From Oxalobacteraceae bacterium (lineage in GTDB: Bacteria; Pseudomonadota; Gammaproteobacteria; Burkholderiales; Burkholderiaceae_D): DNA of 64,000 bases. Position numbers and translations under genes: made by a program. Shown here one piece after another: positions 1 to 64,000 of the stretch. The notes under the pieces were generated by a model. It had not been told where the DNA came from, did no database searches, and saw only the letters and a program-made list of their open reading frames with translations. How positions within the stretch are numbered: position 1 is the first letter of the stretch; each line of letters opens with the position of its first letter. The DNA is taken from the NCBI GenBank assembly GCA_025352145.1, contig JANXTY010000061.1, positions 129,188-193,187 of the forward strand, written 5' to 3'.

Positions 1-404
1 CCACTTGCCGCAGTTACTCGATGGCATGGGATGACTAAAGGAAATGGGTTGTTGCCACAAGCTTGACCCACTGCACGAGGAGCGGATGATATTTCTTGTG
101 CAATCTGGCCGTAAGTGCGTACTTCGCCAAGAGGAATTGATGCGATGGCTGCCCAAATTTTGCGCTGAAATATAGTCCCTCGGTTCGCGAGCGGGAGATC
201 GAAATGAAAATCTGGATCGGACATATAGCGCTTGACTTGACCTGCGGCCTGTTCGGCCAGCCAATTAGTAGGGGATTTTTCTGCGAAGCTGGGAGGGAGA
301 TAAACTAATTCAAGGACAGCTTCATCGGGAGAGCGAATGCCAATGGCACCAAAAGATACCGGTACAACCGCGCAAAATGGAGTCGTGATTTCGAGCCTTT
401 TCAT
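1..404 (-). CDS. ogt: methylated-DNA--protein-cysteine methyltransferase (MGMT/Ogt family); C-terminus runs off the window
   Basis: Not in the ORF track because it is partial. My translation from ATG 404-402 (GGAG upstream) gives MKRLEITTPF...RTYGQIAQEISSAPRAVGQACGNNPFPLVIPCHRVTAASG. The PCHRV active-site motif is encoded at nt 15-29. Confidence 0.8.
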   Translation of the reverse strand, partial: MKRLEITTPFCAVVPVSFGAIGIRSPDEAVLELVYLPPSFAEKSPTNWLAEQAAGQVKRYMSDPDFHFDLPLANRGTIFQRKIWAAIASIPLGEVRTYGQIAQEISSAPRAVGQACGNNPFPLVIPCHRVTAAS

Positions 405-524
405 GCTACTCCGAGTACCGCAATTTTTTAGTTGCAAGAATGAAGAGGCGATAGCCAAATACCCTTTGCCTTTGGATGTGGCGTGTTTTCCGAGTTTATA
501 GGATTCCTCCGAAAACCCATTCCG

Positions 525-716
525 TTAGTTCAGGTCAGATAATCCCTCATCTTCCAAATCTGCAGGGGGATTGATAGCAGGAATAGAATATTTTTCGGTA
601 GCCCAGGCGCCCAGATCGATTTGTTTGCACCGTTCAGAACAAAAGGGGCGGAACTTGTTTGCTTCTACCCATACTACTTTTTTCCCACAGTTGGGACAAT
701 CGACAACAGCGGCCAT
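525..716 (-). CDS. yacG: DNA gyrase inhibitor YacG (zinc finger)
   Basis: 63 aa with CPNCGK...[14 protein letters not shown], the typical YacG Cys4 finger. Conserved position downstream of zapD-coaE. Confidence 0.85.
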
Positions 717-728
717 AAGCGAAGTAAA

Positions 729-1484
729 TTAAAAGTTACAGAGTGTTAGTTCAAAGGGGACGTCATTTTCTAAAGCGACTGGCTTGAACTCGCCGCCTTG
801 TGATGTAAAACGAACCCAAAGCATGTATTTATTGGCCGATATTTCGGGAATAGCGGCCAGCGCTTCATCCAGCGTTAGGCGCAGCATCTGATATACCTTA
901 CCTTGAAGCATTTGCTGATAACTCCCAGCGTGTGCGATCATTTTGACGGGGTTGCCTGATTCCCGCAGCAAGCGCAACACTAAACATAGCGCATTGAACA
1001 ATGGTGCTAGCGGCGCAAACCAGTTTGCGATATCCGCAAAACGGTCTTTGGGGGGGTGTTGTTGCCAGGCGTAGTAAGACGGCAGATCGAATTCGCAAGC
1101 ACCCCCAGGAATGATGGTGCGGCCGCGGATGCTCATGAGCCATTCGTTGTCGCGCACATTTTGTCCCGTTTTTCCATGCGATGCGACGAGTGTTGCGCTA
1201 ACACGGTCTAGCTCCGCCAAAATAGCATCGAGTCGCTCCGCCTGAACATTGGGATTGGATCTGAATCCGAGTAAAGTCTGTTTTTGCCGCTCAAGTTCTT
1301 GCAGTAAATCAGATTTCAAATCGGCACGACCAGCTACTTCCAACATTTCGAAAATTGTTGAGAGTGCGACATGATGTTGCATGGCGTGTTCTTGATGCAA
1401 GAAGAACTTAAATCGTTCGTATAGGTCTTCCAATCGCAGCAAGGTGCGAATACGCTCGTTGAAAGGATATTCGTAGACGATCAA
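729..1484 (-). CDS. zapD: cell division protein ZapD
   Basis: 251 aa with N-terminus [25 protein letters not shown], characteristic of ZapD (DUF1342). coaE-zapD-yacG synteny. Confidence 0.85.
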
Positions 1485-1573
1485 AGTAAAATCCTAAATT
1501 GTGGCGCTGCGTAGATAATCGCGTCATTCTGAACGATGCTGAACCAAATTACAAATGCTATGCCGTTTTTTCA

Positions 1574-2230
1574 CTAACTTCCTGCAAGGCGAGAGTACAG
1601 CCCATGAAGTTTCTCGATTTTTTCTTCCAATGCCGCCAGATTTTTATCATTGATGATGACGTCATCAGCAGCCGCCAGTCTTATTTCTCGCGATACTTGT
1701 GTGGCCATAATAGTGCGCACTTCTTGTTCAGTCATAGCGCTGCGCTTCATCACCCGTGCGATCTGCAATACCTCTGGACAATCGATAACAAGTACGCGCG
1801 ACAGTTGTTTTTTCCATGTCCCTGATTCAACCAGAAGAGGAACGACAAAAATAATATAAACCCCTAATGCCTGTTCTGCCATGCGGGCGGCTTGCTCAAA
1901 AATAAGCGGGTGAAGGATGGATTCCAAGCGCCTTCGAGCGGCAGGACTTCCAAACACATGGGCACGCATCTTTTCTCTATTCATCGATCCTGCAACGTCA
2001 ATAAAGTCATGCCCGAATTGATCCCGAATGGCCGACATCGCGGCACCATCCACGGTCGTTAGCGCATGGGCGATTTGGTCAGTATCTATTACGGATGCCC
2101 CCCGCATTACAAACATATTGGCAGCGGCGGTTTTGCCACAACCAATACCGCCAGTGAGCCCGATCGAAATTCTTTTTGTATTCGATGTTGTTTGTATAGT
2201 TATCTGGTTCAGCGGCACGTCTCGTATCAA
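1574..2230 (-). CDS. coaE: dephospho-CoA kinase
   Basis: P-loop GLTGGIGCGKT near the N-terminus. ATGA overlap with the pilD stop. pilD-coaE synteny. Confidence 0.9.
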   Translation of the reverse strand: MIRDVPLNQITIQTTSNTKRISIGLTGGIGCGKTAAANMFVMRGASVIDTDQIAHALTTVDGAAMSAIRDQFGHDFIDVAGSMNREKMRAHVFGSPAARRRLESILHPLIFEQAARMAEQALGVYIIFVVPLLVESGTWKKQLSRVLVIDCPEVLQIARVMKRSAMTEQEVRTIMATQVSREIRLAAADDVIINDKNLAALEEKIEKLHGLYSRLAGS

Positions 2231-3093
2231 TAAAGAATGTTGAATACAAATTGGGATATAGGTTTGCCATAAAGCATTGCTATCATCCCCGCCGCAGCCA
2301 AATACGGTCCAAAAGGAATGGGAATGTCACGGCCGTGCTTGGCAAATATAATCAAGCTAATGCCAACAATGGCGCCCACCAGCGAAGACAGGAGAATAAT
2401 GATGGGTAGCATGCTCCATCCGAGCCATGCGCCTAGCGCAGCAAGCAATTTGAAATCGCCATATCCCATGCCTTCCTTTCGGGTGGCTAATTTAAACAGC
2501 CAGTAGATAGTCCACAGAGCCAAATATCCAACGACTGCGCCAATGACTGCACTGTGCAAGGGAACAAACGTGCCGTTAAGATTAATCAGCAATCCGCACC
2601 ACAACAATGAAAAAGTTAAATTGTCCGGCAGTAATTGCGTATCAGCATCGATAAAGGCCATCACTATCAGCAAATAGGTAAATACAAGCGCAGACAGTCC
2701 AGCCCAACCGCTTCCAGCATGCCAGATGAGAAATGCTGACAGCACACTGGTGAGCAATTCTATAGCGGGATAGCGGGCAGAAATAGACGCTTTACATTTA
2801 CTGCATTTACCTTTGAGTGCCAGGTAGCTGATGACGGGAATATTTTCAAGCGCAGTAATTTGGTGGCTGCAGTGGGGACATGCAGAGCGGGGAATCATTA
2901 AATTATAGCGATCTGAATGAGGCAAAGGCTGGCCGTTTTCATGCGCTGCATAATTGTCCCACTCTCGTTGCATGATACGTGGCATGCGATGAATGACGAC
3001 GTTCAAAAAACTCCCAACGAGAAGGCCGAAAATTCCTGCCACTACGGCGGGTAGAATCCCGCCGGGAGGAGCTGACATAAGCATATCAAGCAT
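2227..3093 (-). CDS. pilD: prepilin peptidase / N-methyltransferase (A24 family)
   Basis: 288 aa polytopic membrane protein with a CPHC...CSKC zinc motif and GMGYGDFKL/FGPYL aspartyl-protease motifs. Confidence 0.9.
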   Translation of the reverse strand: MLDMLMSAPPGGILPAVVAGIFGLLVGSFLNVVIHRMPRIMQREWDNYAAHENGQPLPHSDRYNLMIPRSACPHCSHQITALENIPVISYLALKGKCSKCKASISARYPAIELLTSVLSAFLIWHAGSGWAGLSALVFTYLLIVMAFIDADTQLLPDNLTFSLLWCGLLINLNGTFVPLHSAVIGAVVGYLALWTIYWLFKLATRKEGMGYGDFKLLAALGAWLGWSMLPIIILLSSLVGAIVGISLIIFAKHGRDIPIPFGPYLAAAGMIAMLYGKPISQFVFNILY

Positions 3094-4325
3094 TAAACTA
3101 CTGAGCCGAGCTTGAAGATAGGGAGATATAGGGCAACGACTAAACCCCCAATTAAAACACCTAAAACTACCATGATGATTGGCTCCATTAAGCTAGAGAG
3201 TGCTGCTACTGCTTCGTCAACCTCCTCTTCGTAAAAATCGGCAACTTTGCCGAGCATACTATCGAGCGAACCAGACTCCTCCCCAATGGCGACCATTTGC
3301 GTGACCATATTAGGAAATACATTAGCGTTTTGCATGGCGGTGGTGAGACTAGTTCCGGTGCTGACTTCGGTTTGAATGCGTTTTGTTGCGTCCAGATATA
3401 CAGCGTTCCCTGATGCCCCTCCAACTGAATCGAGTGCCTCAACAAGTGGAACGCCTGCGGCAAACATAGTGGCCAGCGTTCGGGTCCACCTGGCGATGGT
3501 CGCTTTTCTAACAACATCCCCAAACACGGGAGCTTGCAGTAAGATCCTGTCCATAAAGCGTTGTATGGGGAGTGAGCGTTTCCAGGCATGAAGAAATAAA
3601 TAGATGCCTCCACCTACACCGCCAAAAATGAGATACCAATATTTTACAAAATTATCTGAAATGGCCATAACGATGAGAGTGGGGCCCGGCAAATCTGCAC
3701 CAAAGCTTCTAAATACCTCCTTAAAAGCTGGGACGACCCAAATCATAATGACTGATGTGACAATAAAGGCAACCGCAAGAATGGATACGGGATAAAACAA
3801 AGCTCCTTTAATTTTTGCTTTAATGGCGAGCGTTTTTTCTTTATAAATTGCCAGTCTTGTTAACAAATCCTCCAAAATACCTGCCTGTTCACCAGCTCCG
3901 ACTAAATTGCAAAAAAGCGGATCAAAATACAAAGGGAATTTGCGAAACGCTTGATTCAAGCTGGTACCGGTTTCGACATCGGCCCGAATTTCATTGACAA
4001 GCTTTGACACAGAGGGATTTGAGTGACCTTTACCCACAATGTCGAAAGATTGCAATAAAGGGACACCAGCTTTCATCATTGTTGCCAATTGGCGAGTGAA
4101 GAGGGTGATGTCTTTGTCCGTGACTTTTTTCCCGCTCGTAAATGATTTCTTTTTGATTTTGGTGATAAGAATACCTTGACGTCGTAGCGTCACGGAGGCT
4201 ATGGCCTCGCCTACTGCACGCAACTCGCCGCGCACTACTTTCCCCGACTTGTCTCGGCCCTCCCAAGAATAGATCGACTCTTTTACTTGGTTTGAATTTG
4301 CGTTTGTGCGTGATGAGGTTGCCAT
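3093..4325 (-). CDS. pilC: type IV pilus assembly platform protein PilC (GspF family)
   Basis: 410 aa with two GspF repeats (LATMMKAGVPLLQS / LATMFAAGVPLVEA). Lies between pilB and pilD. Confidence 0.9.
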   Translation of the reverse strand: MATSSRTNANSNQVKESIYSWEGRDKSGKVVRGELRAVGEAIASVTLRRQGILITKIKKKSFTSGKKVTDKDITLFTRQLATMMKAGVPLLQSFDIVGKGHSNPSVSKLVNEIRADVETGTSLNQAFRKFPLYFDPLFCNLVGAGEQAGILEDLLTRLAIYKEKTLAIKAKIKGALFYPVSILAVAFIVTSVIMIWVVPAFKEVFRSFGADLPGPTLIVMAISDNFVKYWYLIFGGVGGGIYLFLHAWKRSLPIQRFMDRILLQAPVFGDVVRKATIARWTRTLATMFAAGVPLVEALDSVGGASGNAVYLDATKRIQTEVSTGTSLTTAMQNANVFPNMVTQMVAIGEESGSLDSMLGKVADFYEEEVDEAVAALSSLMEPIIMVVLGVLIGGLVVALYLPIFKLGSVV

Positions 4326-4341
4326 GCTTATTATCCTTCAA

Positions 4342-6069
4342 CTATTCGTTGGTGCAGCCAAGTACTTCTTCCAGGCTGGTCAAGCCTTGTCTCACCTTCA
4401 TTAGTCCCGACTGACGTAAAGACCTTACTCCTTCACTTTCGGATTGCTGTGCAATTTCCGGCGCAGTACCGTTTGCGAGAATAATGCGCTCAATTTCATC
4501 GGTAATTGGCATAATCTGGTATATCCCGACGCGCCCCTTATAACCGCTGCCGCTGCAGCGATCGCAACCAATCGGCTTATATGGCTGCCAGGTGCCGTCC
4601 AGTTCTTCTTCTTTGAAGCCGGCCTGTAGCAAGATTTCATCAAGAACGACAGCAGGCTGTTTACATGTACATAGGCGTCGTGCCAGTCGCTGCGCTGTGA
4701 TGAGGATGACGGATGAGGCGATATTAAATGGTGCAACGCCCATATTCATCAAGCGCGTCAGTGTAGAGGGGGCATCATTGGTGTGTAAGGTGGAAAATAC
4801 CATATGACCTGTTTGCGCAGCCTTGATCGCGATATCGGCAGTTTCGAGATCCCGTATTTCACCCACCATGATGATGTCTGGATCTTGCCGTAAAAACGAC
4901 TTCAAAGCGACCGCAAATGTTAGGCCGGCCTTGTCATTTACATTGACTTGATTGACGCCAGGCAAATTGATTTCGGCAGGATCTTCAGCCGTCGAAATAT
5001 TGATGCCAGGTTTGTTAATCACATTTAAGCATGTGTATAAAGAAACGGTTTTGCCTGAACCTGTGGGGCCAGTTACCAGCACCATGCCATAGGGTCGTTG
5101 AATCGCCTCCATCAAAATTTCTTTTTGATCTGGATCGTAACCTAATGCGTCAATTCCCATTTGGGCTTGGGTCGCATCCAGAATACGCATGACGGTTTTT
5201 TCGCCAAACAAAGTCGGTAACGTACTAACACGAAAATCGATGGCTTTTGTTTGGGACAAAACTAATTTCATACGCCCATCTTGTGGAACGCGTTTTTCGG
5301 AAATATCTAGTTTGGAAAGTACTTTGATGCGGGACACCAATTTGTCTTTAATGGCAAGTGGGGGTTGTGCATGTTCACGCAAAACACCATCGATCCGCAG
5401 ACGAATTCGGTAAAATTTTTCAAAAGGTTCGAAATGAATGTCCGATGCGCCCAGATTAATGGCATCGAGCAGAATTTTGTTGAGAAATTTGACGATAGGG
5501 GCATCGTCAATATCTGCGGTTCCCAAGTCGGCTGGAGATGCCACGGCATCATCTTCAACAAATTCGAGATCTTGCTCGTCTCCAATGAGCTCGGTCAAAT
5601 TTTGCTCAGAATTTTTACCGAGAACACTCAGGAGCTGAACGAGAACGTCATGTTGAACGACAACCGGCTCAACTGATGCCTCAGTCTGAAATTTGATTTG
5701 ATCTAGCGCTTGTATATTGGTTGGATCAGAGATGGCCACAGACATCTTGTTGCCACGCTTAACCAACGCAATGACGCGCTGGCTCTGCATAAGCTTGGCA
5801 TCAATGATTTTTTCAGGAAGACTACTGACATTGATCGCGCTAAGATCAACCAGGGGATAGCCGAAAGTCTCCGAGCAAAACATGGCGAGCGCCCGTGCAT
5901 CAATAGCGCCACCTTGTAGTAGTGCATCAATAAAAGGTGTTTTGTCGATACTCGTTTTTTTTTGAATGGCCTCGGCTTGCTGAGATGATAGCCGCCCCGC
6001 TTGCATCAATGCACGCGCAAGTCCAGGCATAGAGGCGCTTGAAATCGGAGAGGGAAGCACTGCAGCCAT
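4342..6069 (-). CDS. pilB: type IV pilus assembly ATPase PilB
   Basis: Walker A GPTGSGKT, GspE-family Asp/His boxes and a CxxC...CxxC tetracysteine motif. The start is set at MAAVLPSP (6069); the track ORF extends to 6093. Confidence 0.9.
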   Translation of the reverse strand: MAAVLPSPISSASMPGLARALMQAGRLSSQQAEAIQKKTSIDKTPFIDALLQGGAIDARALAMFCSETFGYPLVDLSAINVSSLPEKIIDAKLMQSQRVIALVKRGNKMSVAISDPTNIQALDQIKFQTEASVEPVVVQHDVLVQLLSVLGKNSEQNLTELIGDEQDLEFVEDDAVASPADLGTADIDDAPIVKFLNKILLDAINLGASDIHFEPFEKFYRIRLRIDGVLREHAQPPLAIKDKLVSRIKVLSKLDISEKRVPQDGRMKLVLSQTKAIDFRVSTLPTLFGEKTVMRILDATQAQMGIDALGYDPDQKEILMEAIQRPYGMVLVTGPTGSGKTVSLYTCLNVINKPGINISTAEDPAEINLPGVNQVNVNDKAGLTFAVALKSFLRQDPDIIMVGEIRDLETADIAIKAAQTGHMVFSTLHTNDAPSTLTRLMNMGVAPFNIASSVILITAQRLARRLCTCKQPAVVLDEILLQAGFKEEELDGTWQPYKPIGCDRCSGSGYKGRVGIYQIMPITDEIERIILANGTAPEIAQQSESEGVRSLRQSGLMKVRQGLTSLEEVLGCTNE

Positions 6070-6181
6070 AAAATAAAATTGAAAGTAGCACAATAAGCTA
6101 AACGTCGGATTAGCGTTAGATAATGCCCCTAGGCATCTGATTTGTAAAGATATTGTCTCTCAATAGTCATTTTGTAGGAAG

Positions 6182-7477
6182 TTACGTTTCCAGATGAGGT
6201 AAATCTTCGATTTTTAATCGGGTTAGTTTGACAACTTTAATCGACTGATCTTGCGTCTGAATAATTTCGATAACGCAATTACCGGTTTTGACGCAGACGT
6301 TTGCATCAGGGATATCTTGCAATAATTCTAGTAACAGGCCATTGAGTGTTTTCGGTCCTGTTAGTGGAAAATGTAGTCCTAGACGCTTGTTGATATCCCG
6401 TAAGGCCGTACTACCCTCCAGTAAACATTCATTTTTCTCATCCCACAAAAAAGAGTCGGCACGTGCTGCACCGGGCACGGAAGTCGTGAATTCCCCTATC
6501 ATTTCTTCGAGAATGTCTTCCAGCGTTACCAACCCCTGCACCTCACCGTATTCGTCCACAATGATGCCGAGTCGTTCACGATTTTCCTGGAAATATTGCA
6601 GTTGTTTGAGGACGTCAGTATCTTGGGGAATAAAATAGGGGGGTGTCAACAGTTTCCGGAAATGCTCAACTGTTAATTCTTCTTCATAGTTGAGGAGGGC
6701 AACGGCCCTGCGTACATGCAAAATGCCGATAATGCGGTTAATTTCTCCCTCATACACGGGAAGCTTGTTGTGATAACAGGTAATAAGTTGATGCTTTATT
6801 TCCTCTACTGTGACGGCCATATTAAGTGCTTCAACTTGGGTGCGAGGGGTCATCACATCTTCGACGGTAATTTTTTCAAGCTCGAATAAATTCAACAAAA
6901 TACTAAGATGTTTTTTGGGAATAAAATTACCACCCTCAAGCACAATCGAGCGAAGTTCTTCGGATGAAATTTGGCTCTCTTCTTTATTCTGGGGCACGTG
7001 CAGTATCCGCAATAGTCCTTTAACAAGCAAATTGGTGACCCACACCAAAGGATTCATGACAAACATCAGAACACGTAATATCGGCGCGATAGTCAAGGCG
7101 ATACGCTCAGGATAGGCCGCGCCGATTACCTTTGGCGTAATTTCGGCAAAGATGACAATGGCAAATGAAACAGCAGTAGAGGCAATCGCCAGGGCGTATT
7201 TACTTTCTCCGAAATAATAGATGGCGAATGCGGCGGCCAGTGCAGAGGCGCCAGAATTGATCAAATTGTTGCCAAGCAAAATGACGCCGAGTAAGCGCTC
7301 GGTTTCCGTTAGCATAGTCAATACCAGCTTGGCGCGCCGACTCCCCGCAGTTGCGAGATGGCGTAACTTATGTCGATTTAGCGCCATCATGGCCGTTTCA
7401 GCGATCGAAAAAAATCCTGACAGAAGGAGGAGAATGGCGAGCCCCAGTATTTGGGCCCATAAAGGCACGGTATCCAA
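6182..7477 (-). CDS. CNNM/HlyC/CorC-family transporter (DUF21-CBS pair-CorC_HlyC)
   Basis: 431 aa. N-terminal DUF21 membrane domain (LSGFFSIAETAMMAL), a CBS pair, and a C-terminal CorC-type domain. Confidence 0.85.
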   Translation of the reverse strand: MDTVPLWAQILGLAILLLLSGFFSIAETAMMALNRHKLRHLATAGSRRAKLVLTMLTETERLLGVILLGNNLINSGASALAAAFAIYYFGESKYALAIASTAVSFAIVIFAEITPKVIGAAYPERIALTIAPILRVLMFVMNPLVWVTNLLVKGLLRILHVPQNKEESQISSEELRSIVLEGGNFIPKKHLSILLNLFELEKITVEDVMTPRTQVEALNMAVTVEEIKHQLITCYHNKLPVYEGEINRIIGILHVRRAVALLNYEEELTVEHFRKLLTPPYFIPQDTDVLKQLQYFQENRERLGIIVDEYGEVQGLVTLEDILEEMIGEFTTSVPGAARADSFLWDEKNECLLEGSTALRDINKRLGLHFPLTGPKTLNGLLLELLQDIPDANVCVKTGNCVIEIIQTQDQSIKVVKLTRLKIEDLPHLET

Positions 7478-7564
7478 GGGGTCACCGTAAAGAAATGGAG
7501 TCGATAAGACTAGTAAGTGTGGGGTAACTTACAGCAGCAGAGCATGGCCTGAAAGTGGAATGGC

Positions 7565-8617
7565 TCAATGATTTCTGTCCACTGCAAACGCGCATAATTC
7601 TAACAAAGAATTCTTAAAGTGCGTGTTTGGCAGGTTGGAAATCGATTCTGCTGCACGCTTTGCGGCTTTCTTTGCTTCGTGTTTTGTGTAGCTTAGTGCG
7701 CCCGAACTCGTTACCGCATCTAGAATGGCGTTGAAGTGCTGTTCATCACCATCTTTGATGCAGGCGCGCACCATTTCCTTTTGTTCGGGGGTCCCATGTT
7801 CCAATACATAAATCAGTGGGAGCGTCGGCTTGCCTTCACGTAGATCGTCCCCGACATTTTTGCCAATGTCGACTGCGTTGCCGGAATAATCGAGCACATC
7901 GTCAATTAGCTGAAATGCAGTTCCGAGCGAACGTCCATATTCTGCGGCTGCTTCAATTTCAGATTCTGTCGCTCCAGAAATGAGTGCGCCAAGTTGGGTG
8001 GCGGCTTCGAATAGTTTCGCTGTTTTAGAGCGAATAACTTGTAGATAACGCTCTTCGCTGACATTCGGATCGTGCATATTCAGCAGTTGCAAAACTTCAC
8101 CTTCCGCGATGACATTGGTAGCGTCGGCCAGGATCTGCATGATCCTCATATCATTCATTTCCACCATCATCTGAAACGCACGGGAATAAAGAAAATCACC
8201 CACTAGCACCGAGGCGGCATTACCAAATAAAGTATTAGCCGTCGCCTTGCCACGCCGCATCGAAGATTCATCTACGACATCGTCATGCAATAGCGTGGCA
8301 GTATGAATAAACTCGATGACCGCAGCGAGTTCATGGTGATGAGTACCGCGATAACCGTAGGCGTGCGCCATAAGCAGTAGCAACACAGGGCGGATACGTT
8401 TTCCACCTGAGGCAATGATGTATTCTGCTATCTGTTTCACTAGACTGACGTCGGAATGCAGTCTAGTGCGGATAGCGTGGTTGACGGCATCCATGTCGTC
8501 TGTGATTGATGCGAAAAGAGTGTGTGAGCTGGTGGTGGCGGAAGACAAGGCAAACCTGCAAGAAATCCTAAGTGGGGTGATTATACGATGGCGTTCGGAT
8601 ATTTCGTTAGTGCGCAA
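7565..8617 (-). CDS. ispB: octaprenyl-diphosphate synthase
   Basis: DDVVDES and DDVLDY polyprenyl synthase motifs with near-colinear similarity to E. coli IspB. The start is uncertain: TTG at 8617 in the track, and an in-frame TTG at 8548 gives a more typical N-terminus. Confidence 0.9.
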   Translation of the reverse strand: MRTNEISERHRIITPLRISCRFALSSATTSSHTLFASITDDMDAVNHAIRTRLHSDVSLVKQIAEYIIASGGKRIRPVLLLLMAHAYGYRGTHHHELAAVIEFIHTATLLHDDVVDESSMRRGKATANTLFGNAASVLVGDFLYSRAFQMMVEMNDMRIMQILADATNVIAEGEVLQLLNMHDPNVSEERYLQVIRSKTAKLFEAATQLGALISGATESEIEAAAEYGRSLGTAFQLIDDVLDYSGNAVDIGKNVGDDLREGKPTLPLIYVLEHGTPEQKEMVRACIKDGDEQHFNAILDAVTSSGALSYTKHEAKKAAKRAAESISNLPNTHFKNSLLELCAFAVDRNH

Positions 8618-8658
8618 ATTGCAGCAATGCCCATGTTTTTAAGCGTTATTTGCTTGTT

Positions 8659-8687
8659 TTGACGTGTGTTCCAAGTCCATGTATAAT
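8659..8687 (+). promoter_or_regulatory. near-consensus sigma70 promoter for rplU-rpmA
   Basis: TTGACG (8659-8664), a 17-nt spacer, then TATAAT (8682-8687). It lies 82 nt upstream of the rplU ATG. Confidence 0.6.
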
Positions 8688-8768
8688 CGGCGGTTCTCCA
8701 GATTTCGCATTGTGTTTCGTTCGCGGGATTGGTGAGAAAATTCCTTAATTCATTTGATGAGGTTTCAC

Positions 8769-9080
8769 ATGTACGCGGTCATAAAAACCGGTGGCAAACA
8801 ATATAAAGTTGTCGCTGGTGAAAAATTCAAAATAGAACAGATACCTGCTGACATTGGTTCCGAAATCACACTTGATCAAGTACTCGCAGTGGGCGCGGGT
8901 GACACCATTAAATTTGGTGTGCCATTGGTTGAAGGTGCTACGGTTCTGGTTACGGTATTGGCGCAAGGTCGCCACGATAAGGTCAAGATTTTCAAGATGC
9001 GTCGTCGTAAGCACTACCAGAAGCATCAAGGCCATCGCCAAAATTATACGGAAGTCCAAGTCGTTTCCATTAACGCTTAA
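8769..9080 (+). CDS. rplU: 50S ribosomal protein L21
   Basis: [15 protein letters not shown]-terminus with GAGG upstream of ATG 8769. Confidence 0.95.
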
Positions 9081-9128
9081 TTAATTAAATTATCATTGGT
9101 TAATTAACCAGATACCGAGGAGTCTTAA

Positions 9129-9404
9129 GTGGCACATAAAAAAGGCGGCGGCACTACGCGCAACGGCCGTGATTCTGAGTCGAAACGACTTGGCGTTAAA
9201 GTATACGGCGGCCAAACTATCAATGCGGGCGGTATCATTATTCGTCAACGTGGCACACCAGTGCGCGCTGGCGAAAATGTAGGCATGGGGAAAGACCACA
9301 CCTTGTTCGCGCTCGTTGATGGCAAGGTAAAATTTCTTGTCCAAGGCCCGCAAAGCAAACAGTTCGTTACTGTAGTACCTGCTGTAGTTGCAGCAGTTGC
9401 GTAA
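9129..9404 (+). CDS. rpmA: 50S ribosomal protein L27
   Basis: [24 protein letters not shown], with a GTG start. Confidence 0.95.
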
Positions 9405-9621
9405 TATTTTTAGCGCACGCAAGTAATGTAAGGCGCAAGCCTTCAATCAAAAGACTTTGTACTTGGCAGGGTCTTTTTAGGGCACCTCAAAAATCGACTG
9501 CGCGACCCATTTCGGGCCTGCGATGCTCGCCATGTTTCGATATGGCCGCGCTTCTCAACCCGGCCTTGGGCCGCTCGCAACGATTTTCTGTGGTGCCCTT
9601 TCGTTTTTATGGCGGCAAAAA

Positions 9622-10731
9622 ATGAAGTTCATCGATGAAGCGAAAATTGAGGTCATCGCAGGGAATGGAGGCAATGGCTGCGCCTCTTTTTGTCGTGAGA
9701 AATTCAGGCCCTTTGGCGGTCCAGACGGTGGCGATGGTGGTAAAGGCGGCAGCATCTTTGCGGTAGCTGATCGCAATATCAACACATTGGTTGACTTCCG
9801 TTTTTCCAAGTTGCATAAGGCTCGCGATGGTGAGAGTGGACGCGGCGCGGACTGCTACGGTAAAGGCGCAGATGACATCTTGTTGCGCATGCCGGTAGGT
9901 ACGCTCATCGTCGATCACGTTTCTGGTGAAAATATCGCAGACCTGACGGAGCACGGACAAATTGAATTGCTCGCTAAAGGTGGCGAGGGTGGCTGGGGCA
10001 ACATTCATTTCAAAACCTCGACTAATCGTGCACCTCGCCAAAAGGGGGATGGGAAAGAAGGGGAGCGTCGTGAACTGCGATTGGAATTGAAAGTGCTGGC
10101 CGACGTAGGTTTATTAGGTATGCCTAATGCAGGCAAGTCGACTTTTATTTCAGCCGTGTCGAATGCGCGCCCTAAAATTGCCGATTATCCATTTACGACT
10201 TTGCATCCGAATCTGGGTGTAGTACGCGTGAGTCATGAGAAAAGTTTCGTCATTGCCGACATTCCGGGTTTGATAGAAGGGGCATCGGAAGGTGCGGGAT
10301 TGGGCCATCAATTTTTGCGTCATTTGCAGCGCACCGGATTACTATTGCATATTGTTGATCTGGCCCCATTCGAGACGACGGTAGATCCCGTAAAGGAAGC
10401 CAAAGCACTCGTCAAAGAATTAAAAAAATACGATGAGTCCTTAGTAGATAAACCGCGTTGGTTGGTATTGAATAAGTTAGATATGGTTCCAGAGGAGGAA
10501 CGAAAAAAACGCGTCAAGGATTTCATTAAGCGCTTTGCGTGGAAGGGACCGATATTTGAGATTTCGGCCCTAAACCGAGAGGGATGTGAGGAACTTGTTA
10601 CTGCGATCTATCAGCATCTTGAAACCAAACGCAATTCAGAACAGCGTGCAGAAGAAACACAAATGACAGAGGAGGCGCGTGGAATTGCCTCGATAGACCC
10701 TGATGACCCTCGCTTCAAGGTAATGGAATAA
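9622..10731 (+). CDS. obgE: GTPase Obg/CgtA
   Basis: [11 protein letters not shown]...[15 protein letters not shown] Obg fold, followed by G1 GMPNAGKST and the other GTPase motifs. rplU-rpmA-obg synteny. Confidence 0.95.
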
Positions 10732-10825
10732 GCGGGTTTGTAAATACCAAGGATTGGGTATTAAACGTCATTTCGCTAGCTTTCATGGATGAGATGTCAC
10801 CGTATTTGACCGCATACAACAGAAC

Positions 10826-11944
10826 ATGAATTCCGTCATTAAAAACGCCAAACGTCTTATTATCAAAGTCGGTTCGTCCTTGGTGACGAACGATGGCAAG
10901 GGCCTAGATCACAGTGCTATCGCCAAATGGGCTGAGCAGATCGCACAACTGCGTGTGCTGGGCAAAGAAGTCATCCTGGTTAGCTCAGGCGCGATTGCTG
11001 AAGGAATGCAGCGTTTGGGGTTCGAACAACGTCCTTCTGGCATCCATGAATTACAAGCCTGTGCTGCTGTCGGCCAGATGGGGTTGGCACAAATTTACGA
11101 AACAAGTTTTCGCGCCCATGATTTGCATACTGCTCAAGTGCTATTAACCCATGCAGATTTGGCCGACCGAGAACGCTATCTGAATGCCCGTTCGACACTG
11201 TTCACATTATTGCGTTTTGGCGTAGTCCCTATCATCAATGAAAACGACACTGTCGTTACAGATGAAATCAAAGTGGGCGACAACGATACCTTAGGCGCCT
11301 TAGTAGCAAATTTGATTGAAGCCGATGTTTTGATTATTCTGACTGATCAACGGGGGCTCTACACAGCCGATCCTCGCAAAGATATCAATGCCACTTTCGT
11401 GCATGAAGCGATTGCCGGAGACATTGCGTTAGAAGGCATGGCAGGGGGGGTCGGCACCGGCATTGGCCGTGGCGGCATGCTAACTAAAATACTCGCTGCC
11501 AAACGTGCAGCTAGCTCCGGTGCTCATACCGTGATTGCTTGGGGCCGTGAAGAAAGCGTTTTAACCAGACTCGCTGCGGGTGAAGCAATCGGCACGCAAT
11601 TGACCGCACAGATGGGCCAATTGACCGCACGCAAACAATGGATGGCGGATCATCTGCAAACAGCGGGCAAGGTGGTGTTAGATGCTGGAGCAGTACAAAA
11701 ACTAGTAGAAGAAGGCAAATCGCTTTTGCCCATCGGTGTATCCGATGTCATCGGGGAATTCGGACGGGGCGCTGTGATTACCTGCGTCACTCAGAACGGC
11801 CGCCAGATTGCGCGCGGCCTCATTAACTATGCGAGCACTGACGCCCGACGCATTATGCGCCACCCGTCCTCAGAAATTGCGACAATTTTGGGCTTTGTTG
11901 AAGGGCCAGAGTTGATTCATCGCGATAACCTCGTATTACTTTGA
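10826..11944 (+). CDS. proB: glutamate 5-kinase
   Basis: 372 aa amino-acid kinase domain plus a C-terminal PUA domain. obg-proB synteny. Confidence 0.95.
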
Positions 11945-11990
11945 TCCGAAAATATTTTCCAAATTAAATTCTGTTTATTCGCTTGGTTAA

Positions 11991-12587
11991 TCATTTATTT
12001 TCAGGCTGGTCTAACGGCCTATCAACTGGTACGTTCGCTTCTTCTGACAATCGTGGTGCCTGCGGTTGTCGTATATGACGTGTCGCATTGCGCTGGGATG
12101 GATGATGTTGAGAATTAAACTGTAAGAAACGCGCCAACTCATGTAACGCTTTTTGGTATACATCGCGCTTAAATTCAATGACGACATCCAAAGGCACCCA
12201 GTATTCGTGCCAGCGCCACGCGTCAAATTCGGGATGATCGGTGAGGCGAAGATTGACATCGCTATCGCGCCCGACCATACGTAGCAAAAACCAAATCTGC
12301 TTTTGGCCGCGATAGTGCCCACGAATTTCACGTTTGATAAAATGATCCGGCACTTCATAGCGTAACCAATCGCGGGTACGCCCCACGATCTTGACGTGTT
12401 CTTGGCGCAGGCCGATTTCTTCTTCCAGCTCACGGAACATAGCCTGCTCCGGGCTTTCGCCATATTTGATACCGCCTTGCGGAAATTGCCAAGAGTGCTC
12501 GCGCACCCGCTTACCCCACCATACCTCATTTTGGGCATTGAGCAGGATAATGCCGACGTTAGGGCGGAACCCTTCACGATCTAGCAT
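11991..12587 (-). CDS. rppH: RNA pyrophosphohydrolase (Nudix)
   Basis: [16 protein letters not shown]-terminus and Nudix box [23 protein letters not shown]. Confidence 0.9.
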
Positions 12588-12793
12588 GTCGTACCTCGAA
12601 ACTTTCTGCGGCAGGACGCCTCTTCAATACAAATTGTTGCGCATACGAGCACCATTGCTATGTTTCCGTAAAGCGGAACAAGGAAGGTGGTTAACAAATG
12701 TGCACAATCGCATAAAGTATGGTCGCATCAGCCAGCTAATCCTTTAAAATTGAGTTGATTATAACTCCCTCTTTTTAAAAAGAATTCATCGTT

Positions 12794-14515
12794 ATGCGTG
12801 CCTCACGATTTTTTGTTTCAACTCTTAAAGAAGCCCCCTCCGACGCCGAGATAATCAGTCACCAATTAATGATGCGATCCGGGATGATTAAACGCCTCGG
12901 TTCCGGGATTTATACCTATATGCCGATGGGTTTGCGCGTGATCCGCAAAGTAGAAGCCATCATTAGGGATGAAATGAATCGCGCTGGCGCAGTCGAATTA
13001 TTGATGCCTTTGGTGCAGCCGGCCGAGTTATGGCAGGAGACCGGGCGCTGGGACAAAATGGGACCTGAACTCATGCGGGTCAAAGATCGTCATGGCCGCG
13101 ACTATGCGATTCAGCCAACCTCAGAAGAAGTCATCACCGACGTTGTTCGAACCGAGATCAAATCGTATCGCCAGCTCCCGATCAATTTTTATCATATTCA
13201 GACGAAATTTCGCGATGAGCGTCGGCCACGTTTTGGCTTGATGCGCGGTCGTGAATTTACGATGAAAGATGCTTATTCGTTTGACCGGGATGTCGCGGCT
13301 ATGCAGCAATCGTACCAAATCATGTTTGACGCTTACATCAACATATTCAACCGATTCGGATTGAAATTTCGTCCCGTCGCTGCCGACAATGGGGCGATTG
13401 GCGGGTCTGGTTCACACGAATTTCATGTGATTGCCCAGACTGGCGAAGATGCGATTGTCTATTGTCCTACCTCTGATTTTGCGGCAAATATGGAAGCGGC
13501 TGAGGCGCTGACTTTGAATGCAACGCGTGCCGCGCCAACCCAGGCACTGACTAAGATGCCAACGCCCGGCAAAGTAAAATGTGAAGAGGTTGCGGCACTG
13601 CTCGGTTTTCCCTTGTCACACATGATCAAGTCTATTGTACTGACCGTAGAGACTGAAAAAGAAAATCAGGTGTGGCTGCTACTGTTGCGCGCAGACCATG
13701 AAATGAATGAAGTCAAGGTTAAAAAAATCCCCGGTTTGAGCGATTTCCGCTTTGCAACTGAAGCCGAAATCATCGCGCATTTCGGGACGGTACCCGGCTA
13801 TCTCGGTCCAATTGGCGTCAGTCAAAGCGTGAAGATAGTAGCTGATCGGACGGTGGCCAATATGCACGATTTTGTTTGTGGTGGGAATGAAATCGATACC
13901 CACTATATGGGGGCGAATTGGGGGCGTGACCTAGCAGAACCGCTGGTAGCCGATATTCGCAATGTGGTAGAAGGAGATCTCTCTCCTGATGGGAAAGGCG
14001 TGTTGGTAGTTGAGCGGGGTATCGAAGTAGGCCATGTGTTCCAACTGGGCACCCGCTATTCACAAGAGATGAAAGCCACGTTTTTGGATGAAAATGGCAA
14101 GCCACAGTTGATGCAAATGGGGTGCTATGGAATCGGTGTGACACGCATTTTGGGTGCGGCGATTGAGCAGAATTTTGATGAAAAAGGCATTATCTGGCCG
14201 GCGGCGATTGCACCCTTTGAAGTTGTTTTGTGTCCGATGGGTTATGACCGCAGCGAAGTCGTCAAACTGGAGACCGACAGGCTGTATGCCGGACTTCAGG
14301 CCGCAGGGGTGGATGTCGTTCTGGATGATCGGGGTGAACGTCCGGGCGCCATGTTTGCGGATTGGGAGCTGATCGGTGTTCCACACCGTGTTGTAATCGG
14401 TGATCGTGGCTTAAAAGAAGGCAATCTAGAATATCAGGGTCGACGCGATACGGTAGCCACAGCATTAGTTATTGACCAAGTGGTCGGGTTTATTAAAACC
14501 AAATTGGCGGCGTGA
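12794..14515 (+). CDS. proS: proline--tRNA ligase
   Basis: 573 aa bacterial-type ProRS with an INS editing domain ([20 protein letters not shown]...). Confidence 0.95.
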
Positions 14516-14655
14516 GCTTCACAGGTATTCTGCGCAGCAGTTTATTTTTTTTTGCTCGGCAATGTGGCAGGTGGCATATCGTCTTCATTGCCTTATTCGG
14601 GAAGGGGGGTGATTTTCGGCCATTGCCCGGTTTTTGCAAAAATATTCTGATCAAC

Positions 14656-15246
14656 TTGAATCGGACTTTTGTATTGACTGTCCTACTTTGCGGCGGTGCT
14701 CATGCGGGTAATCAAAAGGAGGAAGCGCTGGCCGATTCTGTACGGATGGCGTTGTCCAATGCAATCTCGGACGCCCGTCCGCCTAAGGTAAACATTTCCG
14801 ATATTCATGAGCGTATCAAGTATCTGTACTGGCTTGGCGAAATGTCGAATCGGCTTAAACGTAAGATGCCCGATGCACAGATGCGCATTGAATTTATCGA
14901 AACCGTATGGTATGAAGCAAAGCGTGCTGGTCTGGACCCTGGTCTCATACTTGGCTTAGTGCAGGTTGAATCCGCTTTCCACAAATACGCCGTCTCCATG
15001 GTCGGTGCGCGCGGTTACATGCAGGTGATGCCTTTCTGGACCAGAGTGATTGGTGATCACGATCGTAAGAAGCTGTTTCACATGCAAACCAATCTTCGGT
15101 ATGGCTGTGCGATTTTACGCATGTATATTGACATGGAGCATGGTAATTTATATTTGGCGCTGGGCCGTTATAACGGTAGTCGAGGCAAGCCGGATTATCC
15201 TAATGCGGTGTTGGCAGCTTGGAAGAAATGGGAATATAAACGCTGA
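14656..15246 (+). CDS. lytic transglycosylase (SLT domain), secreted
   Basis: SLT catalytic region LVQVESAFHKYAVSMVGARGYMQVMP. The track ORF starts at GTG 14512. An in-frame TTG at 14656 gives a clean signal peptide (NRTFVLTVLLCGGAHA), so the start is uncertain. Confidence 0.75.
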   Translation: MNRTFVLTVLLCGGAHAGNQKEEALADSVRMALSNAISDARPPKVNISDIHERIKYLYWLGEMSNRLKRKMPDAQMRIEFIETVWYEAKRAGLDPGLILGLVQVESAFHKYAVSMVGARGYMQVMPFWTRVIGDHDRKKLFHMQTNLRYGCAILRMYIDMEHGNLYLALGRYNGSRGKPDYPNAVLAAWKKWEYKR

Positions 15247-15338
15247 TATAACCCCTATGGGGGCTTGCTGTTTTTGTGAATGCAGGAAACATGAAATAGC
15301 AATGTGCTCGTTAGCAATTTCAACGACAGAACTAAAAA

Positions 15339-15376
15339 AATGCCTCCTTAGCGATCACCAAGCAGGCATTTTTTAT
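15339..15376. terminator. bidirectional hairpin between convergent genes
   Basis: aatgcct (15339-15345) pairs with aggcatt (15364-15370). An A-run precedes it and TTTTAT follows. Confidence 0.45.
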
Positions 15377-15402
15377 GTTGGAGTCCATAACGACTCCCAC
15401 GA

Positions 15403-15831
15403 TTATTTCAAATGATCAGAAACAAGTTTTGTCATTTCAAACATAGACACTTGTTTCTTGCCACCGAAGACAGCTTTCAGTTTCTCATCTGCATTGATCA
15501 TGCGGCGATTTGCTGGATCTTGCAGATCGAGTTTTTTGATATATTCCCAGATCTTTTTTGTTACTTCTGTGCGCGGCAAAGGTGTCGCTCCGATAACCGC
15601 TGCCAGAACGGCGGACGGTGTCATGGCCTTCATAAATGCTGCATTTGGTTTGCGTGGCGTAGCCGGTTTGGCTGCTTTAGCTGGCGCTGCTTTTTTTACT
15701 GCAGGCTTCGCTGCTGGTTTTGCTGCGGCTTTCTTTACTGCTGGTTTTGCTGCTGCGGCGGTTTTTGCCGGAGCGGCCTTCTTGGCAGGTGCTTTTTTAG
15801 CTGCTACTACAGGTTTTTTGGCTGTTGCCAT
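15403..15831 (-). CDS. SWIB/MDM2-domain protein with an N-terminal histone H1-like Ala/Lys/Pro repeat tail
   Basis: 142 aa. Residues 1-60 are AKKA/KPAA repeats. The C-terminal ~80 aa (LAAVIGATPLPRTEVTKKIWEYIKKLDLQDP...MFEMTKLVSDHL) matches the SWIB fold signature. Confidence 0.85.
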   Translation of the reverse strand: MATAKKPVVAAKKAPAKKAAPAKTAAAAKPAVKKAAAKPAAKPAVKKAAPAKAAKPATPRKPNAAFMKAMTPSAVLAAVIGATPLPRTEVTKKIWEYIKKLDLQDPANRRMINADEKLKAVFGGKKQVSMFEMTKLVSDHLK

Positions 15832-16043
15832 CTTCGAGCCTCCTTCACAAAAACTGTTAAAAAAATTGGTTATTTATTGCACCGCTAATATTGGTGGCGT
15901 TTCCCCTATGACGCAAGTGTTTTTTTTCGTTTCCCCATTTTTTGTGAGTTTTTTGCCTTAAACGTAATCTTGGTCTCGCTGAGAAAGGGGCGAGATAATC
16001 CGCTGAGCGCTATTTTGAATAAAAACGAAATCTCATTTTGCTG

Positions 16044-17411
16044 CTAACGCATGCCCGGCATCATTCCTTTCATGCTACGCATCATCTTCATCATCCCACC
16101 GCCCTGTAGCTTTTTCATCATTGACTGCATCTGTTCAAATTGCGCTAGCATGCGGTTGACTTCTTGTACTTGGACTCCTGCACCGGTGGCGATGCGACGT
16201 TTGCGCGAGGCTTTGATGAGGTCGGGTTTAGTGCGTTCGTGTGGCGTCATGGAATTAATGATCCCCTCCATCCGGCGTACCTGCTTTTCGGCCTGGTCCA
16301 TATTGGCACCGCTTGCGGCTTGTTGAAATTGCGCCGGGAGTTTGTCCATTAAATTGGATAGTCCGCCCATTTTTTTCATTTGTCCAAGTTGCGCCTTAAA
16401 ATCATTGAGGTCAAACTTTCCGCCGACCTTGATTTTTTGAGCAAGTTCTTGTGCCGCTTTAACATCCACACCTTTGCGTGCTTCTTCGACCAGCGCCAGA
16501 ATGTCGCCCATGCCCAGGATGCGGTTAGCCATGCGGCTGGGGTCGAAGGCTTCCAGGCCGTCGAGTTTCTCGGATACACCCGCAAACTTAATTGGCTTTC
16601 CGGTGATGTGGCGCACCGATAAAGCAGCGCCGCCACGTGCATCGCCGTCGAGTTTGGTCAGCACAATGCCAGTCAACGGTAGCGCATCGTTAAATGCTTT
16701 AGCGGTATTGATCGCGTCTTGTCCCAGCATCGCATCGATCACGAACAGCGTTTCGATGGGTTTGACCGCCGTATGTACGGCACTAATTTCCTGCATCATC
16801 GCTTCATCGATACCGAGTCGTCCGGCAGTATCGATGATCAGCACATCGTGATAATGTTTTTTTGCATAATCCAAAGCCGCGAGCGCAATACCCACGGGTT
16901 TGTCGCTGGCTTGCGTCGGAAAAAAATCTGCCCCCGCTTGGGCAGTAACCGCTTGCAATTGCGCGATCGCAGCCGGACGATAAACGTCGGTGGAAACGGT
17001 CAGCACTTTCTTTTTTTTCTCTTCCCGCAAATATTTGGCGAGTTTTCCAACAGTCGTTGTTTTGCCAACGCCTTGTAAGCCAGCCATGAGAATAATGGCG
17101 GGAGGCTGACAAGCGAAGTTCAGTTGCGCTGCATCCTGGCCCAAATCTGCCCCCATGATCGCAGCCAATTCTTGCTGAACCACACCTACCAATGCTTGGC
17201 CCGGGGTGAGGGAACTGATTACTTCTTCACCCAACGCTTTTTCTTTCACGCGTGCAATGAACTCGCGTACCGCAGGCAAGGCGACGTCTGCTTCTAGTAA
17301 AGCGAGCCGTACTTCGCGCAGCATGTCGGCGGTATTGGCTTCAGTCAAACGCGCTTCACCGCGCATGGTTTTGACGACTTTGGCAAGGCGCTGGGTGAGA
17401 TTATCTAACAT
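16044..17411 (-). CDS. ffh: signal recognition particle protein Ffh
   Basis: MLDNLTQRL N-terminus, GLQGVGKTT P-loop, and a Met-rich C-terminal M domain. Confidence 0.95.
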   Translation of the reverse strand: MLDNLTQRLAKVVKTMRGEARLTEANTADMLREVRLALLEADVALPAVREFIARVKEKALGEEVISSLTPGQALVGVVQQELAAIMGADLGQDAAQLNFACQPPAIILMAGLQGVGKTTTVGKLAKYLREEKKKKVLTVSTDVYRPAAIAQLQAVTAQAGADFFPTQASDKPVGIALAALDYAKKHYHDVLIIDTAGRLGIDEAMMQEISAVHTAVKPIETLFVIDAMLGQDAINTAKAFNDALPLTGIVLTKLDGDARGGAALSVRHITGKPIKFAGVSEKLDGLEAFDPSRMANRILGMGDILALVEEARKGVDVKAAQELAQKIKVGGKFDLNDFKAQLGQMKKMGGLSNLMDKLPAQFQQAASGANMDQAEKQVRRMEGIINSMTPHERTKPDLIKASRKRRIATGAGVQVQEVNRMLAQFEQMQSMMKKLQGGGMMKMMRSMKGMMPGMR

Positions 17412-17849
17412 AGCAATCACATTTCAGAAGGAGGGAAGGGTCGAGGCAGGACAGCAATACACATCGAAAATAGCGCTCTATTTTAACCGATGATGAAGAT
17501 TTAAAGCCCTGGGAGTGTCGCAGTACTTTCTGAAATATTCGCCCTTGGACAGGCAGAATAATGATTGTCCTGGCTCAGTGGATAAAACGATTTTCTTCAG
17601 CACCGGATTATGTTTCTCAGGGAAGTCGAAGATTGATTCGACGCTTACGGTATCGATCAAACGGTCCATGCGACGATCGAAAGGAGGGTCGTCAATGCCC
17701 TATTCGTGCGAAATAATCGCCTCAAAAGCAAACATATCCCCTGTCATCGGCAGTTTTTCCTATGAGATTGGAATGTAGTCTAATCGGCGCATTTGAACTC
17801 ACGTTGGCGTCTATTTTTCGGCATAATGTCTAAAAATACTGGGCATTAA

Positions 17850-18359
17850 ATGAATACACGTTTCCCCCGCGCCAAATCGCGTCAATTTGATACGCGTCAC
17901 TTTCGTGATGCGCTATCCCAATTTGCCACCGGCGTCACCATCATTACGACGCGTTTGGCTGATGGCCGTTTTCTTGGATTGACCGCCAGTTCGTTCAATT
18001 CAGTCTCTCTTGATCCGCCGCTGGTATTGTGGAGCTTGGCCAACAGTGCTCAAAGTTTGCCTGTTTTTTCGGGGAATTCGCATTATGTAATTAATATTCT
18101 GGCTGCCGACCAGGTTGCGTTGGCAGAGCGATTTGCCCGTCGTGTTGAGAACCGTTTTGAGGGGGTTGACTACGTGCTGTCACGTACTGGACACCCCATT
18201 TTGAAGGGTGTTTCTGCCTGGTTTGAATGTCACAATCGCAGCCGTTATCCCGAAGGCGATCATGTGATATTTGTGGGCGAGGTTGAGGGCTGTGATGCCG
18301 AACCAAAAGAAGCGTTGGTATTTCACGGTGGCCAATTCGTTGGCACAAAATCTCCCTAG
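17850..18359 (+). CDS. flavin reductase family protein (FMN-binding split barrel)
   Basis: 169 aa with FRDALSQFATGVTIITT...SFNSVSLDPPLVLWS, typical of the HpaC-like flavin reductase domain. Confidence 0.8.
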   Translation: MNTRFPRAKSRQFDTRHFRDALSQFATGVTIITTRLADGRFLGLTASSFNSVSLDPPLVLWSLANSAQSLPVFSGNSHYVINILAADQVALAERFARRVENRFEGVDYVLSRTGHPILKGVSAWFECHNRSRYPEGDHVIFVGEVEGCDAEPKEALVFHGGQFVGTKSP

Positions 18360-18508
18360 CATTGAGTTAGTTATTTTTCCCTTCGTCAGCGGGCTATTTT
18401 TTATCCGCAACATCAATCGGAATCAAATTTTTAAATGACGACGATGGTGAAATAATTTAGCGGAGCGACAGTTTAAGAACGTGCGTTTTTCAGTGACCCG
18501 GAGTCGGC

Positions 18509-19738
18509 ATGAATACAAAAAATAACGCACCTAAAAACGCACCTAAAGCCAAAATACCATTTCATTGGGATGATCCGTTGCTGTTGTCGGATCAGCTCGC
18601 AGAAGATGAACGCATGGTATGCGATGCGGCACGTGCGTATTGTCAGGATAAGCTCAAGCCGCGCATACGTGATGCATTTCGTCATGAGAAAACTGACCTC
18701 AATATTTTTCGTGAAATGGGCGAGCTCGGTTTTTTAGGCGCTACACTTCCAGAAAAATATGGCGGTCTCGGGCTCAATAGTGTCAGCTATGGTTTGATCG
18801 CGCGCGAGATCGAACGCGTGGATTCCGGTTATCGTTCAATGATGAGCGTCCAATCTTCGCTGGTGATGTTGCCGATTTATATTTTCGGCACCGAGCTGCA
18901 ACGCCAGAAATATCTACCGAAATTAGCGACGGGCGAATTAATTGGTTGCTTCGGCTTAACCGAGCCGGATCATGGTTCTGATCCGGGGGCGATGATCACG
19001 CGGGCAAGGAAAATTCCTGGCGGTTACTCTTTATCCGGCTCCAAAATGTGGATTTCTAATTCGCCGATTGCCGACGTGTTCGTGGTATGGGCCAAAGACG
19101 AAGAAGGCGACAAGGGAGGAGGACAAATTCGCGGCTTCGTTCTGGAAAAAGGCATGCCGGGTTTGAGCGCTCCCGCAATTCACGGGAAATTCGGTCTGCG
19201 CGCATCGATCACCGGCGAGATAATACTCGATCAGGTGTTTTGCCCGGAAGAAAATGCATTCCCGGATGTGCGAGGTTTAAGAGGGCCGTTTACTTGTTTG
19301 GACTCAGCCCGCTATGGTATCGCTTGGGGCGCGTTGGGCGCAGCCGAAGACTGTTGGCATACGGCGCGACAGTATGTGCTTGACCGCCATCAGTTTGGGC
19401 GGCCTCTTGCGGCAAATCAGCTCATTCAAAAAAAGCTGGCGGATATGCAGACTGAAATCACGCTTGGCTTACAAGGTTGCCTTCGACTCGGTCGCATGAA
19501 AGACGCAGGGTCTGCCGCAGTGGAAATTACCTCGATAATGAAGCGTAACTCTTGTGGAAAGGCGCTGGATGTGGCGCGTGCGGCGCGTGACATGCTCGGT
19601 GCCAATGGCATATCCGACGAGTTCGGCATCATTCGCCATATGCTCAACCTTGAGGTGGTCAATACCTATGAAGGTACACACGATGTGCATGCGTTGATTC
19701 TTGGTAAAGCGCAGACTGGGATTCAGGCATTTCAATGA
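18509..19738 (+). CDS. gcdH: glutaryl-CoA dehydrogenase (acyl-CoA dehydrogenase family)
   Basis: 409 aa. [21 protein letters not shown]-terminus and a [14 protein letters not shown]-terminal motif, both typical of GcdH. Confidence 0.85.
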
Positions 19739-19821
19739 AAATGGGTTGATTCCCAGGCTCGCGCCGCAGCACAAATTCTGACTCGCTACTTGTTCAATAT
19801 TTAAAACTTAAAAGAAAACGC

Positions 19822-20382
19822 ATGACATCCTTGAAATCGATACTGACGAACTGCTGTGGCATGGCATTTATTTTGTGGTTGTCGGGATGTTCCATCCTGG
19901 TCGGGCAGCGTGAATTGGAAATTCCCTTGGCTCAAATGCAGCAGGCAATGGACAAAAAATTTCCGCTGAAAAATCGGTATATGGAATTCTTTGACATCAG
20001 TCTCACTCATCCAAGACTGACGCTCCAACCCGATACTAACCGGATCACGACGACGCTGGATGCAGTCGCCGCGCCATTTTTCTTAAAAAAGGAATGGAAA
20101 GGGAGCATGTCTTTTTCCGGCAGCTTGCAGTTTGATGCTGCAAAAAATGCGATAGTACTTGCTGATATTCATATTGAAAATATGAACCTTGCAGATGCCG
20201 ATGCGGTCAATACCAAGGCATGGGAAAAAGTGGGGCGGTTGCTGGCAGAACAAACACTCAAAGAGGTAGCGCTGTATACCTTCAAACCGACAGAGAGTCA
20301 TTATGGCGGCATCAATTTTGTCATAGTAAAAATCGTCACAAAGCCGGATGCGCTCGTGGTAATCTTCGAACCTGCAAAGTAA
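19822..20382 (+). CDS. DUF1439 (YceB-like) lipoprotein
   Basis: Lipobox LSGC. The 186-aa size and sequence resemble the DUF1439 family. Confidence 0.65.
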
Positions 20383-20468
20383 GACGAACTACGCAATGTA
20401 GTGCGGTAGTGCGAAAAATTCCCTCAGCAGTTTCCTTTAATCTTATTCAACCTGATTGCACGCTCATC

Positions 20469-21302
20469 ATGGACCTCATTCTTGCGCTAAAAGCACTCAT
20501 CATGGGCCTTGTCGAAGGGTTCACAGAGTTTCTCCCTATCTCGTCAACGGGGCATTTGATCCTCGCTGGAAGTTTGCTCGATTTTACGGGCGAAAAATTC
20601 AAAGTGTTTGAGATTGTTATTCAAGCCGGTGCGATTTTTGCCGTGTGCTGGGAATATCGGGTAAAAATGGGGCAAGTGTTATCTGGTCTATACGGCGATC
20701 CCAAGGAGCAACAATTCGCACGTAACTTAGTGATCGCTTTTGTGCCCGCAGCTGTGTTGGGACTTCTATTTAGCAAAGCGATCAAGGCACATTTGTTCTC
20801 TGCGATACCGGTGGCATTGGCGTTCATTATCGGCGGCTTGATTATTTTGTGGGTGGAGCGCCAGCACAAAGCCCACTCCGTTGTGGCACGTATTGATTCG
20901 GTAGACGATATGTCGGCACTTGACGCCCTCAAAATTGGTTGTGCTCAGGCATTTGCGCTCATTCCTGGCACCAGTCGTTCGGGTGCCACTATCATCGGCG
21001 GCATGTTGTTCGGCCTTTCCCGCAAGGTGGCTACCGAATTCTCCTTCTTCCTCGCCATCCCGACGCTCTTTGCAGCGACTGCGTACTCGCTCTACAAAGA
21101 CCGTGCCTTGCTCTCAGTGGCCGACGTGCCTCTATTCGGCATCGGCGCACTGGCCGCGTTTGTGTCGGCATTTTTATGTGTGCGCTGGCTTTTGCGGTAT
21201 ATCGCTACGCATGATTTTTCCGTATTCGCCTGGTACCGGATTGCTTTCGGGCTCTTGATTTTGGCCAGCCATTTTGGGGGATGGATTGTGTGGGCGGAAT
21301 AA
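20469..21302 (+). CDS. uppP: undecaprenyl-diphosphate phosphatase
   Basis: [29 protein letters not shown] and [10 protein letters not shown] motifs. The track ORF has a spurious 83-codon upstream extension. Confidence 0.9.
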
Positions 21303-21308
21303 TTTTTA

Positions 21309-23132
21309 ATGCATAATCAAGTTGGCAGCGCGCGCGCGCTCGATGTACTGCAAACGGTATTCGGCTATCCTTCCTTTCGAGGTCAGCAAGAGGAAATAGT
21401 CGATCACGTGGTGCGTGGCGGCGATGCCTTGGTACTGATGCCAACCGGTGGCGGTAAGTCCTTGTGTTACCAGATTCCTGCATTGTTGCGCGATGGCGTC
21501 GGTATTGTCGTGTCGCCCTTGATTGCGTTGATGCAGGATCAGGTGGATGCCTTGGCCGAAGTCGGCGTGCGCGCCGCTTTTCTCAATTCGACTCAAACTT
21601 TTGACGAGGCTAATCGCATAGAACGCAAGATGCGCAGTGGCGAACTCGATTTGGTCTATGTCGCGCCTGAACGCCTGATGACGCCGCGATGTTTGGAGTT
21701 GCTACAAGCATCCAGGATCGCCTTGTTTGCCATTGACGAAGCCCATTGCGTATCGCAATGGGGCCATGATTTTCGTCCTGAATATATTAAACTGTCGGTC
21801 CTGCACGAGCGTTTCCCCTCCGTGCCGCGTATTGCATTGACAGCCACTGCCGACCATCAAACCCGGGCAGAAATCGCACTGCGATTGCAGTTGACTGACG
21901 CGCTGCAATTCGTCTCCTCGTTCGACCGCCCCAACATCCGCTATCAGATCGTAGAAAAAGATAATGGGCGCAAGCAGCTCCTCGACTTTATTACGGGTGA
22001 GCATGCGGGCGATGCGGGTATTGTGTATTGTTTGTCCCGCAAAAAAGTGGAAGAGACCGCCGTATTTCTAAACGAGCATGGTATCAATGCGTTGCCGTAC
22101 CACGCGGGAATGGATTATCCGACACGCACCAAACACCAAGGCCGCTTTCTGCGCGAAGAAAGTATCGTCATGGTTGCTACGATCGCTTTCGGTATGGGAA
22201 TTGATAAGCCTGACGTGCGTTTCGTTGCGCATCTGGATTTACCCAAAAGCATCGAGGGTTATTATCAGGAAACCGGGCGTGCCGGACGCGATGGCACACC
22301 CGCCAATGCCTGGATGGCATACGGCCTGCAGGATGTGGTGCAGCAACGGCGCATGATTGATGAGTCCGAAGCGGATGAAACTTTCAAGCGCGTGCTGGGC
22401 GTCAAACTCGATGCCATGCTGGCTTTATGCGAGACATTGCACTGCCGACGCATGCGCTTGCTGGAATATTTCGGTCAACCTGCGACGCCTTGCGGCAATT
22501 GCGATACCTGCCTTAGGCCGCCCGTATCCTTTGATGCTACCGTGGTGGTGCAAAAGCTGCTGTCTGCCATTTATCGGGTCGAACAACGTTTCGGCGCGGT
22601 TCACGTGATTGACATCTTGCGGGGCGTGGATTCGGAGAGAATCAAGCAATGGCGGCATGAACAATTGTCGACGTTCGGGATAGGTGCAGAACGCAGCGAG
22701 GCGGAATGGCGTGCCATTTTGCGCCAGTCGATTGCATTAGGTTTGGTCAGCGTCGATTACGATGCCTACAATGCGCTCAAACTGACGGACGAGGCACGCC
22801 CCGTGTTGCGCGGTGAACAGAAGATTCAGTTACGACAATACGAAAAACCCCTCAAGCAAAGGCGTATCTCGGCGAAACCGAAAGGGTATGTCGAATCGGA
22901 TCTATCGATGGATGAGCAGGTCATTTTTGATAAGCTGCGCTGGTGGCGGGTAGAAACGGCACGCAAACACAATGTCCCTGCGTATGTCATTTTCCATGAT
23001 GCGACGATGCGCGAAATTGCCAAAGCCAAGCCGGGCTCGTTAGGCGATTTGCGTGGCGTATCCGGTGTTGGCGAGAAAAAACTGGAGACTTATGGAGAGG
23101 ACATCGTCGCACTGATTGCTGAGTTGATGTGA
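21309..23132 (+). CDS. recQ: ATP-dependent DNA helicase RecQ
   Basis: 607 aa with FGYPSFRGQQEEIV, MPTGGGKSLCYQ and DEAH (AIDEAHCVSQWGHDFRPEY) motifs, a Zn-binding Cys cluster, and an HRDC tail. Confidence 0.95.
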   Translation: MHNQVGSARALDVLQTVFGYPSFRGQQEEIVDHVVRGGDALVLMPTGGGKSLCYQIPALLRDGVGIVVSPLIALMQDQVDALAEVGVRAAFLNSTQTFDEANRIERKMRSGELDLVYVAPERLMTPRCLELLQASRIALFAIDEAHCVSQWGHDFRPEYIKLSVLHERFPSVPRIALTATADHQTRAEIALRLQLTDALQFVSSFDRPNIRYQIVEKDNGRKQLLDFITGEHAGDAGIVYCLSRKKVEETAVFLNEHGINALPYHAGMDYPTRTKHQGRFLREESIVMVATIAFGMGIDKPDVRFVAHLDLPKSIEGYYQETGRAGRDGTPANAWMAYGLQDVVQQRRMIDESEADETFKRVLGVKLDAMLALCETLHCRRMRLLEYFGQPATPCGNCDTCLRPPVSFDATVVVQKLLSAIYRVEQRFGAVHVIDILRGVDSERIKQWRHEQLSTFGIGAERSEAEWRAILRQSIALGLVSVDYDAYNALKLTDEARPVLRGEQKIQLRQYEKPLKQRRISAKPKGYVESDLSMDEQVIFDKLRWWRVETARKHNVPAYVIFHDATMREIAKAKPGSLGDLRGVSGVGEKKLETYGEDIVALIAELM

Positions 23133-23242
23133 TGCTTTTGTATTCGTCTGGGATATAGAAGCCGCATTAAAAAAGAGATGTTTTATGTGTATGGCCAAAC
23201 AAGATCATGCCCATTTGGATGAGATGAAGATAAGGATTTCTG

Positions 23243-24154
23243 GTGTCGATAGCGTTCTTTTCAAGTTACTCAATCATGGCCGTCATGGCTGTTTTGTATT
23301 GCATGTTGAGCGTGACTTCCCTCGGTTTGGCACTGGTGCTTACATTGACGCCGGAACGTCCATCTCACTCCCAATTACGGGATCAGGTAAAGGCGTGGTG
23401 GTTTATTTTCCCCCTCGTGACCTTGGCATTAGTGTTTTATCCCATTGGCCCGATTATGCTGACATGGGGGATTAATGGCCTCGTCATACGTGAACTTTCA
23501 ATACATTTCGCGGGACCGGCACGAAATTTTCGACTGCTTTGCACGGTTGTTTTTATCTTGATGACGATCCTGATATATTTTCAGATTCCCTACATGGGCG
23601 GTGCTTTTTTCGGAATAATTGTTATTCAACTCATCCATTTTTTCTGGCAAAAAAATGTAAATCAATTGTTGATCCTGCTCTTTCTCTTAAGTAATGTTGG
23701 ATGCAGTTTCATTATTCAATTGATGCGCTTTCCAATGTCCGCCGAAAAGATTCTTGCTTGGCTTTTCTATTTATTTGTGGTGACTTCTTTAAACGATATT
23801 GCGCAATTTATTTTTGGAAAAATCTTCGGCAAACACCGCATCGCCCACATAATCAGTCCCAACAAAACCTGGGAAGGCCTGGTTGGAGGTGTGTCGGCTA
23901 CACTATTTTTGTCGCTCATTCTTGGGAACTATCTGCAATTGGCAAGTGCGAATGGTCTTTTTTCTTTGGGCCTGCTATTGTCCTTAGGCGGTTTTGCGGG
24001 CGATCTGCTATTTTCAATGGCCAAGCGGTTTTTATGCATTAAAGATTTTTCACAGTTAATTCCCGGACATGGGGGGATTTTAGATCGTGTCGATAGTCTG
24101 ACAATGACTGCACCCTTGCTATATTTCGCCCTTTATTTCCGACATCTATTTTAA
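23243..24154 (+). CDS. ynbB: phosphatidate cytidylyltransferase paralog (CdsA family, YnbB-like)
   Basis: 303 aa polytopic protein. The CdsA signature SMAKRFLCIKDFSQLIPGHGGILDRVD is present. The size and neighbours match E. coli YnbB. Confidence 0.75.
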   Translation: MSIAFFSSYSIMAVMAVLYCMLSVTSLGLALVLTLTPERPSHSQLRDQVKAWWFIFPLVTLALVFYPIGPIMLTWGINGLVIRELSIHFAGPARNFRLLCTVVFILMTILIYFQIPYMGGAFFGIIVIQLIHFFWQKNVNQLLILLFLLSNVGCSFIIQLMRFPMSAEKILAWLFYLFVVTSLNDIAQFIFGKIFGKHRIAHIISPNKTWEGLVGGVSATLFLSLILGNYLQLASANGLFSLGLLLSLGGFAGDLLFSMAKRFLCIKDFSQLIPGHGGILDRVDSLTMTAPLLYFALYFRHLF

Positions 24155-24175
24155 CGACCAACTTTTGAGATAAGC

Positions 24176-25948
24176 ATGCACGCACAACTTAACTGGAATC
24201 CTATTGAATCGGGATTTAGCAGCGCTGATCAGTCGCGTCTATTTTATCGGGCGTGGCAGCCGATTCAGCCAAGGACAGATGACGAGCAACGTGCGCTCAT
24301 CTTTCTTCATCGCGGTCACGAACATTCTGGACGAATCGCGCCGTTGGTAGAGCAGTTCGGCTACCGACAAGACTGGGCTTTTGCGTGGGATGCCAGAGGT
24401 CATGGACATTCGCCAGGGGAGCGTGGCGATGCGCCCGGCTTTCAAACGCTTGTGCAGGATCTTGACGCTTTCATTACGCACATTGCTAATACCTACAAAA
24501 TCAAGCCGGAAAACATGCTGCTTGTTGCCAATAGCGTAGGCGCAGTGATCGCTGCTACGTGGATACATGATTACGCGCCAAAAATTCGTGGCGTTGTCAT
24601 GGCTGCAGCCGCATTTGAAATAAAACTGTATGTGCCGTTTGCGAAAGCCGCATTGCGCCTGGCGACATGCTTTAAATCAGATCTATTCGTGACGAGCTAT
24701 ATTCGTTCGTCGATGCTGACCCATTCAGCAGAACAGGCAAGAGAATATGACCAGGATCCGCTCATTACCAAAAATATTTCTGCACGGGTATTGTTGGATC
24801 TGGCCGAGACGGCCAAGCGTATTGTGAATGATGCGGGCGCAATTGACGTGCCAGTGTTGATGCTGGTGGCGGAGAAAGACTATGTGGTGCAACAAGCGCC
24901 GCAACAACAATTTTTTGATTGTCTCTCCTCTCCCTTGAAGCGCCTTCTTGTGGTAAAGAACTGCTATCACGCTATTTTTTATGAAAAGCAGGTGAAGGAG
25001 GTCATTGAGGTTGCACGGCAATTCATCGATACGTGTTTTGCGCAAAGCATTTTGTCCTCAGTGCATTATGTCAGTGCCGATACACAAAGCGATAGCGCGG
25101 AAAAATTTCGTGCATTGCAGGAAAGTGGTGCGGGCAACTTTGTACGAGATATTTTTTTTGGAATACAACGCGCCATGTTGGGGATTTTAGGGCCGTTGAG
25201 CCAAGGCATGCAAATAGGTATGACGCATGGGTTTGATTCCGGCACATCACTCGATTATGTTTATCGCAACCAGGCAAATGGGCGTTTGTTGATCGGACGT
25301 TTCATCGATCGCGGTTATTTGGATGCGATTGGTTGGCGCGGTATTCGGCAGAGAAAAATGCAGTTGCAAAACGCATTGTCGGATTTAATAGAGCATCATC
25401 CGCACGATCAGCCGTTGCGGATTCTGGATATTGCTGCCGGCGGTGGAAGATATGTTTTGGAAACCATAAAGCGCTTCCAGGATCGGGACCTCCACCTCAC
25501 TTTGCGCGACTATCGCACTAATAACCTGGAACAAGCACGGGCGCTTGCGGGAAAATTGGGCATAAAAACGCAGGTTCAGTATGAATGTTGCGATGCTTTT
25601 TCCGATGATAGTTATATGCAAGAAGAAGTGCTCTACGACATTGTCATTGTGTCCGGTTTGCATGAATTATTCAGCGAAAATGCGCTGGTCCTGCGGTCGT
25701 TGCGAGGCATTAAAAAGCAACTTGCACCAGCCGGTTACCTCATTTACACAGGCCAGCCATGGCATCCGCAATTACGTATGATTGCTAAAACTTTGGTGAA
25801 TCATCAAGGACAGGCTTGGAGGATGCGGCCACGACCGCAGGCTGAGATGGATGGGTTGGTTGCTAGCGTCGGCTGTAAAAAAATCGAATCACAGATTGGT
25901 CTCGCCGGGATATTTACTGTTTCGGTTGCTCAGAACCGTCATGATTGA
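24176..25948 (+). CDS. ynbC: alpha/beta hydrolase (lysophospholipase-like) fused to a class I SAM-dependent methyltransferase (YnbC-like)
   Basis: 590 aa. The N-terminal half has HRGHEHSGR and a nucleophile elbow (VANSVGA). The C-terminal half has SAM motif I (LRILDIAAGGGRYVLE). Confidence 0.7.
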   Translation: MHAQLNWNPIESGFSSADQSRLFYRAWQPIQPRTDDEQRALIFLHRGHEHSGRIAPLVEQFGYRQDWAFAWDARGHGHSPGERGDAPGFQTLVQDLDAFITHIANTYKIKPENMLLVANSVGAVIAATWIHDYAPKIRGVVMAAAAFEIKLYVPFAKAALRLATCFKSDLFVTSYIRSSMLTHSAEQAREYDQDPLITKNISARVLLDLAETAKRIVNDAGAIDVPVLMLVAEKDYVVQQAPQQQFFDCLSSPLKRLLVVKNCYHAIFYEKQVKEVIEVARQFIDTCFAQSILSSVHYVSADTQSDSAEKFRALQESGAGNFVRDIFFGIQRAMLGILGPLSQGMQIGMTHGFDSGTSLDYVYRNQANGRLLIGRFIDRGYLDAIGWRGIRQRKMQLQNALSDLIEHHPHDQPLRILDIAAGGGRYVLETIKRFQDRDLHLTLRDYRTNNLEQARALAGKLGIKTQVQYECCDAFSDDSYMQEEVLYDIVIVSGLHELFSENALVLRSLRGIKKQLAPAGYLIYTGQPWHPQLRMIAKTLVNHQGQAWRMRPRPQAEMDGLVASVGCKKIESQIGLAGIFTVSVAQNRHD

Positions 25949-26534
25949 GCGCCGATTGCAGGCGATTGAAGATCGTTAATACCAGCAGGCAAAGCATCAA
26001 GCCTAGCAAGCCATTTAACCAGATGGGTGCTACTTCGCTGGCGATGAGTAGCGCCAATAATCCAAAACATGCAGCGCGGTCGCTTTTGCCCATCGGTCCA
26101 TCGAATCGACGGGTTGCTCCCACGCACACCGCTAGCACGCCTGCAAACTCTGCGAGCAATGCGATGATCACCACCAGCACTAGCAAGGGCGCGGAAATCG
26201 CCGCTATCAGCGCGAAGGGGCAATAGAGCGTGACATCGGAGATCTGATCGCCCATTTCGTTGAGCAATGCGCCCATTCGTGTTTTTTGTCCCGTCGCGTT
26301 AGCTAACATGCCATCAATCGCATTGAGCGCCATTCGTATCAGCATGAAAAATGGCACTCCCACCCATAGCCAGCTATTGCCTGGGTACAGCGCGAGCAAA
26401 AGACCATACACCAGCGACAGCGCTATCGTAAAAATGGTGATCTGATTCGGCGATATGCGCCATGCTGCCAATTTCGTCAATATCGGCGCTAGCAACTGCT
26501 GAAATCTTGGTTTGAATTGGTAAATAGAAGGCAT
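25914..26534 (-). CDS. ynbA: CDP-alcohol phosphatidyltransferase family protein (YnbA-like)
   Basis: 206 aa membrane protein with the motif DGMLANATGQKTRMGALLNEMGDQISD, a variant of DGx2ARx8Gx3Dx3D. Confidence 0.7.
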   Translation of the reverse strand: MPSIYQFKPRFQQLLAPILTKLAAWRISPNQITIFTIALSLVYGLLLALYPGNSWLWVGVPFFMLIRMALNAIDGMLANATGQKTRMGALLNEMGDQISDVTLYCPFALIAAISAPLLVLVVIIALLAEFAGVLAVCVGATRRFDGPMGKSDRAACFGLLALLIASEVAPIWLNGLLGLMLCLLVLTIFNRLQSALNHDGSEQPKQ

Positions 26535-27766
26535 TAATTTTTTATTTCGCCCATATAGAGTTTGGCTAGCAATATACAGCGGCTATAGCCCATGGCGCAA
26601 TGAAGATACACGCTGCGTCCGGCGCTTATTTCGCTGCGTATGGCTGTGACGATTTCTGTTGTCACGGAGGGGTCGGGAGAAATCAGATCGAGCAGAGGAA
26701 AATGCCGGTAGGGATGCTTGCGCAAATTGGCTGTTTCACTTAGTTCGCATGACAAGTCAATGATCACGCAGGCATCGGGTAACTTTTCTGTTTCAATAGC
26801 GCTTAAGCGACGCCCTATCCATAGTCGCTCACTGACGTTAACAAACAGGGGATTTCGTCGCTCATGAAATCGCACATAGTGCCACGCCAGCCAATAACCA
26901 AAAAAATAGGGGGCATAGAAAAAGCAGATGAACCCTGAATGTCGGCCTGCATGTTTATGTAAAAAATTGTTATCCTGTCGACGATAGGCAAGACTAACGA
27001 GCAAAAGAGAGAGCAGCAGATACAGGGCCAACACACTACGCAGAGCGATGACTCCAACAAGAAAAACAATACCACTCGCCATCAGATAATAGAACGCTAC
27101 ATTTGGCTGTTCTCGATCAGGGCGAATGAGGAAAATGGCGGCCAGACCCAGCACCAAGCCACCTAAAATATCTAACAAGTGATGCTGATAAGTGAATAAG
27201 GTGGCCACCGTGACCAACACTAACCAGAGCGCCATGCAGATTTGCATCGCCCTGTGTGCAAGCCCTTGTTTGAGAGATACCCGCCACGAAGGCCAATAGA
27301 TCGCGCAGAAGGCCACGTGCAAGGAGGGAAGTTGATTATAGGGGCGGTCAAGCGCGGCAAGAAAATCAAATAGCGCAGCGTAGAATGGTGATGCGATCGA
27401 TGGCTTGGGAAAGCTAAATCGTAGAGGGTAGAGTGCGAAGATAAGCGTAGCGCTCACGGTCGCCAGTAATAAGCGTTGGTTTAGAACGCGTAAGTCATCT
27501 TTTTTTTCTATCCATAAAAAACTGGCTGCAAATAATATCCCTGAACTCAAGTAGGGAATAATCATCCATTCCAGAAAGGGCATGTGATACTCAAAAGAAA
27601 ACGCGACATTGCGAGTAACATGGCGCTGTTGTGCTAGAAAATTGCTGACTTGATAGCACAGTGTAAATGCCAGCGCATTGATCAAAAAATAACGCGTGCG
27701 TTGGGGCCAGGTGGCCTTTTCTAAAGAATGCATTTGCGTGGAGAACCAGGTTGTCATGACTGCCAT
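26534..27766 (-). CDS. ynbD: PAP2-superfamily membrane domain fused to a dual-specificity (CX5R) phosphatase domain (YnbD-like)
   Basis: 410 aa. The N-terminal ~300 aa is polytopic with PSLH and YQHHLLDILGG PAP2-type motifs. The C-terminal domain has HCAMGYSR (nt 26579-26602). Confidence 0.7.
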   Translation of the reverse strand: MAVMTTWFSTQMHSLEKATWPQRTRYFLINALAFTLCYQVSNFLAQQRHVTRNVAFSFEYHMPFLEWMIIPYLSSGILFAASFLWIEKKDDLRVLNQRLLLATVSATLIFALYPLRFSFPKPSIASPFYAALFDFLAALDRPYNQLPSLHVAFCAIYWPSWRVSLKQGLAHRAMQICMALWLVLVTVATLFTYQHHLLDILGGLVLGLAAIFLIRPDREQPNVAFYYLMASGIVFLVGVIALRSVLALYLLLSLLLVSLAYRRQDNNFLHKHAGRHSGFICFFYAPYFFGYWLAWHYVRFHERRNPLFVNVSERLWIGRRLSAIETEKLPDACVIIDLSCELSETANLRKHPYRHFPLLDLISPDPSVTTEIVTAIRSEISAGRSVYLHCAMGYSRCILLAKLYMGEIKN

Positions 27767-27786
27767 TCGTCTCTTATTCTATCAAC

Positions 27787-28887
27787 ATGGCACCTACTCA
27801 AAAATATAATCGTTGTATGGTCATGGCGGGGGGCGGCTTTCGTTTCGGGTATTACCTTGGAATATACGCTGCCGCATGTCAACGCAATAAAGCGCCGGAC
27901 TTGCTTTTGGCAAGTTGTGGCGGCGCGATTGCAGCAGCGATTATTCAAGTCCTGCCCGATGATGCGGAGCGCAAGGCATGGCTCAGTTCCTACGAGATGT
28001 ACGCGTTTTGGTGCCAGCTTCGCTCAGCGCGGCACGCGACTCTCACCCAGTCTTTTATATCTGCTTTCCGGCGACGATATTTTATGCGCAGCGTAAAAAT
28101 AATTTCTGATTTGTTCCATGACTATTTGTTTGAGATTCCTGCAGTATTGCCCTTGCCGCCAAATGCATTGCATTCGGTAGGAAAAACCCCCGCGTTAGGC
28201 ATTATCGGTGGAAAATTACTCTATGAAAAACATGAAGTGGGACAGCGCAGAGGTGCGCGGAAATTATTTGCTGAGACACTATTTTGCAATGACAGAACCG
28301 GCAGTTTATTAGTTGGCATGTCATCCGCATTGGGCGAAATCCCCGGGCAAGATAATGCCATTGCACCGCACATAATTACCGACTCCCATATGTCGCTCAA
28401 TGACGCGGTGCGGATATCCATTGCCGACATGTTTTATTTTCCTTGCTATTCTCATGTGAGCGGTAACTATATCGGCGGTGTGATTGACTTATTTCCCCTA
28501 GAGATTGCCAATCGCCTGGCAGATAGTGTGATGATGGAATTAAAGCAGCCTTTCGATCAAGCCTTCGCCATTCCTGCCTTGCGCACCGTCTTGGGTATCG
28601 ATGGAAATGCGCGGTTACGTCATGTTCATGCACAGTTTGCCGATACATGGATAGATACTTCCGATGCCCATCTTATATTGGCAAATCAGCAGATCCGAAA
28701 ACGATTGTCTTGGCAGCACAATCAGATTCGGTTAGACGTTCCATCCACTCATGCGAAATACGTGGCGCAAATTGAAGCGCAATGGGAATACGGTTATCAG
28801 CGGGGATTGGAAGCCTGCGAGAAAGGGCAGCCCAACTGTAAAAAACCTATGCGGCATGTGACCAAACACAACAAGGCAGAACAATGA
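27787..28887 (+). CDS. divergent patatin-like phospholipase family protein
   Basis: N-terminus MVMAGGGFRFGYYLGIYAA...DLLLASCGGAIAAA resembles the patatin oxyanion loop plus nucleophile elbow, but both are atypical. The start could be 27817. Confidence 0.5.
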   Translation: MAPTQKYNRCMVMAGGGFRFGYYLGIYAAACQRNKAPDLLLASCGGAIAAAIIQVLPDDAERKAWLSSYEMYAFWCQLRSARHATLTQSFISAFRRRYFMRSVKIISDLFHDYLFEIPAVLPLPPNALHSVGKTPALGIIGGKLLYEKHEVGQRRGARKLFAETLFCNDRTGSLLVGMSSALGEIPGQDNAIAPHIITDSHMSLNDAVRISIADMFYFPCYSHVSGNYIGGVIDLFPLEIANRLADSVMMELKQPFDQAFAIPALRTVLGIDGNARLRHVHAQFADTWIDTSDAHLILANQQIRKRLSWQHNQIRLDVPSTHAKYVAQIEAQWEYGYQRGLEACEKGQPNCKKPMRHVTKHNKAEQ

Positions 28888-29615
28888 AAATCATGATCAT
28901 TGGCGGTACCAGTGGCATTGGGCTGGCGTTGGCCCAGCACTATCTCGCCCAAGCAAATGAGGTCGCCATTTGCGGTCGAGATTTACAGCGTGTTGAGGGC
29001 AGTCTCTTTAAACAATACGCTAAATTATCCGGGTATGAATTCGACATCGCTGATCAAGCTGCGCTGGGAAATGCTATGAAGAATTTCTCGGCAACAGGTC
29101 TGGATATGCTTATTGTTGCGGCTGGATTTTATTTCAATACCAGACACCATCAGCTCGATGAAGCTACTACGTTACGCATGCTGCAAACCAATGTAAGCGG
29201 ACTAAGCCACGCGTTTGAACTTGGCGCAAAAATTATGCTGGCCCAAAAATCAGGACACGTGGTCGCCATTGGGTCGGCGGCGGGATTGCTGAAAAATTAT
29301 CCCGGAGCGTCACTGTATAGCGCAAGCAAACGCACAGTATTAAATCTGTGCGATACCTACCGAATTGCATTAGCGCCATTCTCAATCGCCGTGACTGCTA
29401 TTGTGCCCGGCTATGTAGATACGCTTAAATTACGTCAACTCAATCATGGGAATGCCAGCCACAAGCTATTTATTCTGTCAGAGAAAAAAGCGGTGACACA
29501 TATCGTGAGTGCGATAGAAAACCGAGTGCGGATATCCGTATTTCCTTGGAAAATGCAGTGCTTGATTAATGTACTCAATCAGTTGCCAAGAGCACTGCTG
29601 GCGATGCGCAGATAA
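28884..29615 (+). CDS. short-chain dehydrogenase/reductase (SDR)
   Basis: MKIMIIGGTSGIGLALA Rossmann motif and YSASK catalytic motif. 4-nt overlap with the upstream gene. Confidence 0.85.
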   Translation: MKIMIIGGTSGIGLALAQHYLAQANEVAICGRDLQRVEGSLFKQYAKLSGYEFDIADQAALGNAMKNFSATGLDMLIVAAGFYFNTRHHQLDEATTLRMLQTNVSGLSHAFELGAKIMLAQKSGHVVAIGSAAGLLKNYPGASLYSASKRTVLNLCDTYRIALAPFSIAVTAIVPGYVDTLKLRQLNHGNASHKLFILSEKKAVTHIVSAIENRVRISVFPWKMQCLINVLNQLPRALLAMRR

Positions 29616-29737
29616 GTCATTTTGGAGACCTTTTTCCTGCGCTTGTTAGGGGCAATAGAACAAAGGAAGGTTCGCCTTCACCTCTTAACTGATGTTGCGC
29701 AGTGCCCGGAAAAAATCGTTCACTTGGGTTGGGCACT

Positions 29738-29760
29738 CTAGGGAACGGCATGCCCGTTAG
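29738..29760. repeat. degenerate REP-like palindrome (GGCATGCC core)
   Basis: ctagggaacggcatgcccgttag. It is related to the copies at 29796, 43317 and 50012. Confidence 0.6.
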
Positions 29761-29795
29761 TTGGTTCAGCCTTGAAAAATAGCTGAACTAGTATC

Positions 29796-29820
29796 GGGCA
29801 CGGCATGCCGTGCCCCTACG
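29796..29820. repeat. REP-like palindrome
   Basis: gggcacggcatgccgtgcccctacg. The first 20 nt form a perfect palindrome. Its reverse complement matches the 50012 copy at 24 of 25 positions. Confidence 0.75.
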
Positions 29821-29884
29821 ATCTCTGCACGCTGAGTAACGTCAGCTGTTAACCTGAATTATTTCTTCAGAAAAATGGGGCGAT

Positions 29885-30355
29885 TTATTTTTCAGACAAA
29901 AGGGTGACATCTGCTTTGCCGAAAAAATCCTGAATCTCGATCATTTTGTTGAATTCACCGACTTTGTAGGAAAAAATGGTGGAGCCTCCAGCTTCTTGGA
30001 TTTTATATTTTTCTGTGATGTTGCTCTTATAAAAATTCACCACTTTAGCAACTGAACTACGCGTGATAAATCGCATGGTTACGTTGGTATCAGAAGATTT
30101 TTTCTCGACTTTTAATCGTTCTGAATAAAGTGGAATTCTATAGAAAGAATTTGCGTTTGAACCGGTAGAGGCGTCAGCTGCCACATTGTTGTTGATCTTG
30201 ACTTCCTGGGTTTGCGCCGTCATTGGAGGGCGGTCCCCATAATGAATTTTCCCATCGTTGTCGGTCCATTTTTGGATTGCTTGCGCATGGAGCTGAGCCG
30301 AAAAAAGAACCGACAAAATAAGAACATATTTCATAGCGGACGGAAAAATTCTCAT
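29885..30355 (-). CDS. DUF4124-like secreted protein
   Basis: Signal peptide followed by WTDNDGKIHYGDRPP, the DUF4124 signature. It sits 5 nt downstream of the GH2 gene. Confidence 0.6.
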   Translation of the reverse strand: MRIFPSAMKYVLILSVLFSAQLHAQAIQKWTDNDGKIHYGDRPPMTAQTQEVKINNNVAADASTGSNANSFYRIPLYSERLKVEKKSSDTNVTMRFITRSSVAKVVNFYKSNITEKYKIQEAGGSTIFSYKVGEFNKMIEIQDFFGKADVTLLSEK

Positions 30356-30360
30356 GTGAA

Positions 30361-32994
30361 TTAAGGTTGCTTGCTGCGAAGAGTCACTTCCGCACCGGTT
30401 AGTCCATCGCTGCTGGCTTTGAGAACGAGCGGCCCGGACTCCCCTGGTTTGGTGCGAACAATAACGAGAGCCAAACCATTATAGGCGGCACGTTGGGGCG
30501 ACTGGAATGACTCGAAACTCGTGGCATCTCCGTTGTCTGTCGCGATGATTTCACCAGGACCGGTCAGTGTGAAGGCGATGCGGTTCTTTGAACGCGGTAC
30601 GAGCAACCCTTTTTGATCGGTGACGGTGACGGTGATGAAGGATAAATCTTTTCCATCAGCGCGCAGCACAGTGCGGTCGGCGGCGAGTTCCAGTTTTGCG
30701 GCTACCCCGGTCGTGCGGACTACGTCTTCGGCCCACTTCACCCCGTTTTTATAGGCGACGGCACGCAGTTCGCCGGGCTGATACTTTACGTCATCCCAAC
30801 GCAAACGATATTCTAGCGGCCCGCGTTTTTTGCGGCCGAGTGACTGGCCGTTAAGGAAGAGTTCAGCTTCGTCACCGGAGGTGTACAGATGTACCGGCGT
30901 GATTTGGCCGACACGATCTGGCCAGTTCCAGTGCGGTAGCAAGTGCGCCATCGGCAGCTCCGGCCGCCAGCGCGCTTGATAGAGATAGAAGCGGTCTTTC
31001 TTGAAACCGGCAAGATCGATGATGCCGAAATAAGAACTGCGTGAAGGCACTTTTATTTTCTGCAATTCGGCGAGTTCTTTCGCCGCACGTTCCTGTTGTG
31101 CCGGGTCGGTGAAGTTGAGAATGTTGGTCGTGTCAGCGTTGTAAGGCGTCGGCTCGCCGAGGTAGTCGAAACCAGTCCATACAAACTCACCGGCGACGAA
31201 AGGATTCTCGTCCAGACCTTTGAATTCGATATCTGGTGCAAAGGCCCAGCGTGGCGCAGACAGGTCATAGCTACTTACCTGAAAATCCGTTAGTCCTTTG
31301 GATTTATCATCACTTACCGGGAAAAAATATTCTCCACGCGAGCTGACGGTAGAAGCGGTTTCGCTGCCGATCAACGGAATATGCGGCGCACTCTGGTGAA
31401 ACTTTGCGTATTCGCCCGGTTTGTAGTTGTAGCCCAGAACATCGATGGCGGTTTGGAATCCGTTGTAACCGGAACCGGTATTGTTGAACCCGGCGACGGT
31501 CAAGCGAGTACGGTCTTCGCCGCGCACAATCTCGGCAAGATGTGCCGCGACCTTCCATCCCTCGGGCGCGCCTTGTTCGCGGATCTCGTTGCCGATGCTC
31601 CAGAGAATAACGCTGGGGTGGTTGCGGTCGCGCCGCACTTGGGCGCGGAGATCTTTCTCATGCCAGTCGGCAAACAGCAGGTTGTAATCATTAGGTTTTT
31701 TACCCATACGCCAGGCATCAAAGGCTTCGTCCATGATCAGAAAGCCCATACGGTCAGCGAGGTCAAGCAGCTCGGGAGCGGGTGGATTGTGACTGGTGCG
31801 GATGGCGTTGACGCCCATCTCGCGCAGAATTTCCAGCTGTCTTTCCAGCGCTCGCACATTCAATGCCGCACCTAAGGCTCCCAGATCGTGATGGTCGCAG
31901 ACGCCTTGGATCGGCACGCGTTCGCCGTTTAAGAGAAAGCCGCGTGCGGGATCGAAGGCAATGCTGCGGATGCCGAAAGGGGTCTCGATAACATCGGCGA
32001 TTTTATTTTTTTCTGTGATAGTGGTAACGGCTACGTAACGGCGCGGCGTGCGTGGGCTCCAAAGCTGTGGATGAGTAACGACCAACGATTGCGCGATCAG
32101 CGCCTGTCGACCGGCAACGATTTTAGTGGGATACGATGGCGTGCTGGTAGCCACTGGCTCGCCGGTTTTGAGGCCGGCAGCATCCAGCGCATAAATGGCG
32201 GTCGCTACCTGAACTTGGGTTTCGAGGGCGTGGTTTTCAATATTGACTTTGACGTCAACCGTGGCGGCGTCTTTGGTGATGCTAGGTGTGGTGACGAAGG
32301 TGCCGTACTGCGCAATATGAACGGGCGAGGTTTTGACCAGCCAGACGTTACGGTAAATGCCGCCGCCCGGATACCAACGCGAAGAGTTCTCTGGATTCTC
32401 TACGCGAATTGCCAGTACGTTGTCTGCACCGGTTTTTAAATACGGCGTGAGGTCGAGTCGCCATGATGCGTAACCATAAGGCCAGCCGCCGACGAATTGT
32501 CCGTTGAGCCATACTGTTGCGTAAGCCATTGCGCCGTCGACATCCAGATACACGCGTTTGCCGGCATCAGCGACCGGGGAGGTGAAATGTTTGCGATACC
32601 ACGCGACACCCCACCAGGGCAGTTTGCCGGTCTCGCCCGGATATTCCTGCTTGAATGCGCCCTCAATCCCCCAATCGTGCGGCAGGTTCAGGGTGCGCCA
32701 TGCAGAATCATCGAAACCCGCTTGCGTGGTTGCCACTGCTGTACCTGGCTCGCCTATTGGGCGGACGCGTTTTTTTTCGCCGACATTGGCAAAATCTGCA
32801 CCGGTCGCTCCGACCCAATCCTTAATTTTTGCGTAACTCAACTGATCGCCCGTGCCTGTAGGATCGCCTTTGGCAAACCGCCAGTTGGCGTTGAAGGAAA
32901 TGCGTTCGCGGGCCGCATCCTCGGCCTTGGCGGGAGCGAAGGCCAGGCTGAGATATAGCGGGAAAAAAGCGAGTAGGAAGCGGGCTGGTTTCAT
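30361..32994 (-). CDS. glycoside hydrolase family 2 (beta-galactosidase/glucuronidase-like), secreted
   Basis: 877 aa. Signal peptide, FNANWRFAKGDP sugar-binding N-terminus, and NHPSVILWSIGNE acid/base motif. Confidence 0.85.
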   Translation of the reverse strand: MKPARFLLAFFPLYLSLAFAPAKAEDAARERISFNANWRFAKGDPTGTGDQLSYAKIKDWVGATGADFANVGEKKRVRPIGEPGTAVATTQAGFDDSAWRTLNLPHDWGIEGAFKQEYPGETGKLPWWGVAWYRKHFTSPVADAGKRVYLDVDGAMAYATVWLNGQFVGGWPYGYASWRLDLTPYLKTGADNVLAIRVENPENSSRWYPGGGIYRNVWLVKTSPVHIAQYGTFVTTPSITKDAATVDVKVNIENHALETQVQVATAIYALDAAGLKTGEPVATSTPSYPTKIVAGRQALIAQSLVVTHPQLWSPRTPRRYVAVTTITEKNKIADVIETPFGIRSIAFDPARGFLLNGERVPIQGVCDHHDLGALGAALNVRALERQLEILREMGVNAIRTSHNPPAPELLDLADRMGFLIMDEAFDAWRMGKKPNDYNLLFADWHEKDLRAQVRRDRNHPSVILWSIGNEIREQGAPEGWKVAAHLAEIVRGEDRTRLTVAGFNNTGSGYNGFQTAIDVLGYNYKPGEYAKFHQSAPHIPLIGSETASTVSSRGEYFFPVSDDKSKGLTDFQVSSYDLSAPRWAFAPDIEFKGLDENPFVAGEFVWTGFDYLGEPTPYNADTTNILNFTDPAQQERAAKELAELQKIKVPSRSSYFGIIDLAGFKKDRFYLYQARWRPELPMAHLLPHWNWPDRVGQITPVHLYTSGDEAELFLNGQSLGRKKRGPLEYRLRWDDVKYQPGELRAVAYKNGVKWAEDVVRTTGVAAKLELAADRTVLRADGKDLSFITVTVTDQKGLLVPRSKNRIAFTLTGPGEIIATDNGDATSFESFQSPQRAAYNGLALVIVRTKPGESGPLVLKASSDGLTGAEVTLRSKQP

Positions 32995-33005
32995 TGAATG
33001 GGACT

Positions 33006-34046
33006 TTATTTGGTAGAAGTGGATGGGGGAGTGGGTGTGCCAACACGCAGTGTTTCGACCAGCGCAGCAGGAACGGCGATCACGGTCCCGTGGCGCATCC
33101 GAACCGGCGTACCTTCATCGGGGAAATGCATTTGGGCAGTAACGTCTTCCCATGTGACAAGATCGCGCGAGCGCAATGCGCCGTAGTGCTTGGAGGTGTA
33201 AGCATCGAAATAAACGATGGCGTCATTGCCCACCTGCAAGGCAGTCGGCCCTTCAACCCACAGACCGCGTGGCGTGATGGGAGCGCTGAGTTGACCAAAC
33301 GGCCCTTGTAAATCCGTTGCATCCGCTAGCTGGAGATATTTTTTAGGCGGGTTGCGTGTTTCGTCTTTAACGATAAGATGATCCCGGCCATTAAAGCGCA
33401 GGAACGTAGCGTCGATCACACTAAAACCTGGATCGTAAAAGAGTTTGGTGGGGGAAAATGTGACGAAGTCCTTAGTCGTGGTGGAATATATCCGATGATT
33501 GTATTGTTCTTCGGATGAACCAATGGTCTCTGTGAACTTTCCCGTGACAGTGGAGGACCAGAAAATCAAAAACTCGCTGCGTTTTTCGTCATACACGATC
33601 TCGGGCGCCCACGTATTGAGTACACCCGGCTCATGTGCCATTACTGGAATTGCCTTCTGTTCAGACCAGGTGACAATGTCCTTTGAAGATGCGTAGCCGA
33701 TAACGTTTTCCTTCCAGCCTGCGGTCCATACCATGTGGTAAGTACCGTCGGGGCCGCGCACGATACACGGATCGCGCATGAGTTTGGATATGCCAACGGT
33801 GGGTGTGAGAGTGCTGCGCCCGCCGTTGAGTTTTTCCCAATGATAACCATCGGTGCTGGCGGCCAGGTGCAGGCCGTCTTCGCCATTTTTGGTGAAGTAG
33901 GTGAAGAGGTAAGCACTCGTTTTTACCGGGGGCTGCACCGCCCCCGCCGTCGGTGCTGTCATCGCTGTTGGGGAACAGGCAGAGGTGAGTGCAAGACCGA
34001 CAGCCAAGGCTACCGGCATGACGAGGTGGCGGTGAAAGGGCTTCAT
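33006..34046 (-). CDS. five-bladed beta-propeller glycoside hydrolase (GH43-like) lipoprotein
   Basis: MKPFHRHLVMPVALAVGLALTSAC lipobox. LMRDPCIVRGPDGTYHMVWT and WAPEIVYD motifs resemble GH43. The track start at 34070 would overlap the upstream gene. Confidence 0.6.
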   Translation of the reverse strand: MKPFHRHLVMPVALAVGLALTSACSPTAMTAPTAGAVQPPVKTSAYLFTYFTKNGEDGLHLAASTDGYHWEKLNGGRSTLTPTVGISKLMRDPCIVRGPDGTYHMVWTAGWKENVIGYASSKDIVTWSEQKAIPVMAHEPGVLNTWAPEIVYDEKRSEFLIFWSSTVTGKFTETIGSSEEQYNHRIYSTTTKDFVTFSPTKLFYDPGFSVIDATFLRFNGRDHLIVKDETRNPPKKYLQLADATDLQGPFGQLSAPITPRGLWVEGPTALQVGNDAIVYFDAYTSKHYGALRSRDLVTWEDVTAQMHFPDEGTPVRMRHGTVIAVPAALVETLRVGTPTPPSTSTK

Positions 34047-34135
34047 ATTATTTATGATCTTCGTCGCCAAGCGGACGTTCCGTAGTGAAAGCCGCGCTCT
34101 TTGGTACGGCGAACGTTTCTACCGGATCGGGATGC
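33983..34135. repeat. copy A of a diverged ~150-bp duplication (CE12 3' end, junction, GH43 signal peptide)
   Basis: Aligns by eye with 35374-35525 at a constant offset of ~1390 nt. Shared strings include ctctttggtacggc, ttcatattatt and tgcaagRccgaca. Confidence 0.7.
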
Positions 34136-35436
34136 GCCGGATCGAACTGACCGAAATCGTCAACCACGAAAGAAGCAACAGGGACTTTTGCTTTACGCAA
34201 GCCGACAATGATGCTCTTCGCCAGTTCATAACTGCCGTAATTATTGTGGTGGGTGTTATCCACTTTGCCTGGGGTTGGCTCGGCAAAGGCGAGTTTGCTT
34301 TTCTCAGGGCCGAGCGCTTCGTAGAATGGCTTGCTCATGGCGTTCAGGTCGATAAAGGCAACTCCCAGCTCCTGTGCTGCCTGGCGTGCGCCTTCTGCAT
34401 AGTCGGATAAGGACGGAACGACTTTGCCTGCCGCATCGAAATTACGACGTTCCATCGGTGAGACAATTACAGGGATGCCGCCACGTGCACGCACACCGTC
34501 TACGTGTGTTTTTATTTCTGCTTTATAAGTGGTGAATGGTCCACTTTTTCCATCCTTCATTTGCTTCTGGTCATTGTGCCCGAACTGCATGACTAAGGTG
34601 TCGCCCGGCTTCATGACGCTCAGCACTTTGTCGAGGCGGCGGCGTCCAATGGAATCGCGGTAGGCTTCACCCGATTCGCCATAATTGGCAATGGCTATAC
34701 TTGATTTGAAAAAGCGCGGTAGCATTTGCCCCCAGCTAGCGTAAGGTTCACCGCCTTGATCGCAGACCGTGGAATCGCCCAGGAGAAACAGCGTCGGTGT
34801 TTTAACGGGGGTAATTTCAACTGAACAAACTGCAGGGTGATCGCCATCAAATTCGAGCGTGATGCGGCGATCCCATGATCTGGCTTCCCCCACGGATTCG
34901 CGTGGTACCTTAAGTTTGACCGCTCCCTCAGCGATACTATCTACGGCAGTGATCTTGGGCGTGCGGACATTGACGTTAAAGCTGCGTGTGGCGAATTCGC
35001 CGGGAGCAGTCTTGACGTTCTCCAGCATCAGGCGCCGTAATTCTGCCTTGACGGTTGTTGTCGTTGGCGCGTTGCTGGTATTGCCGAGTGTGACCGAGAC
35101 CTTGTAATTGCCTTCTGCAGGCACGTCAGCCGTAAAGAAAAACGGTTTGTCGCTGGTGATGCAATCTTTGTGGACGGGATTGCTGCTGTTGTTTTGTATG
35201 GCTTGCAATGTTGCGCCTTCTTCGAATCCGAAGCCGCGTTCTTTCGTGTAAGTCGACTCTGGCAATACCGACGTGTAACCGGGGGCAACGTGGCTGGCGC
35301 TGAAGTCAAATTGGGCACTTGCTTTTTCAGAGGAGGGGATTGCCCCGGACGTTGCGGTTGTAGAGCACGCAGTCGTGAATGCAAGGCCGACAACCAATGC
35401 CATTGGAGTGAAGATGTGACGGGGAAATGTATTCAT
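34048..35436 (-). CDS. SGNH/GDSL esterase (rhamnogalacturonan acetylesterase-like, CE12) lipoprotein with an N-terminal extra domain
   Basis: MNTFPRHIFTPMALVVGLAFTTAC lipobox. FLLGDSTVCDQ (GDS block I), a GHND block and a DNTHHN block in the C-terminal half. Confidence 0.7.
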   Translation of the reverse strand: MNTFPRHIFTPMALVVGLAFTTACSTTATSGAIPSSEKASAQFDFSASHVAPGYTSVLPESTYTKERGFGFEEGATLQAIQNNSSNPVHKDCITSDKPFFFTADVPAEGNYKVSVTLGNTSNAPTTTTVKAELRRLMLENVKTAPGEFATRSFNVNVRTPKITAVDSIAEGAVKLKVPRESVGEARSWDRRITLEFDGDHPAVCSVEITPVKTPTLFLLGDSTVCDQGGEPYASWGQMLPRFFKSSIAIANYGESGEAYRDSIGRRRLDKVLSVMKPGDTLVMQFGHNDQKQMKDGKSGPFTTYKAEIKTHVDGVRARGGIPVIVSPMERRNFDAAGKVVPSLSDYAEGARQAAQELGVAFIDLNAMSKPFYEALGPEKSKLAFAEPTPGKVDNTHHNNYGSYELAKSIIVGLRKAKVPVASFVVDDFGQFDPAHPDPVETFAVPKSAAFTTERPLGDEDHK

Positions 35437-35525
35437 ATTATTTTGATCCTCATTGTTGAGTGGGCACAAAGTGATAAAAGTACGACTCTTTGGTACGGCA
35501 AACGCTTCTACAGGATTCGGTGGAG
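35374..35525. repeat. copy B of the diverged ~150-bp duplication (remnant 3' end, junction, CE12 signal peptide)
   Basis: See copy A. The minus-strand translation PPNPVEAFAVPKSRTFITLCPLNNEDQNN-M parallels HPDPVETFAVPKSAAFTTERPLGDEDHK*-M. Confidence 0.7.
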
Positions 35526-35588
35526 TCCGTTAGGTTGATCTTGTGGATTTTTCTGAATAAGGTGCCGCTAATTTATGGTTCATTTTTA

Positions 35589-36923
35589 TTACATGGACGG
35601 CGTGACAACTGTAGCAGCTTTGGTCGTGGTAGTGCCAGTTTCGAATGCACCGAGATCTGGGGCTGCACCTTGATAGGGTAAACCAACATCTATGCCTTTG
35701 TCGATCAAATTGCTGCCCACCGCTAAGTGCATGCTAGTTAGAACAGGCAGGCTACCGTCGGCTTGCCTTGGGCCATCCCATCCCCTGTCGGACACGCTTT
35801 GGAAATCGGCGTCCGTTAGCGTAACTGGCAAACTCCACGCGTTATTGGCATCGTCGGCGCCGCTGATGTTACGTAACAATTTACCTTTGTAGGCAATATT
35901 GTTCCGCAGGTTGCCCAGGTTAATGGCCTGACCGTTCGCATCGATTCCTAGCATATCGAAATTAACGCCATTATCGAAGCTGGTATTGTTAAAAAAATCG
36001 AGGGCCAGCGGATGATGGTTTGCGTAAAATCCTGCGACCTTATTAGCGAACGCTACAGAGAAACGCACAGTGTGCTTGACCCCATTCGATACATAGCGCC
36101 CGCCATATCCGCCTGCTTTGATGCCGTTACCATTGCCAGCCGGGAGCGAGGTTTTTGTTCCTGGCAAGTAGCCTTGCAGCCACGCCCACGAGTACTCGAT
36201 CGTTACGGGCGAATACGCGTTGATGAGATCGAACCCGTCATCCGTGTTTGACCAGGCGCGACAACCACGAAACACATTACCGGGATGACCTGCGGAGATG
36301 TGCGCGCCGAATCCGTCGGCGCTTTGTCCCGCGCCATTTGATGTGAGTGGGTCGTAATTATGGTGCGAATCACAGTTCAAAACCACGTTATTACCGCCAT
36401 CTTTAATGAATAAACCCGGTCCCATATTGTGGTGGGTATTGAGTTGTTCGAAGACGTTGTCGCTGCCGGAAATCCATACTCCCCAAGATTCGTGATTGCG
36501 GTTGTTATGTTGCGGTACGCCGGTGATCTCCAGTCCTTTCAGGTGAATAAAGCTGCCGGTAACGTTAAAGCCTTTGACCCGGCAATCGTCTTGCATCTTA
36601 GAAAAATCAAAAATCGGCGTTTCACCCGGATAGGCCCAATAATGAATCAGCTTCCCTGAGGTGCCGCTTTTGTTTAAGGTGATGGCATTTACAGTTGCAG
36701 TTTGACTGGCGCAGGTGTTGACGGCTTTGGTGTACTCGTAGGTACCGGCCCGGAAATACACCCTATCTCCAGCCTCCACCTTATCTTGAGCGTGGGCGAT
36801 CGATGCCCAAGGTTCTGCCTTGGTTCCTGATGCGGCATCACTACCCGTGGGCGCGACGTAGTAGGCGGCAGCCAATGCCGTAGCTGGACTGAACGTGGTA
36901 AGTAAGACCAGCGGGGCAAGCAA
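35589..36923 (-). CDS. right-handed parallel beta-helix protein (pectate/rhamnogalacturonan lyase-like, PL9-type N-terminus)
   Basis: AYYVAPTGSDAASGTKAEPWASIAHAQDKVEAGDRVYFRAGTYEY is the usual N-terminal cap of secreted beta-helix lyases, and beta-helix repeats follow. The start codon is ambiguous (TTG at 36923). Confidence 0.6.
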   Translation of the reverse strand: MLAPLVLLTTFSPATALAAAYYVAPTGSDAASGTKAEPWASIAHAQDKVEAGDRVYFRAGTYEYTKAVNTCASQTATVNAITLNKSGTSGKLIHYWAYPGETPIFDFSKMQDDCRVKGFNVTGSFIHLKGLEITGVPQHNNRNHESWGVWISGSDNVFEQLNTHHNMGPGLFIKDGGNNVVLNCDSHHNYDPLTSNGAGQSADGFGAHISAGHPGNVFRGCRAWSNTDDGFDLINAYSPVTIEYSWAWLQGYLPGTKTSLPAGNGNGIKAGGYGGRYVSNGVKHTVRFSVAFANKVAGFYANHHPLALDFFNNTSFDNGVNFDMLGIDANGQAINLGNLRNNIAYKGKLLRNISGADDANNAWSLPVTLTDADFQSVSDRGWDGPRQADGSLPVLTSMHLAVGSNLIDKGIDVGLPYQGAAPDLGAFETGTTTTKAATVVTPSM

Positions 36924-37297
36924 GACAAAGGCGCTTACGTAGGGGGATAACCATGAACGCGTTTTTATAATTTACTCCTCATGAAATTATTGATCGGGGG
37001 CGGTGGTTAGGCGCTTTTTGCAATGAAACCAGAACCGGGTGCTGATTGTCTATTTTATTAACCGAAGGTTACAATTTTATTGCGCTTATCGACCTTAAAA
37101 AACCTGTTTTTTGAATGGAGGGTGTTTCAAAGAGTGGGGTAGGCCTCACACACGGAAGTGTTTTCCAGCTTCAAAAAATTAATGGGTGGTTTGGTGGGTA
37201 TTGATTAATACATTCAGCAACAGATTTTTTTGGGCCTAAGTGTGAGCTAATTTTTTCTGTCTACACTAAATGGGCGTTAATTTTTTCGCACACCCAA

Positions 37298-37723
37298 ATG
37301 GAGAAACCTATGCTTCAACTTAATATATTTAACCGTCCTGTTTTCACCATCGTTGCTGTTCTCATTGCCGGCTTGCCCTTAATCGCTGGCGCAGCACCGG
37401 CTGAATGTACTGCTAAAGTAACCGGTAAACTGTCTGATAGCGAAATGAAAAATATGGCCAAAATTAGCTTGGCCGATGCGCAAGCGACCGCCATTAAATT
37501 GGTTGGTGCTGATCTGAAAAAAATAAAGGGAAAAGAACTTGAAGTGGAAGAAGGCTGCCTGTTGTACTCTTTTGATTTACAACTCAAGTCAACCAAAGGA
37601 ACAGAGGAAATCATGATCGATGCCGTTTCAGGCCAGGTCTTTTCGCAAAAACACGAAACGCCTGCGGACGAAGCCGAAGAGAAAGCAGCCGACAAAAAAG
37701 AAGAAAAAGCAAAAAAGAAATAA
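37298..37723 (+). CDS. PepSY-domain periplasmic protein with an acidic/lysine-rich tail
   Basis: Signal peptide. ISLADAQATAIKLVG...LLYSFDLQLKSTKGTEEIMIDAVSGQV matches the PepSY pattern. Confidence 0.7.
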   Translation: MEKPMLQLNIFNRPVFTIVAVLIAGLPLIAGAAPAECTAKVTGKLSDSEMKNMAKISLADAQATAIKLVGADLKKIKGKELEVEEGCLLYSFDLQLKSTKGTEEIMIDAVSGQVFSQKHETPADEAEEKAADKKEEKAKKK

Positions 37724-37746
37724 TGTCTTTGCATGATCAATAGAAG

Positions 37747-37785
37747 AGCGGGCGCAAAGCAAAGCCGCTTGCGCCCGCTTTATTT
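37747..37785 (+). terminator. rho-independent terminator after the PepSY gene
   Basis: agcgggcgcaa (37747-37757) pairs with ttgcgcccgct (37769-37779), followed by TTATTT. It lies inside the track's 5' extension of the next ORF, which argues for a later start there. Confidence 0.7.
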
Positions 37786-37906
37786 CGTCAATGATTCGAC
37801 AGCAAACTCGCTCTCCTCTCTTTACCAATCTATGCAAATACCTTCTGCCTTTGAAACCTCCCCCTCGCTCGTTAGTGATGTATCGGAAGGCGGTAGTAGC
37901 GCCACC

Positions 37907-38647
37907 ATGCGCAATAAAGTTCCGCGCATTACGCTGGTGTTTTGGACGATCAAAATTTTATCCACAACCGTAGGCGAAACCGGCGCGGATTATCTGGCAG
38001 TGCACGCCGGTTTGGGTCAGATTGTGACGGATGCAATGATGGCTGCGTGTCTGGCGCTCGCGCTGGCATGGCAATTACGCGCTCATACCTATGTGCCTTG
38101 GAAATATTGGCTTACTGTGGTGTTATTGAGTGTGGTCGGTACGCAGATCACCGATGTGCTTACCGATGGTTTGGGAGTGAGTCTGTATCTCAGCACAGCC
38201 GTATTCAGCGTGCTATTGGCAGCGTTGTTTGGCGTATGGTACTGGCGCGAAAGAACGCTGTCGATTCGTACTATCGTCAATCGGCGACGCGAGCTGTTTT
38301 ACTGGGCGGCGATCCTGCTGACCTTTGCCTTGGGCACCGCTGCCGGCGATCTGGCGACAGAAGCGCTCGGTTTCGGATTCCGGGTGGGGGTAGTGGTCTT
38401 CGCCGCCTTGATTGCTGCTGTTGTGAGCGCTTATTTTCTGAGTGCAGATGCGGTGCTGACCTTTTGGCTGGCCTACATTCTGACGCGACCATTGGGCGCA
38501 TCCCTTGGCGACTGGCTGGCGCAGTCGACGGAGTACGGCGGGCTTGGTTTGGGTACCATCTACACAAGTATCGCTTTTCTCGTTGCCATCATTTCGCTGG
38601 TGGTGATGGTGAGCTTTACCCAGAGGCATTCTGAGAATGTACCGTAA
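37907..38647 (+). CDS. polytopic membrane protein (COG4705-like)
   Basis: MRNKVPRITLVFWTIKILSTTVGETGADYL followed by ~6 TM segments. The start is 37907 or 37832; the track start at 37733 overlaps the terminator. Confidence 0.6.
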   Translation: MRNKVPRITLVFWTIKILSTTVGETGADYLAVHAGLGQIVTDAMMAACLALALAWQLRAHTYVPWKYWLTVVLLSVVGTQITDVLTDGLGVSLYLSTAVFSVLLAALFGVWYWRERTLSIRTIVNRRRELFYWAAILLTFALGTAAGDLATEALGFGFRVGVVVFAALIAAVVSAYFLSADAVLTFWLAYILTRPLGASLGDWLAQSTEYGGLGLGTIYTSIAFLVAIISLVVMVSFTQRHSENVP

Positions 38648-38734
38648 TTACGCCGTAATAAATAAAGCAGCAATTTTTTTACCGCTTGGACGGTTCCAGG
38701 CGCCCTATTTATCTCGCAATGACAGGAGTTAATC

Positions 38735-39160
38735 ATGCAATCAATTTTCCACCGCAAAAAATCCGCAACGCGCTTAAAAATGGTCACGGCTGTCGCGTTG
38801 TTTAGTCTTTTCTGGGCCGGATATGGTGTGCCTCCGGTCTCCCTGATGACGGCCGCGCAAGCGGCAAGCGTATCAAAGTTGGGTGATCTCTCCTCGTTCA
38901 GAAAGATCGCCCAAGATACGGCGGCCCTGATTGAAAAAGGCGATCTTGCCGCTGCCAAAATTCGTATCAAAGACCTTGAAGTGAGTTGGGACGAGGCGGA
39001 AGCTGGTTTGAAACCGCGCGCGGCGGCAGACTGGCATGTACTCGATAAAGCCATTGATCGCGTCTTATCGGCATTACGCGATAATCCCCCCGAGATGCGG
39101 ACCTGCAAGCAAGCCAGTACTGAGCTTCTTGCGACATTCGATAAGGCCACTGGGAAATAA
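38735..39160 (+). CDS. secreted small helical protein of unknown function
   Basis: 141 aa with a signal peptide and a helical KIRIKDLEVSWDEAEAGLKPRAAADWHVLDKAIDRVLSAL region. It lies directly upstream of the response regulator. An antisense ORF (38560-39189) was rejected. Confidence 0.5.
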   Translation: MQSIFHRKKSATRLKMVTAVALFSLFWAGYGVPPVSLMTAAQAASVSKLGDLSSFRKIAQDTAALIEKGDLAAAKIRIKDLEVSWDEAEAGLKPRAAADWHVLDKAIDRVLSALRDNPPEMRTCKQASTELLATFDKATGK

Positions 39161-39224
39161 AATCTCGATCGCTGCCGATGGCGTTTCAAATGTAATGTCG
39201 CGCGCCATAGGCGCAGGAGGATAG

Positions 39225-39890
39225 ATGCGGGTGCTCTTGGTGGAAGACGACGTTATGATCGGAAATGCCGTTTGTGCGGCGTTGAAAGACGCTTCCTACG
39301 CAGTCGATTGGATGCGCAATGGTTTGTCTGCAATCGAGGTTTTATCGTGCCAGCACTATGACCTGGTATTGCTTGATCTGGGTCTGCCGGGAAAAGATGG
39401 ATTGGAAGTGCTCCATCATATCCGTAGCAAAGACAATCTGGTGCCGCTCCTGGTTGTCACAGCGCGTGATGGTATTGAGGATCGTATCCGTGGCCTCGAC
39501 CTTGGTGCCGACGATTATGTACTCAAACCGTTCGAGATGCGCGAATTGCTTGCGCGCATGCGTGCCGTCATCCGCAGAAAAGGTGGCATCGCCAGTCCTG
39601 AACTGAGCAATGGTTTTGTTGCGCTTGACCCCGCCACCCGCCAGGCGCGCAGCCACGATGCTGAAGCAGTGCAATTGTCCAACCGGGAATTTGCCCTTCT
39701 GCATGCCCTGATGATTCGTCCCGGCGCTATTTTGTCGCGTAGCGAACTGGAGGAACGGATATACGGTTGGGGAGAAGAAATTGAAAGCAACGCCGTCGAA
39801 TTTTTGATTCACGGACTACGCAAAAAACTGGGTAGCGCGGTGATAAAGAATGTCAGGGGAGTCGGATGGATGGTTTTAAAAAGCAGGTAG
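39225..39890 (+). CDS. OmpR/PhoB-family response regulator
   Basis: MRVLLVEDD...LVLLDLGLPGKDG receiver domain and a winged-helix C-terminus (RGVGWMV). Confidence 0.9.
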   Translation: MRVLLVEDDVMIGNAVCAALKDASYAVDWMRNGLSAIEVLSCQHYDLVLLDLGLPGKDGLEVLHHIRSKDNLVPLLVVTARDGIEDRIRGLDLGADDYVLKPFEMRELLARMRAVIRRKGGIASPELSNGFVALDPATRQARSHDAEAVQLSNREFALLHALMIRPGAILSRSELEERIYGWGEEIESNAVEFLIHGLRKKLGSAVIKNVRGVGWMVLKSR

Positions 39891-41245
39891 AGAATTCGAT
39901 TCAACTCAGGTTGTCGGTCTGGCTATCGCTGGCGATATTTAGCGTAGCATTCATCGCCGGGTTGATTGCTTTTTTCTCGGCATTCGACGAGGCGCATGAA
40001 CTTCAGGACGATATGTTGCGCCAAATTGCGGCGCTATCGGACCGCCAGCATTGGACTGCGCTATCAAACGGCATAACCGGCACTACCGGTGATTCCGGCA
40101 AAAAAGCAGATGAGGAAGGTGACAGGGAGTCGCGAGTTTTTGTGCAATGGCTGGCACCTGCACCTGCGGCGGACCAGGCTTCTACCACCGACAAGCCATC
40201 TTTGGCGCTGCCTCAAACGCTGCGCAATGGCATGCAAACCTTCAGCAATGGTCACGCAACTTATCGCTTATTGGTGCGCACCTTCAGCACGGGAGAGCGT
40301 TTGGCAGTCGCGCAAGAGACGGCGGTGCGGGATGAAATCGCCAGCAATAGCGCCTTGCGCACTCTGACGCCATTCCTGATATTGGTGCCGATTCTGTTGT
40401 TGTTGGTCGCCCATCTGGTACGCAAAATATTCAAGCCGGTTGCAGATCTGGCTATCGAATTAGATCTGCGTGATGAGCAAGCGCTGCATCCGATTTCCCA
40501 CGCATCATCGCCCCGTGAAATCCGTCCATTTGTGGCAGCCATCAATCGCCTCTTAACGCGCGTGGGGCAATCTATGGATGCACAACGGCGGTTCGTCGCC
40601 GACGCTGCCCACGAGCTGCGCTCTCCGCTGACGGCCTTATCGCTCCAGGCCGAGCGGCTGGCTGAGGCGGACATGTCTCCTAACGCGCAGGAACGTCTTC
40701 ACGCGTTGCGCCAAGGTATTGAGCGCGGCAAAACATTACTCGCACAACTGTTGACGTTGGCGCGCGCTCAAACTGCCGCCCCTACGCTCGATACTCCGGT
40801 GTCTGTACAAAAGGTCTATCGACGTGTTCTGGAAGATTTGATGCCTTTGGCTCAAGTGAAGCAGCTCGACATTGGCGTGCTGAATGACGTGGACGCCGAG
40901 GTCATGATCAATGAACTGGATTTGATTATTCTCGTCAAGAATCTGGTGGATAACGCAATCCGCTATACACCGGAAGGCGGACGGGTTGATTTGTCGATTG
41001 CATGCACCGAGGGCGCGATCATGCTGATGGTCGCAGATAGTGGCCCCGGCATTCCTGTGGCCGAAAGAGAACGGGTGTTTGATCCTTTCTACCGCGTTCT
41101 GGGGAGCGATCAGATGGGTTCTGGCCTCGGCCTGTCGATTGTGCAAACCATTGCTGGTCGCGTGGGCGCAAAGGTGCAGTTGGATTTTTCCGACGAGCAA
41201 TCGGCATCGGGTTTGCGCGTCAGCGTGATTTTCGCGGTGCCATAA
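39866..41245 (+). CDS. sensor histidine kinase (two TM segments, periplasmic loop, HAMP-HisKA-HATPase)
   Basis: H-box AAHELRSPLTAL plus N, G1 (DSGPGI) and G2 (GSGLGLSIV) boxes. It overlaps the RR stop by 25 nt. Confidence 0.9.
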   Translation: MDGFKKQVENSIQLRLSVWLSLAIFSVAFIAGLIAFFSAFDEAHELQDDMLRQIAALSDRQHWTALSNGITGTTGDSGKKADEEGDRESRVFVQWLAPAPAADQASTTDKPSLALPQTLRNGMQTFSNGHATYRLLVRTFSTGERLAVAQETAVRDEIASNSALRTLTPFLILVPILLLLVAHLVRKIFKPVADLAIELDLRDEQALHPISHASSPREIRPFVAAINRLLTRVGQSMDAQRRFVADAAHELRSPLTALSLQAERLAEADMSPNAQERLHALRQGIERGKTLLAQLLTLARAQTAAPTLDTPVSVQKVYRRVLEDLMPLAQVKQLDIGVLNDVDAEVMINELDLIILVKNLVDNAIRYTPEGGRVDLSIACTEGAIMLMVADSGPGIPVAERERVFDPFYRVLGSDQMGSGLGLSIVQTIAGRVGAKVQLDFSDEQSASGLRVSVIFAVP

Positions 41246-41375
41246 CTTAGTTAGCGCAGTCCTCACCCCAAACGAATTGCTACGAGGAGGTCAAATTTCT
41301 GGACCTGGGGCCTAACTACCCCGTGCAAATACTTTGACGAGCTTCAATTGGGATGGTTGTAGTGCGGATGGGATG

Positions 41376-41406
41376 GCGCACGAAAGTAATGTGTACTTTC
41401 GTGCGC
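41376..41406. terminator. 13-bp perfect hairpin between the convergent HK and PL4 genes
   Basis: gcgcacgaaagta (41376-41388), loop atgtg, tactttcgtgcgc (41394-41406). It is 13 nt past the PL4 stop. There is no clear U-tract. Confidence 0.5.
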
Positions 41407-41418
41407 AAGCCAATGGAT

Positions 41419-43062
41419 TTACAAAAGATCGACAGCGTCATACGAATATGCCGGGCTAAGGAAAGTCGTACCGTTGGAACCAGAGATAACAGAGATCGTC
41501 ATCGTGTTGCTGCCAACGACAAAGGCGCTGGCGGGAACGTCGTAGGTATAGAGGGTATTATTGCCACGATAGCTGCCTGTCGTGAAGCTGCGCGAGTTAG
41601 GCTGATTGGATGAGCCGGGATTAGGCGACGTCCATGAATTAATCGTGATCGCAGGACGACCAGCAGAATAAGCGTCGGTAATACCAATGCGTACCGTGTG
41701 GGCAGCTACCTGGGCAGCCGTCAAATTGAAGGTGACTGTAGTGGGATTATTCACACTCTTCCATTGCGCCGCCGGAAAGGTATTGTCAGCAGCGCCGATG
41801 GCAAAGGTGATCGGGCCCCAAGAGGAATTGCGTACGTCGGATGGATGGCGGAGAGCGAAGGTGCCGCCATTTTTAAATTCGTTAGGTGTGCCATCCCATT
41901 TACCGATCCGCCAGATGGCTGCAGCGGTAGATGGATCAGCATTAATAGTACGGGTGTTGAGCGTCGTGGCAGCGCCCGCCGTCACAGTCACGCTCTCGGT
42001 GTACACAGCGAGTTCTTCTTTGTAGACTGTCATGGTGTAAGTGCCAGGCTTCATATTGTATGAACCAAAACTACCATTACCGGCGGCGGCCGTGGTCCAA
42101 TATTGCGCAATCGTCGGATTAGCGAAGCCGACGGTATAAGTATAGGCAGTGTCGCGTCCTGCCAGACCATTGCCGATCACTTTGCCACGCGCAGTCGTGT
42201 CGACCCAGCCATCAAGACCCTGGGTGCTCATCCAGCTCATGTCGGGAATTGCCGGGGTGGCGCCTGTAGTAAAGACCAGAGCATAGGGACCGTGGAAGCC
42301 CATACGGTCGGCCTCAGTCTGGTTGTGGCCAGAGTTCATGTAGTTATAGACCTCAGTGTCGCCACCGCTTTGATTCTGGATATCGCGATAGAAGGGGCCA
42401 CCGGAGCCGCCTTCACGATTGCCATAGGCCATAAATATACCGACGCCGCTACCGGTCACGCCGCGAATCGACAGGTCGATGTTACGCTGATTGCCATAAT
42501 ATTTGGAACGTGTCTCGCCGTTGGCGAGAAGAAAAACATCTGTACTTTCTGCGGCACCGATGTTGCCAGCGAGGTTAGACTCGACAGGCACGTTGGTAAG
42601 CACTGCAGAATTAAGGCGAGTAATCCAACGCAATTCCCCAACGGTTGGTTCTGCGGTGGTATAGGTGCCCATGTAAATGATGTTCTCGTTTTGACGAACG
42701 AGAAGAAATTGTGTGAGCGTGGGAGTCGTGAGCGTAATTTTAGCGACACCGCCAGAAACCGATGAAGTAACAGTGGCACCCAGGCCCGAAGCGATATGAG
42801 AACCCTTGGTTTGGGACTGGAGTTCCGGCCCCCCGTTGTATTTGATCGAGTTAATATCCCCACCGCTTATATTGACTTTAAAAACGAGGCCGGCACCGCT
42901 ATCGACTGTGAGGAAGCCCCCGCTGGAGGTAACGCCGAAGGTGGAAGTAGTGGCGAGTAAAGAAGTCTTGGCCGTAGTGCTATTGCTACTATCGCCACAA
43001 CCGACGAGGATGGTGAGTAGGGTAAAACCAATTAGTAAGGCTTTCCATAGAGGCTTATTCAT
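41419..43062 (-). CDS. rhamnogalacturonan lyase-like (PL4-type) lipoprotein
   Basis: Lipobox LVGC. FGVTSSGGFLTVDSGAGLVFKVNISGGDINSIKYNGGPELQSQTKGSHIASGLG closely resembles the N-terminus of fungal/plant RG lyase (PL4) as I recall it. Confidence 0.65.
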   Translation of the reverse strand: MNKPLWKALLIGFTLLTILVGCGDSSNSTTAKTSLLATTSTFGVTSSGGFLTVDSGAGLVFKVNISGGDINSIKYNGGPELQSQTKGSHIASGLGATVTSSVSGGVAKITLTTPTLTQFLLVRQNENIIYMGTYTTAEPTVGELRWITRLNSAVLTNVPVESNLAGNIGAAESTDVFLLANGETRSKYYGNQRNIDLSIRGVTGSGVGIFMAYGNREGGSGGPFYRDIQNQSGGDTEVYNYMNSGHNQTEADRMGFHGPYALVFTTGATPAIPDMSWMSTQGLDGWVDTTARGKVIGNGLAGRDTAYTYTVGFANPTIAQYWTTAAAGNGSFGSYNMKPGTYTMTVYKEELAVYTESVTVTAGAATTLNTRTINADPSTAAAIWRIGKWDGTPNEFKNGGTFALRHPSDVRNSSWGPITFAIGAADNTFPAAQWKSVNNPTTVTFNLTAAQVAAHTVRIGITDAYSAGRPAITINSWTSPNPGSSNQPNSRSFTTGSYRGNNTLYTYDVPASAFVVGSNTMTISVISGSNGTTFLSPAYSYDAVDLL

Positions 43063-43316
43063 TTTTCTCTCCTTGAAATATTTTTTGGGGTTGGGCCTAA
43101 TTCCCGGAAAATTTTATTTTTACATCCGATAATTTCTCAAGAAAAATATTGGCCTATGTCAATATTCATGCAGTTAACAACAATTGTCAATGAAATTCAA
43201 TGCTGCGGCACAATATATAAACATAAGTTGTTTTTCGTGCCAAAGTAAGGGGAATTACCGCTCCGATGTTACGCAAAGCTTGGGGAAAGTCGTTCTTCTT
43301 GGTGACACTTGGGCCT

Positions 43317-43346
43317 CGTAGGAGCACGGCATGCCGCGCTCCTACG
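43317..43346. repeat. REP-like 30-nt palindrome
   Basis: cgtaggagcacggcatgccgcgctcctacg, with one mismatched pair. It shares the CGGCATGCCG core with the other copies. Confidence 0.75.
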
Positions 43347-43676
43347 GTGTGCACAATATATCCACCGATGGGGGATAGCACTGCCAACCCGGAGTACGCA
43401 CAAGTGCAAGCTTTGCGCGTTGCGTATCAGTGATCCATGAAAGATAAGGAGGCGGATAAAGGGGAACGTAGCTACCTATGCCGGAGGAAATAGCGTTGCC
43501 GATCTCGTGAAGCCGAAATCTCTGCAATCAATGATCGCCTCCACGGATCCAGAAAATTGCCATACAACCTCCCCTACAAGTACCTGGGGTGACTACAACT
43601 TCAAGAGGTCCTCATAATGAGGTGTTGCCAAAGTCGATAGAGCCGCTCCTCATACTGAGGCTCTACCACGACACGG

Positions 43677-44930
43677 TTACGTCGCAATTACATTAATGCC
43701 TCGTCCCCCTTTCGGCATGTTTGGAAATAACGTGACAAGCTGGCGATCATTCAAATGCAGATGGCGCTCGGCCACTTGACTGAGCACTGTACGGAAGTCG
43801 GTCGTTACTGGAACATCGCGTCCTTCATTCAATTGCGCATCGGCTAATCCCTGCCAATCGCCATGTACTTTCCCTCCATTGATGCCGCCGCCTAATAGCC
43901 ACATGACATTGCCGTGCCCGTGGTCAGTACCTGCGTTGCCGTTCTGGCGTGCGGTACGGCCGAATTCTGACATTACGACTACGACGGTATCATCGAACAT
44001 CGGTCCTAGCCGTTGCGCCAGGGTCGCTAAACCTTGACCTAATGGGTTGAGCCTACTTGCCAGTTGACCGGTTCCCGCGCCCTGATTGGCATGCGTGTCC
44101 CACCCGCCCAATGCCATGAAAGCGACCTGGATATTGTGATCATTACGCATCAAGGTGGCCAAGCGCGCAGCATCATTTGGGAAGCCGTTCGGTGGGGGGG
44201 CGCCGCCATCGGCCATTTGCATTTCGATATCCGCCGACGCGGTCATGACTTCTTTATGCGTGTCTTTGGCATCCAGATAGCTGCGCGAATACTTTGGATG
44301 GTCTTGGTAAAGCTTGTCGAACGCGCTACCGATTTGAGGGCGGTCCAGCAGATTTTCTTTGGTACCGGCAGCACCAGCGGCCAGGTTGGTTGCAGTCGCG
44401 TGTCCCGATAGAATCCGCGGCATCAGTGGCCCGATGCTGAGCGCTCGGCTTGGCGACGATGTGCCGGGCAATGAAGTTACCACACGGTTTAGCCAACCAT
44501 CGGGCGTGCCTTTGATCCCGGGCGTCCCCGACTCCAAATAATCCTGCGCATCGAAGTGAGAGCGCGTTGCGTCCGGTGAGCCGCAAGCATGTACAAAAGC
44601 GAGTTTTTTTTGCTGCCACAAGGGCATCAGGTCAGCGAGCGCCGGATGCAATCCAAAATAACCATCCAGATCGATTGCGCCATTTTCTTGTCCCGGACGA
44701 GCCAGCGCAATTGTGGGACGCAGAACGGCATAATTGGCATCGGCATAAGGTGCTACCACGTTGAGGCCATCGACTGCGCCGCGCAGCATGATCACGATTA
44801 GTTTACGTTTGGTTTGCGTGGCAGTACCAGTACCATCGCCGGTCACGGCCCAAGCGTTATTGCTGATGGGAATAATCAGGCCTAGCCCTGCAGTTATGCC
44901 GATTGATTGCAAGAAATGTCTACGGTTCAT
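43677..44930 (-). CDS. DUF1501 protein (sulfatase/alkaline-phosphatase-like fold) with a Tat signal
   Basis: MNRRHFLQSIGITAGLG twin-arginine leader. MSEFGRTARQNGNAGTDHGHG is typical of DUF1501. Confidence 0.8.
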   Translation of the reverse strand: MNRRHFLQSIGITAGLGLIIPISNNAWAVTGDGTGTATQTKRKLIVIMLRGAVDGLNVVAPYADANYAVLRPTIALARPGQENGAIDLDGYFGLHPALADLMPLWQQKKLAFVHACGSPDATRSHFDAQDYLESGTPGIKGTPDGWLNRVVTSLPGTSSPSRALSIGPLMPRILSGHATATNLAAGAAGTKENLLDRPQIGSAFDKLYQDHPKYSRSYLDAKDTHKEVMTASADIEMQMADGGAPPPNGFPNDAARLATLMRNDHNIQVAFMALGGWDTHANQGAGTGQLASRLNPLGQGLATLAQRLGPMFDDTVVVVMSEFGRTARQNGNAGTDHGHGNVMWLLGGGINGGKVHGDWQGLADAQLNEGRDVPVTTDFRTVLSQVAERHLHLNDRQLVTLFPNMPKGGRGINVIAT

Positions 44931-44993
44931 TTTTCTCTCCAATAGATGGATTGTCAGATTGTCGGGCGCTATTTTTTTTGGGGGGTGGCGTTC

Positions 44994-46559
44994 TTAATGT
45001 TGCATAAAATCTGGACTGCCTAACACTAGGGCTGCACGCAAATTTTCTGGGGAACTTTTAATGATTTCACGGGTATGTTCCGATACGCTTACCCCAAGTG
45101 TGTTGAGCAGTTGCATGGCATCTAGTGGTGGCATGATCGTTTTCCCTCCTTCTCGTTGCGTGACCTCTGCTTGTTTCTCAAGTTGGCGTTTGCCCATTCT
45201 CTCGCCATCCTCTACAGTGGTTTTAGCTAGTTGCATGCGTCCAGAGGCGAAGCCGGATGCGAAGGTAATGCGGCGAGTCAACGCATCTGGGCTAAGCCAT
45301 GCGGCTTCAGTATTTTTATAACCGTCGGGAGTCTGGCATCCATACAAAGGCATGCCCAATTGATTGAGCGCACCGAGCAGGGGGCGCACATTGGTGACCG
45401 GTATTTCTGCCGCGCGTGCAGCAGAAATCAAGAATTGATAAGGCGTTTTGAACTTGCTGCCCATGCTGGAGGGCGCCATAAATTCTGGACTGCTAAATAA
45501 AGTACGCAACACGGAACGAATGTTTCCATTGGTTTCCAGGTAGCGTTTTTCCATGCGCGTCACCAGTTCTTCTGGTGGTGTATCTTGCACAAAATACTGA
45601 GCCAATTGATAGCTCAGATGGTGTGCCGTGGCTGGACGCATAGCCAGATAGTCGAGGGCTGCTTCGCCTTCGTTCTGGCCTGCGCTGGATACGCGCTTTC
45701 CCAGCCATTGTTTTTCACCATCATCGTGGCGCCGCGGATCGAATTGGAATGTCCGATTGTTCTTGAGCATATCGCGTTCGCTAAAGGTCCATCCGGTAAA
45801 GATGCGCGCCAGTTCAGTCACATCTTTTTGCGTGTAGCCACCGTCGACGCCCAGGGTGTGTAATTCCATTACTTCGCGGGCATAATTTTCATTCAATCCA
45901 CGCTTGGCAGCGGCATTTTTCCCTGGATTTTTTGGTGTGTAATCTGCTGAAGTAGAAATCCAGTTATCCAGGTAGAACAACATGGCGGGATGTTTGGCGG
46001 TAGCTCCCAGAATGTCACGGAATGATCCGAAAACATAAGGCCGAATTGCGTCACGTTCGTAACTTGGAATTAGTGCGCGCTCAATACCTTTATCGGAAAA
46101 AACATTGAAATGATTAAACCAGAAATCGACCATGACTTCTTCTAACTGGCGTGGACTTTCAATGGCACGTGCGATCCGATTTTCGGCAGTTTGTTCAACC
46201 ATGCTTCCTATTATTTCGCGTTCTTTTTTCTTGGTGGCATCATCGCCATCTTTCGCCCTCTTTCGTGCGTTGGAAAACGCCCCAAGCATATCGCCCGTAC
46301 TCTTATCTGCAACGTCGAGTGCGCCAAGGCGTTCTTTCAGTGCCGGTGGCAGAGGGATTGTTTCTGGGTTAAGTTGACTTTCGATATATTGCTCAATCCC
46401 CATTTGTTTGACGCGCTCGACATCACCCGGCCTAGGACCGTACGATAGCCTGTTCAATACGTGCAGCGCTTGTTGATCCGTAGGTGGGGTGGCCGATTGC
46501 GCAGGCAATATGGCGATCAGGAACAGGGTGGAAATTGCCAGCCGGGATTGCCATTTCAT
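44994..46559 (-). CDS. DUF1800 protein, secreted
   Basis: 521 aa with a signal peptide. HVLNRLSYGPRPGD and NENYAREVMELHTLGVDGGYTQKDV motifs are typical of DUF1800. It is the canonical upstream partner of DUF1501. Confidence 0.75.
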   Translation of the reverse strand: MKWQSRLAISTLFLIAILPAQSATPPTDQQALHVLNRLSYGPRPGDVERVKQMGIEQYIESQLNPETIPLPPALKERLGALDVADKSTGDMLGAFSNARKRAKDGDDATKKKEREIIGSMVEQTAENRIARAIESPRQLEEVMVDFWFNHFNVFSDKGIERALIPSYERDAIRPYVFGSFRDILGATAKHPAMLFYLDNWISTSADYTPKNPGKNAAAKRGLNENYAREVMELHTLGVDGGYTQKDVTELARIFTGWTFSERDMLKNNRTFQFDPRRHDDGEKQWLGKRVSSAGQNEGEAALDYLAMRPATAHHLSYQLAQYFVQDTPPEELVTRMEKRYLETNGNIRSVLRTLFSSPEFMAPSSMGSKFKTPYQFLISAARAAEIPVTNVRPLLGALNQLGMPLYGCQTPDGYKNTEAAWLSPDALTRRITFASGFASGRMQLAKTTVEDGERMGKRQLEKQAEVTQREGGKTIMPPLDAMQLLNTLGVSVSEHTREIIKSSPENLRAALVLGSPDFMQH

Positions 46560-46816
46560 ACGCTGCCTCTTGAGTGTTGTTGGGTTGGGAAGAGTGTTGA
46601 CGCTATCTTCCGACCATACCGAAAATAAGGCTAGCGGGAAACAGTAAAAATTTGTTACCGGCGTTTCTTAGGCCAGAAGTAAAGGTGAACGCATTGTCGA
46701 GTCGATATGATCGATGCGAACGCAGAACCGTAAGTTCGGCGCGCGGTTAACATCAGTTGCTCAGTATCGCTGTGCAACCCGATACTGTGGCGCTAACCGG
46801 TTCCTAATGAGGGAAA

Positions 46817-48187
46817 TTACTTTACGATCTGATAGCAGGGCGTATATTTTTTTCCGGGTAGCTTCATACGGTGATGGGCAACAAAAGAAGCTAGCAAAGC
46901 ATCCATCGGCTCCATGATATTCAGGTCACCGCGAATTTCGAAGTGGCCGAACTGTTCGATGGCGCGTATCCCCGCATCCTTTACATTGCCCGCCACCACA
47001 CCCGAAAATGCACGTCGTAAGTTGGCCGCCAGCAAGTGGCGGGGCTGATCTTTTTTCAAGGACAGGTTACGCATATTTTCATGCGTGGGAATAAAAGGCT
47101 TTTGGAATTCTGGATCGATTTTCAGTAACCAGTTAAAGTAGTAAGCATCGCCGTGCTCTTTGCGAAATTCACGTACCAGCTTGATGCCAGCCTGCATTTC
47201 CTGCGCTACCGACACCGGATCATTGATGATGATTTTGTAGCGCGCTTGCGCTTCTTCCCCCAAAGTAAGGCCGATGAAATGATCGATCTGCTCGAAATAC
47301 TCTTTTGCGCTTTCCGGCCCCGTAAAAATAAGGGGAAAGGGCATCGTGGCATTATCGGGGTGCAGCAAAATACCGAGAATATACAAAATCTCTTCAGCCG
47401 TACCGGCCCCACCTGGGAACACTACTATGCCGTGGCCGGTGCGTACAAAAGCCTCTAAACGTTTCTCGATGTCCGGCAAAATAAGCAGGTCGTTGACAAT
47501 AGGATTGGGTGCTTCCGCAGCAATGATGCCCGGTTCTGAAATGCCCAGATAGCGGCCATTGGTGATGCGCTGTTTGGCGTGACCGATGGTCGCGCCTTTC
47601 ATCGGGCCTTTCATTGCGCCGGGACCGCAGCCAGTACAAATATCGAGTGCGCGCAATCCGAGTTGATAACCAATTTTTTTGCTGTACTCATATTCGCCGC
47701 GCGATATCGAATGCCCACCCCAACATACGACCAGATTAGGATTGATCATCGGATGCAGAATATTGGCATTGCGCAGGATGTGAAAGACAGCGTTGGTAAT
47801 GCCTTCGGTCGTCTCTAAATCGAATCTTGAATTAGCGTTGATTTCATCATTGACGAACAGGACATCGCGCAGAACGGAAAATACATGTTCGTGTATACCC
47901 TTGATCATTTTTCCATCGACAAAAGCGTTGGCTGGCGCGCCCACGATTTCCAGCTTGATGCCACGTTCTCGTTGAATGATGCTGATGTCAAAAGACTTGT
48001 AGCGCTCCAACAGTTCTTTACCATCATCGATGGTGTTGCCGCAATTGAGAACCGCCAATGCGCAGTTGCGGAAAATGGTGTAGAGACCGCCTTGCCTAGT
48101 GTCGAGCAATTTATTGACTTCGCTCTTAGACAGAACGTCCATGCGTCCTTCTGGCGAGATGAGTGTGTCGACGATGTCGTATTTCAT
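46817..48187 (-). CDS. ppnN: pyrimidine/purine nucleotide 5'-monophosphate nucleosidase (LOG family, PpnN/YgdH)
   Basis: 456 aa, colinear with E. coli PpnN as I recall it (LFRNCALAVLN..., PGGAGTAEE LOG motif). Confidence 0.8.
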   Translation of the reverse strand: MKYDIVDTLISPEGRMDVLSKSEVNKLLDTRQGGLYTIFRNCALAVLNCGNTIDDGKELLERYKSFDISIIQRERGIKLEIVGAPANAFVDGKMIKGIHEHVFSVLRDVLFVNDEINANSRFDLETTEGITNAVFHILRNANILHPMINPNLVVCWGGHSISRGEYEYSKKIGYQLGLRALDICTGCGPGAMKGPMKGATIGHAKQRITNGRYLGISEPGIIAAEAPNPIVNDLLILPDIEKRLEAFVRTGHGIVVFPGGAGTAEEILYILGILLHPDNATMPFPLIFTGPESAKEYFEQIDHFIGLTLGEEAQARYKIIINDPVSVAQEMQAGIKLVREFRKEHGDAYYFNWLLKIDPEFQKPFIPTHENMRNLSLKKDQPRHLLAANLRRAFSGVVAGNVKDAGIRAIEQFGHFEIRGDLNIMEPMDALLASFVAHHRMKLPGKKYTPCYQIVK

Positions 48188-48355
48188 AAATAAGCTAGCC
48201 TGAGATGGATAAGGAAAAATAGAATGGGCGAGCGTGATTTAATGTACTAATAGGTGGTTAAAATTCCTCATGAAAGTATGTTCTCTGCGTGGGTAGTTTG
48301 TCGTTTTGTGACAACCATAATTGACCTATCTAATTCTGCTAACAACCATCACGCA

Positions 48356-48688
48356 TCAGTCCACAATAAATAGCATTGCTCCCTTCACGCTGGAGGATCT
48401 ATGTGCTTCGGCGTTATCGGCTACCTGATAACTGGAGCCGGGAAAGAGGATAAATTTGCGTCCATCCTCCAGTTCGACTTCTAAGTCTCCGTCCAGACAA
48501 AATAAGATGTGCCCTTTGGCACACCAATGCGCGCCGATATAACCAGCACTGTACTCCACGAGCCGAACCCGGATTGCGCCAAAATTTTGCGTGCGCCAGT
48601 GCGCAACACCCACTTGCCCCGGATGTGCGACGCGTTCTACCGTGGACCAGTCGGTAGTACTGAAGGGGATGTCGGCTATGTGCATCAT
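48356..48688 (-). CDS. DHCW-motif cupin-fold protein
   Basis: 110 aa with VEYSAGYIGAHWCAKGHILFCLDG...LFIVD. Confidence 0.7.
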   Translation of the reverse strand: MMHIADIPFSTTDWSTVERVAHPGQVGVAHWRTQNFGAIRVRLVEYSAGYIGAHWCAKGHILFCLDGDLEVELEDGRKFILFPGSSYQVADNAEAHRSSSVKGAMLFIVD

Positions 48689-48782
48689 CGGTCCTTAGAA
48701 AGAACAATTTAGGGGGAAGGGCATGTCTCGCATACGCCCTTCCCTGCGTGACACGCGGTTTTCAGATCTTAACTGGGCGGCA

Positions 48783-48818
48783 CCGATCTTCGCCAGAAAT
48801 AAGCCTGGCGAAGATCGG
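48783..48818 (-). terminator. 14-bp perfect hairpin downstream of the lipoprotein gene
   Basis: ccgatcttcgccag (48783-48796), loop aaataagc, ctggcgaagatcgg (48805-48818). No U-tract, so function as a terminator is uncertain. Confidence 0.4.
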
Positions 48819-48878
48819 CAGACAATCTAATGCGAGACAATATTCGGGCAAGCATTAATCCGTTTGAAGTGCTGTGAG

Positions 48879-49697
48879 TTATTCCTGGATCTGGACGCAT
48901 TGACGCAACTCGCATCTGGCTAAGTACACTTTACCGTTTTTGCATTTCAATCGATAAATTTCAACCGGCCCCTGCTCGGTAATCAGGCCAGCGCCGGCGT
49001 TGCTGTAGCACGCATTTTTTTTTGCCATTTCTCCTACGACATAAGAAGAACGGCCTAGGCGGAAGGACTCTGTCTGGACGTCCTCTTCTTCCTCTTCATC
49101 CCCCTCTTTTTGGGCTGTTTGCGTTAGTTGTGGCACGGTGCCGATTAGCTTGAGTTTTTTCAGTGATTGTTCGGCTTCGCCTGATGGGGCCAACTGCAAG
49201 GCGAGGTGATCAGAAAAAAATCCTTTGGACGGATTCATTCGAATGTATTTACTTTCTCCTCGGGCAAGCGAAAATACAAGCGGTGTCGTGCGACCACCGG
49301 CAATATCGACCGAATATTTTCCTGCTTTCACATCCACCAAGAAAAATGTCCCTGACACTGATTTTCCTACGACGGAATCATTTAGCGTAATGTCCGGTTG
49401 AAAGAGGCCGCCAAAGAAACTGCTGTCACGGTAGAAGTAGATATGACTCTTATTTTTTGAGGTTTTTTGAATATCATTTACGGCTATGGCGTTCCCCAAA
49501 GAATTAGAGGTCGGCTCTGAGGAAGGGGGCAAAGTGGGGCTGACAAAACTATTTGCACGATAAAAAAATATGCGGCTTTTGTCAGCGTCCACTGCTGGCA
49601 GATTGCCATTGATTTCGGCATACTTTGGTCCACTTGCGGCACAGCCCGTTAAAATTATCGTTATGACCGTCAAGGCAATCAGCTTGAAATAGTTCAT
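48879..49697 (-). CDS. lipoprotein with DUF2846-like segments
   Basis: Lipobox LTGC. RIFFYR / HIYFYRD...VGKSVSGTFFLVDVKAGKYSV resembles DUF2846. An acidic EEEEED linker and a Cys-containing C-terminal domain follow. Confidence 0.55.
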   Translation of the reverse strand: MNYFKLIALTVITIILTGCAASGPKYAEINGNLPAVDADKSRIFFYRANSFVSPTLPPSSEPTSNSLGNAIAVNDIQKTSKNKSHIYFYRDSSFFGGLFQPDITLNDSVVGKSVSGTFFLVDVKAGKYSVDIAGGRTTPLVFSLARGESKYIRMNPSKGFFSDHLALQLAPSGEAEQSLKKLKLIGTVPQLTQTAQKEGDEEEEEDVQTESFRLGRSSYVVGEMAKKNACYSNAGAGLITEQGPVEIYRLKCKNGKVYLARCELRQCVQIQE

Positions 49698-50011
49698 GTT
49701 TTCTCTTCCCCGGTAAAGACCATAGATTTTGCTATTTTATGGCTAGTATCTGACAAATCACGGAAATGGCTAGATTAAATTATTGCACGCAAGGGCAAGC
49801 ATGACACATAAAAATTGCTGTGGGTGTAAGTAAACAGGGGGGATGTGTAACGGTTACCCTACACTGCCTGAACTAGAACAAGGACTTTGTGAAGACAACA
49901 ATGGGCCTCAACGTCAGGTAGGCCGCTAATGTGGATTCAATTTAAGTCGCTGATGTTAGGCAGCACACCGCAAGAATCCTTAGTTGTTATTCTTGGTTGA
50001 CACATGGGCAT

Positions 50012-50036
50012 CGTAGGGGAACGGCATGCCGTGCCC
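50012..50036. repeat. REP-like palindrome
   Basis: cgtaggggaacggcatgccgtgccc. Confidence 0.75.
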
Positions 50037-50113
50037 GTTCATCAGTGAAGTCGCTGGAAGAACAGTAAAGTTACGGCTATCGAGTATTGAGAACGGCCTC
50101 CTCAACGTAAATA

Positions 50114-50920
50114 TCATTTACGTAGTCTGTTCTTTGGCCTAAATACCGTCGCATCGTCATAAAATTCACCATCCTGCGCGGGCCACCAGCCAGGGACCCC
50201 CAGCACGGGTAGAGGTGTAAGGTCGTGCGTATTGAGGCCCCGTGTCGCCAATTTGTTTGCTACATGCAGATCAATCCATTTGCGACGTGCATCGTGATCC
50301 ATTGGAAAGAACTCATCGGACGCCATCGTCACCAAGGTGTGGGCGGTGATTGCTTTATACGGAGTTACCAGTTTTTCCATCAGGGCGTGGCCGAACAGCC
50401 AGACTTGGGCATGCGGCCCGAATGTGCTGCGTTGCGCAATGAAAGCGTTGTTCCAATGATGGTTTCGGAGCGTCTCCACCAGTGCTCGGCCTTGTTCTGA
50501 ATCGTTGACTACTAGCAGCGCCGCATTTTCATCGAAAATGGTGGCAGCATCGCGCGCTGGACCGCGCCATTTTCCGACACCTGTGATGGCAATCTGGGCG
50601 GCTTGCAGAGCATTGAGCTGGCGCTTGATGCGTGGGAAACTAAGCCACACGAGGGCGTTGAAAAAATCATGTAGGTTGTTGCGCGTGGGGACGTCGCCCG
50701 TTGCGCTGATGAAGGCTTCGTAAGCGGTGCCTTCTGGCAGCATGGTTTGGTCGACAAAAGACAGCGGCAAGCCCCGATGGTTGGTCAATGATAGGACTGC
50801 GCTTTGACTATTGAGTGCGGCTCTCCAATCATGGTGGGGAACAATTTTCCCTGATGCGGTTGAGACGGATGTGTACCAAGGGCGGGTCCAGTCTATGCCT
50901 TCCATTAAAGATGCTTGCAT
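50114..50920 (-). CDS. DUF3025-like protein
   Basis: ~268 aa. Its position immediately downstream of pyrC and sequence features (WTRPWY..., NALVWLSFP) fit my recollection of DUF3025. The track start at 50962 overlaps pyrC. Confidence 0.55.
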   Translation of the reverse strand: MQASLMEGIDWTRPWYTSVSTASGKIVPHHDWRAALNSQSAVLSLTNHRGLPLSFVDQTMLPEGTAYEAFISATGDVPTRNNLHDFFNALVWLSFPRIKRQLNALQAAQIAITGVGKWRGPARDAATIFDENAALLVVNDSEQGRALVETLRNHHWNNAFIAQRSTFGPHAQVWLFGHALMEKLVTPYKAITAHTLVTMASDEFFPMDHDARRKWIDLHVANKLATRGLNTHDLTPLPVLGVPGWWPAQDGEFYDDATVFRPKNRLRK

Positions 50921-50946
50921 GGGCGGTGGATGAATAGTGATGATGC

Positions 50947-52002
50947 TTACAGTAATTTCCAACCGATGATTTCACCACCGTTGAGCGGCACGATGGTGTG
51001 CTCGCCCAACGGCAATTCAGCCGGCAGCGTCCAGTTTTCACGTTTGAGAGTGACGTTGCCGGTATTGCGCGGCAAGCCGTAAAACGCCGGGCCGTGAAAG
51101 CTGGAAAAGGCCTCCAGCTTGCCCAACGCACCGGCTTGCTCGAAAGCTTGCGCATACAACTCCATCGCATGCAAGGCAGTGTAGCAACCGGCGCAACCGC
51201 AAGCATGTTCTTTCACGCCTTTGGCATGCGGCGCAGAATCGGTGCCGAGGAAAAAACGGGCATTGCCGCTGGTGGCAGCTTTTATGAGGGCTTGACGATG
51301 TTCTTCGCGTTTCAGAATCGGCAGGCAGTAATAGTGCGGGCGGATCCCGCCCTTGAAAATTTCGTTGCGGTTGTACAGCAGATGATGCGCGGTGATGGTA
51401 GCGGCCATGAGGCCGCTCGATTCCGACACGTATTGCGCAGCGTCTTTGGTGGTGATGTGTTCGAATACGATTTTCAAAGCAGGCAGGGCGCAGCGCAGCG
51501 GTTGCAGGACGCGTTCGATGAACACCGCTTCACGGTCGAAGATATCGACACTCGGATCGGTCACTTCGCCATGTACCAGCAAAGGCATGCCTACTTCTTG
51601 CATGACTTCCAATACCTTGGCGCACTTGTTTAAATCGGTCACGCCCGCATCGGAATTAGTGGTGGCGCCGGCGGGATAATATTTGACCGCATGCACGATG
51701 CCGCTGTCTTTTGCCCGTTTGATTTCATCCGGTTGTGTATTGTCGGTCAGGTACAGCGTCATCAGAGGTTCGAACTGCATTCCCTCCGGCAGCGTGGCCA
51801 GGATGCGCTCGCGGTAGGCTTGTGCTTGAACTGTGGTGGTGACTGGGGGTTTGAGGTTGGGCATTACGATGGCTCGCCCGAACTGGCGTGCGGTGTGGGG
51901 CAGGACGTCGGCTAGTACGGCACCGTCGCGCAGGTGCAGGTGCCAGTCGTCGGGGCGGGTGATGGTCAGGGATTGGGGCGCGTTGGTGGCGGAATGGGAC
52001 AT
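50947..52002 (-). CDS. pyrC: dihydroorotase (class II, homodimeric type)
   Basis: [16 protein letters not shown]-terminus. 351 aa, colinear with E. coli PyrC. Confidence 0.95.
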
Positions 52003-52205
52003 GGTGGCTTTCTGTAAAGGTGGGATATTTTACCTGTTGAAAAACATGACTGGATTGACGGAGTTGAAACCTGTCTATATATTTTGTTGAAAATAAATTC
52101 AGTCACGATTTATTCAACTAGATTTATTCCACTATTTCCGGGTTGTGTTTTTCTGCATTCTGGCCGATCCCTTTCTTCCATTTCTTTTTCTTCTCTTCTC
52201 TTTAT

Positions 52206-55200
52206 ATGAGTTCGCACATGGAACAATCCGCGGCATTACTCGCTGAGCTGGCAAGACCGACTTCATCCTATAAACAACGTGCGTGGCTTGCCATGAGCGG
52301 ATTGGCGACATTCATGTCGCTTTATTTACTGCTCGCTATCTGGTTTTTGTTCACGGCGTATCGGCTCACTTTCGGTGCTGCGACGGTGAGTAACGGTGGA
52401 TTTTTTGGTTATATCGTGGGTGCCTGCGCGGTATTTTTAGCGGTGTTCATGCTCAAGGCCATTTTTTTCGTCAAGCGTGGCGGCACGGATGACAGCATTG
52501 AAGTCACGGCAGAGCAGCAACCCAAGCTGTTTGAGTTTCTCTATCAGTTGGCGGACCGGGCGGATGCGCCCAGGCCGCATAAGGTATTTCTCTCCGCCCG
52601 GGTTAATGCGGCCGTTTTTTATGACTTGTCTATCGTCAATCTGCTTTTGCCGTCTAAAAAAAATCTGGAAATCGGACTCGGATTGGTGAACGCTTTATCC
52701 ATCGGGGAATTGCGCGCAGTGCTGGCGCACGAGTTCGGCCATTTCGCACAACGTGCCATGGCGGTCGGTCGCTGGGTCTATATTGCGCAGCAAATTGCCG
52801 GTCATCTGGTCGCGCGGCGCGACAAGCTCGATGATTTTTTGCGCGGATTGTCGCGCTTTGATTTCAGGATCGCCTGGGTGGGCTGGATCCTGAGTTTGAT
52901 CGTATGGTCGATACGCTCATTGGTGGAATCAGCCTTCAACGTGGTCGTCATCATGCAGCGGGCTTTGTCGCGCGAAATGGAAATGCAGGCCGATCTGGTT
53001 GCCGTATCGCTGACAGGGAGCGATGCGTTAATTCATGCTTTGCATCGTTTGCAGGCCGCCGATGATTCATGGGGACGTGCATGGAATTTCGCGGCCAGGC
53101 AACGCGGCAATCAACGTCTCACCAGCGATGTGTTTGCGGTGCAGTCGCGCGTGCAGGAACACATGGCACTGATTCTGAACGATCCCCACTACATCCGGGT
53201 ACCGTCATTGCCAGCTCAGCAACCGGAGCAGCATCGCGTGTTTAAAGCAGAGTTGGCGCAGCCTCCCCAAATGTGGCTGACCCATCCGCTCAATCATGAG
53301 CGGGAAGCCAACGCCAAGCGCCATTACGTGGCTGCACCGATCGATCAGGGCAGTGCCTGGGATATATTCGATGACCCGGCCCGATTGCGTCAGCAAGTCT
53401 CGGCCAAGCTGTTTGATGCGGGTGAAGCGACGCTGGTTTCTATCGAAGAGTCCTTGCTGGAACTCGATAAGGAATTCGATCGCGAACATTTGAAGCCTGC
53501 CTATCGTGGAGTTTATTATGGTCGCTCGCCGGTACAGGCCATTGCCCACGCATCCGACCTGTATCGGCAAGATGCAAAGCCCGACGATCTAGACGGTTTG
53601 TATCCAGAATCACTCACGCAGGATATGGCGCAACTGGCGCAGCTTGAAAAAGAAATCAGTCAGTTGCGCGCATTGCATTCCGGCGTATTAAAGTCTTCCG
53701 GCAATGCGATCAATCTGCGTGGCAAGGTCTTGAAGCCGAAGCAGTTGCCACAGGCGATTAAAGACCTTGAGCAAGAATTAAACACCGTCTTGCAGCGCCT
53801 GCAGGCGCACGATCATTTGTGCCGTAGCACCCATCTGGCAGCAGCAGAACAATTAGGCAATGGCTGGGGCGCCTACTTGCAAGGACTGCTGGCGCTCTTG
53901 CACTATGCTGAACATACCGCCGCCAATTTGCGCGATGCACAGGGATTACTGCGCAATACCATCCACATCGCAACCGCAACCCGCCGCGTGAATGAGGCTG
54001 GTGTGGACCGCATTCTGGCGTCGGCCAATGCGTTATATGCACCCCTCGAAGAGGTGTTCAAGCAAAGCGATCAACTTGTGCTCGATACGATTCTGCGACA
54101 ACGCATGCCAGCCGGGGAATGGAAGGAACAACTCGGTGAGTTGAAGCTGGTATGGGCCACCAGAGCCAATATCAATGACTGGTTAAACGTCATCGATAGC
54201 TGGGTGGATCAGGCTGCCGGTGCGTGCAGTACTTTGCGTTTGCATACGCTGGAACAGTTGCTAATCTCAGAATCGGTGATCGCTAAAAACTTCAGGCAAG
54301 GAAAGGCCATCATCCCTGCTCCTACGCCATCGCAGGTACCTGCGGATTACCCCATCCTGATACCGGGTCAGGAACGCACGCGACAACAGACGCTTGATTG
54401 GTGGGCGCGTTTTCAGACCGCAGACGGGATTGTTCCTGCTTTGGCAAGGCTGGGCGTGGCGGGCGGCATCGTTGCTGCGGTACTCGGTCTTGGGGGTTCT
54501 GTCGGCAGTGCCAGCTTGACGATCTACAACGGGCTGGCGCGTCCCGTGGTCGTTCAGATTGATCACAAGCGCCTACATGTGGCCGCCTTGTCGTCGGCCA
54601 ACGCAGAACTGGATGCGAATCGCAGCTATCAGATGACGGCATCGACTGAAGATGGGAAGACGATTGAATCTTTCAAGGCAGAGGCAAAGGGAAGCTTCGC
54701 CCACTTTGTCTACAACGTCGCCGGTGCAAGTCCGTTGGTGGAATGGACTTCGGTTTATGGTAATGCCCCGATCAGACCGGACCGGCCTCTGGGTGCGCCG
54801 CGCTGGAGCACAACCGAGGCTGATGTACTGTTTAGCGATCCGCCTAAAAGTGTGCAAACCAAAAGCGGGGGCGCAACTCGGCAAGTATTGGCGGGACTGG
54901 GCAATGTTTCGGCATCACGTCAGCTAGATTTTCTCCAAAATCCAGTTGAACAGCAGGCCTTGATTAGTGTCCATGCGCGCTGGGACACGAGCAGTAGTGC
55001 AAACATTGCGCAATGGCTCGAACTGGCTGCGCACCAGCCGGATTTCCCCAAACTGTTAGCGACCCGCTTGCTTGAAACGCCGAATGACGTTTGGTTGTTG
55101 CGCATTGCGCATGATGTTGCCAGCGATGCAGAAAAAGTGAAGATTTGTGCGCGCTATCAGCTACGCTCAAAAGCGGCGCCCCAAGACCCCGACCTGCTGT

Positions 55201-56003
55201 ATCTTGCTGCGCGTTGCCTGCCAGATGTAGCAGAAAAAAATTCGGCATTGCGCGAAGGATATGAGCGCTGGCCGACACATGGCTGGCTCGCTTATGCACA
55301 CGGCTATGGCGAGGCTGAATTGGCGCATTGGAGCGCGGCCCTGAGCGCCTTTTCTCAAGCCCGTCGCGCACTCCCTTCTCTCAATAACTGGATTGCACTG
55401 GATGAAGTACGTATACAACGTTTGCTGCATCAGGCCAGCGCTCAACAGTTAGCCGAACTGGCGAAAGACGCCGACGGCGCAAGTATGTTGCTTGCATTGG
55501 AAACGGATACTAAATTGGAGCCGCTCATACTACAAGCCTATCAAGCGCTGGCGCATGGTCAGTTCGCGGATGCCTTGCGTTTGGCAAATGACAAACCGGA
55601 AACCGCAGCACGCATGCTGCGCTTGATTGCGGCATCCGATGGTGCCACACCAGCGCAAATTGCGCGCGCGCAAGCACTCAATTCAACGCAAGGAATCGAC
55701 GATAGTTCGGTATGGTCCAGCGTTGCATTGGCCATGCGCACGCAACGTGATTTCTCGCCTTATCTAACAGCCATTAAAAACACACCATCGGAACATGTTG
55801 CTGCCATCCAGAATTTCCTGAAGGCACTGCACACCAACCCGGATATACAAGCGGCAGAGCACATGCTCGATGGATTAACGCCAGAGCTGCGCGGCCAGGC
55901 ATACAGTGCGGCCCTTGTATTGCTGGGAAATAATGCGCCAAAAGAGTGGCGGGATGCTGCCAAGAGATTGTTGTTCGCTTCTGAACGGCCGTATTTTGTT
56001 TGA
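52206..56003 (+). CDS. membrane-anchored M48-family zinc metalloprotease with a ~850-aa uncharacterised C-terminal extension
   Basis: Two N-terminal TM helices, HEFGH (nt 52728-52742), EMEMQADLVAV (third zinc ligand region) and THPLNHERE. A coiled-coil-like stretch, a further TM segment (~aa 770-800 of the track ORF), a beta-rich segment and a helical-repeat tail follow. Confidence 0.8.
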   Translation: MSSHMEQSAALLAELARPTSSYKQRAWLAMSGLATFMSLYLLLAIWFLFTAYRLTFGAATVSNGGFFGYIVGACAVFLAVFMLKAIFFVKRGGTDDSIEVTAEQQPKLFEFLYQLADRADAPRPHKVFLSARVNAAVFYDLSIVNLLLPSKKNLEIGLGLVNALSIGELRAVLAHEFGHFAQRAMAVGRWVYIAQQIAGHLVARRDKLDDFLRGLSRFDFRIAWVGWILSLIVWSIRSLVESAFNVVVIMQRALSREMEMQADLVAVSLTGSDALIHALHRLQAADDSWGRAWNFAARQRGNQRLTSDVFAVQSRVQEHMALILNDPHYIRVPSLPAQQPEQHRVFKAELAQPPQMWLTHPLNHEREANAKRHYVAAPIDQGSAWDIFDDPARLRQQVSAKLFDAGEATLVSIEESLLELDKEFDREHLKPAYRGVYYGRSPVQAIAHASDLYRQDAKPDDLDGLYPESLTQDMAQLAQLEKEISQLRALHSGVLKSSGNAINLRGKVLKPKQLPQAIKDLEQELNTVLQRLQAHDHLCRSTHLAAAEQLGNGWGAYLQGLLALLHYAEHTAANLRDAQGLLRNTIHIATATRRVNEAGVDRILASANALYAPLEEVFKQSDQLVLDTILRQRMPAGEWKEQLGELKLVWATRANINDWLNVIDSWVDQAAGACSTLRLHTLEQLLISESVIAKNFRQGKAIIPAPTPSQVPADYPILIPGQERTRQQTLDWWARFQTADGIVPALARLGVAGGIVAAVLGLGGSVGSASLTIYNGLARPVVVQIDHKRLHVAALSSANAELDANRSYQMTASTEDGKTIESFKAEAKGSFAHFVYNVAGASPLVEWTSVYGNAPIRPDRPLGAPRWSTTEADVLFSDPPKSVQTKSGGATRQVLAGLGNVSASRQLDFLQNPVEQQALISVHARWDTSSSANIAQWLELAAHQPDFPKLLATRLLETPNDVWLLRIAHDVASDAEKVKICARYQLRSKAAPQDPDLLYLAARCLPDVAEKNSALREGYERWPTHGWLAYAHGYGEAELAHWSAALSAFSQARRALPSLNNWIALDEVRIQRLLHQASAQQLAELAKDADGASMLLALETDTKLEPLILQAYQALAHGQFADALRLANDKPETAARMLRLIAASDGATPAQIARAQALNSTQGIDDSSVWSSVALAMRTQRDFSPYLTAIKNTPSEHVAAIQNFLKALHTNPDIQAAEHMLDGLTPELRGQAYSAALVLLGNNAPKEWRDAAKRLLFASERPYFV

Positions 56004-56033
56004 TGTTTTTTTTAAAAAATAAATAGGGAATGT

Positions 56034-56375
56034 ATGAAAATTATTGGCATCGAAAACTTAACGGCCGAACAGGTCGACGAAGAATTGCGACGGGGCGGTC
56101 GTTTTGTGATGTATCAGTATTGCATCTCAGTATTGATCATGTCTTTCAAACGCAGCTCGGATATTTACTTCATCCCTGCCGATCAAGGCAGCGTAAAGAA
56201 AGGACTGGGTTTTGTCGCGCTTTCCCTGGTAGTCGGCTGGTGGGGATTTCCGTGGGGGCCGGTCTGGACCATTGGGACCGTGTTTAAAAATTTGAGTGGC
56301 GGACTTGATGTGACAGGTGATGTGCTCAATTCGATCAACAGAAAACCCGTGGTTTCGGCACCAAACGCTATTTGA
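56034..56375 (+). CDS. small membrane protein of unknown function
   Basis: 113 aa with two hydrophobic segments (FVMYQYCISVLIMSF; GFVALSLVVGWWGFPWGPVW). AGGGA lies 5 nt upstream of the ATG. It starts 30 nt after the M48 gene and shares the terminator at 56392. Confidence 0.55.
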   Translation: MKIIGIENLTAEQVDEELRRGGRFVMYQYCISVLIMSFKRSSDIYFIPADQGSVKKGLGFVALSLVVGWWGFPWGPVWTIGTVFKNLSGGLDVTGDVLNSINRKPVVSAPNAI

Positions 56376-56391
56376 GGCATACGCTAAAACC

Positions 56392-56424
56392 CCGCCATCT
56401 GGAAGAATCAGATGGCGGTATTTT
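56392..56424 (+). terminator. rho-independent terminator
   Basis: ccgccatctg (56392-56401), loop gaagaat, cagatggcgg (56409-56418), then TATTTT. Confidence 0.8.
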
Positions 56425-56541
56425 GATCGGCAATACGGTGCACTTGTCGGATAGTGTTGAGTCGGATAAGTGGCGGCGACATGCGCGCGGCTACGTTGTG
56501 CTCCGGCGAGCGTGCCTGATGTCGGACCTGTACAGGAGGCA

Positions 56542-56961
56542 TTAAGACTTAGCTTTCTTTGCAGGCTTCGACTTGCCAGAAATGTTGAAGGCGGCCGCTT
56601 GGCCAATGAGCGCCTTGAAGGCGGACTCGTCAACTTCTTCTCCTTCGTGGATGTCGATCGCGCGGCGTACGTTTCCGTCGAGACTCGCATTGAAGAGATG
56701 GGCTGGATCCTTTAGCGACGCACCCTTGGCGAAGGTAAGTTTCACGACATTTTTGTAAGATTCGCCCGTACAGATGATGCCGTCGTGCGACCAAACCGGA
56801 GTGCCCATCCACTTCCATTCCTCGACGACTTCCGGGTCTGCTTCCTTGATGAGCTTGCGCATGATGCCGAGGGTTTCCCCGCGCCAGTCCCCGAGTGCGG
56901 CTATTTTCTGCGAGATGAGTTCCGATGCTGGTTGATCTTGGCTCTCGTCCGATTTTTTCAT
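56542..56961 (-). CDS. DUF1801 (YdhG-like) domain protein
   Basis: 139 aa with LGDWRGETLGIMRKLIKEADPEVVEEWKWMGTPVWSHDGIICTGESYKNVVKLTFAKG, the typical DUF1801 pattern. Confidence 0.7.
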   Translation of the reverse strand: MKKSDESQDQPASELISQKIAALGDWRGETLGIMRKLIKEADPEVVEEWKWMGTPVWSHDGIICTGESYKNVVKLTFAKGASLKDPAHLFNASLDGNVRRAIDIHEGEEVDESAFKALIGQAAAFNISGKSKPAKKAKS

Positions 56962-57101
56962 GTTTTCATCCTAAAGTTCTAGATGTATTTCATTTGCAAG
57001 ATAGTGGAGGGTACTCATGTAAGACTTTAGAATGACGCTGCATAACGTTTGAGATGAGAGGCGTGACCCGGCTTGCCGGGGCACGCCTCTCGATCGAAGG
57101 G

Positions 57102-57752
57102 TTAGGGCGCATGGACTCGGCAGTAGCGGATTGCTCTTGGCACATCTATGAGGATAGGCTCACACTTGGTTCTAGCAGGTCGCCAGACCGTGCGGAACTC
57201 ATTCTGATACCAGTACGCTTCGTCTTTCATGAGCACGCCCGGCACTTGATGCGGCTTCTTGTAGTGAGTAGTCTTATTCATGTAATGAACGGAAGCAGCA
57301 ACCTCGAAGCGGCTGCGATGCCGAACCCGGCGACTTATGGCTCGGAAAAACGCTTGAGGGTCAACAATCTCCATACAAGAGTCACAGCCAAACTGCTTCA
57401 TCACGGCGAGATCGTACTCAGTGGTCGTGCAATAAATGTGAAAGTCTGGTGAGCTGCTTTGGACAATGAACCCGGCGCCTTTCTCAAAATCTATTTTGAG
57501 ACTTGCATGCTGCTGGTCTGGTCGAAGGATGTGTTGTCGGACGAAATCCGCCTCTGCAGAGTTCTCTGAAAGATCGACTTGCGCTCCAGATGCAAAGGTC
57601 ATTTCGGTATGTTCAAAGCCTTCGTCTTGATCACCAACTACTTCCCCATATTGTTCGGTTTTCCTGTATTCGTACAGCGTGCCGATCCTGACGCTTCCTC
57701 TTATGAAGAAAGCCTCTAAGTACTTCTTTGGTAGGTACTTAAACAGCGTCAT
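57102..57752 (-). CDS. DUF2971-like hypothetical protein
   Basis: MTLFKYLPKKYLEAFFIRGSVRIGTLYEY...GDQDEG... and a C-terminal YWYQNEFRTVW echo the DUF2971 N- and C-terminal motifs. This is a weak, by-eye assignment. Confidence 0.45.
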   Translation of the reverse strand: MTLFKYLPKKYLEAFFIRGSVRIGTLYEYRKTEQYGEVVGDQDEGFEHTEMTFASGAQVDLSENSAEADFVRQHILRPDQQHASLKIDFEKGAGFIVQSSSPDFHIYCTTTEYDLAVMKQFGCDSCMEIVDPQAFFRAISRRVRHRSRFEVAASVHYMNKTTHYKKPHQVPGVLMKDEAYWYQNEFRTVWRPARTKCEPILIDVPRAIRYCRVHAP

Positions 57753-58071
57753 ATGGTGCGCTCTAACGTGATTTAGTTTGACAAGTTGCAAAATTAACCG
57801 ACATCCAAAAATTGAATGCAAAGTTTCTATCCTCTTGAAAGACGCATGGCGCTTAGCTTAATTAAATCGGTTATACCTTTTAAAAACAAGAGATAACCAG
57901 ATCGCTAAAATGGGCACGCAAATTGATTGCGCATTCTAGCAATATTTTTGAGAATTAAAGTTTCGTAGGACGAAATATATTCCCTCGCATGGACTGTTAA
58001 AACATCGACGTCATTTCTTCGTTGATTCGGTCTGACTTCGTGGATGCTTGCCGGGGGTGGCCCGGCGGCCA

Positions 58072-58103
58072 CTTCCTTTCTTTGCTTCGCCAAAGAAAGG
58101 AAG
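58072..58103. repeat. 13-bp perfect stem-loop
   Basis: cttcctttctttg, loop cttcgc, caaagaaaggaag. Confidence 0.8.
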
Positions 58104-58141
58104 CAAAGAAAGGCGACCGCACAACGCTGCCCTGCGGGTTC

Positions 58142-58234
58142 CCGTCTGTGACACGATCAAAGCGGGAAATGAAACCAACTCGCTTCGCTCAGACATGTTT
58201 CATTTCTGATCCGCTTTGATCGTGTCACAGACGG
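58142..58234. repeat. 93-nt nested inverted repeat (MITE/REP-like hairpin)
   Basis: ccgtctgtgacacgatcaaagcgg+gaaatgaaac (58142-58175) is complementary to gtttcatttc (58197-58206) and ccgctttgatcgtgtcacagacgg (58211-58234), with a 4-nt tgat bulge. Confidence 0.85.
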
Positions 58235-58258
58235 CAGCGTTGCAAGCGGAATCCAGGT

Positions 58259-58306
58259 CAACATCAGCATCAAAACCAACATCAAAACCAACATCAAAAC
58301 CGGCAA
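58259..58306. repeat. 12-bp tandem repeat (caaaaccaacat), two perfect plus two degenerate units
   Basis: Perfect units at 58271-58282 and 58283-58294. Flanking units are caacatcagcat and caaaaccggcaa. Confidence 0.8.
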
Positions 58307-58349
58307 CCGCTGGCGACAGTGAAATATGTTGGGATTGAAAAATCTCTTA

Positions 58350-60230
58350 CTACGCGCCAGTTTCCTCCGCCACAGGCGACCCCAACCCCAGCCCCTCATC
58401 CGCACGCGCCTGCTGCCTTGCCCACATTTGCGCATACGCGCCATCCATTGCCAGCAGTTGCGGATGCGTGCCGCGTTCGATGATGCGGCCGTGGTCTAGT
58501 ACCAGGATTTGCTGGGCATCGGCGATCGTGGATAAGCGGTGTGCAATGACGAGGGTGGTGCGGCTTTTGGCGATTTCTTGTAGTTGGGCCTGGATCGCTT
58601 GTTCGGCTTTGGAATCTAACGCTGAGGTGGCTTCGTCGAAGATGAGGATGGCGGGATTTTTCAGCAGGGTTCTGGCGATGGCGACGCGCTGTTTTTCGCC
58701 GCCGGATAATTTCAGGCCGCGCTCGCCGACCATGGAGGCGTAGCCGTCGGGCAGGCTTTCGATGAAGTCGTGGATCGAGGCAGCTTTGGCAGCGGCCACG
58801 ATGTCGTCCTTGCTGGCGCCCGGCTTGCCGTAGGCGATGTTGTATTCGATGGTGTCGTTGAACAGGACGGTATCTTGCGGCACGATGCCGATGGCTTGAC
58901 GTAGCGATGCTTGCGTGATGTCGCGCAGGTTCTGGCCGTCGATGGTGATGCCGCCGCCATTGACTTCATAGAAGCGAAACAGCAGGCGCGAGAGTGTCGA
59001 TTTTCCCGATCCGCTGTGGCCGACCACGGCGGTGGTGGTGCCGGGCGCGATGGTGAAATCGACGTCGAACAGGATTTGGCGATTGGCTTCGTAACTGAAT
59101 TGGACGTGGGAAAATTTGACCTCGGCGCCGCGTACATTGAGCGGGGCAGCTTGCGGCGCATCGGCGATTTCGCGGTGCTGCGACAGCAGGGCGAACAGGC
59201 GTTCCATGTCGGCCAGGCTTTGTTTGATCTCGCGGTAAATCACACCGAGAAAATTGAGCGGGATATACAGTTGGATCATGAAGGCATTGACCAGCACCAG
59301 ATCGCCCAGCGTCATCTTGCCGTCGATTACGCCTTGGGTGGCGCGCCACAGGATCAGCGTGACGGCGGTGGCGATGATGATCGATTGGCCGGTGTTGAGC
59401 AGCGACAGCGATGTTTGCGATTTGACGGCGGCATTTTCGAACGTCTGCAAGCCTTCATCGTAGCGTCGCGCTTCGTAGTCTTCGTTGCCGAAATATTTGA
59501 CCGTTTCGTAATTGATGAGCGAATCGATGGCCTTGGTATTGGCTTTGGAATCGAGGTCGTTCATGGTGCGCCGGAAATGGGTGCGCCAGTCGGTGATGAG
59601 AATGGTGAAAATGATGTACAGGGTGAGCGCCGCTACCGTGATCACAGAGAACCATAGATCGTAATGCGACATGAGGTAGATCAGCACCAGCGTGATTTCA
59701 ACCAGCGTCGGCAGGATATTGAACAGCGTAAACGACACCAGCGAAGAGATGCCGCGCGTGCCGCGTTCGATGTCGCGTGTCATGCCACCGGTCTGGCGGT
59801 TGAGATGGAAACGCAATGACAGCGCATGCAGATGGCGGAACACGCGCAGCGCGATGGTGCGCACCGCCCGCTGGGTGACGCGGGCAAACATGAACTCGCG
59901 TAACTCTGTAAATAAGGTGGTCAGGGCGCGCAATGCGCCATAGGCTGCCAGAATGCCGAGCGGCAGCACCAGGATCGCTTGCGGATTTTTTGGACTGATG
60001 GTCATGCTATCGACCAGCGCTTTGAGTACCAGCGGCACGCCGACGTTGGCTAGTTTGGCGCCGACTAAAAATAATAGCGCTAGCAATACCCGCCATTTGT
60101 AAACCCACAAGTAAGGAAACAATGTCTTCAGCGTGGCCCAGTCATTGCGCGGAGGTTGTCCTGCAGCTGGGGAAGGGGCGGGTGGTGAGCTGGGGTGGCG
60201 GCGCATGGTGGGTAATTTTTGATGAGTCAA
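58350..60230 (-). CDS. ABC transporter permease/ATPase fusion (ABCB, ATM1/HMT-type exporter)
   Basis: 626 aa. Six-TM domain, then Walker A GHSGSGKST, LSGGEKQR signature and Walker B ILIFDEATSALD. The N-terminal part resembles bacterial Atm1/AtmA. Confidence 0.85.
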   Translation of the reverse strand: MTHQKLPTMRRHPSSPPAPSPAAGQPPRNDWATLKTLFPYLWVYKWRVLLALLFLVGAKLANVGVPLVLKALVDSMTISPKNPQAILVLPLGILAAYGALRALTTLFTELREFMFARVTQRAVRTIALRVFRHLHALSLRFHLNRQTGGMTRDIERGTRGISSLVSFTLFNILPTLVEITLVLIYLMSHYDLWFSVITVAALTLYIIFTILITDWRTHFRRTMNDLDSKANTKAIDSLINYETVKYFGNEDYEARRYDEGLQTFENAAVKSQTSLSLLNTGQSIIIATAVTLILWRATQGVIDGKMTLGDLVLVNAFMIQLYIPLNFLGVIYREIKQSLADMERLFALLSQHREIADAPQAAPLNVRGAEVKFSHVQFSYEANRQILFDVDFTIAPGTTTAVVGHSGSGKSTLSRLLFRFYEVNGGGITIDGQNLRDITQASLRQAIGIVPQDTVLFNDTIEYNIAYGKPGASKDDIVAAAKAASIHDFIESLPDGYASMVGERGLKLSGGEKQRVAIARTLLKNPAILIFDEATSALDSKAEQAIQAQLQEIAKSRTTLVIAHRLSTIADAQQILVLDHGRIIERGTHPQLLAMDGAYAQMWARQQARADEGLGLGSPVAEETGA

Positions 60231-60424
60231 TCCAAGATTGTAGCCGTTCGTGCTGATTGCAGTGAGGGAGTCGTAATGAGACGGCTATTCGATGTATTTT
60301 CTTGTGGAGCAAGCTAAATTTTTAGGCGAGCTAGTTCGTGCAGATTGCGGGGATGCAGTGGTATTGTTTTACAGGACGGAGGTAAGTTGATAGCATGGGT
60401 TGAAAGCCACCTAATCTAAGGAAT

Positions 60425-60877
60425 ATGAACATGACATCCGTATCGAATCCCCATTCTCTGCATCCATGTGAAGGTGGGTTACCTCCGGGGAAAATGCCAA
60501 CGCTAAGAGTGATGTCGATGCCCTCGGATGCTAATGTGCATGGCGATGTATTCGGTGGCTGGATCATGGCGCAAGTCGATATTGCCGGTTCGTTGCCGGC
60601 GACGCGGCGTGCCAATGGTCGAATAGCGACCATTGCGGTCAATTCTTTTTTGTTCAAGCAACCGGTATTCGTTGGTGATTTACTGTCCTTTTATGCCGAT
60701 ATTGTGAAGGTGGGAAACACTTCGATTACGGTCTATGTGGAAGTTTACGCCGAGCGCAATCGCCTTCAGGCAGAGACAGTCAAAGTGACGGAAGCTACCC
60801 TTACGTATGTCGCTACCGGCGAAGATCGCAAGCCACGCCAATTGCCGCCGCTTGATACCTTGATTGCGCAGCGTTAG
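60425..60877 (+). CDS. acyl-CoA thioesterase (hotdog fold, YciA-like)
   Basis: LRVMSMPSDANVHGDVFGGWIMAQVD parallels E. coli YciA LRTLAMPADTNANGDIFGGWLMSQMD. The start may be internal. Confidence 0.85.
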   Translation: MNMTSVSNPHSLHPCEGGLPPGKMPTLRVMSMPSDANVHGDVFGGWIMAQVDIAGSLPATRRANGRIATIAVNSFLFKQPVFVGDLLSFYADIVKVGNTSITVYVEVYAERNRLQAETVKVTEATLTYVATGEDRKPRQLPPLDTLIAQR

Positions 60878-60986
60878 TCCGATCCTTTGGACTATTTTTA
60901 TTGAAGTGAGATGGGAATATTGAAGGCAGGACTGACGCAATCTGACACCGGTGATGTGTGCAAAGATCGGGCTGGCATATGATCGA

Positions 60987-61685
60987 TCAATATTCGGAGT
61001 TTGAAGAGTTAATTTGCTTGGGTTTCTGTTTTTTTGCCACAAAATCAAAATTGAATTTAATCAGTTGCGTACTTTTATTGCTGACGCTGATCGTTTGTAG
61101 AAGCGGCGGTTTAAGGGTGCCTAAATCGGGATGCCAAGCCCTGATTTCATAAGAACCGCTGGGCAGGCCATTGAGCGTGACTGTTCCGGTAGCTTCTGTT
61201 TTGGCGAAATAAGGCGTATCGACTACCATCACGTAAGCCCGCATCCAGTCGTGAATCATGCAGTAAATGATCACTATTCCAGGCTTATCGAAAAGAACCG
61301 GGGTTGGGGTGTCTTTCTTGTATAACTTCGATTCAAATTGCTTCGCTGGCGAAAACGATTTTACGTGATGCAGCATCTTATCCATGTTGGGAAATTTAAT
61401 CTGAGTACCGACCCGCACTGCTGTGACATAAGGTGAAAATTGTAAATCTTCTTGGGCGATGTTGACCAAGGGGAGTTTCTCGGCAGGTGGAAGCGGAACG
61501 CCGACCGGTGTAGCGTACACCACTACATCGGACATCAATGCGCCGTTTTTATCTACGGCATTGACATTGACAGAGTCGGCCCAACTCGATGCTACGCCAA
61601 AATTAAGCATCGTAAAAACCAATGCGCGGATCACATACGAACGTTGATTGAGGAGTCGATAGAGTTTTTTCATGGTCGATTTCAT
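60987..61685 (-). CDS. secreted cupredoxin-like protein (often annotated 'methylamine utilization protein')
   Basis: Signal peptide. FPNMDKMLHHV...IIYCMIHDWMRAYVMV gives a His...Cys-x2-His-x2-Met arrangement reminiscent of a type-1 copper site. Confidence 0.55.
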   Translation of the reverse strand: MKSTMKKLYRLLNQRSYVIRALVFTMLNFGVASSWADSVNVNAVDKNGALMSDVVVYATPVGVPLPPAEKLPLVNIAQEDLQFSPYVTAVRVGTQIKFPNMDKMLHHVKSFSPAKQFESKLYKKDTPTPVLFDKPGIVIIYCMIHDWMRAYVMVVDTPYFAKTEATGTVTLNGLPSGSYEIRAWHPDLGTLKPPLLQTISVSNKSTQLIKFNFDFVAKKQKPKQINSSNSEY

Positions 61686-61747
61686 GCTCGAAAATGGTCG
61701 TTGATGAAGGAGGTTAATACGGGCAATGTGCTTACATCGCCCGCAGG

Positions 61748-62209
61748 TTATTTTGTGACGATACTACTCTGCATCGGCGCTAGTTTGGCAATCAATTTAT
61801 TTTGGAGGCTTGAGGGAATACCTTGTTTATCCATGGCGATTTGCAAATCCTCTGCCAACGCATTGAAACCAGCGTTCGTAATGTCTTTGTCCGCGTGCGT
61901 CTTACGCATGCTTTTGCCACTATATTGACATGGCCCACCCAAAAGATCGCAAAATTGTTCTGTCAAAAGAAAGCCGAGACGTTCCACATCCGCATCCTTA
62001 AATTTATCCTTGATGCGCGGATCAGCCAGAACGATAGGTAAAAACGCATCGACTACGTTCTTGATGCCCTCTTTTCCACCGAATGCCTGATACGCCGCGT
62101 CATTCGCAGTGATGGTTGGGGTTAGCGTTTGCGTAAAACCGGCGCTTGAACCTAACAGAGCAAATAACGTGATGCTCAAAATAGAAACAGTCTTGGAAAA
62201 AACCTGCAT
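61748..62209 (-). CDS. group 1 truncated haemoglobin (trHbN) with a predicted signal peptide
   Basis: AYQAFGGKEGIKNVVDAFLPIVLADPRIKDKF...LTEQFCDLLGGPCQYSGKSMRKTHADKDIT is a typical 2-on-2 globin. The N-terminus MQVFSKTVSILSITLFALLGSSAGF looks like a Sec signal. Confidence 0.8.
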   Translation of the reverse strand: MQVFSKTVSILSITLFALLGSSAGFTQTLTPTITANDAAYQAFGGKEGIKNVVDAFLPIVLADPRIKDKFKDADVERLGFLLTEQFCDLLGGPCQYSGKSMRKTHADKDITNAGFNALAEDLQIAMDKQGIPSSLQNKLIAKLAPMQSSIVTK

Positions 62210-62221
62210 GATTCCTCCTTT

Positions 62222-63127
62222 TTAGAAGCCTACTTGAAGCGAAGCATACGGTCCGCTTTGGCGTTTTTTATTAAATATCGTGATATCGCCCAAGGAGGCA
62301 TAAGCCGCCGTAAACGAACAGTTCTTACTTGGAAAATAAGCGACGAATAGATCGCTATAATCTTTCTCCTTGTCCACGGCCAGATTGTGCGGCTTCATTC
62401 GGTATTCGACGCCAGCGACCAGTTTTCGGTTGATCAAATAAGCGGCCGATATTTCCGGCATCGCTTGATAGCGGTTACCCTTGTCGCCGCCAAAACCGAG
62501 AATGCCCATTTGATTCGCTTTGGTAACGCGGATCGTGCCATTGAGCAGCAGACTTTGCGCAAGAAAAATTTTCGTTGCGGACACATAATAATCTGTTCCT
62601 TTATCGTCCTTTGCACCCAGCTGTTTTACATTGTTGACGCTTAAGGCGCTCAATCCTTCCACGCCTTTATTGCGCTTGTACATCAATCCGATCGCAATTT
62701 GTGGCATAGCGTTATCTTGGTCGTATACCGCATCGCCTGCCAGCTTGAGTTTCAGACCAACAATATCCTGCTTGATGCGAAGTTGATTAAGGGGCGCCAG
62801 ACTCCCCTGAAAATCCTGAGTGGCGAACGATAGTTCCACGCGGTCAGCAATCCCTAGCGCTACGCCGGATGATGCGAGGGAATAGTCCTGGGTTTTCACC
62901 AATGTTGTGTGGGCATTCGCCCCAAAACTGTCTCGCGTGCCGTAGCCTGTAATCATGGCCCAGGGCGTCAATCCGCCACCGCCTGCTCCCTCCAGCTGAC
63001 TGACGCCACCTGTCGCAATCAACTTACCCATGTCGGGCGCATTCAGAATCTGCGCCACCGCCTGTTCGCTAGCGAAAAGACACAAACTACTGGCCACTAT
63101 CAGGGCACGCCGTTTATTGAAATGCAT
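62222..63127 (-). CDS. DUF3034-like secreted / outer-membrane protein
   Basis: MHFNKRRALIVASSLCLFASEQAVAQ signal peptide, alternating beta-strand pattern, and a C-terminal ...ASLQVGF aromatic terminus typical of OM beta-barrels. Confidence 0.55.
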   Translation of the reverse strand: MHFNKRRALIVASSLCLFASEQAVAQILNAPDMGKLIATGGVSQLEGAGGGGLTPWAMITGYGTRDSFGANAHTTLVKTQDYSLASSGVALGIADRVELSFATQDFQGSLAPLNQLRIKQDIVGLKLKLAGDAVYDQDNAMPQIAIGLMYKRNKGVEGLSALSVNNVKQLGAKDDKGTDYYVSATKIFLAQSLLLNGTIRVTKANQMGILGFGGDKGNRYQAMPEISAAYLINRKLVAGVEYRMKPHNLAVDKEKDYSDLFVAYFPSKNCSFTAAYASLGDITIFNKKRQSGPYASLQVGF

Positions 63128-63827
63128 ATTTATTTTCCTCCTGTAAAAATGTAATCCGTATCTACGTTCCAATATACCGGTGCTTATTTTTAATGTTTTG
63201 AAAAATAGCCATCTCTACGCGTCATTCTACATTTGCATTTTGAACCGTAGAGTCAGTTGCCCAAATACGTTACGGGAGTTGTGACCATTAATCGATTCAG
63301 ATGGGCGCCATAAAGTAAATCGATGCACTTCATTTCTGATCGGTTTCTTGGTTTCCCCCGCACGTTTTCATCCCATTTCTTTGTGTTAGGGGAGGGTGCG
63401 CGTTCCTGTAAGCCAAGTAAGGCCTAAGCGCACAGAGTATGTACCTAGCTCAAATTAACCTAACATAACGCACTAGTGGCCCATCCAGTTTCACATTTTA
63501 TTTAAAACTGGATGGGACAAATAAATCGCTGGGCGAGCGCTTTGAATTTAACTCTTCGATATTCTATGGCTTTTAACGAAGCTACATTTATCTATAGGGA
63601 GCGCATATTTTCCAAGCCATTAGATATTTAAAAAATAATTTCTTCATATTTATTTTCACAAGGACTGTTATTATATACAGCAATTAAGGCGATCTATTTT
63701 GCGCTTGTGTTGGAGGTCAACAACAACATCACTATTATCTGGTAGTGAATTTATTTACGTTCAGTTACACTTTTGGCGTAGTTTATAGGCGGCCCTGGCC
63801 TTCAAGATACACACATGGAAAATATTT

Positions 63828-64000
63828 ATGCGTCACAGTGGTAGCAAACATGCGCAAGCAAGCGCTTTAATCATGGCATTGATGGCTTTCTCCTTCGGGA
63901 GTGACGCATTCGCGCAAGCCGCGCCTGTTGCTGCCAACACGGAAATGGTCATTGTCACGGGCTTTCGTGCCAGCTTGCAAAGTTCTATTGCAGTCAAGAA
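63828..64000 (+). CDS. TonB-dependent receptor, N-terminal fragment (runs off the window)
   Basis: Signal peptide (ALMAFSFGSDAFAQ) followed by MVIVTGFRASLQSSIAVK, the TonB-box region typical of carbohydrate-type TBDRs. Confidence 0.6.
   Translation, partial: MRHSGSKHAQASALIMALMAFSFGSDAFAQAAPVAANTEMVIVTGFRASLQSSIAVK

Follow-up and report, generated by a model that had tools for sequence, protein, structure and literature searches.

Six intact open reading frames fill positions 23243 to 29615 exactly, by ORF calling, of the 64,000-nucleotide stretch of Oxalobacteraceae DNA analyzed here (the window), and they raise the question of whether the locus is a version of E. coli ynbABCD and whether the patatin-like and SDR genes at its end belong to it. 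The E. coli set is among the few operons for lipid enzymes in that organism to which a product has yet to be assigned, and its homologues are very widespread. The comparisons reported below show that the cluster is a variant of this already known orphan set, and that the version with a Cys-type patatin and an SDR is new.

The gene layout in the window is ynbB-ynbC> <ynbA-ynbD patatin-SDR> (Table 1). A preliminary description of the locus had placed six genes, four of them with sizes, within these positions and had split the core genes into two convergent pairs (ynbB-ynbC on the + strand, ynbD-ynbA on the − strand); the ORF calls reproduce the former and confirm the latter, with 35 bp shared by ynbC and ynbA at their 3' ends. 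The ynbA start and the ynbD stop share 1 nt, the patatin and SDR genes overlap by 4 nt, and the GTG start of ynbB has a Shine-Dalgarno sequence (AAGGA) 7 nt upstream. The gap between ynbD and the patatin gene, earlier put at no more than ~85 bp, is indeed shorter, at 20–53 bp depending on the ynbD start. Maximal ORFs leave 20 bp, the source MAG's NCBI annotation has 29 bp, and a ynbD start at Met12 (27733; Met4 at 27757 is the other alternative start) would give 53 bp. A consensus scan for a promoter in this intergenic region performed no better than chance.

Table 1. Features of the six-gene locus, in window coordinates.
Feature	Position	Strand	Details
ynbB-like CdsA-family cytidylyltransferase	23243..24154	+	303 aa; GTG start; PF01148 171 bits
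ynbC-like Ser hydrolase (monoacylglycerol-lipase-like) :: class I SAM methyltransferase	24176..25948	+	590 aa; PF12146 + PF12147
ynbA-like CDP-alcohol phosphatidyltransferase-family membrane protein	25914..26534	-	206 aa; PF01066 38 bits
ynbD-like membrane PAP2-type domain + C-terminal CX5R phosphatase-like domain	26534..27766	-	410 aa; PF01569
divergent intergenic region, ynbD / patatin-like gene	27767..27786	.	20 bp at maximal ORFs
Cys-type patatin-fold protein	27787..28887	+	366 aa; PF01734 36 bits
classical SDR	28884..29615	+	243 aa; PF00106 115 bits

The core quartet and its E. coli counterparts

All four ynbABCD architectures are adjacent in the window, as judged from Pfam content and ORF adjacency, and Pfam content together with E. 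coli matches of 30–44% identity bears out the earlier identification of the four genes as rearranged ynbA–D equivalents; the sizes given for the E. coli K-12 proteins were exact (YnbA 201, YnbB 298, YnbC 585 and YnbD 430 aa). In BLASTP searches the correspondence holds over the full length for YnbC (41% identity, E = 1e-157, 453 bits) and YnbA (44%, 128 bits, with only 30 bits for PgsA as paralogue control), and over nearly the full length for YnbD (30%, 148 bits, with zero matches for PgpB as paralogue control). It is less clear-cut for YnbB, where a near-tie between E. coli YnbB (105 bits; 44% identity over the C-terminal 115 aa only) and CdsA (102 bits; 43% over the C-terminal half only) leaves no clean reciprocal best hit. 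A profile of the clade's YnbB proteins modestly favours YnbB over CdsA (168 vs 145 bits), and no second cdsA was found within the 64-kb window. The C-terminal CdsA signature, S-x-[LIVMF]-K-R-x4-K-D-...-H-G-G-x-x-D-R-x-D, fits E. coli CdsA and YnbB strictly; the window protein, earlier credited with the full signature, matches 26 of its 27 positions and departs from it by an Ala at the third, and a motif check finds its catalytic residues intact. Profile (CTP_transf_1) and signature together place the predicted YnbB in the CDP-diacylglycerol synthase family.

YnbC combines a Hydrolase_4 domain (210 bits) with a Methyltransf_20 domain (341 bits), for which a literature search found no publication. 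Among solved structures it comes closest to monoacylglycerol lipases (E = 3e-18); with these and with PldB the N-terminal domain shares the HG-x-x-EH oxyanion loop and the Ser-Asp-His triad, and both the triad (S120, D235, H265) and the loop (HRGHEHSG) are invariant. The C-terminal domain shares SAM motif I (ILDIAAGGG) with class I SAM methyltransferases. Unlike either family, YnbC joins both domains in one polypeptide and is linked with a CDP-alcohol transferase, even by fusion in loci L125 and L127. Its homologues make up at least 8,000 clusters across Proteobacteria, Verrucomicrobia, Planctomycetes and Acidobacteria.

YnbA matches the CDP-OH_P_transf profile at 37.9 bits (gathering threshold 22). 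Its best named matches, in NCBIfam, are archaetidylinositol-phosphate (AIP) and PIP synthases, below threshold (75 bits vs equivalog cut-offs of 180 bits), and it likewise resembles two enzymes of solved structure, AF2299 and the PIP synthase of mycobacteria. Unlike these enzymes, it lacks the four-Asp signature D1xxD2GxxAR-x8-GxxxD3xxxD4, its metal motif being N71-x2-D74-G-x2-A-N79-x8-G88-x3-N92-x3-D96, in which N71 aligns with D1 and N92 with D3 of AF2299 and PIP synthase, and N79 replaces the signature Arg. Asn occupies D1 and D3 in at least 98% of 76 homologues, E. coli YnbA included; this family-wide exchange of half of the four signature Asp residues for Asn is a new observation. With Asn also in place of Arg, canonical chemistry is therefore not guaranteed. 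No inositol-phosphate synthase was found linked to the ynb cluster.

YnbD reaches 31.4 bits against PF01569 (cut-off 27.2) and 26 bits against PF14378. PAP2 enzymes carry the motifs C1 (KX6RP), C2 (PSGH) and C3 (SRX5HX3D). In YnbD, C2 is PSLH and C3 is QHHLLD, with HX3D present and SR absent, and [R/K]-P stands just 4 residues before PSLH, so that C1 is atypical; the pattern lies midway between PAP2 and PAP2_3 (transferase-type) members. The CX5R phosphatase domain described earlier is recognizable by its P-loop (HCAMGYSR) and the upstream Asp (PLLDL); however, it is sub-threshold in Pfam (DSPc 16.8 bits vs a cut-off of 33.5) and truncated C-terminally. Only 14 residues follow CX5R in the window protein, vs 48 in E. 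coli and 55 (median) in other clades, and throughout the window's clade the domain is cut to ~16 residues past the P-loop, a truncation that is also a new observation. CX5R, PSLH and QHHxxD occur in every full-length YnbD homologue with a detected CX5R.

Distribution and co-inheritance of the patatin and SDR genes

At YnbC identities to the window of 57% or more (clade 1), every one of the 24 complete loci has the six-gene layout. These loci belong to Oxalobacteraceae, Comamonadaceae, Sphaerotilus and two assemblies of gammaproteobacteria, one of them a MAG; contigs of Oleiphilaceae and Rhodanobacteraceae are among those with the layout. Flanking genes differ in the four six-gene loci compared; in Solimicrobium, Collimonas and Rhodoferax the layout stands between unrelated flanks. 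A second, deep lineage, known from metagenomes (loci L124–L128), encodes an 822-aa YnbA::YnbC fusion followed by the patatin and SDR genes with 4-nt overlaps, and ynbB and ynbD adjoin this string. None of 59 more distant ynb loci has a patatin gene or an adjacent SDR gene. One of these 59 has a weak SDR match 5.5 kb away.

Most of the distant loci carry a different accessory gene: a PlsC-type acyltransferase (PF01553) lies within the cluster in 49 of the 59, vs 0 of 26 clade-1 loci, and among all 85 loci examined it never occurs together with patatin and SDR. In the window's clade, the PlsC-type acyltransferase of most other surveyed lineages is replaced by the Cys-patatin and the SDR. The genes also co-diverge (Mantel r 0.72–0.84; YnbC-patatin 0.77, YnbC-SDR 0.79, YnbD-patatin 0.84; p ≤ 0.0005), as would any vertically inherited gene set. 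The data support the conclusion that the patatin and SDR genes occur in two lineages only, as co-inherited partners of the ynb cluster. It had been proposed that the two genes are lineage-specific and that they extend the ynb set: the 24 complete clade-1 loci, the Mantel correlations and the second deep lineage agree with the former, and the added pair is real, but "extension" misses that its distribution is complementary to that of the acyltransferase.

The SDR is a classical member of its family (adh_short, 114.7 bits), with the cofactor motif GGTSGIG (G7-x3-G11-x-G13) and the tetrad N103, S131, Y145 and K149. It belongs to a narrow orthologous group found in the same taxa as the cluster; its nearest solved structures are assorted ketoreductases, and it reached no equivalog threshold in NCBIfam.

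Homologues of the patatin protein (48–61% identity) also exist away from ynb and SDR genes, for example beside genes for an acyl-CoA ligase and an alpha/beta-hydrolase (L101, L118) or between ychF and an Fe-S gene (L107, L112). Such copies, and the lack of a biochemical link between patatin or SDR and the ynb genes, would suit the view that the pair simply lie beside a rearranged ynb cluster, with no functional relation to it. This view is nevertheless very improbable, given an adjacency without exception in the complete clade-1 loci despite flanks that differ where compared, an independent lineage in which patatin and SDR are translationally coupled to the ynbA::ynbC fusion, and both the complementarity to the cluster acyltransferase and the co-divergence with ynb genes.

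A patatin-fold protein with Cys at the nucleophile elbow

The preliminary description called the first of the two accessory genes patatin-like, which is correct for fold and profile (PF01734, 36.2 bits vs a cut-off of 27.7) and incomplete for the active site, where Cys stands for the Ser nucleophile and the canonical Asp is absent. With Pat17, ExoU, VipD, PlpD and CapV/CapE the protein shares the patatin fold, a Gly-rich oxyanion loop (G15–G17 and R19) and a strand-helix nucleophile elbow. In the AF2 model (pLDDT 89, pTM 0.90) C44 sits between strand 39–43 and helix 45–55, and in HMMER alignments it matches the GASAG Ser of VipD. Unlike those enzymes, the window family has [A/G]-[S/T]-C-G-[G/A] (ASCGG in the window) in place of the GxSxG Ser, with Cys in 138 of 143 representatives, and hydrophobic residues in place of the DG[GA] Asp: the position is I229 in the window, and no representative has an acidic residue there, most having a hydrophobic one. 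The Ser-Asp dyad is thus missing from the window protein, whereas oxyanion loop and elbow Cys are kept family-wide. No conserved His was found in the family; with the canonical Asp also absent, catalysis is therefore only putative.

The family comprises 366 clusters among 1.84 billion proteins, and profile searches did not connect it to canonical patatins. By its sequence the protein belongs to a small, discrete family whose nucleophile position is Cys and which lacks the canonical Asp; this is a new observation. The almost invariant Cys should be of interest to enzymologists, since it bears on how a Ser-Asp dyad can be rebuilt.

Foldseek ranks CapE, PlpD, CapV, VipD and patatin as the best matches of the model, with a top-match probability of 1.0. 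That two CBASS effectors, CapE and CapV, are among them might suggest a phage-defence effector placed beside lipid genes by chance; this is extremely unlikely, however, as TM-scores are just 0.3–0.45, the nucleophile is Cys in a family separate from canonical patatins, no cyclase or sensor gene was found nearby, and PADLOC matches none of the six proteins save for a weak generic methyltransferase hit to YnbC.

Proposed pathway and comparison with known systems

Taken together, the six genes probably form one functional module, a clade-specific version of the ynbABCD membrane-lipid gene set. YnbB would convert phosphatidate to a private CDP-diacylglycerol pool, from which YnbA, nearest to PIP/AIP synthases and Asn-substituted in its metal motif, would transfer the phosphatidyl group to an acceptor, probably a phosphorylated one. 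YnbD would then remove phosphate by its PAP2-type and/or CX5R domain, and YnbC may act on the product or on an intermediate, deacylating it with the Ser-Asp-His domain and methylating it with the SAM domain. The accessory genes would determine which acyl chains or backbone the substrate carries, a role that may fall to the PlsC-type acyltransferase in most lineages and here to the Cys-patatin, acting by an acyl-thioester route as transacylase or lipid acyl-hydrolase, with the NAD(P)-dependent SDR. Such a route would end in a minor membrane lipid that is not essential; as the preliminary description had it, the product of the whole pathway is unassigned, no paper having been found that names one.

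This route of activation, transfer, dephosphorylation and methylation or deacylation meets friction at three points: the Asn residues of YnbA, the failure of E. coli YnbB to complement cdsA (PMC6362211), and the failure of over-expressed E. coli YnbD to rescue either PGP-phosphatase or C55-PP-phosphatase deficiency (PMC7413402). A bolder form of it is conceivable but rather unlikely: the patatin-fold protein would found a new catalytic class (Cys nucleophile without canonical Asp or conserved His), transferring acyl groups between lipids by way of an acyl-thioester, and with the SDR would take over the function of the PlsC-type acyltransferase in a CDP-diacylglycerol-dependent pathway dedicated to a new, possibly methylated membrane lipid, which would explain E. 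coli ynbABCD too.

The E. coli literature invites a different assignment. YnbB is a CdsA paralogue whose overproduction raises MPIase, from which the authors inferred that it can form CDP-DAG, and compound I (GlcNAc-PP-DAG) arises from PA, CTP and GlcNAc-1-P (PMC6362211). The module might thus build or recycle an MPIase-type pyrophosphate-linked glycolipid and not a classical phospholipid: YnbB would give CDP-DAG, the variant YnbA would transfer its phosphatidyl group to a sugar-1-phosphate to form X-PP-DAG (e.g. GlcNAc-PP-DAG), and the PAP2 domain of YnbD would be a lipid pyrophosphatase. PAP2 enzymes typically use pyrophosphate lipids such as C55-PP (PMC7413402), and the Asn substitutions of YnbA could reflect a phosphate rather than a hydroxyl acceptor. 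Yet the MPIase papers credit CdsA/YnbB itself with compound I synthesis, ynbB knockout barely alters MPIase, YnbD does not rescue C55-PP phosphatase loss, the ynb loci examined hold no conserved glycosyltransferase or sugar-activating gene, and such a route does not account for YnbC, patatin or SDR; this assignment is accordingly considered unlikely.

Also improbable is a mainly catabolic or salvage function under envelope stress, in which patatin, the lipase-like YnbC and the phosphatases would dismantle damaged or foreign phospholipids, YnbB and YnbA would re-activate phosphatidate, and no dedicated new lipid would be made. Four hydrolytic domains (monoacylglycerol-lipase-like, patatin-fold, PAP2 and CX5R) are compatible with it, as are the activation of the E. 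coli ynbA promoter by the envelope-stress-linked BglJ-RcsB and the non-essentiality of the genes (PMC3950696, PMC6362211). However, the genes also encode biosynthetic enzymes, namely a dedicated CdsA paralogue, a CDP-alcohol transferase, a SAM methyltransferase and, in other loci, a PlsC acyltransferase, and the YnbA::YnbC fusion, which couples transfer to hydrolysis and methylation, is better suited to a product-forming route.

The two alternative accessory modules (PlsC-type acyltransferase, or Cys-patatin and SDR), neither of which is present in E. coli, the natural YnbA::YnbC fusion, the family-wide change in the YnbA metal motif and the CX5R truncation in one clade can together guide the choice of genes for co-expression, of residues to mutate and of acceptors to test.

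The proposed logic, in which CDP-DAG and a phosphorylated alcohol are joined and the product is dephosphorylated, is shared with PIP and AIP synthases and with the PgsA-PgpB route to phosphatidylglycerol. E. coli K-12 ynbA-ynbB-ynbC-ynbD (b1408–b1411) has the same four architectures as the window at near-identical sizes, and the variant YnbA motif and the PSLH, QHHxxD and CX5R motifs of YnbD occur in both. The E. coli genes are co-linear (A-B-C-D) on one strand, whereas those of the window, with B-C on the + and D-A on the − strand (B-C> <A-D, with the 35-bp convergent overlap), do not form such an operon; gene order varies in other phyla too, and therefore does not define the wider ynb family. 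Patatin, SDR and acyltransferase genes are all missing from the E. coli cluster, whereas the window has the first two. Clusters with the PlsC-type acyltransferase occur in Pseudomonas, Acinetobacter, Lysobacter, Burkholderia sensu stricto, Verrucomicrobia and Planctomycetes; the only mention of this type found in the literature is a Pseudomonas protegens genome paper that names A-C-D-AT-B, by annotation only, a "membrane phospholipid remodelling/biogenesis module" (PMC13541209). These clusters share with the window the core quartet and an embedded extra acyl-handling gene, and differ from it in the kind of gene: theirs encodes a PF01553 acyltransferase, arranged as A-C-D-x-AT-B or A-B-AT-C-D, where the window has a Cys-patatin and an SDR.

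Gene layout of the window cluster and its relation to E. coli ynbABCD

All six open reading frames of the cluster are intact and lie exactly where the preliminary description had placed them (ORF calls), and every domain architecture claimed there is supported by Pfam. ynbB and ynbC are spaced by 21 nt. ynbC and ynbA converge, with 3' ends that share 35 bp (window 25914–25948; 41–89 bp for the equivalents in three relatives, L002 from Solimicrobium, L003 and L004); because these ends overlap, the opposing transcription units have no room for terminators between them. One nucleotide is shared by the stop codon of ynbD and the start codon of ynbA, and 4 nt by the patatin and SDR genes; the divergent start codons of ynbD and the patatin-like gene are 20 bp apart for maximal ORFs, or 29 bp as NCBI annotates the source MAG (GCA_043763345.1). 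The patatin residues upstream of Met11 (K-Y-x-R-C) are kept in homologues, thus the first ATG is the likely start. A promoter and terminator consensus scan of 22900–30000 gave matches at the level of shuffled sequence (10 vs 10.5; 13 vs 8.8) and gives no basis for defining transcription units.

Genes of the window cluster, with BLASTP comparison of their products to E. coli proteins
Gene	Position	Strand	Product (Pfam)	Match to E. coli protein	Control
ynbB-like	23243-24154	+	303 aa, CTP_transf_1	YnbB: 44 %, C-terminal 115 residues only, 105 bits	CdsA 102 bits
ynbC-like	24176-25948	+	590 aa, Hydrolase_4 + Methyltransf_20	YnbC: 41 % across 587 residues, E = 1e-157	
ynbA-like	25914-26534	-	206 aa, CDP-OH_P_transf	YnbA: 44 %, full length, 128 bits	PgsA 30 bits
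ynbD-like	26534-27766	-	410 aa, PAP2 + sub-threshold dual-specificity-phosphatase match around HCAMGYSR loop	YnbD: 30 % across 372 residues, 148 bits	PgpB: no match
patatin-like	27787-28887	+	366 aa, Patatin; Cys44 codon 27916-27918		
SDR	28884-29615	+	243 aa, adh_short		

The genes that flank the cluster (acyl-CoA dehydrogenase, DUF1439, UppP/BacA and RecQ on one side; DUF4124, GH2 and GH43 on the other) are unrelated to it and are not kept in the relatives whose neighbourhoods were compared. Directly upstream of ynbB lie genes for undecaprenyl-diphosphatase (BacA/UppP; 20463–21302) and recQ (21309–23132); since neither is conserved beside the cluster in relatives, the proximity of the BacA/UppP lipid phosphatase looks coincidental. 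Downstream, at 30361–34070 on the minus strand, a GH2 glycosidase gene (877 aa) and a GH43-like gene occupy a stretch with GC of 0.53–0.55, compared with a lower 0.47–0.49 in the cluster, that may be a separate carbohydrate-utilisation island.

The sizes that the preliminary description gives for the E. coli K-12 proteins (YnbA 201, YnbB 298, YnbC 585 and YnbD 430 aa) are exact. In BLASTP comparison with E. coli YnbA–D, the A, C and D proteins retrieve their counterparts, but B is nearly tied between YnbB and CdsA; BLASTP thus fails to discriminate the two, and profiles are needed. With the profile of B proteins from clade 1 (the patatin+SDR loci whose YnbC is at least 57 % identical to that of the window), E. 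coli YnbB reaches 168 bits and CdsA 145; with that of the other clades the two scores are 291 and 147 bits. A modest sequence preference, together with conserved context, points to the window B protein being a YnbB. The full CdsA signature attributed to it extends to 26 of 27 positions, compared with strict matches in both E. coli CdsA and YnbB.

Conservation of the six genes as a unit

At E <= 1e-10 the homologues of YnbC fall into at least 7,997 clusters, and the closest relatives of the window's YnbC are from Oxalobacteraceae (about 70 %). A genome collection was scanned with a YnbC alignment and the window's six proteins were placed on the scanned loci by tblastn; the best 80 of at least 565 YnbC loci were used, and frequencies for the distant clades are therefore those of a sample and not of a census. 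All six genes occur, in a common arrangement, in 24 of 24 complete loci whose YnbC is at least 57 % identical to that of the window, two further loci being cut by contig ends; the sources are Oxalobacteraceae, Comamonadaceae, Sphaerotilus, one Oleiphilaceae genome and one Rhodanobacteraceae MAG. Gene neighbourhoods from Solimicrobium, Collimonas and Rhodoferax (n = 3) have the same layout, with B–C facing A–D and the patatin and SDR genes beyond, in entirely different flanks; patatin and SDR are swapped in Solimicrobium.

When matrices of pairwise distances are compared, patatin and SDR track the ynb genes as strongly as the ynb genes track one another (Mantel r 0.72–0.84, p <= 0.0005), as is expected of any vertically inherited genes. 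As a module related to ynbABCD, the six genes are conserved and inherited together; coincidental adjacency of the patatin and SDR genes is effectively excluded. The two gammaproteobacterial assemblies, the Oleiphilaceae genome (J1-3, L020) and the Rhodanobacteraceae MAG (L021), each carry the complete Burkholderiales-type arrangement, with YnbC 59–62 % identical to the window's, and horizontal transfer of the whole six-gene unit is suggested.

At about 41–48 % YnbC identity, ynbA, ynbC and ynbD are present in all 59 loci, and ynbB usually is too. These distant loci include E. coli, Pseudomonas, Acinetobacter, Burkholderia sensu stricto, Cupriavidus, Lysobacter and Stenotrophomonas as well as Verrucomicrobia, Planctomycetes and Acidobacteria. 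By tblastn none of the 59 has a patatin or an adjacent SDR, and only one (L027) has a weak SDR match (38 %), 5.5 kb off.

A second lineage, on contigs L124–L128 (GC 42 %), came to light when metagenomes were scanned with distant patatin-family proteins as seeds. The DNA of L125 and that of L127 match at 95 % identity, and the two were counted as one lineage. There an 822-aa ORF with a YnbA-like N-terminus fused to YnbC (L127:115–2583, L125:157–2625) is followed, with 4-nt overlaps, by patatin and SDR genes, and ynbB and ynbD lie convergent downstream. Identities to the window are 31 % for the patatin, 36 % for the SDR and 42 % for YnbC, and in these contigs the same six predicted functions recur at great evolutionary depth and in an arrangement of their own. 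Through the fusion, the hydrolase/methyltransferase and the CDP-alcohol transferase are tied directly to each other. As accessory genes, patatin and SDR are restricted to these two lineages.

The patatin is not an exclusive ynb partner, as homologues stand alone or in other company; those at 48–61 % identity have no ynb or SDR gene nearby. Two (L101:7929–9029 and L118:7956–9047) adjoin an alpha/beta-hydrolase gene and a divergent AMP-binding gene of acyl-CoA-ligase type, and two others (L107:7977–9032 and L112:7986–9062) stand by themselves, with ychF on one side and an Fe-S assembly gene on the other; these four have identities of 48–55 %. Because ychF and Fe-S assembly genes also flank the Solimicrobium six-gene locus, loss or relocation of the remaining cluster genes is suggested for L107 and L112.

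The Cys-type patatin family and peculiarities of the other proteins

The GxSxG position of the patatin-like protein reads [A/G]-[S/T]-C-G-[G/A], with Cys44 invariant in all 25 locus homologues and in a 30-sequence alignment, and aligned by HMMER to the nucleophilic Ser of VipD. VipD was also the only match of the patatin profile among PDB sequences (E ~0.4), such that fold comparison was needed. In the AlphaFold model (pLDDT 89.4, pTM 0.90) Cys44 is at a strand-turn-helix elbow, and the best Foldseek matches in the PDB (CapE, PlpD, CapV, VipD and patatin) are all of patatin fold, with modest TM-scores of 0.3–0.45.

Searched exhaustively with a profile, 1.84 billion representative proteins yielded only 366 clusters (50 % identity), a small and discrete family. 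Among 143 site-covering representatives the nucleophile position is Cys in 138 and Ser in 4, and the canonical DG[GA] Asp position is acidic in none and mostly hydrophobic. Asp234, five residues past that position, is D in 105 and N in 38, an alternation that weakens the case for it being the catalytic acid at a shifted site. The Gly-rich oxyanion loop, D38, C44-G45, S68, R209, S211, D/E214, E239, R276 and D290 are conserved family-wide, and no His is conserved across the family; D38, D/E214, D234, E239 and D290 are the candidate acids for a place near Cys44. Conservation of the oxyanion hole and a near-invariant Cys at the elbow argue for covalent acyl-thioester catalysis by a putative hydrolase or transacylase. 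This is probably a new catalytic variety of patatin-fold protein; no description of a Cys-type patatin was found in a literature search. Neither NCBIfam nor PADLOC models match the protein, and a defence function is effectively excluded.

YnbA finds its best named matches in archaetidylinositol-phosphate and PIP synthases, with scores well under the threshold, and its best solved-structure matches are AF2299 and the mycobacterial PIP synthase. Alignment to these places Asn71 and Asn92 on D1 and D3 of D1xxD2GxxAR...GxxxD3xxxD4, and Asn79 on the Arg. Asn occupies D1 and D3 in at least 98 % of 76 YnbA homologues, that of E. coli (L001:7622–8227) included, and these substitutions hint that metal use or acceptor chemistry has changed.

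YnbD has PSLH and CX5R in 71 of 71 full-length homologues and QHHxxD in most, and its HCX5R loop is kept in 25 of 25 clade-1 loci. The median number of residues after the P-loop is 16 in the patatin+SDR clade vs 55 in the other clades; about 40 C-terminal residues are missing from the phosphatase-like domain specifically where ynbA follows with an overlapping start. A YnbD sequence search of the PDB gave only matches to small PTPs at E ~0.3, and none for the PAP2 part. The YnbC N-domain, in which S120, D235 and H265 are invariant, is closest to solved monoacylglycerol lipases (E = 3e-18), and the C-domain contains SAM motif I. The SDR is of the classical type and complete (G-x3-G-x-G, N103, S131, Y145, K149), and its narrow orthologous group is drawn from the same taxa as the cluster; the relatives with solved structures are generic ketoreductases only.

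The proposed pathway and the acyltransferase counterpart of patatin and SDR

The E. coli CdsA paralogue YnbB is non-essential. Its overproduction raises the glycolipid MPIase, it fails to complement a cdsA knockout, and ynbB knockout hardly changes MPIase (PMC6362211). BglJ-RcsB activates the promoter of ynbA (PMC3950696), and over-expressed YnbD does not rescue strains deficient in PGP phosphatase or in C55-PP phosphatase (PMC7413402). No paper was found in a literature search that treats the ynb operon as a pathway, nor any on Methyltransf_20 (PF12147), and the statement that the product of the ynb pathway is unassigned therefore stands.

In the proposed route YnbB would provide a private CDP-DAG pool, YnbA would transfer the phosphatidyl group onto an acceptor that is probably phosphorylated, YnbD would dephosphorylate the product, YnbC would deacylate and methylate it, and the Cys-patatin and SDR would carry out acyl or backbone tailoring. 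The main rivals, both less likely, are a pyrophosphate-linked (MPIase-type) glycolipid route and a salvage or turnover role. The observations of the preliminary description are confirmed and its interpretation is supported in part: the genomics are sound, and the stepwise route is a putative one. Confirmation of the Cys-patatin chemistry or of a lipid product would raise the interest of the cluster.

A PlsC-type acyltransferase gene (PF01553) lies inside the cluster in 49 of the 59 distant loci (e.g., L048:13484–14104 and L049:~9301–10029) vs 0 of 26 clade-1 loci, and was never found together with the patatin+SDR pair in the loci examined. The cluster order is A-C-D-x-AT-B (AT, acyltransferase) in the gammaproteobacterial loci and some others, and A-B-AT-C-D in PVC and related loci. 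Patatin and SDR substitute positionally for the acyltransferase, and this distribution makes them better called an alternative to it than a plain extension of the ynb set. On the Verrucomicrobiae contig L049 a PEP-mutase-family gene (13569–14426, minus strand) is directly downstream of ynbD.

The A-C-D-AT-B order has been termed, by annotation only, a 'membrane phospholipid remodelling/biogenesis module' in a 2026 genome paper on Pseudomonas protegens (PMC13541209). The E. coli ynb locus is without either accessory type, and the window cluster is a previously undescribed version of this known, functionally orphan ynb gene cluster.
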